DNA from: Armatimonadota bacterium
GTDB taxonomy: Bacteria; Armatimonadota; UBA10988
DNA length: 44,362 nucleotides
Reading direction: 5' to 3'
Assembly: GCA_016235455.1 (NCBI GenBank)
Contig: JACRKZ010000006.1
Span: 1 to 44,362, forward strand
Shown here: in pieces, positions 1 to 44,362 of the stretch
Layout of the letters: every line of letters starts with the position of its first letter
Numbering within the stretch: the first letter of the stretch is position 1
Translations under genes and position numbers: made by a program
Notes under the pieces: generated by a model
Database searches by the model: none
The model's input: the letters and a program-made list of their open reading frames with translations, nothing else
Told to the model about the DNA's origin: nothing

Positions 1-662
1 GCATACAGCCCGGCGGCGGTCGTCGGCACCAGCCGCGACAACACGTCCGCGCCAGCCTCACCGCCGCTCCAGCTCAACAGCCGCTCCGCGTCGGTCGCGC
101 TGATCGATGGCTCAAACACTGCGATCAGCCCCACCTTCGGAGCGGGAGCCTGCTCGGTGTCGGGCCGCCGAGGCACGCCCCACACCTCGCTGGCGTCCTC
201 GTAGACCTTGTGCTGCGCGCCCGACACCGTCACATCCACCAACTCGGTGAAGACCGCCGACACGGTCGTCGAGTCGCTGCCTGACCACGCCTTGCCGGTT
301 GCCGGGTCGCTGTAGCTGCAGGTCACCGTGACCGGGACCGAAGCGGTACCATGGGCCGCGCTTTGAAGGCTGAGTATGGCGGCCGGGCCCTGGGACGTGA
401 GCATCGCCGCGGCGCCGGAGAGCGACGGCGTGCCGGCGGTCCAGGTCCACTCCGGTCCCACGATCAGCAACTCGGCGTTGGCAGTCGGCGCGCCGGTGAC
501 AATGGCCGTGAGCCCGGCCGACACGGTCTCGCCGATCAGCGCGGGCTGGGGGCTGGCCGGGCCGGCCACAATCTTGACGTCAAGCGTCTCGGCTGCCGCC
601 CAGCGACAGGCAAGAGCCACGAAGAGCGCGCCCCATAGGGCACTTCGGCGCGATGGCACCAT
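1..662 (-). CDS. Secreted hypothetical protein with beta-rich/Ig-like N-terminal region (partial, runs off the left edge)
   Basis: Not in the ORF track. Manual minus-strand translation from ATG at 662 is open to the window edge (MVPSRRSALWGALFVALACRWAAAETLDVKIVAGP...WTWTAG...VTVTCSYSDP...). Signal-peptide-like start, GGAGG RBS upstream, and a promoter at 729-758. Confidence 0.8.
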   Translation of the reverse strand, partial: MVPSRRSALWGALFVALACRWAAAETLDVKIVAGPASPQPALIGETVSAGLTAIVTGAPTANAELLIVGPEWTWTAGTPSLSGAAAMLTSQGPAAILSLQSAAHGTASVPVTVTCSYSDPATGKAWSGSDSTTVSAVFTELVDVTVSGAQHKVYEDASEVWGVPRRPDTEQAPAPKVGLIAVFEPSISATDAERLLSWSGGEAGADVLSRLVPTTAAGLY

Positions 663-728
663 GGCCAATCCTCCCTCTGATCCCCTTGTGGAGACGGATT
701 GTCCCCGCGGCCCTACACCACGAGTCAA

Positions 729-758
729 AGATTACCTTGCCGCGCTGCGGCGTGTCAA
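729..758 (-). promoter_or_regulatory. Sigma70-type promoter TTGACA-N18-TAATCT for the left-edge gene
   Basis: Plus-strand TGTCAA (753-758) and AGATTA (729-734) read TTGACA and TAATCT on the minus strand, 18 nt apart, in a locally AT-rich patch. Confidence 0.6.
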
Positions 759-987
759 TTCAAAGATATTATGTTTCTTACGGCGGGTGAATATCGGCAC
801 GCTCTCCCGTGGCAGCGCTGGTCGGCACGGCCTGCCGCGGGTTCCGCGGCAGGACTCTCGGCGCACAGGGCGAACCGACCGCCAGGCGTTTGACGGCAGT
901 GGTAGGATCGGGGAACCCGGCGGGGCCGCTCGGCGCTACCGTGGCCAGCGCTCTGGCTTGTCTGGTGTAGGGAGGCGCGACGTTACG

Positions 988-2643
988 ATGCCGCATCAAT
1001 GGGGTTGTGATCTGGGTACGACGAACAGCGCTCTGGCCGTGTGGTCGGCCGAGCGCGCCGAGCCGCAGATGGTGGATCTCGACGAGATCTCGCGGCCGAT
1101 GATGCTGACCGAGGCGCCGGTCATTCCTTCGGCTGTGTTCCTCTATCACGGCAACGACTGGAAGAGCCGCATCGGGCGCATCCCGTTCGTCGAACGACGC
1201 TGGCTCTTGGGCCGGCAGGCGTTCATCGGCAACATGGCCGTCCAGAGCAACTTCGAGGGCCGCTCGCCCAACTACGTGGAGAGCTTCAAGCCCATGCTCT
1301 CGCGTCAGGCCACGCGGGTCATGACGCGCGCGGGCGGCCGCGCCTGGTCGGCGCGCGAGATCGCCCGCATCTTCATGCGCGAGCTGCTGGCCCAGGCCCA
1401 GAAGGTGCATGGCGAGCGCATCCGCGACCTGACCATGACGGTGCCGGTGGACAGCTTCGAGCACTATCGCGCCGAACTGCTCGACATGGCCCAGCGGCTG
1501 GGCATCAAGCGCTTCCAGACCGTGGATGAGCCGGTCGCGGCAGCGCTCGGCTACGGGCTCAACACCGAGCGCGAACTGACGCTGCTGGTGTTCGATTTCG
1601 GCGGCGGCACGCTGGATGTGGCCATCGTGCGCACCACCGGGCCGGGCAAGGCCGGCACGCCGGCCGAGGTGGTGGCCAAGCAGGGGCTCAACCTGGGCGG
1701 CAACAACGTCGATGTCTGGCTGGTGGAGCATTTCGCCAAGCAGTTCGGGCTCGACCCGGCGCTGTGGCGTGGCACGGAATGGTATCAAGCACTGATCGAC
1801 GCCGCTCAGGCGCTCAAGGAAGACCTCTACCTCAAGGAGACGGCGACGCTCGGGCTGAGCGACAAGATGATGGTCGACCTGGGCCTGCGCGGCCAGGAGC
1901 GGCCGACGCTCACGCGCGACGGGCTGATCGCGGTGCTCGCCGGCCACGGACTTTACGACGACATCGACCGGCTGATCAACCAGCTCCTCGAGGAGGGCAA
2001 ACAGCGTGGCATCGAGCGCTCGGACATCGACGAGGTGCTGATCACCGGCGGCTCGTCGCTGCTGCCCGATGTCCACAAGGTGCTGGCCGACGAGTTTGGC
2101 CGGTCGATGCTGCGTGACTGGCTGCCGTTCGAGGCCGTGGCCAACGGCGCCTGCGTCTACGCCTCGGGCCACAAGGTGCAGGACTTCATCCGCCACGACT
2201 ACGCGCTGCTGACCTTCGACCGCGAGTCCAAGGAGCAGCAGTACCCAGTGATCGTGCCGCGCGGCACCCAGTATCCGACCACGGAGATCATCTGGGAGGA
2301 CTACTTCACGCCCACCTGCCCGCGCAACGAGCCGGCGCAGGAGTTTGAGCTGAAGATCTATGAGCTGTCGCGCGCCAGCGGGCCCCAGAAGGAGATCGGC
2401 TTCGACGAGAACAGCCGCCTGCGCGTGCTGGACCGCAAGACCGACGAAGTGGTCATCGTCTGCCTCAACGAGACCGACGCCACGCTGGGTAAGCTACGCC
2501 CGCCGCATCCGCCCGAGCGGCGCGACGCGCGGCTGCGCATCGGCTTTGGCATCAGCGTGGACCGTTACCTGACCGCCACGGTGACCGACCTGATGAGCGG
2601 CACGCGCCTCATGGACGGCCAGCCGGTGGTCAAGTTGCGGTAG
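988..2643 (+). CDS. Atypical Hsp70-family protein (NBD + beta-SBD-like domain, no helical lid), 551 aa
   Basis: Motifs GCDLGTTNS, TMTVPVDSF, VDEPVAAALGYG, VFDFGGGTLDV, LITGGSSLLP, PFEAVANGA. ATG at 988 follows GGAGG at 971-975; the ORF-track extension to 376 looks spurious. Confidence 0.9.
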   Translation: MPHQWGCDLGTTNSALAVWSAERAEPQMVDLDEISRPMMLTEAPVIPSAVFLYHGNDWKSRIGRIPFVERRWLLGRQAFIGNMAVQSNFEGRSPNYVESFKPMLSRQATRVMTRAGGRAWSAREIARIFMRELLAQAQKVHGERIRDLTMTVPVDSFEHYRAELLDMAQRLGIKRFQTVDEPVAAALGYGLNTERELTLLVFDFGGGTLDVAIVRTTGPGKAGTPAEVVAKQGLNLGGNNVDVWLVEHFAKQFGLDPALWRGTEWYQALIDAAQALKEDLYLKETATLGLSDKMMVDLGLRGQERPTLTRDGLIAVLAGHGLYDDIDRLINQLLEEGKQRGIERSDIDEVLITGGSSLLPDVHKVLADEFGRSMLRDWLPFEAVANGACVYASGHKVQDFIRHDYALLTFDRESKEQQYPVIVPRGTQYPTTEIIWEDYFTPTCPRNEPAQEFELKIYELSRASGPQKEIGFDENSRLRVLDRKTDEVVIVCLNETDATLGKLRPPHPPERRDARLRIGFGISVDRYLTATVTDLMSGTRLMDGQPVVKLR

Positions 2644-2654
2644 CACAGGCCCCA

Positions 2655-2738
2655 CGGCATCCGCAGATAACGCAGATGGACGCAGATGGCCCTGGAGTCA
2701 GGCCTATCTGCGTCCATCTGCGTTATCTGCGGATGCCG
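2655..2738. repeat. Perfect 33-bp inverted repeat built from tandem CGCAGAT units (REP-like element or bidirectional terminator)
   Basis: CGGCATCCGCAGATAACGCAGATGGACGCAGAT (2655-2687) and its exact reverse complement (2706-2738), between convergent genes. Confidence 0.9.
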
Positions 2739-2750
2739 ACTCTGGCAGCC

Positions 2751-3788
2751 CTACTCGAACGCGGTACCCACTCTGGCCCATTCGGTGACTTCGACCACGG
2801 CGCGCGCCTGCTCGAGGGTCACGTCGAAGGGCTTGTCCTCGACCAAGGCGCGGTAGACCTCGGTGTAGAAGTCGGTGGCCGCGGGCCCGATGGTGATCTC
2901 CTCGTCCTGCCAGGGGATGGGCTCGGCGTTGCCGAAGCCGCCATCGACGGGCGGGTCGCTGTGGTCGGCGGCGATCGCGGCCATGGAGGCGCGGTCGTAC
3001 CAGCGCAGCCGGATGGTGCGGCCATCGCTGGTCAGCGCGCCCTGGTCGCCGATCAGGTGCCAGACGGGATTGCCCAACGCCACGCCACCGGAGATCTCGA
3101 CATCGGCCACAACGCCGTTGGCGCCGCGGATGAGGATCATCAAATGGTCCTCGGCATCGCCGGCGCCGGCGATGTTGCGCAGGTCGGACCAGACATCGAC
3201 CACCGGCGCGCCGATCAGCGCCAGCGCGTGGTGGATGATGTGCGGACCCCAGTTGTTGAGCTGGCCGCCCTTATACGCGCGGATGGTCTGCCAGTCGGCT
3301 CGACGCTGGTAACCGTGGCGGCAGAGGCGGACCATCTGCAGCTTGCCCAGCTTGCCCGAGGCGACGAGCTCGGCGATGGCCAGGAAGTCGGCGTCCCAGT
3401 TGCGGTTGTGGCGCACGAGCAGCTTGCCCGGCGCGTTGGCGGCGGCTTCGATGATGGCATCGGCCTCGGCCAGCGAGCAGGCGAACGGCTTCTCGGCAAC
3501 GACATGCTTACCGGCGTTGAGGGCGTCGATGACCACCTGAGCGTGGGTGTTCGAGCGCGTGGCCACGGCCACCAGGTCGACGTTGTCGTCGTCGAGCAGG
3601 TCGAGGTAGTTGGTGTAGCCCTTGGCGCCGGGCTCCTCGGCCTGCAGGCGCTCACAGCGTTCGGGCCGCAGGTCGGCGCCGGCGACGATCTGATAGCCGC
3701 CGTGGCCCTTGACCTCAGGCCGGTGCATGCCCCAGCCAGCGCGGCCGAGGCCGATGATGCCGATGCGGATCGGTGCGGTCAGTCCCAT
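2751..3788 (-). CDS. Gfo/Idh/MocA family NAD(P)-dependent oxidoreductase
   Basis: GIIGLGRAG Rossmann motif, AGKHVVAEKP, HNRNWD, GGQLNNWGPHIIH. Confidence 0.92.
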   Translation of the reverse strand: MGLTAPIRIGIIGLGRAGWGMHRPEVKGHGGYQIVAGADLRPERCERLQAEEPGAKGYTNYLDLLDDDNVDLVAVATRSNTHAQVVIDALNAGKHVVAEKPFACSLAEADAIIEAAANAPGKLLVRHNRNWDADFLAIAELVASGKLGKLQMVRLCRHGYQRRADWQTIRAYKGGQLNNWGPHIIHHALALIGAPVVDVWSDLRNIAGAGDAEDHLMILIRGANGVVADVEISGGVALGNPVWHLIGDQGALTSDGRTIRLRWYDRASMAAIAADHSDPPVDGGFGNAEPIPWQDEEITIGPAATDFYTEVYRALVEDKPFDVTLEQARAVVEVTEWARVGTAFE

Positions 3789-4609
3789 TACTTGGTCTCC
3801 GGAGCGGCCTGGACCTCATCGTAGGTGCCCAGTGGGCGCACCCAGATGTTGCGGAAGCGCACGGGATGGCCGTGCTCCTGCAGGGCGATGACGTCCTCGG
3901 CGGGATGCGGGTCGTACTTGGCCACGGCGCGCCACACGGTGGCGCCGAGCTCTGGCTGGTGATTGTGCACCACGATGCCGTTGACCAGCAACGTCACGTA
4001 GGCCGGCGTCTCCACCTTGCCGTCCTTGAAGCGCGGGCCGGTGAAGAAGATGTCGTAGGTATTCCACTCGCCGGGCTTGCGGCAGGCGTTGACCAACGGC
4101 GGCCAGGCGCCGTACAGCGCACCGGTGGTGCCGTCAGCATAGGTCTGCGCGTTGTAGCAGTCGAGCACCTGAATCTCGTAGCGGTTGAGCAGGAAGACGC
4201 CGCTGTTGCCGCGGTCCTGGCCGGCGCCACGCGGCGGATCAGGCGAGCTCCACTCGACGTGCAGCTGGCAGTCGCCGAACTTGGCCTTGGTGCGGATGCC
4301 GCCCTGGCCGGGCACGGCGGTCATGGCGCCATCGGCCAACTTCCAGGTCGGCGCGCCCTTGTCGCCCACCCACTGGTCGAAGTTGGTGCCGTCGAACAGC
4401 ACGACCGCATCGCTCGGCGGCTTGACCGGGTCGGCCGACGGCACCGCGCCGGGCGTCACCACCCGCGGCTGCGGCCGGTTCGGGTCATGCACGTGCCAGG
4501 GCGCCGTCGGCAGCATGGGCGTATCGACAAAACCGTCGATGGCGGCTACCATGCCCGCGCCAACCAGCACCGTTGCCAGCGCCATCCAAGCGCTGCGCCC
4601 TTTGATCAT
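3788..4609 (-). CDS. DUF1080 family secreted protein (3-keto-glycoside hydrolase/hydratase-like)
   Basis: Signal peptide; motifs AVVLFDG, FGDCQLHVEW, GNSGVF, YEIQVLD, GEWNTYDI, LQEHGHPVRFRNIWVR. The stop overlaps the next gene's start (TAATG). Confidence 0.9.
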   Translation of the reverse strand: MIKGRSAWMALATVLVGAGMVAAIDGFVDTPMLPTAPWHVHDPNRPQPRVVTPGAVPSADPVKPPSDAVVLFDGTNFDQWVGDKGAPTWKLADGAMTAVPGQGGIRTKAKFGDCQLHVEWSSPDPPRGAGQDRGNSGVFLLNRYEIQVLDCYNAQTYADGTTGALYGAWPPLVNACRKPGEWNTYDIFFTGPRFKDGKVETPAYVTLLVNGIVVHNHQPELGATVWRAVAKYDPHPAEDVIALQEHGHPVRFRNIWVRPLGTYDEVQAAPETK

Positions 4610-4724
4610 CTCCCATACTCCTGGGGCGACAGTGTACTCCCCGCACCGCTCCGTCGGGAAGTAGGGCCGAACATGAACCGGGAGTTACTCAACGGTCTGG
4701 CGGCGAGCTCGGCGCCAGACCACA

Positions 4725-7700
4725 ATGGGATGGCGGATGAACACAGCGACACCAGCAGCAGGGACCCGGTGGCGAGCACCGCTGGCGCTCATGGCGGCCA
4801 CAGTGCTGATCACCGGGTTGGCCTTGACGCCCGTGCTATGGCGGAGCCTGGCGCGGCAGGCCGAGTCACGGCTGATCGCCGCGGCGACGCTCAAGCGCGA
4901 GCAGGTGGTGGCCTGGCGCGACCGCTGCCTGGCCGACGCGGCGGTGTTGGGCGAGAGCCAGTTCCTCGTGGCGGCGGTGCACGCCTTCTTCGACCGCGGC
5001 GCGCAGGCCGATGACGGGCCGCTGCTGGCCCGCTTCGCCAGCCTTCGCCAACACTACGGCTACGCTGACCTGCTGCTAGTGGACACCAGCCTCCGCCCGC
5101 GTCTGACGCTCCATGACGGGACGCCGCCTTTGGATCCCAGTCTCAAGCCCGCGCTGGCCGAAGCGATCCGCACACGACGGCCAACGCTCACCGACATCCA
5201 CCTCGACCAGCTCTGCGACCAGCCTCATGTGGGTGTCGTGACGCCCTTGACCGGCCCGGTCAGCGCGCGTCAGCCGATCCGGGCCGCTCTGGTGATGGTG
5301 GTGCACGCACCCGATCAGCTCTACCCGCTGCTCGCCTCCTGGCCCGAGCCCACGCAGACCGGCAGCGCCAGCCTGGTGCGGCGCGACGGCGAGCAAGTGC
5401 TCTACCTGAGCAACCCCCATGGCCGTTCGGGCGCGGCGCTGTCGCTGACCTTCCCGCTGGCGCGGCGCGAGTTGCCGTGCGTGCAGGCCGTGCTCGGGGC
5501 CAAGGGCCTGGTGCATGGCCGCAATGAGCTCGGCACGCGCGTCACGGCCTACGTCGAGCCGATCGCGGGCACTACCTGGTACCTGACCAGCGAGTTGGCT
5601 CACGCCGAGCTCTACGGCTCCGCCTACTGGCAGTGCCTGCTGCTGCTGGCCGGCACGCTGGGGTTGGCGGCGGCCCTGGCCAGCTTGGCCTCGGGCCTGT
5701 GGCACCGCCGGCAACACCGCCATTTCGAGTCGCTCTACCTGGGCGAGACCAAGGCCGGCGAGCAGGGCCGCATCCTGCAGACACTGCTCTCGAACCTGCC
5801 CGGCATGGCCTACCGCTGCCGCAACGACAGCACGTGGACCTTGCAGCTGGTCTCAAGCGGCTGCGAGGCGCTGACCGGGTACGCCGTGGAGGAACTGCTG
5901 GACAACCGCAGCCTGTCCTACAACGACATCATCCACCCCGACGATCGCGACATGGTCTGGCAGAGCGTGCAAAACGCAGTGGAGAAGCACGAGCCCTATG
6001 AACTCGTGTACCGTATCATCGCGCGCGACGGCACCCGCAAGTGGGTCTGGGAGCGCGGCTGCGGGTTCTTCCGGGCCGAACAGTTGGAGGCATTGGAGGG
6101 GTTCATCTGCGACATCACCGACCGGCACCAGGCCGAGAAGCAGGTGCTGCTGCTGGGCGCCGCGCTCGATCACATGGACGACGCCGCCTATCTCATCACC
6201 GAGGACGCCAGGTTCTATTACGTCAACGAGGGCGCTTGCCGCCAACTCGGCTACACCAAGGAGGAGTTGGCCCACCTCACCATCTGCGACATCGACCTGG
6301 ATTTGCCGCCAGAGCACTGGCCGGCCCTCTGGCAACAGCGGCGTCGAGGCGGTCTGGCGGTGTTCGAGACGCGGCACCGCACGCGGTCCGGGGAGATCGT
6401 CCCAGTCGAGGTGTCCGCCCAGGTGGTGCGGTTCGAGGGCGTCGAGTACGACCTGGCCGTGGCCCGCAACATCACCGAGCGCCAACGGGCGGAGCAGGCG
6501 CTGTCCGCCTCCGAGTCCCACTTCCGCGGCGTCCTGGAGCGCGTTGACCTCATCGCCGTCGAGCTCGACGCCGACGGCCGCATCGTGTTCTGCAACGACT
6601 ACCTGCTGCGGCTCACCGGCTGGACGCGAGAGGAGCTGCTGGGCGAGGACTGGTTCGGCAAGTTCGTCCCAGCCAGGGATCGGGTCGCCATGCAGGGCGT
6701 ACTGGGCGAGGTGGTCGGCGAGCTCGATCCGCACGTCCACCACGAGAACATCATCCTCACACGCGGCGGCGACGAGCGCTGGGTCCACTGGAGCAACACC
6801 GTCCAGCGCGACGGCGAGGGCCGGGTGCGCACGGTTGTGTGCCTGGGCGAAGACATCACCGACCGCCAGCGCGCCGAGGCCGCCACCACTCAGCGCCTGC
6901 TGACGCTGACGGCGCCGGGCGACGCGGGCGACGTCGCCTTCGAGGACCTGTTCGATGTCGCTGAGTTGCAGCAGATCCAGGATGCCTTCGCCGCGGCCAC
7001 CGGCGTGGCCTCCATCATCACTCGCGTTGATGGCAGCCCCATCACCCAGCCCAGCAACTTCTGCCGTCTCTGCAACGACGTCATTCGCCGCACGGAGCGC
7101 GGCCTGGCCAACTGCATCTGCTCCGACGCAGCCATCGGCCGGCACAACCCCGGCGGCCCACTGGTTCAGCCGTGCCTGAGCGGCGGCCTGTGGGACGCGG
7201 GCGCGAGCATCACCGTGGGCGGCCGACACGTGGCCAACTGGCTCATCGGACAGGTCAAGAACGAGCGACTGGACGAGGCCCAGATGCTGGCCTACGCGCG
7301 CGAGATAGGCGCGGATGAGGCCGAGTTCGCCGCGGCGCTGGCCGAGGTCAGCGTGATGTCGAGCGAGCAGTTCGAGCGTGTCGCGCGCGCTCTCTACCTC
7401 GTGGCCTCGGAGCTCTCCCAGAGCGCCTATCAGAACGTACTGCAAGCGCGAGAGATCAGCCACCGGCGCGTCGCCGAGACGGCCTTGGCAGAGAGCGAAC
7501 GGCGGCTGGAAGCCGCCCAGGTCATGGCCCATCTCGGTCATTGGGAGTTGCGGCTGGCCGATACCTCATTGACGTGGTCCGACGAGGTGTACGCCATCTT
7601 CGGCGCGAGCCCCGCCACGTTCGACGGCACCCAGGCTGACTTTGCGGCCATGGTCCACCCCGACGATGCCGGCGTCGTGCTCTCGACCTATGAGCAGTCG

Positions 7701-9026
7701 GTCGCCGATGGCAGCCCCGGCTTCGAGATCGAGCACCGCATCCTGCGCCGCGACGACGGCGAGGTGCGCTGGGTGCATGAGAAGTGCGTCCACCAGCGCG
7801 ATGCCGACGGGCAGGTGGTACGGTCGCTAGGTATGGTGCAGGACATCACCGAGCGCAAGCGCGCCGAGTCCGAGCGTCTGCGCCTGCAAGACCAGTTGGC
7901 CCAGGCCCAGAAGATGGAGTCGGTGGGCCGGCTGGCCGGCGGCGTGGCTCACGACTTCAACAACATGCTCGGCGTCATCCTCGGCCATGTGGAACTGGCC
8001 ATGGCCGATCTGGCGCCTGGCTCGCCGCTGCGCGCCGACCTGCTCGACGTGCAGTCGGCGGCCCAACGGTCGGCCGACCTGACGCGCCAACTGCTGGCCT
8101 TCGCCCGCCGCCAGACCGTCGTGCCCCGGCTGCTCGACCTCAACCAGACGGTCACCGACTCGCTCAAGATGCTGCGCCGACTGATCGGCGAGCAGGTCGA
8201 GCTCGACTGGTCACCGCACGCGGGTCTGTGGCCCGTGCGCATGGATCCCAGTCAGGTCGACCAGATGCTGGCCAACCTCTGTGTCAACGCGCGCGATGCC
8301 ATCGGCGGCGTGGGCAGCGTCCGCATCGCCACGCACAACGTCTTGGTCGCGGCCGGCCAGGTACCGCCCGCGGAAGGCATGGCGCCCGGCGAGTGGGTGC
8401 TCCTGTCGGTCAGCGACACCGGGCACGGCATGGACGCCGAGACCGCTGCGCAGGTCTTCGAGCCGTTCTTCACCACGAAGGATGTCGGGCAAGGCACGGG
8501 ACTGGGCTTGGCCACGGTGTATGGGGTGGTGCGGCAGAACGAAGGCTTCATCACCGTCGACAGCCAACTGGGCCACGGTACGACGTTCCGCATCTACCTG
8601 CCACGCTGCGCGGTCGAGCCGTCGGCCCCAGCCGCGCCCAGCGCCGCGGTGCCCTATGGCTCGGGGCAGACGGTGCTGCTGGTCGAGGATGAGCCGGCCA
8701 TTCTGCGCATGGCCCGCCGCTTGCTCGAGGGCTTGGGCTATACCGTGCTCGTCGCCGAGACGCCCGGCCAGGCGATCGACCTGGCCGGCCGACCTGAGCA
8801 GCGGATCGACCTGTTGCTGACCGATGTGGTCATGCCCGAGATGAACGGCCGCGACCTGGCCGAGCAGTTGCATCGGCACCGGCCCGGCCTGGCCTGCCTG
8901 TTCATGTCTGGCTACACGGCCGACGTTATCGCCCACCAAGGCGTGCTCGACCCCGGCATGCACTTCATCCAGAAGCCGTTCACACGCAGCGACCTGGCCG
9001 TGGCCGTCCACTCCGCCCTGCGATAG
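4725..9026 (+). CDS. Membrane hybrid sensor kinase: TM-Cache-like-TM-PAS x3-PocR-PAS-HisKA-HATPase-REC
   Basis: Two TM segments; PAS/PAC motifs (IHPDDR, DITDR, DITERK); Cys-rich PocR-like block (QDAFAAATGVASII...SNFCRLC...CLSGGLWDAG); GVAHDFNNML; NARDA; FFTTKDVGQGTGLGL; C-terminal REC (LLVEDE, TDVVMP, MSGY, QKPF). Alternative start at 4737. Confidence 0.92.
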   Translation: MGWRMNTATPAAGTRWRAPLALMAATVLITGLALTPVLWRSLARQAESRLIAAATLKREQVVAWRDRCLADAAVLGESQFLVAAVHAFFDRGAQADDGPLLARFASLRQHYGYADLLLVDTSLRPRLTLHDGTPPLDPSLKPALAEAIRTRRPTLTDIHLDQLCDQPHVGVVTPLTGPVSARQPIRAALVMVVHAPDQLYPLLASWPEPTQTGSASLVRRDGEQVLYLSNPHGRSGAALSLTFPLARRELPCVQAVLGAKGLVHGRNELGTRVTAYVEPIAGTTWYLTSELAHAELYGSAYWQCLLLLAGTLGLAAALASLASGLWHRRQHRHFESLYLGETKAGEQGRILQTLLSNLPGMAYRCRNDSTWTLQLVSSGCEALTGYAVEELLDNRSLSYNDIIHPDDRDMVWQSVQNAVEKHEPYELVYRIIARDGTRKWVWERGCGFFRAEQLEALEGFICDITDRHQAEKQVLLLGAALDHMDDAAYLITEDARFYYVNEGACRQLGYTKEELAHLTICDIDLDLPPEHWPALWQQRRRGGLAVFETRHRTRSGEIVPVEVSAQVVRFEGVEYDLAVARNITERQRAEQALSASESHFRGVLERVDLIAVELDADGRIVFCNDYLLRLTGWTREELLGEDWFGKFVPARDRVAMQGVLGEVVGELDPHVHHENIILTRGGDERWVHWSNTVQRDGEGRVRTVVCLGEDITDRQRAEAATTQRLLTLTAPGDAGDVAFEDLFDVAELQQIQDAFAAATGVASIITRVDGSPITQPSNFCRLCNDVIRRTERGLANCICSDAAIGRHNPGGPLVQPCLSGGLWDAGASITVGGRHVANWLIGQVKNERLDEAQMLAYAREIGADEAEFAAALAEVSVMSSEQFERVARALYLVASELSQSAYQNVLQAREISHRRVAETALAESERRLEAAQVMAHLGHWELRLADTSLTWSDEVYAIFGASPATFDGTQADFAAMVHPDDAGVVLSTYEQSVADGSPGFEIEHRILRRDDGEVRWVHEKCVHQRDADGQVVRSLGMVQDITERKRAESERLRLQDQLAQAQKMESVGRLAGGVAHDFNNMLGVILGHVELAMADLAPGSPLRADLLDVQSAAQRSADLTRQLLAFARRQTVVPRLLDLNQTVTDSLKMLRRLIGEQVELDWSPHAGLWPVRMDPSQVDQMLANLCVNARDAIGGVGSVRIATHNVLVAAGQVPPAEGMAPGEWVLLSVSDTGHGMDAETAAQVFEPFFTTKDVGQGTGLGLATVYGVVRQNEGFITVDSQLGHGTTFRIYLPRCAVEPSAPAAPSAAVPYGSGQTVLLVEDEPAILRMARRLLEGLGYTVLVAETPGQAIDLAGRPEQRIDLLLTDVVMPEMNGRDLAEQLHRHRPGLACLFMSGYTADVIAHQGVLDPGMHFIQKPFTRSDLAVAVHSALR

Positions 9027-9093
9027 CCACGCCCGGCAGGAGCGCGGCGGAGCGCGGCGAAACCCGACGCATCACGCACGACAAGGTGAACCC

Positions 9094-9654
9094 ATGGAAC
9101 TCAAGCAAGCCCTGTACGGCCGCCGTTCGGTGCGCGCCTACTCCCCCGAGCCGGTGGACCGCGCGGTCATCGCCGAGCTGATCGATGCGGCCATCCAAGC
9201 GCCCAGCGGCATGAACCGGCAACCGTGGGCCTTCGGGGTGGTGTGTGATCGCCAGGCGCTGGCCGACCTGGACGCCAAGGCCAAGGCGCATCTGCTGTCC
9301 ATCTTGACCGACGACTCGCCCATGGCCGGATACCGCTCAAGGCTGGAGCAGGACGACTTCCACCTGTTCTACGGCGCGCCGGCGCTGGTCGTCATCTACA
9401 CCAAACCCAACGGCGTCACCGCCAACGTGGATACCTGCCTCGCCGCGCAGAACCTGATGCTCGCGGCCTATGAGCGCGGGCTCGGCTCATGCTGGATCGG
9501 CTTCTCCATGTTCTACCTGGGCACCCCCGCGGCGGCCGCGGAACTGGGCATTCCCGAGGGCTACGCGCCGGCTGCGTCCATCATCCTGGGCCGGCCCGCG
9601 ACCGACGTGCCGCCCGTGCCGCGGGAGACGCCGGAAATCCTGTTCGACCGCTGA
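9094..9654 (+). CDS. Nitroreductase family protein
   Basis: RRSVRAY, APSGMNRQPW, AAQNLMLAAYERGLGSCWIG. Confidence 0.93.
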   Translation: MELKQALYGRRSVRAYSPEPVDRAVIAELIDAAIQAPSGMNRQPWAFGVVCDRQALADLDAKAKAHLLSILTDDSPMAGYRSRLEQDDFHLFYGAPALVVIYTKPNGVTANVDTCLAAQNLMLAAYERGLGSCWIGFSMFYLGTPAAAAELGIPEGYAPAASIILGRPATDVPPVPRETPEILFDR

Positions 9655-9673
9655 GGCGCAACGGGAGAAATGC

Positions 9674-9871
9674 GTGCACCCCGACAACAACCGCGTCTGG
9701 CGACCCATCGTCTACCTGCTCGCGCTGGGGCCAGCGGTGCTCTACGCGCTGTTTGGGCCCAACGAGGCCGATCACGACGAGGTGCTGTTCAGCCTGCTGG
9801 TCGGTGGGACGCTGCTGGCGCCGGTGGGCGTCGGGGTGCTGCGGAATCTGTTGCGCCGGCGGCTGGCCTGA
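9674..9871 (+). CDS. Small two-TM membrane protein (65 aa)
   Basis: GTG start after GGAGA; two hydrophobic stretches (IVYLLALGPAVLYALF; LFSLLVGGTLLAPVGVGVL) and a basic tail. Fills the gap between neighbouring genes. Confidence 0.6.
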   Translation: MHPDNNRVWRPIVYLLALGPAVLYALFGPNEADHDEVLFSLLVGGTLLAPVGVGVLRNLLRRRLA

Positions 9872-9877
9872 CGGCGG

Positions 9878-11035
9878 TCAGGCCGCCGACTCCACCGCTT
9901 GGGCACAGGCACGGGGCAGGATGAGCGCCACCGTGGTGCCCTGGCCAACCACGGACTCCATCTCCATGCGCCCGCCGTGGGCCACCGCCAGTTCGTAGCA
10001 ACTGGCCAAGCCCAGGCCGGTGCCTTCGCCTACCGGCTTGGTGGTGAAGGTCGGCTCAAACACACGCTGCAGATGCTCGGGCGCGATGCCGGAGCCGTTG
10101 TCCGTGACCTCCAGGCGCACTTCGTCGCCCGCCAAGCGAGTGGCCAGGGTCAGTTGAGCGTCCGGGTGCTCGCGCAGCGCATACATGGCGTTGTCCACCA
10201 GGTTGGTCAGGATCTGCTGCACATCGGAGCGCACCGCCATCACCGTCGGCAGGTGGTCGGCCAGGTCGACGGCTACCACGGTCTTGTAGCGGAACTGCGT
10301 GTTGACCTGCCAGAACGACACCATGTCGGTGACCAGGGAGTTGAGTTCCAGCGGCGTCGATTCGTCCAGCAGAGCCTTGCGGCTGCGCACGCCCGTGAGC
10401 AGCTTGGAGATGATGTTCTTCATCTCGATGGCGACGTCACGGCAGCGCTCGAGCAGTTCCTCGCGCTTCTCGGGCCGCACCGACAGCGCCAACTCGACGT
10501 AGCCCAGCAGGGCAGTCAGCGGGCTGTTGAGATTGTGCGCCAACTGCGCGCTGTTGCGGCCGAGCAGGGCAAACTGCTGCTGGTCGAGCAGCTGCTTGGT
10601 GCGCGTCTGCACTTCGGCTTCCAGGTCGGCGTTGATGCGGCGCAACTCGTCCTGCAGCCACTTGAGCCGCAGCGCGGCCTTGACCCGGGCCACCAGTTCC
10701 TCGTTGCGGAACGGCTTGACCATGTAGTCGTCGGCCTCGTAGTCGAAGCCCTTGACCACCTCGCCCGTCTGGCCGCGTGCCGTGACCAGGATGACCATGG
10801 TCGGCCGGGTACGTTCGTCCGAGCGAATGCGCCGGAGCACTTCGTAGCCGTCGATGCCGGGCAAGCCGATATCCAGCAGCACCAGGTCCACGGTCTGCTC
10901 GGCCAGATAGGCCAACGCCGTCTCGCCGTCGGGCGCTTCAACCAACTGGTGGCCGCTCAAGCACCGGGCAATGACGCGCCTGCTCGCCGGGCTGTCCTCG
11001 ACGACCAGGATCCTCGCTGGACGATGTTGCTCCAC
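9878..11035 (-). CDS. Cytoplasmic REC-HisKA-HATPase hybrid kinase
   Basis: ILVVEDS, LLDIGLP, DYMVKPF; H-box AHNLNSPL; NLVDNA; DNGSGI; TFTTKPVGEGTGLGL. GTG start after GGAGG. Confidence 0.9.
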   Translation of the reverse strand: MEQHRPARILVVEDSPASRRVIARCLSGHQLVEAPDGETALAYLAEQTVDLVLLDIGLPGIDGYEVLRRIRSDERTRPTMVILVTARGQTGEVVKGFDYEADDYMVKPFRNEELVARVKAALRLKWLQDELRRINADLEAEVQTRTKQLLDQQQFALLGRNSAQLAHNLNSPLTALLGYVELALSVRPEKREELLERCRDVAIEMKNIISKLLTGVRSRKALLDESTPLELNSLVTDMVSFWQVNTQFRYKTVVAVDLADHLPTVMAVRSDVQQILTNLVDNAMYALREHPDAQLTLATRLAGDEVRLEVTDNGSGIAPEHLQRVFEPTFTTKPVGEGTGLGLASCYELAVAHGGRMEMESVVGQGTTVALILPRACAQAVESAA

Positions 11036-11201
11036 CACGCCTCCCTGCGCACGTGACCACACTCACTGCTAGGAGTATTACACCTTCCGCCCGTAGATTC
11101 CACATCGAAGCCGCCGACGCCTGTTACTTTGTTGTTGCAATCGCTCTCGGAGGCCAGCCTTGCCCCGATGGCGAATGGCGTCAACAAGACGGGAGATACT
11201 G

Positions 11202-14200
11202 ATGCGACGTGTGGCGACCGCCCTGAGCCTGATGCTGCTGGCCAGCGCCGCGAGGGCCTTCAGCCCGGCGGTGACGACCGGGGCCGGGCTCCGTCTGGAG
11301 ATACCTGAACTGCCGCTCTGGACGGCGTTGGGCGAGCCGCGCGACGTGGTCGTACGCCTCACCAGCCTGGTCGACGAGCCCACCGCGGGGCAGGTGCGCC
11401 TGAGCCTGACCGACACCTTCCGCGTGGTCGGCGACGCCGCCAAGCCCTTCGCCCTCGCGGCCAAGGAATCATCTTCATTGACCTTTCAGGTGACCGCGGG
11501 CGAGGGCACTTATCGTGCCCATTACCCGGTGCACGCCACCGCCACCTTCCAGCGCGGCGGCCAACCCGAGTCGCTGCATGCCGTGCTGGTCGTGGTGGCC
11601 GAGCCGCCAGCCAAGCCCGTCGCCGCGCCCGCGGCGTCGGTCATCAAGGCGGATCTCGGCCCCCTGGCCCTGGCTGGGCTGACGCCGACTCGTCTATGGG
11701 TCACGCGTGATGGCCAGCCTGGCGCACGCGAGGTGGCAGGCTCGCCCAGCGGCGACGCCGAGACCAAGGCCGAGTTCGCCGTGCGACGCTCGGTCGATCG
11801 CGGCGGGTCGCGAGCTGCCATCGCGGTCCATCCGCCGTGGTCGGGCGGCAAGATCGGTACCGTGGCCGGTGAGTGGTCCATCGCGCTGCCGACGGTGCGG
11901 CCCATCACCTTCACCGCGGGTGTGGCCATTCGCGATACGGCGCCCACCGAGCCGGCCAGCGACGGCATCACGGTGCGGGTCAAGGTAGCCGACGCCACGC
12001 TGTTCGAGCGGCACGTGGCCAGCAAGACCTGGACCGACATCAGCGTCGACCTGTCGGCCTTCGCGAGCAAGACCATTCCGCTGCGCCTCGAGGTCGATCC
12101 CGGCCCCAAGCGCGACACCACTTGCGATGGCGGCTACCTCGGGGCGCCGACCGTCTTCTGCGGCCCCCTGCCGCCCACGGAGTCCGCCGCCGCCAAGGCC
12201 GCGCGCGCCGGTAAGGCGCTTGACGCCGCGCGCGTGGCGCGCATTGGCCGGCGGCAGGCGGGCGCCTGGCAGCTGAAGTCCGAGGCCGGCACCACCGGCG
12301 TGGCCATCGTCTGGGGGCCGGTGGGGCTGCCCGACGCCCAGATCGCCCTGGCCACGGCGCGTGGTGAGCTGGTCATCGATGGTCTCGAGATTGAGATCAG
12401 CGGCGCGCCCCTGGCGCAGCGTCTGGTCGGCGGCGGCAGTGGCATCGCGCCGGCCGGAGACGGCTTCACCTGGACCCGCACCATCCGCTATGCCGGTCGC
12501 GATGCGGTGGTGGTGGCCACCATCCGGCCGCGCGGCGGCGTGGCGCTCGACCTGGGCCTGACGCTCAACGGCGGCCGCGACGAACGCGGCCACCCGGGCT
12601 TCACGCGCATCGCCCTGGGGCCGGGCTCCGAGGCAGCGCGGCGGGTACTGTTCGGCCACGGCAACGTGGTGCAAGACAGCCCGGGCTTCCGGCAGGGCTA
12701 CGGTGGCTTTGGCCTGTCGACGCGCTATGTCGGCACCGAGTATCCCAGCGGCCTGAGCCTGGTGCAGGCGGTGGACGTGATACCCGACGCGCTGGAGCAC
12801 TCGGCGGCGCGCCGCCAGACCACGCTGGTCTCACGCCATGACACGGTCTTCACGCTGATCCCCTCGGAGAGAGGCGCCTTCGCCGGGGCGCGGGTGTGGC
12901 GCGGCATCAACGGCCTCAAGGCGGCCGCTGGGGTGGCCCAGATCGCGGGGCGCATGTGCCTCGACCAGTGGGGCGGCGACTACGCCAAGACGGCGGCCGA
13001 CCTGGAGCTGGCCACGCGCTACGGCCTCGACGACGCGGTCTTCGTCAAGCACGTCTGGCAGCGCTGGGGCTACGACTATCGGCTGCCCGACATCTACCCG
13101 CCGGCGGGCAACCGCGACGACTTCGACAAGATGGTGACCGCGGCCAAGGCCAACGGGCGGCTGCTCTGTCTGCACGACAACTACATCGACTTCTATCCCG
13201 ATGCCGACGGCTTCACCTACGACCATGTGGCCTTCGGCGAGGACGGCCAGCCACACCGCGCGTGGCTCAACGAGGGCCGCGAGGCACAGAGCTACCGCTG
13301 GCTGCCGACCGCCTACCAGCCGTTCCTGGAGCGCAATCTGGCGCTGGTCGCCAAGGAGAATGGCCCGACGTCCTACTTCATCGACGTGTTCTCGGCCATC
13401 GCGCCGTACGATGGCTACGACCGGTCGGGCCGCTACTTCACCCGCCAGACCACGGCGCGCGCCTGGGGCGAGACCTTCGACCGCGTGCGGCAGGTGCTCG
13501 GTGGGCCGACCATCTCCGAAGCCGGTACCGACGCGCTCATCGGCCACCTCGACGCGGCGCAGGCCGACCACATCGGCATTCGCACAGCGCGCGCCGACTT
13601 CTCCATGAGCCTGCCCTGCGCCGATGCCGAGCGCGTGCCGTGGTTCGACATGGCGCACCATCGTCGGTTCGTGCAGCTCGCGGGCGGCCTGGGACCGCGC
13701 TATGCCGGCGGCCAGCCGGACAAACTGCACGGCTATGGTAGCGACGACTACCTGACCCTGACCGCCCTGTGCGGCCGCACGCCCATGAGTGACGGGCCGT
13801 TTGGCCGGCGCGCGGTGATGACCTACTACCTGCTCAGCGACCTGTGTCGGGCGCTGGAGCACCAGGAGATGCTGACGCACGAGTTCGTGGACGACCGCGT
13901 CGACCGCCAGCGGGTGACCTTCGACGAAGGCACGGTCACCGTGAACCGCGGCGACGCCGACTGGACCGTCGACGGCAAGGTGCTGCCCAACTATGGCATG
14001 GTGGCCAAGGTCGGCCAGCAGCAAGTGGATATCAGCCGGCGCGGCGGCGTCATCACGGCCATGGCCAGCAGCCTGGGCCGGCTGTTCGTCGATGCGCGCC
14101 CGCCCGACAGCAACCGCCACGCGGTGGCGCCGTCGGTGACGCGCGTCGAGGATCTGGGCGGCCGGCGCTATCGGCTGACCATGATCTGGGACGTGCAGGA

Positions 14201-14852
14201 GCCGCAACTCGCGAGCGTGCGCCCGTTCATCCACATGTGCGGCGAGCTGGCGCAGTTGCCGGGCGCCACCAAGAACGGCGACATCCTCTGGCAGACCGGC
14301 GCCGGGCAGGTGACGCCGCAGATGCTGGGCGCCAAGGGCCGCTACGAGGTGAAGCTCGAGGGCGAGCTGCCGGCGGCGCTGCGACCGGGCCCAGTGGCCA
14401 TCCGCTACGGGCTGTACGACCCGACCGATGGCGGCCGGCTGGAGTTGGACGCGCCATCGTCGGGCGACGGTCGGTTCGATGGCGGCACGCTCAACATCAC
14501 GGGGGAAGGGCCGGTGGCCAAGGTCGGCTGGACGGCGCCGGCGGCCCGCGAACCTGAACGCGCCAACACCGCGCGCCGCATCATCGACTTCGGCCCCGTA
14601 GCCACCAACCTGGCCTTCCGGCTGACCAAGGCCACCGACCAGATGGAGCTGACGCTGTTGCCTTACACGCAGGCCGGCACCGTCGTGCTGCACCTGGACA
14701 AGCTGGGCGCCGTGGGCAAGGTCGTGAGCGTCGAGCAGCTTGACTTGGACGGCCAGCCAGTGACCACGGTCGCGCCGCGCACGGCGGGCCGCGACGTGAC
14801 CTTCGAGACGGCGGCGCGGGCCTTCCGCTACCGCGTCAAGCTGGCGCCGTAG
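11202..14852 (+). CDS. Large secreted multi-domain putative glycoside hydrolase (GH101/GH129/DUF5696-like barrel with beta-sandwich modules)
   Basis: Signal peptide MRRVATALSLMLLASAARA; NPCBM-like module (AVHPPW...SDGITVRV...VDLSAFAS...LEVDPGP); barrel motifs WQRWGYDYRLPD, LHDNYIDFYPDA, YFIDVF, TISEAG. Family assignment is by eye only. Confidence 0.7.
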   Translation: MRRVATALSLMLLASAARAFSPAVTTGAGLRLEIPELPLWTALGEPRDVVVRLTSLVDEPTAGQVRLSLTDTFRVVGDAAKPFALAAKESSSLTFQVTAGEGTYRAHYPVHATATFQRGGQPESLHAVLVVVAEPPAKPVAAPAASVIKADLGPLALAGLTPTRLWVTRDGQPGAREVAGSPSGDAETKAEFAVRRSVDRGGSRAAIAVHPPWSGGKIGTVAGEWSIALPTVRPITFTAGVAIRDTAPTEPASDGITVRVKVADATLFERHVASKTWTDISVDLSAFASKTIPLRLEVDPGPKRDTTCDGGYLGAPTVFCGPLPPTESAAAKAARAGKALDAARVARIGRRQAGAWQLKSEAGTTGVAIVWGPVGLPDAQIALATARGELVIDGLEIEISGAPLAQRLVGGGSGIAPAGDGFTWTRTIRYAGRDAVVVATIRPRGGVALDLGLTLNGGRDERGHPGFTRIALGPGSEAARRVLFGHGNVVQDSPGFRQGYGGFGLSTRYVGTEYPSGLSLVQAVDVIPDALEHSAARRQTTLVSRHDTVFTLIPSERGAFAGARVWRGINGLKAAAGVAQIAGRMCLDQWGGDYAKTAADLELATRYGLDDAVFVKHVWQRWGYDYRLPDIYPPAGNRDDFDKMVTAAKANGRLLCLHDNYIDFYPDADGFTYDHVAFGEDGQPHRAWLNEGREAQSYRWLPTAYQPFLERNLALVAKENGPTSYFIDVFSAIAPYDGYDRSGRYFTRQTTARAWGETFDRVRQVLGGPTISEAGTDALIGHLDAAQADHIGIRTARADFSMSLPCADAERVPWFDMAHHRRFVQLAGGLGPRYAGGQPDKLHGYGSDDYLTLTALCGRTPMSDGPFGRRAVMTYYLLSDLCRALEHQEMLTHEFVDDRVDRQRVTFDEGTVTVNRGDADWTVDGKVLPNYGMVAKVGQQQVDISRRGGVITAMASSLGRLFVDARPPDSNRHAVAPSVTRVEDLGGRRYRLTMIWDVQEPQLASVRPFIHMCGELAQLPGATKNGDILWQTGAGQVTPQMLGAKGRYEVKLEGELPAALRPGPVAIRYGLYDPTDGGRLELDAPSSGDGRFDGGTLNITGEGPVAKVGWTAPAAREPERANTARRIIDFGPVATNLAFRLTKATDQMELTLLPYTQAGTVVLHLDKLGAVGKVVSVEQLDLDGQPVTTVAPRTAGRDVTFETAARAFRYRVKLAP

Positions 14853-14868
14853 TTGGGGCCGATCACCA

Positions 14869-15014
14869 GGCAAACGGGGACTGGGTCGATTACGGACCGT
14901 CGGCGGCCACGCCGGCGGTCGTAGATCGAGCCTGTCCCCGTTTTGCCGTCGTAGCATGGCCCGGTCATTGTGTCGGCGGCCACGCCGACGGTCGTCGATC
15001 GGCCCTGCCGCCGT
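14869..15014. repeat. REP-like imperfect palindrome (GGCAAACGGGGAC...GTCCCCGTTTTGCC) plus a degenerate partial copy
   Basis: Hairpin 14869-14947 centred on CGGCG-GCCA-CGCCG. A second degenerate copy of the core and right arm lies at about 14972-15014. Located between convergent genes. Confidence 0.75.
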
Positions 15015-15037
15015 GGCACGGACGACTGCCCGCTCGC

Positions 15038-15490
15038 CTACTTGGGCGGGAACACCACGCCGACGGTCAGCAGCAAGTTGGCGTAGATGCGCTGATCGGC
15101 GCTGGCAATGGTCAGGCAGACGTCCTCGGCGCTGGCGGTCTCGTAGAACTTGAAGCGCTCGATGCGGGTCAGCGGCTTGGCGAACCCTGAGCCGGCCAGG
15201 AGCTGGTTGAACTCAGCCCAGATGGGCGGATCGGCGGGCAGCGCGGTCGGGCCGGTGCGCGCGTAGTCCATCACGGCGGCATCCTCGATGGGTATGGCGG
15301 TGAGCAGCGCGTGCAGGATGTCGGTGCACTTGACAACGCCCGGCGACAGGTTCAGGTACACGTTCTTGGCCTTGGGGCCGGTGTGGATGCTGAACGGGTA
15401 GTTCCCATCGGCGATGAGCACCTTGGCGCCATGCCCGGCGCGGCCGAGCGCCTCCAGGATCTCAGGCTGAAGCAGTTCGCCCTTGAGCAT
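15038..15490 (-). CDS. RbsD/FucU family sugar mutarotase/pyranase
   Basis: MLKG...LGRAGHGAKVLIADGNYP...IERFKFYE...YANLLLTVGV; AAGGAG RBS before ATG at 15490. Confidence 0.88.
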   Translation of the reverse strand: MLKGELLQPEILEALGRAGHGAKVLIADGNYPFSIHTGPKAKNVYLNLSPGVVKCTDILHALLTAIPIEDAAVMDYARTGPTALPADPPIWAEFNQLLAGSGFAKPLTRIERFKFYETASAEDVCLTIASADQRIYANLLLTVGVVFPPK

Positions 15491-15560
15491 GATCAGGACT
15501 CCTTGGCGCGGGCATTCGACGGGCACCAGGCGAGTCCTGCCCGCGCCGCGAACTCGGCCC

Positions 15561-15600
15561 AAAGCAACCGGCCCGCTCGACGCGGAGTCGAGCGGGCCGG
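15561..15600 (-). terminator. Intrinsic terminator for the 15625-17184 gene
   Basis: Perfect 14-bp stem CCGGCCCGCTCGAC / GTCGAGCGGGCCGG with a 5-nt loop, followed on the minus strand by TTGCTTT. Confidence 0.75.
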
Positions 15601-15624
15601 CGGTAACAGTCTGAGGGGCGGCGC

Positions 15625-17184
15625 CTAGTTATTGGCCACCAACCACCCGCGGTCGCCCTGCGGCTCCTCGGCCACACGGCTGGCGGGCGCCAGCGGACCC
15701 ATCTGCCAGGTGGCCAGCTCACCCGAACCCACCTTGTTGAAGTTGGCGGTGAGCAGGTCATCGGGCCGGCCGTAGCCGAGCAGCATCGAGGCGCGGCCAA
15801 GATGGATGTTGCGCCAGATCTGCCAGCACTTGCGAGCCTCGCTGGAAGCGATGTCGAAGGACACGATGTGCGACTCGCTCGGGTACTTGCGCTGCACCTG
15901 CTGAGCCGCCGCGCCACCACCGCCGCTAGCACCGCCGCCACCGCCGCCGGCGGCCGCCGGATCGGGCTGCTCGTTAACGTAGTTTCCGACGACGGGGATC
16001 GGCACCAGCCCACTGATGAGCTTGAATTCCTTCTCGTCCTTCTCGGGCTCGGGCATCGTGCCGCTATCGAGCCAGACGTCCGGCAATTCCTTGGTGTAGT
16101 CACGGCTGGACCACAGGTCGTGGGTGCTCACGCCGCCCAGTTGGGTGTAGCGCGCCGCCTCTTCCTTGATGCGGTCGACACCGAACGAGCCGCGCATGAA
16201 GCACAGGCGCAACTGCGCCATGGACTCGCCGACGAGCATCTGCGGCAGGCGCGGATCGTAGTTGATGTGGCGCTTGTCCAGATAGTTCATGAACTCGGTC
16301 ATCTGGCCGATGAGCGAGCAGTAGCACTCGACGAACGAGCCGGCCAGCAGCGTGGCCAGTTCCATGTGTCCGCGCACGTCATAGCGGTCCAGGTCGTGCT
16401 GGAAGGGGCCCCACTCGTAGATACGGTAGTAGTGGCTCAAGTTGCCCACGACGTCGACCGCCTGGTGGTAGAAGCCTTCCACCGACTGGTGCTCGGGGAA
16501 GCCCATCGGCACGGCCTCGGTGTAGATACCGGGCTTGAGCAGCGCCAGCGTGGTCAAGCCGCCCATCACTTCGCGTCGCGAGAACTGGGCCAACATGGTC
16601 AGCAGGCCCTGGACCTCGGGCATGTGCACCCACTGGCCCTTCTCGGCCGTGGCGATGAGCGCCGCGTAGATGCGATTGGCGGCCGCCTGCGACAGGTCGG
16701 ACTGCGCCTGCAGGAAGTGCTGCACCTTGCGGTCGAGGATGTCCTTGCCCAGCGGGTACTGCGGGTCATCGGGCTTGAGCGCCATGTACGAGATCATGTG
16801 CAACATGCACAGCTCGTCTTGGGCCACCGTGCCGCCGGCCTCGTTGAAGGCCCAGGCCAGGCGCTTGTGCGCGCCCCAGTGCGCGGGATTCAGGCGCAGG
16901 GCGCCGCGGTAGTTCTCGATGGCCACGTTGCGGCGGTTGCGCCACATGTCGAGCTTCGAGGAATCGATGGTGTTGACCCAGGTGCGGAACTCGACGTCGC
17001 CCTTCTCTTCCGCCGCCAGACCGCGCTTGAAGTACTGCTCGGCCAGCGCGTAGTCGCGGGCCTGCTGCTGAGCCGCGGTCAGCTTGGTCGGCTTGCTCGT
17101 GCCGGTCTGCTTGGCGCCACAGGGCACCCAGGCCGCCACAAGCGCCACCATCATCATCATCAGCGCGCGCGGTTTCACCATCAT
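15625..17184 (-). CDS. Secreted hypothetical protein with N-terminal TPR-like repeats
   Basis: Signal-like MMVKPRALMMMMVALVAAWVPCGA; TPR-like AEQYFKRGLAAEEKGD and AIENYRGALRLNPAHWGAHKRLAWAF; strong GC3 bias; own terminator. Confidence 0.8.
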   Translation of the reverse strand: MMVKPRALMMMMVALVAAWVPCGAKQTGTSKPTKLTAAQQQARDYALAEQYFKRGLAAEEKGDVEFRTWVNTIDSSKLDMWRNRRNVAIENYRGALRLNPAHWGAHKRLAWAFNEAGGTVAQDELCMLHMISYMALKPDDPQYPLGKDILDRKVQHFLQAQSDLSQAAANRIYAALIATAEKGQWVHMPEVQGLLTMLAQFSRREVMGGLTTLALLKPGIYTEAVPMGFPEHQSVEGFYHQAVDVVGNLSHYYRIYEWGPFQHDLDRYDVRGHMELATLLAGSFVECYCSLIGQMTEFMNYLDKRHINYDPRLPQMLVGESMAQLRLCFMRGSFGVDRIKEEAARYTQLGGVSTHDLWSSRDYTKELPDVWLDSGTMPEPEKDEKEFKLISGLVPIPVVGNYVNEQPDPAAAGGGGGGASGGGGAAAQQVQRKYPSESHIVSFDIASSEARKCWQIWRNIHLGRASMLLGYGRPDDLLTANFNKVGSGELATWQMGPLAPASRVAEEPQGDRGWLVANN

Positions 17185-17289
17185 TGACTCCGCCGTCCCC
17201 CGGGAGTTAGATACCCACAACACCCGCCAGGATACACCTATTCCGCAGTTTATCGGCCAGCAGGGCCGCGAGTCAAGGGCCGGCTGGCC

Positions 17290-17318
17290 TTGACGGCACG
17301 GAATCCACCCGGCAGAAT
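17290..17318 (+). promoter_or_regulatory. Sigma70-type promoter TTGACG-N17-CAGAAT, possibly driving a leaderless mRNA
   Basis: TTGACG 17290-17295 and CAGAAT 17313-17318. An in-frame ATG at 17326 sits 7 nt past the -10 with no SD. Confidence 0.5.
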
Positions 17319-17325
17319 GGGCGAC

Positions 17326-19095
17326 ATGCGGCTCATGCCTGGTCAAGCCAACACTCCCACCCCCGACGACTCGCGACGCCGTGTCGACCAGCGCCTGTCG
17401 GCGCTACGCGGCCAGGTCCCCCCCAGCGGCGACCGCGGAGCGGAGCGGACGGCCGCCAGCCGCCTGCCGCGCCTGCTCTGGCCGTCGCTCGGCCTGGTGC
17501 TGCTGCTGCTCGGCGTCATCGCGGCCGTCGGCTGGCACGACCTCAAGGCTCCGCCCCCAGCCATCGCGCGCGGCCGGCTGGCCTCGGGCGTGCCGGTGCG
17601 CCTGGTCGCCGTGACGCGGGGCGCGCAGCAGACATACCGCTACGACCCCCGCGGCGGCCTGTGCGCGCGGCTGCTCAGTGCCCTGGGCGTGACTCGCGCC
17701 GACCGCGCCGTGGTCAACGATGCCCCTGTCCCGGCCGACTCCATCACGCTCTGGCTGTGGATCGGCGGTACCTACCTGGGTCCGCGCAACGGCGCCGCCT
17801 TTGGCGACGAGACCCGGCGCGAGTACCGCAACGGCCCGCTGGTGCAGCCGGTGCTGACCGGTCAGCAGGTGTGGCCGGGCTCGCGGCGACGCGGCTCCTG
17901 CAGCCTGGGCTGGGTCAGCCTGACCAGTTACGACCACACGGCGCGCAAGTTCGCCGCGGTCATCCCCGTGGGCCCGCCCGGCAGCGCCGAGCCGGGCGCG
18001 GGCGAAGTGGTCCACTTCACCGTCCAGGGGCCCGGCCAGGCGCCGACTCCCATCGAGGCCGGCAGCGAGTTCCCGGTGGTCGCGGGCGACGCCAGCGCCG
18101 ATCTCCAGCTATGGCAGCTGCGGCGGGTCACACTGCCCGTGCTGCGTTCGCTGCTGCCGCTGGGCCCGGTGCCCGAGCCGGCCGACCAGCTCGTGCTGGC
18201 CGACGTGGACGTGGTGGAGAAGGCGGCCAAGGACAAGCCGGGCCGCTGGTTCCTGCAGGTGCTCAGCGCCGCCACCGACCACGGCGAGAAGCTGCTGCCG
18301 GCCCGCCAGCGCAATGGTCTCGCGTTCCTTTCCAACGGTCGCCGCACCGAAGGGCTCGACGCCCTGGCCGTGCGGGCCCGCGCGGTCAAGGTGGCCTCGG
18401 GCGGCATGATGCTCAAGTTCCGCCAACTCGAAGTGCCGGCCGAGCGGGGCCAGACCAAGGAATGGAACGTCGCCGCGCAGGCCGAGCCGTTCCCCGGCGG
18501 ACGGTTCATCGTGCGCCGGGCCATGCGCGCCTCGGAGCGCGGGGTGCGCGTCGAGATCGAGGGCCACGGCCCCCGCGATAGTGAGTGCTCGCTGGCCTTC
18601 GTCGACGCGCTGGACCAGACCGCGCGCCACCTCAAGCTCAGCGGCGACACCAGCGCGGCGCCCGCCGAGGCCACCAATGATGCCCAGGGCTGCCATTGGC
18701 GGTGGATGCTCGATCTGACCGTGGCGCCCGACACCAAGTGGATGGGCCTGGCCTGCAACCTGGACTACCGCGCCACCATGGCCGACTCCCACGCCGAGCT
18801 CAAGGGCCGCATCGAACGCCCGCGCGCCGCCGCCGAACAGGCCGCCTGGGGTGTCATGGTCGAGCCGCGTGGCGAGCCGGTACCCAAGCTGATTGTCATC
18901 GGGCTGCAGCCGGGCAGCCGTGCCGCGTCTGGCCCTTTGCGGCCGGGCGACGAGTTGGTGCGCGTCGATAGCCTGCCGCCCTCCATGGTCAGCCGCGCGC
19001 TCATGCGCCATCAACCCTCGGACCAGATGGCGGTCACCTGGGTACGCGATGGCCAGACCTTCACCGCGCCCGTGGGCCTCGATGCCGCCAGGTAG
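17326..19095 (+). CDS. Single-TM membrane protein with C-terminal PDZ domain
   Basis: TM LLWPSLGLVLLLLGVIAAVGW; PDZ signature WGVMVE...VIGLQPGSRAASGPLRPGDELVRVD...VTWVRDG. Start codon uncertain (17317, 17326 or 17335). Confidence 0.75.
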   Translation: MRLMPGQANTPTPDDSRRRVDQRLSALRGQVPPSGDRGAERTAASRLPRLLWPSLGLVLLLLGVIAAVGWHDLKAPPPAIARGRLASGVPVRLVAVTRGAQQTYRYDPRGGLCARLLSALGVTRADRAVVNDAPVPADSITLWLWIGGTYLGPRNGAAFGDETRREYRNGPLVQPVLTGQQVWPGSRRRGSCSLGWVSLTSYDHTARKFAAVIPVGPPGSAEPGAGEVVHFTVQGPGQAPTPIEAGSEFPVVAGDASADLQLWQLRRVTLPVLRSLLPLGPVPEPADQLVLADVDVVEKAAKDKPGRWFLQVLSAATDHGEKLLPARQRNGLAFLSNGRRTEGLDALAVRARAVKVASGGMMLKFRQLEVPAERGQTKEWNVAAQAEPFPGGRFIVRRAMRASERGVRVEIEGHGPRDSECSLAFVDALDQTARHLKLSGDTSAAPAEATNDAQGCHWRWMLDLTVAPDTKWMGLACNLDYRATMADSHAELKGRIERPRAAAEQAAWGVMVEPRGEPVPKLIVIGLQPGSRAASGPLRPGDELVRVDSLPPSMVSRALMRHQPSDQMAVTWVRDGQTFTAPVGLDAAR

Positions 19096-19099
19096 GCTC

Positions 19100-19876
19100 A
19101 TGCTGGTCGATACGCACACCCACCTGCACTTCCCACACTTCGACGAAGACCGCGCCGAGGTCATCGCGCGCGCCGCCGCCGCCGGCGTAACGCGTCTCGT
19201 GGCCATCGGCACCGATCTGCCCGACTCCCGGGCGGCGGTGGCGCTGGCCGAAGCGTGGCCGGGCGTGGTCTGGGCCACCGTCGGCGTCCATCCCAACGCC
19301 GCGACCGACTTCGGCGCCGACTCTCTGGCCGAACTGCGCGATCTGGCCAGCCATCCCAGCGTGGTCGCCATCGGCGAGGTGGGGCTCGACCTGTTCCGCG
19401 ACCGGTGCCCGGTGGCCATGCAGCAGCAGGCCTTCGCCGCCCAGCAGCGGTTGGCGCTCGACCTGGGGCTGCCGCTGGTGGTCCACAGCCGCGAAGCGCA
19501 CGAGGCGGTCTACCAGTCGCTCGACGAGGTCGGCGGGTTCGTCACACGAGTCGTGGTGCACTGCTTCACCTCCCACGCACCGCAGATGATGCGCTTCGCC
19601 GAGCGCGGCTGCTGGGTGGGCCTCGATGGCCCGGTGACCTACCCCAAGGCCGTCGAGGCGCACGAGGTGGCCGACCTGGTGCCGCTCGATCGCCTGTTGC
19701 TGGAGACTGACTGCCCCTATCTGGCCCCCCAGAAGCGGCGCGGCAAGCGCTGTGAGCCGGCCGACGTGGTGGCCGTGGCGCACGAGGTGGCCCGCCGACG
19801 CGGCTTGACCCTCGACGAGGTGGCGGCGCGAACAACCGCCAACGCCATGGCGTTCTTCGGTTGGGAGACGTCATGA
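19100..19876 (+). CDS. tatD: TatD family metal-dependent hydrolase (DNase)
   Basis: DTHTHL, GVHP, AIGEVGLD, VHSREA, VHCFT, LLLETDCPYLAP. Confidence 0.93.
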   Translation: MLVDTHTHLHFPHFDEDRAEVIARAAAAGVTRLVAIGTDLPDSRAAVALAEAWPGVVWATVGVHPNAATDFGADSLAELRDLASHPSVVAIGEVGLDLFRDRCPVAMQQQAFAAQQRLALDLGLPLVVHSREAHEAVYQSLDEVGGFVTRVVVHCFTSHAPQMMRFAERGCWVGLDGPVTYPKAVEAHEVADLVPLDRLLLETDCPYLAPQKRRGKRCEPADVVAVAHEVARRRGLTLDEVAARTTANAMAFFGWETS

Positions 19877-21615
19877 AGCGCCTGGCTCCGCTGGTTCTGC
19901 TCCTGGCCGCCCTGCTGCCCGCCCGGGCCGACGACAACGAGGCCCTGCTGCGCCTGCGCGAAGGCTGGGCCGCGCTCGGCCGCGGTGCCGCCGCCGAGGC
20001 GCTGACCCGATGGGATCAGGCAGCCGCCACGGCCGCCTCGTCCAGCTACGTGTGTGAAGGGCTGGCGCGCTCGGGACAGGTCTTCGACGCGCAGTCGGCT
20101 GGCTGGCAGATCCGCCGCGACCGCCTGCTGGCCCGCTTCGCCGCCGCGCCGCCGCTGTGGCTGCACGACGACACGCGCGACCGCCTCCAGCGCGAATTGC
20201 GCGGGCGCGAGCCGGGCGCGTCGGTGCCGACGCTGGGCACCGTGCGCCTCGGCCCCAACGCCGCGCCGAGCGGGTTCCGCGGCTCACGCAGCCTGTGGTG
20301 GGCGCCGCTGACGCCCGGCGCGCCGGCCCTGGAGCCGCTCGGCGGCGAGGCCCTGCCGGCCCAGCGCGTGGCGCTCGAGACGGGTGGATGGGCCATCCTC
20401 GACCCACGCCACGCGGATCCATCGCTGTCAGCCGACCGGCGCGCCCGGTGGCGCTTCGACCGCGTGCTGGTGGGCTACACGCTGGAGCCCATCTTCACCG
20501 CCCGCGACGACTTCGGCCAGAACGTGGTCTATCCCACGGATCCCTGGTACGACGGGCAGGCCGCCATCTGGCGGCTGCGCTTCCGGCTCTACTATCCGTC
20601 AGCCGCGCTGACGCCCGGCGGCGTGGATCTGCGCGAGCCGGCCGAACGCGCGATGGACCTGCTGCTGCGCAGCCAGTGGCTGATGTGGGAGTACCTGGGC
20701 CGCCAGCCGCGCGATCCAGACGGTCGCCTGCAGCCGGTGGACATCTGGCTCTCGCCGGAAACGCTGGCCGCCGAGACTGCGGCCGTGGCCGAGGAGCTGC
20801 TGGGCAATATCTACCTGTACCGCGCCGCCGAGCCGCGCGAACCCACCGAGTGGTTCCGCCAGGTGGCCCATGAGCTGAGCCATCGCGCGCTCAGCCGCAT
20901 CGGCCGCTACCCCCAGAGCACGGCTTACGAGCCCTGGTTGGAGGGCAATGTCGGCGAACGGCTGCTGCTGCGCGCGTTGCACGAGCAGGCCGAGGAGCCG
21001 GCCGCCAACGCCGAATGGTGGCAGCGCTACCGCGCGGAGTCCTGGCAGCCGCTGGTGGACGAGTGGCTACGCGCGCCCTTGCCGGCGACACTGCCGCCGC
21101 AGGCGCTGGACACCGGCGATGCCGGCGCGCGCTGGGCGCTCGGTCTGATGTTGTGGGTGGCCGACACCCACGATGCCGCGTTCCTGCGCAACTGGATGCG
21201 CGGCATGGCACCCGGCAGCGCCTTCACCGGGGCCGAGCTAGAGCGCTCCTACCGCGTGCAGCTCGCCGAGCAGCGCTCCTGGCGCCAGAGCGCTGGTGCC
21301 GGCTGGGTGGCCGCGACGGATACGCGCCCCACGGTGACCGCCGATGGCCTGCGCCTGGAGGACGGTCAACGCGTCAAGTACCCCGTGTTCCTGCCCAAGG
21401 GCGACTGGGCCCTGCGCCTGGTGGGCGCCGGCGGCGGCCAGGTGACGACGGCCTTCAATGGCGCCAACCGCCAACTGCGGCCCGTGGGCACCGGCGACGA
21501 CTCTGCGCCGGCCCTGCTGCTGACCAGCCCAGGCACCTGGCTTAGCCTGGAGTTGGGCGGCTTCGGCGAGACGCAGCGCACGGTCCGGCAGATCGCCTGG
21601 CAACGGCGCCGTTGA
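19873..21615 (+). CDS. Secreted hypothetical protein with HExxH (possible gluzincin-like metallopeptidase)
   Basis: Signal peptide MKRLAPLVLLLAALLPARA; VAHELSH followed by PWLEG. ATGA overlap with the tatD stop. Confidence 0.7.
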   Translation: MKRLAPLVLLLAALLPARADDNEALLRLREGWAALGRGAAAEALTRWDQAAATAASSSYVCEGLARSGQVFDAQSAGWQIRRDRLLARFAAAPPLWLHDDTRDRLQRELRGREPGASVPTLGTVRLGPNAAPSGFRGSRSLWWAPLTPGAPALEPLGGEALPAQRVALETGGWAILDPRHADPSLSADRRARWRFDRVLVGYTLEPIFTARDDFGQNVVYPTDPWYDGQAAIWRLRFRLYYPSAALTPGGVDLREPAERAMDLLLRSQWLMWEYLGRQPRDPDGRLQPVDIWLSPETLAAETAAVAEELLGNIYLYRAAEPREPTEWFRQVAHELSHRALSRIGRYPQSTAYEPWLEGNVGERLLLRALHEQAEEPAANAEWWQRYRAESWQPLVDEWLRAPLPATLPPQALDTGDAGARWALGLMLWVADTHDAAFLRNWMRGMAPGSAFTGAELERSYRVQLAEQRSWRQSAGAGWVAATDTRPTVTADGLRLEDGQRVKYPVFLPKGDWALRLVGAGGGQVTTAFNGANRQLRPVGTGDDSAPALLLTSPGTWLSLELGGFGETQRTVRQIAWQRRR

Positions 21616-21651
21616 GCCGCGCGGCGGGCCACTCCCGGGTTGTTAACGGGT

Positions 21652-21681
21652 TTGACTCCCCATTGCGCGCTACACTATGAT
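21652..21681 (+). promoter_or_regulatory. Sigma70-type promoter TTGACT-N18-TATGAT upstream of the TPR/Hsp70 operon
   Basis: TTGACT 21652-21657 and TATGAT 21676-21681; AGGAG RBS before ATG 21740. Confidence 0.55.
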
Positions 21682-21739
21682 GGAATCTGTGCAGTGAGCA
21701 GGGGACCTGCGGTCATTCCGGGCCTGGGAAGTAGGAGTC

Positions 21740-22231
21740 ATGCGGCGCAACTGGCTCAATAGGGTGCTGGGTCGGGTCGACACCGAGCAGGTCCGCGCCG
21801 AGCTTCTTGCACTGGCTGCCGACGGCGATTGGGCCTCGTTACTGGCCGAATCGCTGGAAGCGTTGAAACCCTTGCCCACGGATGTCGTCATCCTCAACTG
21901 CGCGGTACGCGCGCGTCTCGCGTTGGCCGACGAGACAACCTTGGCCGAAGCGCTCGCCGAGTGCCGCGAATGGCTCGAAGCCGGCCAGGTCAGCGCCGAG
22001 GTGCCGGTGCCGCCGGAGCAGCAGGTTGAAGCCGAGTACCTGCGGGGCTGGGTGGCCACGCTCGACGGCCGCTGGGAGCAGGCGGAGCAGTGCTGGCGGA
22101 CGGTCTGGCAGGCGCAGCCTGAACGAGCCGACGCGCGCGACGGTCTGGTCAAGGCATGGACGGTCCTGGGCCGTGTGCCCGAATGGGGAGTAGCGCTGGT
22201 TGAAGCCACCCTCGCTGACAGCCGGGGATAG
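21740..22231 (+). CDS. TPR-like protein (163 aa), probably the N-terminal part of the giant TPR protein, separated by a frameshift
   Basis: TPR-like AEYLRGWVATLDGRWEQAEQCWRTVWQAQPERADARDGL; good RBS; overlaps the next ORF by 32 nt in another frame. Confidence 0.7.
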   Translation: MRRNWLNRVLGRVDTEQVRAELLALAADGDWASLLAESLEALKPLPTDVVILNCAVRARLALADETTLAEALAECREWLEAGQVSAEVPVPPEQQVEAEYLRGWVATLDGRWEQAEQCWRTVWQAQPERADARDGLVKAWTVLGRVPEWGVALVEATLADSRG

Positions 22232-25200
22232 AGAGCAGGCCTGGTCGCTGCTGCTGACCGCGTGGCATGACGCCGGCGCGGGCAATCGTCATGCGCGCCT
22301 GTCGGAGAAGGGCTTTCTGCTCTGCCAGCGGCGTTTTGGCACCGGCGATCGCGATCCCCGTCTGCTGGCCGTGCTCGGCCGCGAGGCGCTGGCCGCCAAG
22401 CGCTGGGACCGCGAGGCGCGCGAGGTGCTGGTCCTGCTCGGTGCCCTCGACCTGCCCGAGAGCGAAGCCGCCCGCCGGGCCGCCGTGCGCTGCGACGCGG
22501 CCTTGCGCGAGTATTCGCCCGCCCGCGAGACCTGGTACCGGCAGGCCCTGGCCGCCGGCTCGGTCTCCGCGGCCACGCTGCTGACCGTGGCCGCGCTACG
22601 CGGCCGCATGGAGCCCGAGGCGGCCACGGCCCTGGCCGTGCGCCGCGCCACCACCGAGCTGACCGACGCCCAGTGGCAGGCCATCGGACTGGACAAGACC
22701 GCCGCGCGACGCTGGCTGGCCCTGTGGTACAGCCGGCCCGAAGCCACGGACGTCCCCGCCGACGCCGTCTCGCTGGTCCGCGAGCAGGTGCGGCTGGACC
22801 CGACCAACACGCAGATGCTCGCCTATCTGGCCAGGGTCTTCCGGCCGCGGGCCGACGCCGCGGCGGTGGAAGTCTACGAGGCGCTGTTCCGCGTGGCGCC
22901 CGACAACGCCGACAACACATCACATCTGGCCGAGTCCCTGACCGCCGGCACCGTCACCCTGCGCGATCCCGTGCCGGTGCTCGAGCAGTGGCTGCGCAAC
23001 AGCCCCGAGAACGCCGACCGCGCCAAGATCGCCCTGGCCACCAACGCCGCGGCCACCGGGCGCGACGATGACCAGGCGCTGGCCTGGCTGGAGGCGGCCC
23101 TGGCCTTGCCGGCGGCGCCGGCCAACCTGCGCGCCTGGCTGGCCGTGCTGCGCGCCCGCCGCGGCCGGCGCGACGAGGCGAGCCTGGCGCTGTATGAATC
23201 CGTGCTGGCCGACGAGACGCCGCCAGCCGCGTGGCGGGGCGAGGTCGGCCTGGCGCTGCTGGCCAGCGACCGCGAGCGCGGAGAATTCCGCGCCGCCATC
23301 GCCGAGCGCACCTGGCATTGCCTGCCGGCCGACCGCCGTCCGGACGAGTTGGCGCTGAAGCTGGCGGAGGGCTACGTCGCCGAGGGCCGGTGCGACGCCG
23401 CGGTGGCCAGCATCTACCGGCGGGCGCACGACCTCAACCCCTATCCTGATCTGAGCCGGCTGCTGTCGCGCGCCTACCTGGTGGATGAGTCCACGCCGGT
23501 GCGCACCAAGATCGCCCACTGGCGCGCCTGTTTGGAGCTGCGCCGCGCCGAGCCCGAGATCGTGGAGGCGCTGGCCAAGGCCTACGCCTCGCTGGGCTCG
23601 GCCACCGAGGCCGCCATCTACGTGGCCGAGAGCGCGCCACCGGCCCAACGCGTCAAGCTGCTCGACGATCTGTGCCGCTACCGGTTCCGGCGCGGCGACT
23701 TCTCGGCGGCCGAGGCGCTGGCTTCGGCCATGCTGCGGCTGGTGCCCGACGACGACAGCGCCACGCGCGCCGAGGCCGGCGCCAAACTGCTGGCCTGCAA
23801 GGTGCGGCGCCGCCTGGCCGACGGGCGCAGTCTGGGCCTGATCGACACCACGCAGGTGGCCGAACTGGCCGACCACAACAAAGTCGGCGATCTGTTGGCC
23901 TTGCTGGCCGCGGCCCATGACGGCAGTGGCAGCGATGCCGAGGTGGCCGCGGCCATCGCCCGGCAGGTCGGCGAGCAGCCGGCGCTGGCGGTCGCCGCAC
24001 AGGTGCTCTCGGGTCAGCCGAGTCAGCCGGAGGCCGTGGACACCAGCCGCGCGGGCGAGGTCTGGCTACTCGCGCTCGCGGCCCACTGCGATGGTCAGCT
24101 CGAGGTCGCCGAGCGCTTGCTCGGCCGGCTGCCCGAAGCGCTGGCCCTGGCCGGTCGTGCCCTGTTCGGCGCCTTGCCCGGCGAGAGCGAAGAGCAGGCC
24201 ATCGAGCGCCTGCTGCCGGTCATCCATCGCCATGGCCCGCCGTGGGATAGCCTGCGCGCGGTGGCCCTCGACCTGCTGATCCGCTTCGCGCCGGCCGATC
24301 TGCTCGACCAGGTCTCCAACCTGCTCGACGACATGCCCGCGCTGGCCGCCGAGTTGCGCGTGATCGCCGAACTGGCCGAGCAGGACCCCCATCTGGCCAC
24401 CCAGCGCGTGGCTCAAGCGGAGACCGCCACCGACCCCGACGCTGTCTACTTGCTGCGCGACGGTCTGTGGGCCCGGCACATCTACAGGCTCATCGACGCC
24501 GACGACTATGCCGCCGCCGAGCGCGAACTGACCGAGTTCGGCAAGCTGGCCGCCGACCCCGACCGGCAGGACCAGCAGGCCAGGCTGGCGGACGCAGGCA
24601 ACTGGCTGCGCGCCCTGCTGGCGCGCCGGCGCGGCCAGACCGATCTGGCCTGGGACCGGCTGGCTCGGCTGTCGCCCGAGGCGCGCGCCGTGCCGGCCGT
24701 AGCCTGGACCGCGGCGAGCTGGCACCTGGCCGACGATGAGCCGGCCCGCGCCGAAGCCGAACTGGGCTACGCCCTGGCCGAGCGCCGCAACGATGCCGAC
24801 CTGCTGTATGCCGTGCTCAGCTTGAACGCGTCGCTGGGCCGCACCGAGAAATTCAGCCTGCTGGTCGACCCGGTGCTGGCGGCGCTGCCGGCGGACGACC
24901 CGCGCCGACCCGATGTCGACCTGCTGCGGCGCTTGATGGTGCCAGACCAGGCCGAGGTCGACCTGGACGACCTGTTCGTCGACTGCGCCCGGCTCAGCGC
25001 GCGCGATGTGCGCGTGCGGCTACTGGCGGCCATGGTCGTCGCCGCCGCGCAGATCCGCGCGCGGCGGCCGGCCGAGGCCGCCGCGCTGCTCAAGAAGCGG
25101 CTGGCCGCGCTCAACGGGGTCAAGCTGCCCACGGAACTGGCGGAGACACTGGCCGAGGTGCGCAACCTGCGCGGCTATGCCTACCTGCTGGCCGGCGACG

Positions 25201-26285
25201 CCGCCGAGGCCGAACGGCAGTTGGCGCGCCTGCCTCAGGACGACCTGGCCGCGGGCCACAACCGGGCCCGCGTGGCCGTGGAGGCCGGCGACACCGAGCG
25301 CGCCGCGGAGCTGTGGGAGCGACTGACGCCGCTGTTCGAGCAGTTGCCGTTCGACGAGGTGGCCAAAGGCTATCGCGAGGCGGCCCGGTTCGCCTGGCAT
25401 CTGAACCTGGCCGAGCTCTACCTGCAGCGCGAGGCGTGGCGCCCGGGACTGGACCACCTGGAGGTCTGCCTCAAGGTCCGGCCCTACGACATGGCCGTGC
25501 AGCGCCGCTGCATCCCGGCGCTCATCGCGCTGGGCGAGGGCGAGGTGGCGCTGTACAAGTCCGACTGGCTCATCGGCCAGCGGCCCCACGATCTGGAACT
25601 GCTCATCGAGCACGGCATGGTGCTGGCCAGCGTGCGCGGTAGCCGGGCCGGGCTCGACTATTTCGACGATCTTTCCAGGCGCCGACCCGACGCGGTCGAT
25701 GTCGTGCGTCAGAAGAAGATCGAGATGCGTGACCGCATCCTTGAAAGCTGCGCCCAGCGCGCCAAGAGCCGCGACTTCGTGGGGCTGTTCACGCTGGCCC
25801 GCGAGGTGGAGGTGCTGGTCGAGAATGACGAGGAGCGGGCCAAGGCCATCTTGCAGCAGGCCTTCGCCCTGAGCAACATGGGTGAGCAGGACCCGTCCAG
25901 CCGAGGCGCCGTGCTCGAGCAGGCGTTCGGCCGGATCGAGGAAGCGCTGGCACTTTCGCCCAGCGAACGCGTCAAGAGTCAACTGGTGGCACTGCGCGGC
26001 GCCATCGCCCCGGCGCTGGCGCCGGAGCTGGCCCGCAATGCGGGCGAGTTGCTGCGGCATCGGCGGCGGGAGTACATGACCATCACCGAGAACCTGGGCG
26101 CGCCGTCACCCGGCGCGCGCGGGCAGGTGCAGGGCCTGGCCGAGGCGTTCGAGCGCATCGTGGCCATGGCCGACCGCGCGGTGGAGCTCGGCGGCGCCGC
26201 GCAGGGCGCCGCGACAGCGGAGCTGCGGGCCGAGGCGAGCAAGCTGGCACGCGAGTGTCGGCGGCTGGAGGCGACCTGGCAATGA
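22200..26285 (+). CDS. Giant all-helical TPR/alpha-solenoid protein (1361 aa; about 1514 aa if fused with the upstream ORF)
   Basis: Repeated TPR-like units (VRLDPTNTQMLAYLA, FRVAPDNADNTSHLA, AGHNRARVAVEAGDTERAAELW, HLNLAELYLQREAW...LEVCLKVRPYD); no enzymatic motif recognised. Confidence 0.85.
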   Translation: MKPPSLTAGDREQAWSLLLTAWHDAGAGNRHARLSEKGFLLCQRRFGTGDRDPRLLAVLGREALAAKRWDREAREVLVLLGALDLPESEAARRAAVRCDAALREYSPARETWYRQALAAGSVSAATLLTVAALRGRMEPEAATALAVRRATTELTDAQWQAIGLDKTAARRWLALWYSRPEATDVPADAVSLVREQVRLDPTNTQMLAYLARVFRPRADAAAVEVYEALFRVAPDNADNTSHLAESLTAGTVTLRDPVPVLEQWLRNSPENADRAKIALATNAAATGRDDDQALAWLEAALALPAAPANLRAWLAVLRARRGRRDEASLALYESVLADETPPAAWRGEVGLALLASDRERGEFRAAIAERTWHCLPADRRPDELALKLAEGYVAEGRCDAAVASIYRRAHDLNPYPDLSRLLSRAYLVDESTPVRTKIAHWRACLELRRAEPEIVEALAKAYASLGSATEAAIYVAESAPPAQRVKLLDDLCRYRFRRGDFSAAEALASAMLRLVPDDDSATRAEAGAKLLACKVRRRLADGRSLGLIDTTQVAELADHNKVGDLLALLAAAHDGSGSDAEVAAAIARQVGEQPALAVAAQVLSGQPSQPEAVDTSRAGEVWLLALAAHCDGQLEVAERLLGRLPEALALAGRALFGALPGESEEQAIERLLPVIHRHGPPWDSLRAVALDLLIRFAPADLLDQVSNLLDDMPALAAELRVIAELAEQDPHLATQRVAQAETATDPDAVYLLRDGLWARHIYRLIDADDYAAAERELTEFGKLAADPDRQDQQARLADAGNWLRALLARRRGQTDLAWDRLARLSPEARAVPAVAWTAASWHLADDEPARAEAELGYALAERRNDADLLYAVLSLNASLGRTEKFSLLVDPVLAALPADDPRRPDVDLLRRLMVPDQAEVDLDDLFVDCARLSARDVRVRLLAAMVVAAAQIRARRPAEAAALLKKRLAALNGVKLPTELAETLAEVRNLRGYAYLLAGDAAEAERQLARLPQDDLAAGHNRARVAVEAGDTERAAELWERLTPLFEQLPFDEVAKGYREAARFAWHLNLAELYLQREAWRPGLDHLEVCLKVRPYDMAVQRRCIPALIALGEGEVALYKSDWLIGQRPHDLELLIEHGMVLASVRGSRAGLDYFDDLSRRRPDAVDVVRQKKIEMRDRILESCAQRAKSRDFVGLFTLAREVEVLVENDEERAKAILQQAFALSNMGEQDPSSRGAVLEQAFGRIEEALALSPSERVKSQLVALRGAIAPALAPELARNAGELLRHRRREYMTITENLGAPSPGARGQVQGLAEAFERIVAMADRAVELGGAAQGAATAELRAEASKLARECRRLEATWQ

Positions 26286-26315
26286 GCATTCGTGCAGCCA
26301 AGAAGGAGTGCGCCG

Positions 26316-26765
26316 ATGCGTGACGAAGGGTTCACCCTGGCTCACGGCGTGCTCAACGTGGCGCGCGCCGCCGACCTCGATGAGGTGGAAGGCACGTTCG
26401 CCCGGTTGTACAAGGCGGCGCGCCGACTGCCCAGCGGCGGCGACCATCGGCGCCAGGAGTTGAACGCCGCGCTGGAGGTGATGAGCGACCCGGACAAGCG
26501 CGCGGCGACCGAGGTGGAAGCCTACTGGGTGCCCTTGGCGGCCGACCGCGAGGTGCCCTCGGCAGAGGCGCTGGCGGCGGATCTGCTGCCGCTGCGCCTG
26601 GCGCTGCCGGCCAGCGCCGCGGAACATGTGCTGTTGCCGCCGCCGCAGGCTGTGGTAGATGAGGTTTTGAGCCGCGTCGAGGCACCCGAGGTGCCCGACG
26701 AACGGACCATACTTAGGCAATTGGCAGCCCGAGCCGCCTGGGAGCACCTGGACCCCTGGGCTTGA
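26316..26765 (+). CDS. J-domain-like protein lacking the HPD motif (149 aa)
   Basis: HGVLNVARAADLDEVEGTFARLYKAARRLPSGGDHRRQELNAALEVMSDPDKRAATE aligns by eye to the J-domain consensus, with RRL at the HPD position. AAGGAG RBS; adjacent to grpE-like and Hsp70 genes. Confidence 0.7.
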   Translation: MRDEGFTLAHGVLNVARAADLDEVEGTFARLYKAARRLPSGGDHRRQELNAALEVMSDPDKRAATEVEAYWVPLAADREVPSAEALAADLLPLRLALPASAAEHVLLPPPQAVVDEVLSRVEAPEVPDERTILRQLAARAAWEHLDPWA

Positions 26766-26784
26766 GAGGAGCCAGACCGCGGAG

Positions 26785-27363
26785 ATGAGTATCGCCGACC
26801 TGGCCGCCGCCCTGATCGGGCTGCGGGAGAGTACCAATCGCGACCACCAGCGCGTCACCGGCAGCGTGGACGAGTTGCGCGCGACCGTGACCTCGCTGCG
26901 CGAGGAGACCGACGAGCGCGTCGACCGCCGCCTGGCGGCCTCGGCGCAGTCGCTGCGCGATCTGGACCGGCGACTCGAGAACGATTACGAGCGGCGCTAC
27001 GACGCGGTGCTGACCGCGCTTCTGGAGGTGACCGAGCGCCTCACCCAACTGGCCGAGGGCGCCGATGGCAGCGCCGACCCGGCCGAACTCTCGGCGCGAC
27101 TGGCCTCGCTCAGCGCGCCGCGGGATCGCTTGCGCCGCATCGTCGAGGATGCGGGTATCCGGCAGTTCACCTGCGAGGGTGAGCCCTATGACCCCCTACG
27201 GCACGAGGTCGTTCAGCGCGAGTTCGTGCCCGACTGCACCCACGAGTACGTGAAGACCGAGCTTCGGCCCGGCTACGTGCGCGAGGGACTGGACCATACC
27301 CTTGTGCGGGCCAAGGTGATCGTGGCCGCGCCACCCATCATGGAGGGCAGCGCCGATGGCTAA
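26785..27363 (+). CDS. grpE: GrpE-like nucleotide exchange factor
   Basis: Long N-terminal coiled coil and GrpE beta-domain signature GEPYDPLRHEVV...VKTELRPGY...LVRAKVIV. Overlaps the Hsp70 start. A paralog rather than the housekeeping copy. Confidence 0.85.
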   Translation: MSIADLAAALIGLRESTNRDHQRVTGSVDELRATVTSLREETDERVDRRLAASAQSLRDLDRRLENDYERRYDAVLTALLEVTERLTQLAEGADGSADPAELSARLASLSAPRDRLRRIVEDAGIRQFTCEGEPYDPLRHEVVQREFVPDCTHEYVKTELRPGYVREGLDHTLVRAKVIVAAPPIMEGSADG

Positions 27364-29215
27364 TTACGTCGGCATCGACTTTGGCACCACCAACAGCGTC
27401 GTCGCGCGGCTCGTCGAGGAGCCGACTCGCGTCGACATTCAGGTGGTGAACAACAACCTGGGCTCCGATCGCACGCCTTCGGCCGTGGCGGTCTCGGCGC
27501 AGCAGACCGAGTGGCTTTTTGGCCAGGCCGCCAAGGAGGCCAACACACCCCACAAGGTGCTCTCGGTCAAGCGCATCCTGGGCACGGATCAGCAGGTCGA
27601 GCTGGGTGGTCGCTCCTTCCGCACGGAAGCCGTGGCCAGCCTGCTCATGCGCTATCTGATCACCCAGGCCCAGAAACGCGTGGGCGAACCCATCGACTCG
27701 GCGGTCATCACGGTGCCGGCCAACTCCAAGGGTCTGCAGCGCAACGCCACCAAGTTGGCCGCCACCACCGCCGGTGTGCGCGTGCTCAACCTGATCAACG
27801 AGCCCACCGCCGCGGCCATGGCCTACGGGTTGGGCAAGTCATCGGCGGGGCGCAGCCTGCGCGTGCTGGTCTACGACTTCGGCGGCGGCACGTTCGACGT
27901 GACTCTGCTGCGCGCGCACCATGGCATCTTCGAGGAGGTCGCCAGCCGCGGCCTGCGCCGCTGCGGCGGTGACGACCTCGACGCGGCCCTGGCCGACCAG
28001 TTGCGTGCCGGCGTGCTGGCCGAACATGCTGAGGCCCTGCACCAGGCTTACCCCGACCTGCGCTTGCGCCTGGCCTGCGAGCAGGCCAAAATCGCGCTCA
28101 GCGATGCCGACGACGCACGCATCGACGTGGAGGAACTGCTCCCCGGCGTGAACGTGCATGAAGGCATCGACCGCGCCTCGTTCATCGACCTCATCCGGCC
28201 GATCATCGAGCGCACGGCCGAGCCGGTGAAGGAAGTGCTCGACGGCGCCGGCCTGGCCGCGTCGGATCTCGACCATGTGCTGCTCGTCGGTGGTACCAGC
28301 CGCGTGCCGTTCGTGCGCGAGTTCGTGGAGAACCTGCTGGGTTGCGCGGCGGAGCCGTTCGACCAGATCGACCCGATGACCTGCGTGGCCCAGGGCGCCG
28401 CCATCGTCTCGGGCATCCTGCAGGGCGCGCCGCACATGGAAGACTACGACTACCAGGTCTGTCTGGAGCACTCGCTCTGCACCGACCCGGTGGACGTCAT
28501 GACCGGGCGCAAGTACCTCGAGCCGCTCATCGAGCACGGCACGAAGATCCCCAACCAGAACACCAGCGTCTACCTGCCGGTGGTCGACTTCGCCAAGGAA
28601 GTCGTGGTCAACATCTATGAGGGCAACGTCTACGACGACCCGCTAGATGAGGAGAACGTCCGCATCGGCGAGGTCCGCGTCAAGCTCGACCCGCCGCGGC
28701 CCGCCGAGCAATGCCCGGTGCAGGTGCAGTTCGAGTACTCCGAGGACGGCATCATCACCGCGCGCGGCAAAGACCTGACCCAGAACCGCACCTTCGCTCG
28801 CGTCATCGACTTCTCCACCGGCCACCTCAAGGAAGAAGAGGTCCGCACCGTTCGCGCGCTGCTGACCAAGGTCTTCGGCGAGGAGCCGCCGCTGGTGCTG
28901 CCGACCGCCGCCGAAGCCGAGGCCGCTGCCGAAGCGGCGGGCGCCGCCGAGGCACCGAGCGCCGTGCCGACCGCGACGGCCACGCTGGCTGGACCCGCCG
29001 CCGACGCGCCGGCCGAGGTCCGCGATGCCTATGCCCGCCTGGCCAGCGCCGACAAGGTGCTGCGCGAGCTGGGCAACAGCGCCGAAGCCGGTCAGTTGCG
29101 CGCGCTGCGCAACCGCCTGGCGGCCGCGTTGGAGGGCATCACGCCGCTGGCCGAGGTGGTGGAACTGGACAAGCAGTTGGCCGCGGAGCTGATGTTCTTC
29201 GACTACCTGCTCTAG
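27356..29215 (+). CDS. Specialised Hsp70/DnaK-family protein (619 aa)
   Basis: GIDFGTTNS, SVKRILG, VITVPA, INEPTAAAMAYG, VYDFGGGTFDV, GGDDLD, LLVGGTSRVP, DPMTCVAQGAA; beta-SBD recognisable; divergent linker and lid. Confidence 0.93.
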   Translation: MANYVGIDFGTTNSVVARLVEEPTRVDIQVVNNNLGSDRTPSAVAVSAQQTEWLFGQAAKEANTPHKVLSVKRILGTDQQVELGGRSFRTEAVASLLMRYLITQAQKRVGEPIDSAVITVPANSKGLQRNATKLAATTAGVRVLNLINEPTAAAMAYGLGKSSAGRSLRVLVYDFGGGTFDVTLLRAHHGIFEEVASRGLRRCGGDDLDAALADQLRAGVLAEHAEALHQAYPDLRLRLACEQAKIALSDADDARIDVEELLPGVNVHEGIDRASFIDLIRPIIERTAEPVKEVLDGAGLAASDLDHVLLVGGTSRVPFVREFVENLLGCAAEPFDQIDPMTCVAQGAAIVSGILQGAPHMEDYDYQVCLEHSLCTDPVDVMTGRKYLEPLIEHGTKIPNQNTSVYLPVVDFAKEVVVNIYEGNVYDDPLDEENVRIGEVRVKLDPPRPAEQCPVQVQFEYSEDGIITARGKDLTQNRTFARVIDFSTGHLKEEEVRTVRALLTKVFGEEPPLVLPTAAEAEAAAEAAGAAEAPSAVPTATATLAGPAADAPAEVRDAYARLASADKVLRELGNSAEAGQLRALRNRLAAALEGITPLAEVVELDKQLAAELMFFDYLL

Positions 29216-29224
29216 GCGCGTGCC

Positions 29225-29902
29225 ATGGCCGACTGGCGTGACCAACTGGCGGAATTGGAGGCGGCGCTGGGCGACGTGGGGCAGTTGACCTGCCCGGTCT
29301 GTCGCCTGGCGCAGCCGGCCGAGTCCGCCACTTGCGAACGCTGCGGCGCCGACCTGGCGCTGCTGGCCGGCGTGCTGGCCGAGGCCGCGCGCAGCAAGAT
29401 CGAGCTCTACCAGGCCATCGCCCGCGGTGATGCCGTGGCCGCGTTGGGTGAACTCGATGCCACGGCCCAGCTCACCGGGCCCAGCCTGGAACTGGCGGTG
29501 CTGCGGCGGCTGCTGCGGCACGGCACAGTGCCGCTGGAAGTGCTTGGCGACCTGGCGCCGACGCCCGATGACGATGCGGAGCCGATGGCCGTCTATGCGG
29601 TCGCACCGGCCCCCGGCGACGAACTCCTGCCCGACCTCGACGCCGACCCGGAGCGAGCCGCCTTCGCCGGGCTGTGGCCTGCGGCCGAAGCCGATCTGGA
29701 GCCGATGCCCGACATCGAGCCTGAGGGACACAACCACCACCCCGCACCTGAGCCGGCCACGCCGCCGCCGCCGACACCGCCGCCGCCAGTGGTTGTGCCG
29801 TCCGCGCCCGTTCTGCCTGGCGCCGTGGTGTGGATCATGGTCGGCGTGGCCACCATCACACTGATCCTGGGGATTGGCATCGGCTGGATGTTGGGTTCGT
29901 GA
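29225..29902 (+). CDS. Zn-ribbon protein with acidic/Pro-rich linker and C-terminal TM anchor
   Basis: CPVC-x10-CERCGADL, a helical segment, poly-Pro run, then terminal TM AVVWIMVGVATITLILGIGIGWMLG. Confidence 0.8.
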   Translation: MADWRDQLAELEAALGDVGQLTCPVCRLAQPAESATCERCGADLALLAGVLAEAARSKIELYQAIARGDAVAALGELDATAQLTGPSLELAVLRRLLRHGTVPLEVLGDLAPTPDDDAEPMAVYAVAPAPGDELLPDLDADPERAAFAGLWPAAEADLEPMPDIEPEGHNHHPAPEPATPPPPTPPPPVVVPSAPVLPGAVVWIMVGVATITLILGIGIGWMLGS

Positions 29903-29929
29903 GGCGGCCGGCCGAGGTGACCGGTGGCG

Positions 29930-29962
29930 CCCCCCCTGTAGTCCCCCCGCGTGCGGGGGGAC
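29930..29962. repeat. Short C/G-run palindrome (REP-like hairpin)
   Basis: CCCCCCCTGTA followed by GTCCCCCCGC-GT-GCGGGGGGAC (perfect 10-bp inverted repeat), between the chaperone operon and nadD. Confidence 0.65.
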
Positions 29963-29999
29963 GCGTGTCGGGCCGAGCCGTCACCGCAGGTGCAGTGCC

Positions 30000-30602
30000 A
30001 TGACAACCCCTCGTCTCGGGCTCTTCGGCGGCACCTTCGACCCACCCCATCGCGGCCACCTGGCCTTGGCCGAGCACTGCCTGCGCGCGCTGTCGCTGGA
30101 CGCCGTGTGGTGGATTCCGTGCGGCCAGCCGGCGCTCAAGCAGCATGCGGCGGCCAGCGCCGAGCAACGCCGCGCCATGGTCGAGCTGGCCATCGCCGGT
30201 CGGCCGGAGTTCGCGCTGTGCGACGTAGAGCTGCGGCGCCAGGGGACCAGCTACACGGTCGACACGCTGGCCGAGATCGCTGACCAGCACGACCGCTTGC
30301 ACCTCTGGTGGCTCATGGGCCTCGACGCCCTGGTCGACTTCCCGCGATGGCGCGAGCCGCGGCGAATAGTTTCACTCGTGCGCCTCGCGGTCGTCGATCG
30401 GCCGGGCGACGAGTCCGACCAGGTGCGCTCCAGCCTGCCCCAGTGGCTGGCTGATCGCGTGGATTGGGTGCCTATGCCGCTGGTGGACGCCGCCTCGCGC
30501 ACCATCCGGGCCGAGTCGGCCCAAGGCCCCACGAGTCGCTTGGGCCTGCCGGACTCGGTGGCCGAGTACATCGCGAAACATCGCCTCTATACGGCTGCCT
30601 AA
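30000..30602 (+). CDS. nadD: Nicotinate-nucleotide adenylyltransferase
   Basis: GLFGGTFDPPHRGHL (HxGH), SYTVDTL, LMGLDA...FPRW, ASRTIR, VAEYIAKHRLY. Confidence 0.95.
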   Translation: MTTPRLGLFGGTFDPPHRGHLALAEHCLRALSLDAVWWIPCGQPALKQHAAASAEQRRAMVELAIAGRPEFALCDVELRRQGTSYTVDTLAEIADQHDRLHLWWLMGLDALVDFPRWREPRRIVSLVRLAVVDRPGDESDQVRSSLPQWLADRVDWVPMPLVDAASRTIRAESAQGPTSRLGLPDSVAEYIAKHRLYTAA

Positions 30603-30655
30603 CCGAGTCGGACGACGGCCCAAAGCCGTTGCCGAAGCCACTTGGATAGGGTGCC

Positions 30656-31273
30656 ATGAGCGACGACCGACGACCGTTTGACAGCGATCCCAGCCAACTC
30701 GACGTGCCCCGGTTCACCCAGCCGCAGCCCGCGCGACCAGCGCCGCCGCCACTGCTGGCCGAGCCCGCGCCGGCTCGCGGCGCGCGCCGCCGACCGGTAC
30801 GCTGGGGGCGCGTCAGCGCCGTGTTGGTCGTCCTGTGCCTGCCGCCCATGCTGCTCGGCGCGAAGAGCGCCGCCGCCAACGCCGCGAAGTCAGCCAGGTC
30901 CGAGACACCCGCCGCCGCCGCGACCAGCAGCACGACGACCGCGCCCACGGCTGCGCCGGTGGCCGCCAGCACGCATGTCACGCTGTACAACGGCACCAAC
31001 CGCACCGGCCTGGAGCAGCAGGCCACCGAGCGCCTCAAGGCGGTGGGCTACACGGTCTCGGTCGGCGCCGAGATGGCTGGCCTGACCCCGCACAGCTTCG
31101 TTTTCCATGTCGACCATCCCGATGCCGCCGCGGTCGTGGCCAGTGCGTTGGGCCTCAACGCGCCGCCGCAGGCGGTGGTGGCGGACTACCCGCCGGTGGT
31201 CGAGGCCAAGACCGGGCAGCCGACGGCGACGACCATCGAGGTCGTGGTCATTCTGGGCGAGGACTATCGCTGA
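30656..31273 (+). CDS. Membrane-anchored LytR C-terminal-domain protein
   Basis: N-terminal TM, Thr/Ala/Pro linker, VTLYNGTNRTGLEQQATERLKAVGY and terminal VVVILGEDY; no LCP catalytic domain. Confidence 0.82.
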   Translation: MSDDRRPFDSDPSQLDVPRFTQPQPARPAPPPLLAEPAPARGARRRPVRWGRVSAVLVVLCLPPMLLGAKSAAANAAKSARSETPAAAATSSTTTAPTAAPVAASTHVTLYNGTNRTGLEQQATERLKAVGYTVSVGAEMAGLTPHSFVFHVDHPDAAAVVASALGLNAPPQAVVADYPPVVEAKTGQPTATTIEVVVILGEDYR

Positions 31274-31601
31274 GCGCTCGGCGCTGCTGGGCCGCCGCGC
31301 CCACGAGAACCAGGGCCCAGAACGCGACGAGCAGCGTGCGTTGATGGTAGAGGCCCACCTGCGGCACCAGCAGCATCAGAGCCACAGCCAAGGTGCAGAG
31401 CAGCCGATCGCCGGTGGCGCTACGGGGCCGCCCCGTGTCGCGACCGGCACGCTGACTGCTCAGCACGGCAGCAATGAGCAGCGGCCCGGTCAGGGCCACC
31501 GCCACATACGCCCAGGCCGCGATCGGCGAGCGCTGTGCCATGGCCGTAATGCCGCAGCCCGCCGCGGCAGCGAAGCAGCCCATCGGTAGCAGGCGTCGCA
31601 T
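31248..31601 (-). CDS. Small multi-TM hypothetical membrane protein (117 aa)
   Basis: ATG at 31601 after GGAG, 8 nt downstream of the esterase stop; four hydrophobic segments; 26-nt tail overlap with the convergent gene. Confidence 0.55.
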   Translation of the reverse strand: MRRLLPMGCFAAAAGCGITAMAQRSPIAAWAYVAVALTGPLLIAAVLSSQRAGRDTGRPRSATGDRLLCTLAVALMLLVPQVGLYHQRTLLVAFWALVLVGAAAQQRRALSDSPRPE

Positions 31602-31608
31602 GGCTGGC

Positions 31609-32391
31609 CTACTCCGCTGGCTTGGGCTGGGCGAGCAGCAGACCTCGGAATGGGTCGCCGGGCAGCGCCTTGAGGCCAGCGACGACGCACTCGGCGTTGA
31701 GCCGGGCGCCGTCGGGCAGCGTGTGCGTGTGGTCGGTGGGGCCAAACAGCTTGGCTACGGCCGCCTCACCCAGCGCGTCGTAGCGGTCGGCGATCAGGCC
31801 GTTCAGGTCCACGAACGCCGCCTTGCTGGCCTCGGCCGCCTCCTTGGCCCACTTGCCGTAGTCGTTACTCGAACGACCGACCTTGCCGTCCTTCCACATG
31901 TTGCGCGGCACGGGTGACAGCACCACGGGCACCGCGCCCTTGGCCTGGGCCTCCTGGCAGTAGGTGCGCAGGTACCAGCCATAGCTGTGCACCGTCTCCT
32001 TGGCGCCGGTGGCGGCGTCGGTCACCTCCGCCGTCTCGTCACCGTTGCCCTTGATCGAGGCGCGCCCGCGCGGGTCGTTGAGCCCGCCGCCGTCGTTATG
32101 GCCAAACTGCATGAGCACGAAGTCGCCGGGCCGCAGCAGCTTGGCGACCTCGGCCCACAAGCCCTCACGCAGGAAGGTGCGGCTGCTGCGTCCACCGCGC
32201 GCGCGGTTGACCAGCCCGGCCTTGTCGGCGGCGACCCACGGCGGCATGGCCGTGCCCCAGCCCATCTGGCCCTTGGTGCCGTTATTGACCGTCGAGTCGC
32301 CGATGAGGTAGATGGTCGGCCTGGCCTGCGGCGCGTCTTGCGCCCAGCCGGCGCTCAGCGCCAGCAGCACGTAACACCCGATCCTGAGCAT
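31609..32391 (-). CDS. Rhamnogalacturonan acetylesterase-like SGNH/GDSL esterase (CE12), secreted
   Basis: IYLIGDSTV, GWG, NRARGGRSSRTF, QFGHNDG, DHTHT; signal peptide. Confidence 0.9.
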   Translation of the reverse strand: MLRIGCYVLLALSAGWAQDAPQARPTIYLIGDSTVNNGTKGQMGWGTAMPPWVAADKAGLVNRARGGRSSRTFLREGLWAEVAKLLRPGDFVLMQFGHNDGGGLNDPRGRASIKGNGDETAEVTDAATGAKETVHSYGWYLRTYCQEAQAKGAVPVVLSPVPRNMWKDGKVGRSSNDYGKWAKEAAEASKAAFVDLNGLIADRYDALGEAAVAKLFGPTDHTHTLPDGARLNAECVVAGLKALPGDPFRGLLLAQPKPAE

Positions 32392-32435
32392 GAGTGCGCT
32401 CCTATGATGGCAAGCATAGCATTCAGCGACGGGCA

Positions 32436-32462
32436 GGGTTTGCCCTGCACATGGGCAAACCC
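32436..32462. promoter_or_regulatory. Perfect inverted repeat GGGTTTGCCC-N7-GGGCAAACCC in a divergent promoter region (candidate operator)
   Basis: 10-bp arms at 32436-32445 and 32453-32462, between divergent carbohydrate-active genes. Confidence 0.5.
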
Positions 32463-32467
32463 CTCCT

Positions 32468-34417
32468 ATGCTCTACGCTTTGACGACATCATGGCTTCTG
32501 CTGGCGGCGATGGCCCCACCGGAAATGGTTGTGACCCGCCCGGCCGAGTTCGCCGGCGCCATCGACAACCCGCTCAAGGGTTTCCGACCCGACTGGGGCA
32601 CCGACCGGCCCTACTGCCCGCTGCATCGCCGCTACGTGCCGTGGAACGCTATCGAGCAGGGCGCCGGCGACAGTGTCGACCGCATCATCGCGCACACCAA
32701 CCGCCTCGCCGCCGGCCTGCCCGAGCGCAACATAAAGCTCGTGCCGCGGGTCTATCTGGACTGGGATGGCCGGCTCGACGATCAGGGCCGGCCCAAGCAG
32801 TACTGGCCAGCCGACCTGCACAGCTTCGACTATGAGAGCCCGGCCTTTTGGGCCCGCGTCAAAGCCCTGGTGGCCAAGCTGGGCCAGGCCTGGGACGAAG
32901 ACCCGCGCATCGCTTTCGTGCAGATGGGGCTGATCGGTTTCTGGGGCGAGATGCACAACCCCACTCCCGGCCCTGAGCAGCGACGCGTGCTGGCCGAAGC
33001 CTTTCGTGCGGCCTTCCCCCACAAACCCGTGCTGGTCCGCCAATGCTGGCCGGAGTTCACCCAGGCCGGGTTCGGCATCTACTACGACACCTTCGCCAAC
33101 GGCGGACGCGAGCCCAAACCCGGTGATACCAGCGGCGAAGTGCCCTGGCAACTGACCAACCGCAGCCCCGATTTGTGGCGTGTCGGCCCCATCGAGGGCG
33201 AGGTGGAGTACAACTGGCAAGCCGGCGACCCCGCCGCCGCGGCCAAAACGTTCGGCATCAACCCCAATGAGACGATGGTCCGTGAGCCCTATCGGCGCTA
33301 CATGATCGACAAGATCCGCCGATACCACGCCAGCTACCTCGGCTGGATCTCCGGCTTCGACGCCAAGCAACCGGATGTGGTGGCCGGCGCGGGCGAGCTG
33401 ATGAAGGTCTTCGGCTACCGCTACGTGCTCACCGAGTTCGGCTGGACGCCCGAGGTCAAGCCGGGCGGTAGCATCTCGGTCCGCCTCGACGTGCGCAACG
33501 ACGGCAGCGCACCCATGTATGCCGACTGGCCGGTGGCGCTGGCGCTGCTCGATCCGGGCACGCATCAGCCCCTCTGGCAGACCACGCTGACCCAGGCCAA
33601 CCCGCGGGCGTGGCTGCCGGGCTCCCGCTGGAACAGCGAGCGCTTCGCCTACGATGAGCCGGCCGCGACCTACCGCGTCGAAGAGACGGTCACGCTGCCC
33701 GCCAATCTGCCCGCCGGCGAGGCCGTCGTGGCCTTGGCCATCCTCGACCGCCAAGGCGGCATGGTGCCCAGCGCGCGCTTCGCGATCGCGAACTACTGGC
33801 GGGGTGGCTGGCATCCGCTGGGTCGCGTCGGCATCGGCGCGCCGCCCAAGGCCACCGCCGTCGACGCCGCCACGTTCGTCAGCCCGGCCTTCGATGACTC
33901 GCTACGCTACCAGGTGCCCCAACGGCTGCTGGACGTCAAGGAGCCGCCGGCGCTGGCCGTGACGCCAGTGACGCGGTTTACGCTGGACCCGGCCCGCGAG
34001 TGCCTCGATCCGCATCGCTACTGGCAACTCGTGGAACGAGGGCCCGATGTGGCACAGACCACGTCATTCGACGGCCCCGGTAGCGCCAAGGTCTACACCG
34101 TGCGTGGGTCGTACGGCCGAGGCACCAATCTGAGCTACTACCCGTTTAACCAGGCCAAGTTCCCGCCAGGGCGCTACCGGTTCACCGTGCGCGTGAAGGG
34201 CACGCCCGGCCAGTGGGTGACGGTGGACCTGGCCGACAACTGGCAAGGCATAACCACCTACGATCGCGTGCCGCTGACGGCGGAGTGGGTGGAGCATCGC
34301 TTGGACTGGGACGTGAAGACCGAGTTCCGCAACTACCCGCGCCTGCGCGTGACAGCGCCGGACGACGCGACCGGCGAGTTCTCGCTGTGCGACTACCACC
34401 TGGTCAAGCTGGACTGA
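32468..34417 (+). CDS. DUF4832-domain putative glycoside hydrolase with C-terminal CBM-like domain
   Basis: DNPLKGF, KLVPRVYLDW, WDEDPRIAFVQMGLIGFWGEMH, IEGEV, YHASYL, FGYRYVL, VRNDGSAPMYADW, WLPG. Confidence 0.8.
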   Translation: MLYALTTSWLLLAAMAPPEMVVTRPAEFAGAIDNPLKGFRPDWGTDRPYCPLHRRYVPWNAIEQGAGDSVDRIIAHTNRLAAGLPERNIKLVPRVYLDWDGRLDDQGRPKQYWPADLHSFDYESPAFWARVKALVAKLGQAWDEDPRIAFVQMGLIGFWGEMHNPTPGPEQRRVLAEAFRAAFPHKPVLVRQCWPEFTQAGFGIYYDTFANGGREPKPGDTSGEVPWQLTNRSPDLWRVGPIEGEVEYNWQAGDPAAAAKTFGINPNETMVREPYRRYMIDKIRRYHASYLGWISGFDAKQPDVVAGAGELMKVFGYRYVLTEFGWTPEVKPGGSISVRLDVRNDGSAPMYADWPVALALLDPGTHQPLWQTTLTQANPRAWLPGSRWNSERFAYDEPAATYRVEETVTLPANLPAGEAVVALAILDRQGGMVPSARFAIANYWRGGWHPLGRVGIGAPPKATAVDAATFVSPAFDDSLRYQVPQRLLDVKEPPALAVTPVTRFTLDPARECLDPHRYWQLVERGPDVAQTTSFDGPGSAKVYTVRGSYGRGTNLSYYPFNQAKFPPGRYRFTVRVKGTPGQWVTVDLADNWQGITTYDRVPLTAEWVEHRLDWDVKTEFRNYPRLRVTAPDDATGEFSLCDYHLVKLD

Positions 34418-34458
34418 CGCGCGGTGCTATATACTCCCGGCCACGGGAGAAGTGAGTG

Positions 34459-35316
34459 ATGGCTGCGCGGGTACTCGACGGCAAAGCGTGTGCTGCCCAA
34501 CTGCGTGAATCGGTGGCGGCGCGCCTGGCGCTGCTGGGCGAACGTGGGGTCACGGTGGGGTTTGCCGTGGTCTACGTCGGCGACGATCCGGCCTCGGGCA
34601 GCTACGTACGCAGCCTGGAGCGCGTGTTCACCAAGGCGGGCGTGAGTGTTCGCGCTGAGCTGCTGCCCGCCGACAGCTCGCCCGAGCGCGTGCGCACGCT
34701 GCTGTGCGAACTCAGCGCCGATCCCGCCATCCACGGCATCATGCTCCAGGAGCCGGTGCCCGACCAGCTCGACGCGGAAGCGCTGGCACTGTGCATCGCG
34801 CCCGAGAAGGACATCGACGGTGTCCACCCGCAGAACGCGGGCAAGCTCTTCCAGGGCCGCTCCGACGGGTTCGTGCCCGCCACGGCGCAGGGCGGCATCA
34901 TGCTGCTCGAGCGCGAAGGCGTGGAACTGAGCGGCAAGCGCGCGGTGGTCGTCGGCCGCAGTACCATTGTCGGCCGGCCCATGGCCCTGCTGTTGCTGCA
35001 CCGCCACGCCACGGTGACCATCTGCCACAGTCGCACCCGCGACCTGGCCGCGGTCTGCCGCGAAGCGGACGTGCTGGCCGTGGGCATTGGCCGCGCCGGG
35101 TTCATCACGCCCGACATGGTCAAGCCGGGCGCGGTCGTGGTCGATTTCGGCACCAACTTCGTGGGCGACCAGATGCTGGGCGATGTCGACCCGGCCGTGG
35201 CCGAGGTGGCCAGCGCGCTGTCGCCGACGCCCGGCGGGACCGGCGCCGTGACGACGGCGGTGCTGTTGGCTGGGGTGGTGACGGCGGCCGAACGACTGGC
35301 GAACCAACCCGGCTAG
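34459..35316 (+). CDS. folD: Methylenetetrahydrofolate dehydrogenase (FolD family; cyclohydrolase Lys missing)
   Basis: [65 protein letters not shown]. Confidence 0.93.
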
Positions 35317-36353
35317 CGTTCGCGCAGGGCGGTTTGGATGGCGTCCGCCGCCTTGGGCATGTCGGCAGCGGTCACCATCAAGCTGGTGACCGCGCGGACC
35401 GTGTGCGGGCCGGTGGCCAACATGCGAACGCCAGCCTGGTCCAGCCGCGCGGCTAGTTCCTTGGCTGGCATGGCGGGCACGTCGAACGACACGATGTTGG
35501 TCTGCACCGAGCCAGGATCAAGTTCCACGCCAGGCAGACCGGCCAGGGCCTCAGCCAGCGTGCGCGCGTTGGCATGATCTTCAGCGAGGCGTGACCGCTG
35601 GTGCTCCAGTGCGTAGAGCGCCCCGGCGGCAAGGATCCCGGCTTGGCGCATGCCGCCACCCAGCATCTTGCGGAACCGCCGCGCGCGCAGAATGAACTCG
35701 CGCGACCCGCAGAGCGCCGAGCCAACTGGCGCGCCCAGGCCCTTGGAGAAACAGACACTCACCGAGTCGAAGTGCTCGGCGTAGTCACGCTCCTCGAGGC
35801 CGGTGGCCACCGCTGCATTCCACAGCCGGGCGCCGTCGAGATGGAGCCGCAGGCCGTGTTGGCGAGCCACGTCGGCCACCTCGCGGATGCGCGCCAGTGG
35901 CCAGATGGCGCCGCCGCCGCGATTGTGGGTATTCTCCAGACAGACCAGCTTGGTGGGCGGGAAGTGCTGGTCAGGCGGGCGCAGCGCGGCCTCGACGTCT
36001 GTCGCGGTGAAGACACCACGCAGGCCGTTCAGACAGCGACACGAGACGCCGGCCAGTGCCGCCGGGCCACCGGCTTCGTAGTAGGTGATGTGCGCATTGC
36101 CCTCAAGGAGGATTTCGTCACCGGGTTCCGTGTGCGTGCGGACGGCGATCTGGTTGGCCATCGTGCCGGACGGCGTGAAGACGGCCGCTTCCTTGCCCAG
36201 GAGCGCCGCAACGCGGGCCTCAAGGCGCTGGACGGTGGGGTCGTCACCGAAGACATCGTCCCCCACCTCGGCCCAGGCCATCGCCTCGCGCATCGCCCGC
36301 GTTGGCTGGGTGATGGTATCGCTACGCAGATCGATGGCTCGGCCGTGGCGCAT
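35313..36353 (-). CDS. ltaE: Low-specificity L-threonine aldolase (PLP)
   Basis: [63 protein letters not shown]. Confidence 0.93.
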
Positions 36354-36396
36354 GGCACGTGGCTCCCAGGTTGCTGCTGGCGGGGCCGTCCACCGG

Positions 36397-37527
36397 CTAC
36401 GTCGAGCCCGCCGCCGACAACAGCTTGTCCAGCGCCTCCACAAAGAAGTACTCGCCGAACATGCAGCTCCCACCCACACCCAGCCCCTTGTGCAGGTGGT
36501 AGATCTGCTTGGACAAGATGCCCTCAAAGCCGGGAGTCGAGCCGCCCAGATACGGTGCCTCCAGCAGCGGCTCGATCATGCGGAGCGCCGCGGCACGGTA
36601 GCGCGCGGCCTGCTCGGCGGAATCGGTCAGCGTGGCCAGCTGCAGCAGCCCCGTGGCGCCGATGGCGCTGCCCGAGGTGTCGATCGGGTTGCACTCGGCC
36701 GGGGCGTCGAAGTCGTACGGCGTCACGCCCGAGGCGGGCAGGTTGCGGATAAGGCTGTCGGCATTGCTCTCGGCCGCCTGCAGGTAGTCGGCCTCGCCGG
36801 TGTAGCTGTAGCTGGTGCCAAAACCATACAGCGACCAGGCCAGGCCGCGCACCCAGTTGCTGTCGCCGCGATAGCCCTGGTGGGTGGTCTGGCGCAGGAA
36901 CTCGCCGGTGTCCAGGTCGAACAGGCCCTCGTGGGCCGTGGAGCCGTCGCCGCGGACCAGATAACGGCGCGTGGTGGCGCAGTGCGCGTTGGCGCGGCGC
37001 AGCAGGTCGGCGTCATCGGTGTCCAGCGCGGCGCGGAAGACGATGCCCACGTTCATCATGATGTCGATGAACAGCGAGTCCTCGGACACGAAGCTGCGCA
37101 GGTACTGGCCCTTCTCCCGGAAGCGCAGGCCCATGGTCTGGCCGGCGGTGATCAGGATGTCGTGGATCCAGCGCTCGGGCTCCAGGGCGAACCAGCGGCC
37201 GAAGCTGCTGCCGAGCACGAAATTGAGGTCGTGCACATTGCGGTCGTGCTGCCGCTCGGCCAGGGGCCGCGTGTACTGCTCGGCCAACTGCCGCCAGCGC
37301 GAGTCGCCCGTGCGAGCAAAGAAGATCCACATCATGCCGGGCAGGAAGCCCTCGCACCAGTTGGTCCAGTTCTCGCCACTGTGGTTCCAGGTGCCATCGA
37401 CCGTGTACATCGGGTAAGCACCCGGCATGGTCTCGGTCAGGCGCAGCACCTGCTGCTGCGCGAAGGCAAAGGCCGCCTCCAACTTGGGGCTCAGCCGTTG
37501 CACGTCGGCGGTCCAGGCATCGGACAC
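36397..37527 (-). CDS. Glycoside hydrolase family 88 (unsaturated glucuronyl hydrolase-like)
   Basis: [27 protein letters not shown]...[29 protein letters not shown]; GTG start with GGAGG RBS. Confidence 0.9.
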
Positions 37528-37599
37528 GATGGATCCTCCTCTATCTCAGGACGGCGGAAGTCTATCACGGGGAGCTATTCTGTTGCCAGGAGCAGCACG

Positions 37600-38136
37600 G
37601 TGGACGTCGACTCGACTCGATTGATCCGGCCCACGCCCGACCTGGCGCACGACTTCCAAGCGCTGATCGACGAGTCCTTGGCGCTCGACGAGGTCTTCTA
37701 CCCTCGCCTGTTCGCCTTCCTGGGCCTGCCGTTGAGCGATGCCGCGCGCGCCATCGAGATGCTGCTGGACCTGGAGGACATTCCCGGCGACAGCCGGGTC
37801 GTGCCCAGCAGCACGCGCTGGCTCGTGGACGCATCGGACCGCATTCTGGGCGAATGCCGGGTGCGCCATCGGCTGACCGAGCGGCTGCTGCACCACGGCG
37901 GGCATATCGGCTACTACGTGCGGCCCAGCGCACGACGCCAGGGCCATGGCACGAGGATGCTGGCGCTGGCGCTCGACGAGGCGCGCGGGCTGGGCCTGCT
38001 GCGCGTGCTGGTCACCTGCGACAAGGTCAACCTGGGCTCGGCCGCCATCATCCGCGCCAACCACGGCGTGCTGGAGGACGAGCCCGTGTCACGCTTCACG
38101 CACCAGGTGATCCAGCGCTACTGGATCGCGGTCTGA
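37600..38136 (+). CDS. GNAT family N-acetyltransferase
   Basis: RVRHRL...GGHIGYYVRPSARRQGHGTRML...VLVTCDKVNLGS...RYWI; GTG start after AGGAG. Confidence 0.88.
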   Translation: MDVDSTRLIRPTPDLAHDFQALIDESLALDEVFYPRLFAFLGLPLSDAARAIEMLLDLEDIPGDSRVVPSSTRWLVDASDRILGECRVRHRLTERLLHHGGHIGYYVRPSARRQGHGTRMLALALDEARGLGLLRVLVTCDKVNLGSAAIIRANHGVLEDEPVSRFTHQVIQRYWIAV

Positions 38137-39216
38137 TCAGTTCTTCGCGGCGAAGAGCTGGATCTCGTCGATGAACACCTTGTTGGAGCCCGGCTGCTGA
38201 CCGTTGAGCACTTCCAGGTCGCCGATGACCAACTGCCCCACCTGATCCAGGTCGAGCCGGTTGTTGTCGTCGGCGCCATTGTCGCCGGTGACCAGGCGGA
38301 ACTCCTTGAGCGGCAGCGTGTAGGTCTTGAACTCCGGGCTGGCGGGTACGCCAATGACCGTGGAGTAGCGGCTCTGGTCGCGACCTTCGCGCGCCTCTTC
38401 TTGCAGCACGATGAAGAGCTGCGTGGCGCGCGTGGCCGAGAGCGTCACCAGCAGGTGCGTCGGGCCCTTGGCCGGCAGCGGGCCGAGCACGGAGAAGATG
38501 TAGTTACTGGTGCCCTCGGGCTTGTCGCCCTGGTACTGCCAGATCAGCGCACCGTCCTGCTTGTCCAGGCTCAGCGCGCCATCGAACGCCACCCAGGGCA
38601 CGAATCCACCGGCGAAGTTGTCCAGCACGAACGGCAACTGCCCGTCGGGCGAATAGGCGGTCAGGGCGCGCTCGCTGTCGATGCTCAGGTCGTCCAGCCA
38701 CAGGGTGCGCTCGCCGTCGGGCACCTTGATCTGCGGCATGACCTTGGTCACATCCATCACGCCGACCCAGTTCACCTGGTCCAGGTCCAGCATGCCGTTC
38801 TCGTCCTTGGTGTTGGGCGCCAGGCGGAAGCGGTCCAGGCTCAGGTCCGCGTCGGACCAGGTGTCGGCCGGGCTGGTCAGCAGCGATTGGTACTGGCTGC
38901 CGTCGTTCTCCTTGAAGGCCACGGCGATGACCACCGGCGCCGAGGTGCGCAGCCGGAACTTGATCGACTTGGCCTCGGCCAGGCGCGGCGCGACCAGCAC
39001 ACCGGCGCCACCCACCGGGTTCTGGGCGTCGATGGTGTACTTCGCTTCCAGGGCGGAGCCTTCGTGGGCGACCTTGGTCTGCACGGCCAACGGCGCGCCA
39101 TTGCCCACCTTGTCCCAGGTGGCCAGCCCGTTCTCAAACGAGTAGCTCACCAGTGGCGCGGCGGATCCCGCCGTCGCCATCATCGCCACACACCCCAGCG
39201 CCTGTTGCCAGCGCAT
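38137..39216 (-). CDS. Secreted protein with two tandem CBM11/CIA30-like galactose-binding-fold domains
   Basis: Signal peptide. Internal duplication: ...DENGMLDLDQV...LWLDDL versus ...DDNNRLDLDQV...VFIDEI. Confidence 0.72.
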   Translation of the reverse strand: MRWQQALGCVAMMATAGSAAPLVSYSFENGLATWDKVGNGAPLAVQTKVAHEGSALEAKYTIDAQNPVGGAGVLVAPRLAEAKSIKFRLRTSAPVVIAVAFKENDGSQYQSLLTSPADTWSDADLSLDRFRLAPNTKDENGMLDLDQVNWVGVMDVTKVMPQIKVPDGERTLWLDDLSIDSERALTAYSPDGQLPFVLDNFAGGFVPWVAFDGALSLDKQDGALIWQYQGDKPEGTSNYIFSVLGPLPAKGPTHLLVTLSATRATQLFIVLQEEAREGRDQSRYSTVIGVPASPEFKTYTLPLKEFRLVTGDNGADDNNRLDLDQVGQLVIGDLEVLNGQQPGSNKVFIDEIQLFAAKN

Positions 39217-39338
39217 GCCACCATCTCCCATCCCGTTACGGGTCTTACGTGGCAACCGACGCCTCCGCGGCCCCAGCGGTTCCCCCGCCACATTGGCGCA
39301 GGTCGTGGCATACTGGTTGTGGTGCAGGTGGAGTGACC

Positions 39339-40187
39339 ATGGAACAGCGACTCTTGGGCAAGACCGGAGCCAAGCTCTCGGTGGTGGGTTTCGGCGGGAT
39401 CCTCTGTACAGACACGACCCCCGAGGAGTCCAGCCGCATCGTGGCCGAGGCCATCGACGCGGGCATCACGTACGTCGACGTCGCGCCCAGCTATGGCAAC
39501 GCCGAGGAACGGCTCGGCCCGGCGCTGGAGCCGTATCGCGACAAGGTGTTCCTGGCCTGCAAGACGGGCCGGCGCGACAAGGCCGGCGCCAACGAGGAGT
39601 TGCACGCCTCCCTCCGGCGGCTGCGCACCGACCATTTCGACCTCTACCAGCTGCACGCGGTGACCACTACCCAGGACGTCGAGGCCATCTTCAAGCCCGG
39701 CGGCGCCATCGAGGCCTTTGTCGAGGCCAAGCAGGCTGGTCTGGTGCGACACCTGGGCTTCTCGGCGCACAGCGAGGAAGCGGTCGTTAGCTGCCTGGAG
39801 CGCTTCGCTTTTGACTCCGCGCTCTTCCCCACCAACTACCTGTGCGCCGAGCTCGGCGGGTTTGGCCACAAGGCCTTCGCCGCCATCCATCAGCGCGGCA
39901 TCGGGCACCTCGCGCTCAAGAGCCTGGGGCTGGGCCAGGTGGTCAAGGACGAGCCGCGCCGCTGGGGCAAGTGCTGGTACCAGCCGCTGGACGACCCGGC
40001 GCTGGTGGCCATCTCGCTGCGCTGGACGTTGAGCCAGGGCGTCACCGCAGCGCCCACGCCGGGCCATATGGAGTTGTTCCGAATGGCGGTCAAGGCCGCC
40101 GCGGGCGATCTGAGCGCGCCGAACGACGACGAACTGGCCCACTTGCGCGCGATGCTCGGTGACCGGCCGCCGGTTTTCCACGTCTAG
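39339..40187 (+). CDS. Aldo/keto reductase
   Basis: LGKTG...SVVGFGG, YVDVAPSYGNAEERLG, FLACKT, SLRRLRTDHFDLYQLH, LGFSAH. Confidence 0.92.
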   Translation: MEQRLLGKTGAKLSVVGFGGILCTDTTPEESSRIVAEAIDAGITYVDVAPSYGNAEERLGPALEPYRDKVFLACKTGRRDKAGANEELHASLRRLRTDHFDLYQLHAVTTTQDVEAIFKPGGAIEAFVEAKQAGLVRHLGFSAHSEEAVVSCLERFAFDSALFPTNYLCAELGGFGHKAFAAIHQRGIGHLALKSLGLGQVVKDEPRRWGKCWYQPLDDPALVAISLRWTLSQGVTAAPTPGHMELFRMAVKAAAGDLSAPNDDELAHLRAMLGDRPPVFHV

Positions 40188-40236
40188 CACCACGGCCCGC
40201 GCCCGACTGTCCAATGAGCAAGCGAGAACTGCCAAC

Positions 40237-40746
40237 TTGAACCCGCCGACCTCTGGTCTCACCGCCCAACTGCTGCCGTACCTGGGCGAGATCGCCTTGG
40301 TGCTGGCCCTGCTCACGCTGACCGCCCTGGTGCTGGCCTGGCGCAATGCCCGCGCGCTGGCCCAAGCCCGCGCTCGCTACCAGGCGCTGGTCGCCGGCGT
40401 GGCCGAGGGCGACTTGGAGCGCCTGCTCAACCAGCACCTCGAGCGCATCGAAACCGCGCGCCGCGAGGTGACCGCGCTCGACCGAGCCCTGGCCAACGTG
40501 GCCCGTCAGGCCGATAGCTGCTTGCAGCGCGTGGGTCTGGTACGCTACAACGCCTTCGGCGACGTCAGCGGCGAGGTCAGCTTCGCGCTGGCCCTGCTCA
40601 ACCTGCACGGCGATGGCGTGCTGCTCAACAGCATGTTCGCCCGTCAGGGCAGCAGTGTCTACGCCAAGCAGATCCGCGCCGGCCGCGCCGAAGTGCCGCT
40701 GTCGGACGAGGAGAGCGAGGCGCTGGCGGCCGCGCTGCGGCGGTGA
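40237..40746 (+). CDS. DUF4446 family membrane-anchored protein
   Basis: N-terminal TM, coiled coil, RVGLVRYNAFGDVSGEVSFALALL...GVLLNS...YAKQI...LSDEE. Start (TTG 40237) uncertain. Confidence 0.8.
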   Translation: MNPPTSGLTAQLLPYLGEIALVLALLTLTALVLAWRNARALAQARARYQALVAGVAEGDLERLLNQHLERIETARREVTALDRALANVARQADSCLQRVGLVRYNAFGDVSGEVSFALALLNLHGDGVLLNSMFARQGSSVYAKQIRAGRAEVPLSDEESEALAAALRR

Positions 40747-40834
40747 CGGCGGCGGCGGCGCGCGCGGCACGGCAGCGCGGCAAGGCAACGCTCGGATGCG
40801 TCGGCCGGGCTATTCCGCTGGGGGAGCGTGCAGC

Positions 40835-43800
40835 ATGTCAAACGCAGATCAGAGGCCGGGCCGCCTCGTGCCTGGCCTATACGAAGAGCTCATAACAGCC
40901 GCTCTCCTGCAGGAGCTCTCCGGACTGCCCGACCCGCCTCTGTACGAAGCGGCCGGCGTCGACATGGAAGCAGCCCACTCCGCGATGGCCCAGCACTTGG
41001 CGCAGTTGCTCGGCAGCGCGCTCACGCGCATCCGCGGGCCAGAGGCAAGCGCGCAACGACTGAGACTGGCAGACCGAGTGATTGCATCGCTCGCGGCGGA
41101 GCTTGGTCCCGATGCGCAGGTGGGTGCCGCGTTGGCCGAGCCGCTCAGGCAGCTCCTGAGCGTAGGCCGGCAGCCGTCGCTAACGGCTGGCGATCGGCCC
41201 GACACGCCACTGTCGCGATCAGCTCTGCTCACGGGCACCCGCCTGGATCCGTCTTTGGCCTCGCAGCTCAGCAAGGAGATCGCCTCGTCTGACCGGGTGG
41301 ACATCCTCTGCTCGTTCATCAAGTGGAGTGGGCTCAGGCTGCTGTTGGACGCGCTCAAGCAGCTCACCTCGTCCGGGTTGCCTGACGGGCCGCGCCTGCG
41401 CGTCATTTCGACAAGCTACATGGGTGCCACGGACCCCAAAGCCATCGAGTGGCTGAGTCGCCTGCCCAACACCCAGGTCAGGGTCTCCTATGACACTTCG
41501 CGCACGCGGCTGCACGCCAAGGCCTACCTCTGCCATCGGGAGACCGGGTTCGGCAGCACGTACGTGGGCTCGGCCAATCTGTCCAGGGCCGCGCTATCAG
41601 AGGGGCTGGAGTGGACGAGCAAGATCAGCCAGTACGAGTTGCCTCATCTATGGCGCAAGATCGAGGGCACTTTCGAGACCTATTGGAATGACGAGGAGTT
41701 CGAGGAGTTCACGGAGGCGAGCGGTACTCGGCTGCGCGAAGCCATACTCCGCGAACGCGAATCCGGCGGCGACACGGCGGGCCTGGCGCTGTTCGATCTG
41801 CGCCCATACCCCTATCAACAGGAGATCCTCGACGCAATTGCCACCGAGCGGGAGGTGCAAGGCAAGCGCCAGCACCTGGTCGTCGCAGCTACCGGCACCG
41901 GGAAGACAATGGTGGCAGCTTTCGACTATCGCCGCGCCGTTGCTGGCGGGCGACCTTCCCTGCTGTACGTCGCTCACCGCGAGGAGATCCTCTCGCAGGC
42001 CATCGGCACGTTCAGGGCTGTGCTGCGCGACCACAACTTCGGCGACCTCCTGTTTGGTGGGCGCGACCCAGAGCAGACCAAGCATCTCTTCTGCTCCATC
42101 CAGAGCTACAACAGCCGAGAGCTTTGGCGACTCGACCCAGAGCAGTACCAGTACATAGTGGTCGACGAGTTCCACCATGCCGCCGCACCAAGCTACAGTC
42201 GGTTGCTCGAGCACGTGAGGCCCGCCATCCTGCTCGGTCTGACTGCGACGCCCGAGCGCTGCGACGGCCTGGACGTGCTCGGCTGGTTCGGCGGCGAGGC
42301 AAGCGCCGAGATCCGGCTTCCCGATGCCATCGGCCGACGACTGCTCTGCCCCTTCCAGTACTTCGGCGTGTCCGACTGCGTAGACCTCGACAGCGTGCGC
42401 TGGCAGCGAGGTGGCTACCGTGCAGAGGACCTTGACGGGCTCTACACCGGCAACGACGTCCGCGCTGGCTTGGTGGTCGACAAGGTGATCGATGTGCTCA
42501 ACGACCCGGCGCAGGCCCGGGCCATCGGCTTCTGTGTCAGCGTCGCCCACGCCGAATACATGGCCAGGTTCTTCAACGAGCGCGGTCTGCCAGCCGTAGC
42601 GCTGTCAGCGCAGAGTCCCTCAGAGGAACGCCGCTCCGCGCGGGAGCGGTTGGTCCGCAGGGAGGTCAACTTCGTCTTCGTTGTCGACTTGTACAACGAG
42701 GGCGTTGATATCCCCGAGATCGATACGGTGCTGTTTCTACGACCGACCGAGAGCCTCACCGTCTTCCTCCAGCAGTTGGGCCGCGGCCTGCGGATGCACG
42801 CAGACAAGGAATGCCTGACGGTCCTAGACTTCATCGGCGCCCACCGCAGGGAATTCAGGTTCGCGGCCCGCTTCCGCGCGCTCAGCAACAGCCCTACTGC
42901 CAAACTGGACAGGGAGATCGAGGATGGCTTTCCCCATCTCCCATCTGGTTGCGCCATTCGGCTCGAACGCGTCGCCCAGCAGCGTGTTCTCAGCAACGTG
43001 CGGTCGACTCTGGCCTTGCGACGGTCGCGAGTGCTGAGCGAGCTTCGTGACCTGGCGCGATACCTTGGCCGCCCCCCGGCTATCCGTGAGGCCCTGGAGC
43101 ACCTTGACACGACGCTCGACGCGCTGCTCAGGAACGGCGCGTGGTCTCGGCTGCTCAGCGACGCAGGGCTGGGTCCTGCGCCCGAGGCGCCCGACGAGGA
43201 CCAGTTGGCAAGCGGCCTGCGACGCCTCGCACACATCGACGACCCCCAGCAGTTGCGCTTCCTGCTGCATCATCTATCCAGGCAGGAAGCTGCGCGGGGC
43301 GAGGACGCCATCGAACACACCAGGCTGGCGATGATGCATGTCACGCTGTGGGGCAGCATGGGCAGCTCGATGACGGTCGAAGAAGCCGAGCAACGCCTGC
43401 GTGAGAACGCATCGTTCGTGAGCGACATTCGGGCGCTGCTCGAGTACCGCCTCGCCCACACGCACACCCGGCCGCTGACGCTGGTGCCCGTCGCCGGGCC
43501 TTTGGCTGTGCACGCTCTCTATAGCCGCGATGAGATACTGGTCGGCTTGGGTCGGTGGTCCATGGATAAGCGACCAGACTTCCGCGAAGGGGTGTTGCAC
43601 CTGAAGGACGCGAAGGTCGACGCGCTGTTTGTGACGCTCCTGAAAGCCAAGACCGACTATTCACCCACAACCATGTACGAGGACTACGCGATCAGCGATA
43701 GGCTGTTCCATTGGCAGTCGCAGAGCACGACAGCCTCCTCGTCTGAAACCGGCCAGCGGTACATAAAGCACAAGAGCCTTGGCTACACGCCCCTGCTGTT

Positions 43801-43975
43801 CGTCCGCGAACGCAAATCGCTGCCCAGCGGACAGGCCTCGCCGTATGCCTTTCTAGGCGCTGCTGACTACGTTTCGCATACGGGCGACCGGCCAATGAGC
43901 ATCATCTGGCACCTGCAGACGCCCATGCCTGCCAGGCTGCTCCGCAGCACGTGCCATCAGATGGCCAGTGCGTAG
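40835..43975 (+). CDS. PLD-nuclease + SF2 helicase + DUF3427 protein (SauUSI-like type IV restriction enzyme candidate), 1046 aa
   Basis: SFIKWSG, LHAKAY...VGSANLS (PLD/HxK), ATGTGKT, VDEFHH, LTATPER, DLYNEGVDIP, QQLGRGLR, C-terminal YSPTTMYEDYAIS...FHWQSQS. Confidence 0.88.
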   Translation: MSNADQRPGRLVPGLYEELITAALLQELSGLPDPPLYEAAGVDMEAAHSAMAQHLAQLLGSALTRIRGPEASAQRLRLADRVIASLAAELGPDAQVGAALAEPLRQLLSVGRQPSLTAGDRPDTPLSRSALLTGTRLDPSLASQLSKEIASSDRVDILCSFIKWSGLRLLLDALKQLTSSGLPDGPRLRVISTSYMGATDPKAIEWLSRLPNTQVRVSYDTSRTRLHAKAYLCHRETGFGSTYVGSANLSRAALSEGLEWTSKISQYELPHLWRKIEGTFETYWNDEEFEEFTEASGTRLREAILRERESGGDTAGLALFDLRPYPYQQEILDAIATEREVQGKRQHLVVAATGTGKTMVAAFDYRRAVAGGRPSLLYVAHREEILSQAIGTFRAVLRDHNFGDLLFGGRDPEQTKHLFCSIQSYNSRELWRLDPEQYQYIVVDEFHHAAAPSYSRLLEHVRPAILLGLTATPERCDGLDVLGWFGGEASAEIRLPDAIGRRLLCPFQYFGVSDCVDLDSVRWQRGGYRAEDLDGLYTGNDVRAGLVVDKVIDVLNDPAQARAIGFCVSVAHAEYMARFFNERGLPAVALSAQSPSEERRSARERLVRREVNFVFVVDLYNEGVDIPEIDTVLFLRPTESLTVFLQQLGRGLRMHADKECLTVLDFIGAHRREFRFAARFRALSNSPTAKLDREIEDGFPHLPSGCAIRLERVAQQRVLSNVRSTLALRRSRVLSELRDLARYLGRPPAIREALEHLDTTLDALLRNGAWSRLLSDAGLGPAPEAPDEDQLASGLRRLAHIDDPQQLRFLLHHLSRQEAARGEDAIEHTRLAMMHVTLWGSMGSSMTVEEAEQRLRENASFVSDIRALLEYRLAHTHTRPLTLVPVAGPLAVHALYSRDEILVGLGRWSMDKRPDFREGVLHLKDAKVDALFVTLLKAKTDYSPTTMYEDYAISDRLFHWQSQSTTASSSETGQRYIKHKSLGYTPLLFVRERKSLPSGQASPYAFLGAADYVSHTGDRPMSIIWHLQTPMPARLLRSTCHQMASA

Positions 43976-43979
43976 GCGG

Positions 43980-44011
43980 GCCAACCGGCCATGCTCGCCT
44001 GGCCGGTTGGC
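43980..44011. terminator. GC-rich hairpin after the DUF3427 gene (possible terminator without a U-tract)
   Basis: Perfect 12-bp stem GCCAACCGGCCA / TGGCCGGTTGGC with an 8-nt loop, 4 nt after the stop. Confidence 0.45.
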
Positions 44012-44088
44012 AGCAACAGCAGCGGCGGCGCCAAGCTAGACCTGCCGCGTCGACACGCCAGGGGCGCCGCTGTTGCCCCACCCGCCCG

Positions 44089-44117
44089 TTGGCGATAGCC
44101 CGGCCCTGGCATACACT
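44089..44117 (+). promoter_or_regulatory. Sigma70-type promoter TTGGCG-N17-TACACT for hisH
   Basis: TTGGCG 44089-44094, TACACT 44112-44117, AGGAG RBS at 44128-44132. Confidence 0.55.
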
Positions 44118-44140
44118 ACCGACTCACAGGAGCCCAGGGC

Positions 44141-44362
44141 GTGGTTGCGATCATCGATTACGAAGCCGGCAACCTGACCAGTGTCGCCAACGCCGTTGCC
44201 TTCCTCGGCCATGAGGGCCGGGTGACCCAGGATCCCGCGGTGGTGGCGGCGGCCGATCGGGTCATCTTTCCAGGCCAGGGCGCCGCGGGCTCGGCCATGG
44301 CCAATCTGCGGCGGCTCGGCCTGGAGGCGCCGCTACGCGCGGCGGTGGCCGACGGACGGCCG
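44141..44362 (+). CDS. hisH: Imidazole glycerol phosphate synthase glutaminase subunit (partial, runs off the right edge)
   Basis: Not in the ORF track. Manual translation from GTG 44141: MVAIIDYEAGNLTSVANAVAFLG...ADRVIFPGQGAAGSAM...GRP. Confidence 0.9.
   Translation, partial: MVAIIDYEAGNLTSVANAVAFLGHEGRVTQDPAVVAAADRVIFPGQGAAGSAMANLRRLGLEAPLRAAVADGRP

Follow-up and report, generated by a model that had tools for sequence, protein, structure and literature searches.

The six co-oriented genes at positions 21740-29902 (forward strand) of the 44,362-nucleotide stretch of DNA analyzed here (the window), which lie downstream of a single promoter-like site, probably encode a dedicated, self-contained Hsp70 machine that is insulated from the DnaK/DnaJ/GrpE set, placed at the membrane, and working on or with TPR scaffolds. 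The first gene (21740..22231, +; GGAG before the ATG) is a 163-aa helical TPR-like ORF, N163. It is followed on the same strand by genes for a 1361-aa all-alpha TPR-type solenoid (22200..26285; TTG start with GGGGAG 9 nt upstream), a 157-aa J-like protein (26292..26765), a divergent GrpE-type nucleotide exchange factor of 192 aa (26785..27363), an Hsp70 paralogue of 619 aa (27356..29215; overlapping the GrpE gene by 8 nt), and ZnTM (29225..29902), a 225-aa protein with a Zn ribbon, helical and Pro-rich parts, and a C-terminal membrane helix. The J-like ORF opens with GTG at 26292, and ATG 26316 is its probable start, in agreement with the N-termini of orthologues. The first-pass annotation had proposed a dedicated chaperone-derived switch. 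A self-contained specialized Hsp70 module with co-occurring parts is indeed observed, while the sensor or switch role and the tether are conjectural. Its guarded remark that no characterized system has this composition agrees with literature searches, which yielded neither a characterized system matching the module nor a description of one.

The organization of the locus is largely as first described. A sigma-70-like site (TTGACT-18 nt-TATGAT, 21652..21681, +), located 59 nt 5' of the first ATG, matches 10 of 12 consensus positions and by this match is promoter-like. It is the sole such site in 21400-30300 (one observed versus 0.2 +/- 0.4 in shuffles), in line with the candidate promoter noted for the module. 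With ATG 26316 as the J-like start, the claimed tight packing (gaps of 30, 19, -8, and 9 nt) is recovered. The module was placed between the tatD cluster and nadD, and these genes are located at 18893-19876 upstream and 29874/30000-30602 downstream, respectively; a 584-aa ORF without an assigned function (19861-21615) also intervenes after tatD. The annotated absence of hrcA and CIRCE is confirmed: the CIRCE consensus does not occur at up to three mismatches in the whole window, and no HrcA family match was found among the window ORFs scanned.

The module Hsp70 belongs to the Hsp70 superfamily (PF00012, 313.9 vs 20.6 bits, covering profile positions 100-551 of 599), and among PDB entries it is closest to DnaK chains (E 9.4e-78). 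It comprises an NBD, an SBD-beta, and a short lid, and ends in ...MFFDYLL. Its scores fall well below the equivalog cut-offs for DnaK (NF001413, 301.4 vs 648; TIGR02350, 296.5 vs 822.55) and for HscA (TIGR01991, 253.9 vs 708.55); the window contains no isc genes, and Fe-S genes are absent from the vicinity. Identity to the genome's own DnaK is about 36%. In a 43-row tree the protein falls into a 25-row clade with an SH-aLRT of 98; the genome's own DnaK and the E. coli proteins DnaK, HscA, and HscC lie outside this clade, with the deeper fork to HscC open. Thus, the phylogeny called for in the first-pass annotation places this Hsp70 apart from all three reference groups.

Equivalents of the ATPase residues K70, E171, D194, and T199 are retained in the module Hsp70, and three features are changed: R167 is replaced by N, YFND by NSKG, and the linker is altered. 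In DnaK, R167 and the YF(N/D)D segment have a role in J binding, R167 pairing with the aspartate of the HPD motif. The replacement is a property of the whole group, since N or T at the R167 position and NSKG in place of YFND are found in 12/12 clade rows, versus R and YF(N/D/S)D retained in 4/4 DnaK, HscA, and HscC rows. Among the matches listed, this position is occupied by T (108) or N (11) in 119 of 120 Hsp70 homologues, and 104 of the 120 terminate in YLL. A canonical chaperone set exists elsewhere in the genome, as the first-pass annotation had proposed to check: DnaK at C158 (689 bits) with an adjoining DnaJ, another GrpE, which scores better (91.9 bits) than the module GrpE, and two additional DnaJs. 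The module GrpE passes the PF01025 gathering threshold (48 vs 25.8 bits) and is far under the cut-offs of the NCBIfam GrpE equivalogs (best 40.1 vs 240); its family profile matches the GrpE structure 4ani (E 2.5e-13).

The J-like partner is likewise changed at what would be the J interface. The J-like protein is sub-threshold for Pfam PF00226 (18.4 vs 27.8 bits), and its family profile matches J domains of known structure (4j7z, E 1.5e-5; that of E. coli DnaJ, 8.8e-5; range to 1e-3). The structural model (pLDDT 84.4) contains helices II and III of the J fold and superposes on J domains with rmsd 1.2-1.7 A over 63-64 columns (3ucs_C: 1.2 A, 63); nearly all listed Foldseek matches are J domains, none of them at E <= 0.001 (E ~0.01). 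The HPD signature of J-domain proteins is missing. The window protein has K-A-A-R at that place, and in the alignment of the family profile the HPD of solved J domains falls on K-A. None of 23 aligned family members has HPD, the partners having a K/x-A-R-K/R motif instead. Among the best 150 representatives, 110 have residues at the motif; HPD is absent from 104 of these, and the six that bear it are the weakest matches (E >= 7.6e-10). The C-terminal half is helical and ends in LDPW, with P155 invariant and D154 and W156 nearly so. All 120 relatives among the matches listed are annotated as unnamed or "hypothetical protein". In three Gemmatales loci the J-like gene is split over two frames.

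The upstream part of the module was described as a single TPR protein of 1400-1500 aa. In fact, there are two ORFs in different frames, of 163 and 1361 aa: N163 (frame 2) stops at TAG 22229-22231, and the larger ORF, which is in the +1 frame, opens with TTG 22200, so that the two share 32 nt. The junction is free of indels in contigs of two independent studies. The same two-ORF layout is found in L024, and gene calls P0122 and P0123 have the same start position. In the more distant G004 the N163 part is fused in frame with the large TPR protein. Neither window protein (21740-22231, 22200-26285) matches Pfam TPR models; these models are passed by counterparts, orthologous or positional, namely the L024 orthologue of N163 (36% identity; TPR_14, 29.5 vs 23.5 bits) and proteins of L032, L033, L144, and L027. 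The window proteins are therefore assigned to TPR by fold and relatives. The AlphaFold model of residues 162-1361 of the large protein (mean pLDDT 82.1) has 63 helices and no strands. Its best Foldseek matches are TPR scaffolds (an IFT-A subunit, Ski3, Ctr9, and the OGT TPR) at E 2.5e-12 to 1e-5, with a low global TM of ~0.2, and its Atlas features are TPR-like at 0.96. No hydrophobic segment was found in this protein.

Large TPR scaffold proteins lie upstream in all three lineages, and they vary in size and number from lineage to lineage. Those upstream in Gemmatales, of about 900 aa, start with a hydrophobic stretch. The 1361-aa protein has just two relatives found besides itself (52% and 40% identity); the TPR partners diverge quickly, with 40-52% identity versus 73-79% for Hsp70. 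They could be clients, adaptors, or mere neighbours. The ZnTM motif C23-P-x-C26...C37-x-x-C40-x-x-D43-x-x-L46-L47 is invariant in 15/15 relatives, with sub-threshold matches to double zinc ribbons in 11 of the 15 and to TPR in nine. A hydrophobic helix occupies the C-terminus (~193-225). No other gene is linked to Hsp70 as tightly as ZnTM, which adjoins it in all eight contiguous Gemmatales loci and in four of six split ones.

The first-pass annotation had suggested a search for co-occurring neighbours, and the J-like/GrpE/Hsp70/Zn-ribbon core does recur, in Fimbriimonadaceae, Gemmatales, and one Bacillota-labelled MAG. The full order N163-TPR-J-GrpE-Hsp70-ZnTM-nadD is also found in L024, and the partial contigs L022, L023, and L025 are consistent with it. 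The Bacillota-labelled MAG (L027) has the order TPR-J-GrpE-Hsp70-Zn ribbon; in Gemmatales, J-GrpE-Hsp70-ZnTM is contiguous in 8/12 loci. The J-like gene adjoins GrpE in 14 of 16 short loci. The J-like protein is present in 6/6 Fimbriimonadaceae genomes and in none of 295 other Armatimonadota sampled, and in about a quarter (53/201) of the sampled Gemmatales genomes. An even sample of Planctomycetota gave one in 351, and the class of the Bacillota-labelled MAG one in 22. ZnTM occurs in 57 of the 201 Gemmatales genomes (51 at E <= 1e-20). Of these 201 genomes, 47 have both J-like and ZnTM, six have J-like alone, four have a strong ZnTM alone, and 144 have neither. Only 18 of the 47 have them on one contig and no more than ~4 kb apart, so the parts co-occur even when unlinked. 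Since the parts are on separate contigs in G004 and in 29 of the 47, integrity of the operon is not required. The Hsp70-ZnTM pair is still together in 4/6 loci of the split Gemmatales genomes.

A possible mechanism can be outlined from these parts. The Zn-ribbon protein would position the chaperone at the membrane, on its cytoplasmic face, and the TPR solenoids would serve as a platform, as dedicated clients, or both. In eukaryotes, EEVD tails dock on TPR co-chaperones; by analogy, the ...YLL tail of the Hsp70 and the ...LDPW tail of the J-like protein may dock on TPR grooves. The J-like protein might recruit or regulate and not act as a classical HPD trigger, and GrpE would reset the nucleotide cycle. 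With ATP as the driving force, the likely output would be that a membrane-associated complex on a TPR scaffold is assembled, remodelled, or released. A stronger version, which we consider rather unlikely, is a motor for uncoating/assembly or for pulling, in which an Hsp70 anchored to the membrane would cyclically assemble or strip giant TPR solenoids at the inner membrane face. Here the non-HPD J-like protein would trigger the Hsp70 via a re-invented interface (K-A-A-R in J, R167 to T/N in Hsp70). If true, Gemmataceae and Fimbriimonadaceae would possess a prokaryotic equivalent of either Hsc70/auxilin or the mitochondrial PAM motor, and the J-like proteins would be the first J-type co-chaperone family working without HPD.

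The mitochondrial import motor of the presequence translocase comprises mtHsp70 with a membrane tether, Tim44, Pam18, Pam16 (J-like, without HPD), and Mge1, a homologue of GrpE. On paper, the module resembles it in having an Hsp70 putatively held at the membrane, a J-like subunit that lacks HPD, and an exchange factor of the GrpE type, and it could be a membrane-tethered motor that pulls or handles polypeptides in an import-like manner, with the TPR proteins as receptors. The parallel composition, the tightest gene link being Hsp70-ZnTM, and the hydrophobic start of the ~900-aa Gemmatales TPR proteins are consistent with it. However, the resemblance is limited to composition, homology ending at the Hsp70, J, and GrpE folds; the module lacks an HPD-bearing J partner equivalent to Pam18, and its neighbourhood has no conserved gene for a translocon, secretin, or transporter, making a motor of this kind a doubtful candidate. 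Also improbable is a redundant or stress back-up DnaK/GrpE pair with general clients, the TPR and Zn-ribbon genes being unrelated passengers. The ATPase residues and SBD of the module Hsp70 are intact, nine Hsp70-family matches are spread over at least six loci of the genome, and DnaK paralogues of unclear role are frequent in large-genome bacteria according to the accessible parts of two articles (PMC13580251, PMC8265645). On the other hand, the canonical J-binding features are replaced throughout the clade, the sole linked J protein has no HPD, the genes for the Zn-ribbon and J-like proteins accompany the Hsp70 in different phyla and also at unlinked positions, and a CIRCE element is missing.

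A biological-conflict system, anti-phage or similar, with the TPR solenoid sensing the invader and the Hsp70 cycle setting the threshold of the response, is equally hard to favour. In the available text of Kaur, Burroughs, Iyer, and Aravind (2020; PMC7159879), HSP70 and GrpE are described in conflict neighbourhoods outside the heat-shock operon, together with proteins that contain DnaJ or TPR modules, including DnaJ- or TPR-fused ones. According to the same text, these systems, found mainly in Actinobacteria and Firmicutes, are defined by a GAP1-N2 GTPase and an FNIII-repeat protein; generic Pfam models detected no GTPase or FNIII domains in the window ORFs (376-43975) or in the module proteins of L144, L032, and L033. 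The distribution of the module across Armatimonadota, Gemmatales, Planctomycetota, and a Bacillota-labelled class is patchy, a point in favour of this reading, and sensor TPR (TPR-S) matches are sub-threshold in the Gemmatales and L027 TPR proteins (27.1, 20.5, and 18.2 vs 27.6 bits). A type IV restriction enzyme gene lies 10.7 kb downstream of the module, but eight unrelated metabolic genes separate them. Nor did PADLOC-DB 2.0 give a convincing match to the window module proteins (best E 0.0015-0.0033, a chance-level value); in L144 the best was 4.8e-5 at 20.3 bits, for one TPR protein. Effector domains (GTPase, nuclease, protease, TIR, or others) are absent from the module and from the genes beside it, the flanking genes have housekeeping functions (in the window tatD and nadD, in L022 and L024 again nadD, in L144 thrC-like and dapB), and the Hsp70 gene is single-copy, its tree following family groupings in Fimbriimonadaceae and Gemmatales. 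The PADLOC results, the flanks, and the missing effector thus speak against the anti-phage role listed in the first-pass annotation.

Specialized bacterial Hsp70 systems are the closer comparison for the dedicated machine. In the E. coli HscC locus (MG1655), a non-DnaK Hsp70 is encoded near its own J-type proteins DjlB/DjlC and the Sel1-repeat (TPR-like) YbeQ/YbeT. DjlB and DjlC are annotated as J-domain proteins and, according to the first-pass annotation, are membrane-anchored and keep HPD. Unlike the module Hsp70, HscC keeps R at the R167 position and YFSD, falls outside the 25-row clade (the deeper fork being open), and its locus contains neither GrpE nor a Zn-ribbon protein. In the HscA/HscB pair of the isc operon, a specialized Hsp70 similarly has a single J-type partner of its own and serves a defined client system, but HscA keeps R167 and YFDD, and the operon has no GrpE. 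The generalization that specialized Hsp70 operons have no GrpE of their own is nevertheless too broad: in Myxococcus xanthus, as the consulted portions of PMC11019930 and PMC8265645 report, SglK (MxDnaK2) has its own non-heat-induced GrpE gene (GrpS, MXAN_6672) directly upstream, a second Hsp70 with a private GrpE for a specialized process. SglK is a PRK00290-type DnaK that, per the available part of PMC8265645, complements an E. coli dnaK mutant, while the window Hsp70 scores 301 bits with that model, whose cut-off is 648. The accessible text of PMC11019930 states that neither M. xanthus DnaK gene adjoins a J-domain-protein gene, and the parts of the sources at hand mention no Zn-ribbon or TPR partners.

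A weak hint that the module is expressed comes from metatranscriptome contigs (two libraries from two studies; 90-95% alike), although contigs from RNA libraries do not prove transcription. They cover most of the module genes and span the TPR/J, J/GrpE/Hsp70, and Hsp70/ZnTM junctions.

The Hsp70 gene group of the window is genuine and conserved, and represents a version of the specialised-Hsp70 theme that has not been described so far. It consists of six co-oriented ORFs on the forward strand: N163, a TPR-like ORF of 163 aa (21740-22231), a TPR-type solenoid of 1361 aa (22200-26285), a J-like protein of 157 aa (26292-26765, likely start ATG 26316), a GrpE of 192 aa (26785-27363), an Hsp70 of 619 aa (27356-29215), and a Zn-ribbon protein of 225 aa (29225-29902). 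Upstream lie tatD (18893-19876) and a 584-aa ORF without known function (19861-21615), and nadD is the downstream neighbour. The first-pass annotation had proposed a closely packed operon with its own candidate promoter and without a CIRCE element, and the locus agrees with this description. A single sigma-70-like consensus match, TTGACT-18-TATGAT, is found at 21652-21681, compared with 0.2 expected in shuffled sequences; gene spacings of 30, 19, -8 and 9 nt are obtained when the J-like gene starts at 26316; and no CIRCE consensus match with up to three mismatches occurs anywhere in the window. The window (G+C content about 70%) is contig C21 of a 6.5-Mb genome in 185 contigs, 93% complete, and its closest relatives are labelled Fimbriimonadaceae or Armatimonadetes.

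The module Hsp70 system is separate from the housekeeping set. Elsewhere, the genome encodes a canonical DnaK (689 bits), followed by a DnaJ gene some 1.2 kb further downstream, so the module Hsp70 is not the genome's only DnaK. The genome also holds two further DnaJs and, on another contig, a better-scoring GrpE. The Hsp70 complement is unusually large, with nine PF00012 matches at no fewer than six loci (contigs C158, C21, C170, C133, C35, and C138).

The module Hsp70 matches PF00012 with 313.9 bits and falls far under the DnaK and HscA equivalog cut-offs. In a quick maximum-likelihood tree of 43 rows (47 were prepared; L077, L029, the 755-aa Hsp70-like protein of the window and OWN_C170, an Hsp70 from the source genome, were omitted), it belongs to a 25-row clade with an SH-aLRT of 98, a value that applies to the clade and not to the deeper forks. 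Outside it fall E. coli DnaK, HscA and HscC as well as the DnaKs of the source genome and of other Armatimonadota, and the separation from DnaK, HscA and HscC is thereby borne out. The equivalents of catalytic K70, E171, D194 and T199 are retained. In all aligned clade rows, DnaK R167 is replaced by N or T, YFND by NSKG, and the interdomain linker VLLLDVTPLSLG by Y-x-V-x-LEHSLC, whereas the canonical residues are all present in DnaK, HscA and HscC. Of the 120 best database homologues, 119 have T or N in place of R167, and YLL forms the C-terminal end of 104. A search for loci with a profile of the clade returned 80 loci, mostly canonical DnaKs, because the clade alignment rested on generic Hsp70 motifs; the informative ones were L031-L034. 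In the Hsp70s of Fimbriimonadaceae, an Ala/Pro-rich stretch is inserted between SBD-beta and the helices of the C-terminus (residues about 515-575, window 28900-29080); it is missing from the Gemmatales forms of about 578 aa (alignment A1).

A corresponding replacement is seen in the J-like protein, which scores 18.4 against Pfam DnaJ, below the cut-off of 27.8. Its family profile matches solved J domains (E 1.5e-5), with the DnaJ residues Y-H-P-D aligned to Y-K-(gap)-A. The first ~75 residues of its AlphaFold model (pLDDT 84.4) superimpose on J domains at an rmsd of 1.2-1.7 A over 63-64 columns; a Foldseek search with the model gave no E-value as low as 0.001. None of the 23 aligned family members has the HPD tripeptide. 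The 150 best-matching representatives out of 514 (110 at E <= 1e-10, 32 at E <= 1e-30) include 110 with residues at the motif; x-A-R-K/R replaces HPD in 104 of them, and the six HPD-bearing sequences are the weakest matches and resemble ordinary J proteins. The C-terminal LDPW is nearly invariant. Clustered at 90% identity, the family forms no fewer than 1141 clusters, and the 120 relatives listed are all unnamed or "hypothetical protein", without a Pfam family. The GrpE passes its Pfam threshold (48 vs 25.8 bits), and its family profile matches GrpE structures (E 2.5e-13).

In the Zn-ribbon protein, the motif CPxC...CxxCxxDxxLL is invariant in 15/15 relatives. The protein also has a short helical segment resembling TPRs and a membrane helix; in the window copy, that helix lies at the extreme C-terminus. 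A complex prediction from the Hsp70 (A1), J-like (A5) and Zn-ribbon (A6, residues 1-110) alignments, with the Zn ribbon as partner, scored 0.00 in a run without controls, a value that counts neither for nor against a complex. The module defines at least two unannotated families, the J-like proteins and the Zn-ribbon membrane proteins.

The giant TPR protein of the first-pass annotation was confirmed as to fold and corrected as to its gene, since two ORFs in different frames are present. The 1361-aa protein has no Pfam TPR match; its residues 162-1361 are predicted to form 63 helices and zero strands (pLDDT 82.1), the model finds its matches among TPR scaffolds, for example an IFT-A subunit, Ski3, Ctr9 and OGT, and its atlas features are consistent with a TPR scaffold. 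N163 ends at TAG 22229-22231, and the 1361-aa ORF opens in the +1 frame at TTG 22200, giving an overlap of 32 nt (22200-22231). A sequencing or assembly error was rejected because a 9981-nt contig from one study and a 460-nt contig from another cross the junction without gaps, and the layout is seen in three other gene sets or loci: it recurs in the Fimbriimonadaceae contig L024 (2760-2785), and the relatives P0122 (52% identity) and P0123 (40%) begin at the same K-P/A-P-S-L-T position. In G004, a Fimbriimonadaceae genome that is less closely related, both parts form one 1135-aa frame (L120, reverse strand, 1754-5161). Because of this recurrence of the split and the fused form in G004, the likeliest history is gene fission that left overlapping, translationally coupled ORFs. 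A +1 frameshift product is possible; no slippery site common to the window and L024 was seen at the junction, and the conserved TTG with GGGGAG nine bases upstream favours separate initiation, as far as sequence signals can indicate.

The module genes co-occur in other genomes, namely in Fimbriimonadaceae, Gemmatales and L027, a contig of a Bacillota-labelled MAG. L024 preserves the entire order, nadD included, and the short contigs L022, L023 and L025 are consistent with it over their extent. Orthologue-level Hsp70s (58-85% identity) are present in 6/6 Fimbriimonadaceae genomes, and the other 25 Armatimonadota genomes searched gave DnaK-level matches of about 35-38% only, or none. The same six genomes have strong J-like matches (E <= 1.7e-22), and none was found among 295 other Armatimonadota genomes; 46 weaker matches span the J-domain part only, mostly in frames of about 370-470 aa, and look like ordinary DnaJ. 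L027 (50% G+C) contains TPR-J-GrpE-Hsp70-Zn ribbon and is the only one of 22 genomes of its class with the module. L026 is labelled Alcaligenaceae and may be a mis-binned contig, since its Hsp70 groups in the Gemmatales-type clade. In two metatranscriptome libraries, contigs that are 90-95% alike extend over most of a close relative's operon and across three of its gene junctions, with no cover at about 24950-26060; they are a hint, not proof, of its expression.

An even Planctomycetota sample contained few Gemmatales and gave 1/351 positives, the centre genome itself, and an order-level sample was used instead. Of 201 Gemmatales genomes, 53 have the J-like protein and 57 have the Zn-ribbon protein (51 strongly); both occur in 47, the J-like protein alone in six, a strong Zn-ribbon match alone in four, and neither in 144. 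The two genes share a contig in only 18 of the 47 genomes that have both. Such unlinked co-occurrence is a stronger sign of a functional unit than synteny alone, with counts that are not independent because the genomes are related. The order J-GrpE-Hsp70-Zn ribbon is contiguous in 8/12 Gemmatales loci fetched around the J-like gene, GrpE directly follows the J-like gene in 14/16 short loci, and Hsp70 adjoins the Zn-ribbon gene in 4/6 split Gemmatales genomes. In G004, 24 kb separate the TPR-J-GrpE group from Hsp70. The J-like gene is split over two frames in 3/12 fetched loci (L145 9644-10221, L146 9752-10332, and L147 9654-10587), with no Hsp70 within 10 kb; in genomes with a dispersed module, this gene may be undergoing decay or be frameshifted.

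In 3/8 contiguous Gemmatales loci, a second Hsp70-like gene precedes the two TPR genes, and therefore this lineage-specific module has two Hsp70-family proteins. The copies in L144 (2720-5323) and L141 (14717-17305, reverse strand) encode about 860-870 aa and both end in ...LLEGSA; that of L140 (15553-17534, reverse strand) is divided over two ORFs. The C-terminus of the GrpE-like proteins of Fimbriimonadaceae reads ...MEGSADG or something similar (window 27343-27363). The resemblance to the Gemmatales ending (L144 about 5300-5323) is possibly a shared short tail motif and maybe a coincidence.

The module encodes a complete private nucleotide cycle, formed by an Hsp70 with intact ATPase residues and its own GrpE. 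The canonical HPD-R167 contact is replaced on both sides, in the J-fold partner and in the Hsp70. The closest genetic partner of the Hsp70 is the Zn-ribbon membrane protein, and TPR scaffolds lie upstream of the core in three lineages. The altered interface would insulate the pair from DnaK/DnaJ, and the Zn-ribbon protein would place the chaperone at the membrane. TPR grooves might receive the conserved tails at the extreme C-termini, ...YLL of Hsp70 and ...LDPW of the J-like protein, as in EEVD-TPR recognition. As its output, the system would use ATP to remodel an assembly that is scaffolded by TPR proteins and associated with the membrane.

Specialised Hsp70 systems are known, and the insulation of bacterial Hsp70 paralogues from DnaK/DnaJ is described as an open question in a review (PMC13580251). 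In the HscC-DjlB/DjlC-Sel1 locus of E. coli, too, an Hsp70 paralogue is accompanied by repeat proteins and by J proteins of its own; unlike the module, that locus retains R167 and has no GrpE and no Zn ribbon. A private GrpE has a precedent in M. xanthus SglK, which is a true DnaK-type protein, unlike the module Hsp70. Kaur et al. (2020) describe HSP70-GrpE with DnaJ- or TPR-fused proteins, as in the module theme; those systems centre on GAP1-N2 GTPases, whereas the module has none. The M. xanthus stk locus was rejected as a relative, the partners of StkA being SCP2-like and PhaE-like proteins. The nearest functional analogy is the mitochondrial PAM motor, with its HPD-less J-like protein, membrane-held Hsp70 and GrpE. 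A literature search at the level of abstracts and passages found no paper on this architecture.

The anti-phage role raised earlier would make the module a biological-conflict system. The window does encode a type IV methyl-directed restriction enzyme (PADLOC model, 804.9 bits; 40613-43975, forward strand; 1120 aa, PLD / ResIII helicase / DUF3427), but eight unrelated metabolic genes keep it apart from the module. PADLOC gave no convincing match for any module protein, no effector-type domain is present in the module, and the flanks are housekeeping genes (tatD and nadD in the window, nadD in L022 and L024, a PLP enzyme and dapB in L144). For these reasons we regard a conflict role as a possibility that finds no support.

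The main interest of the specialised Hsp70 module lies in its re-invented J-Hsp70 interface and in its membrane and TPR partners. It would be a natural orthogonal pair, with the canonical contact replaced family-wide on both sides and with a private exchange factor and membrane protein. Its four small proteins make possible a direct test of an HPD-less J fold driving or gating an Hsp70 cycle, and the module offers a route into the function of the giant TPR proteins of Gemmataceae and Armatimonadota.

Another Hsp70-like gene of the window (376-2643, forward strand) is unrelated to the module Hsp70. It encodes 755 aa with an NBD only (residues 310-637; PF00012, 127.6 bits) and has a weak PADLOC PDC-M61B match (29.9 bits). 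It was considered as a counterpart of the ~860-aa Gemmatales protein and dropped, with just 25% identity over the NBD. Downstream are two ORFs of no recognised family (2676-3824 and 3773-5014) and a PAS/PocR hybrid histidine kinase of 1433 aa (4725-9026), and the whole group (376-9026) may be another specialised Hsp70 module.
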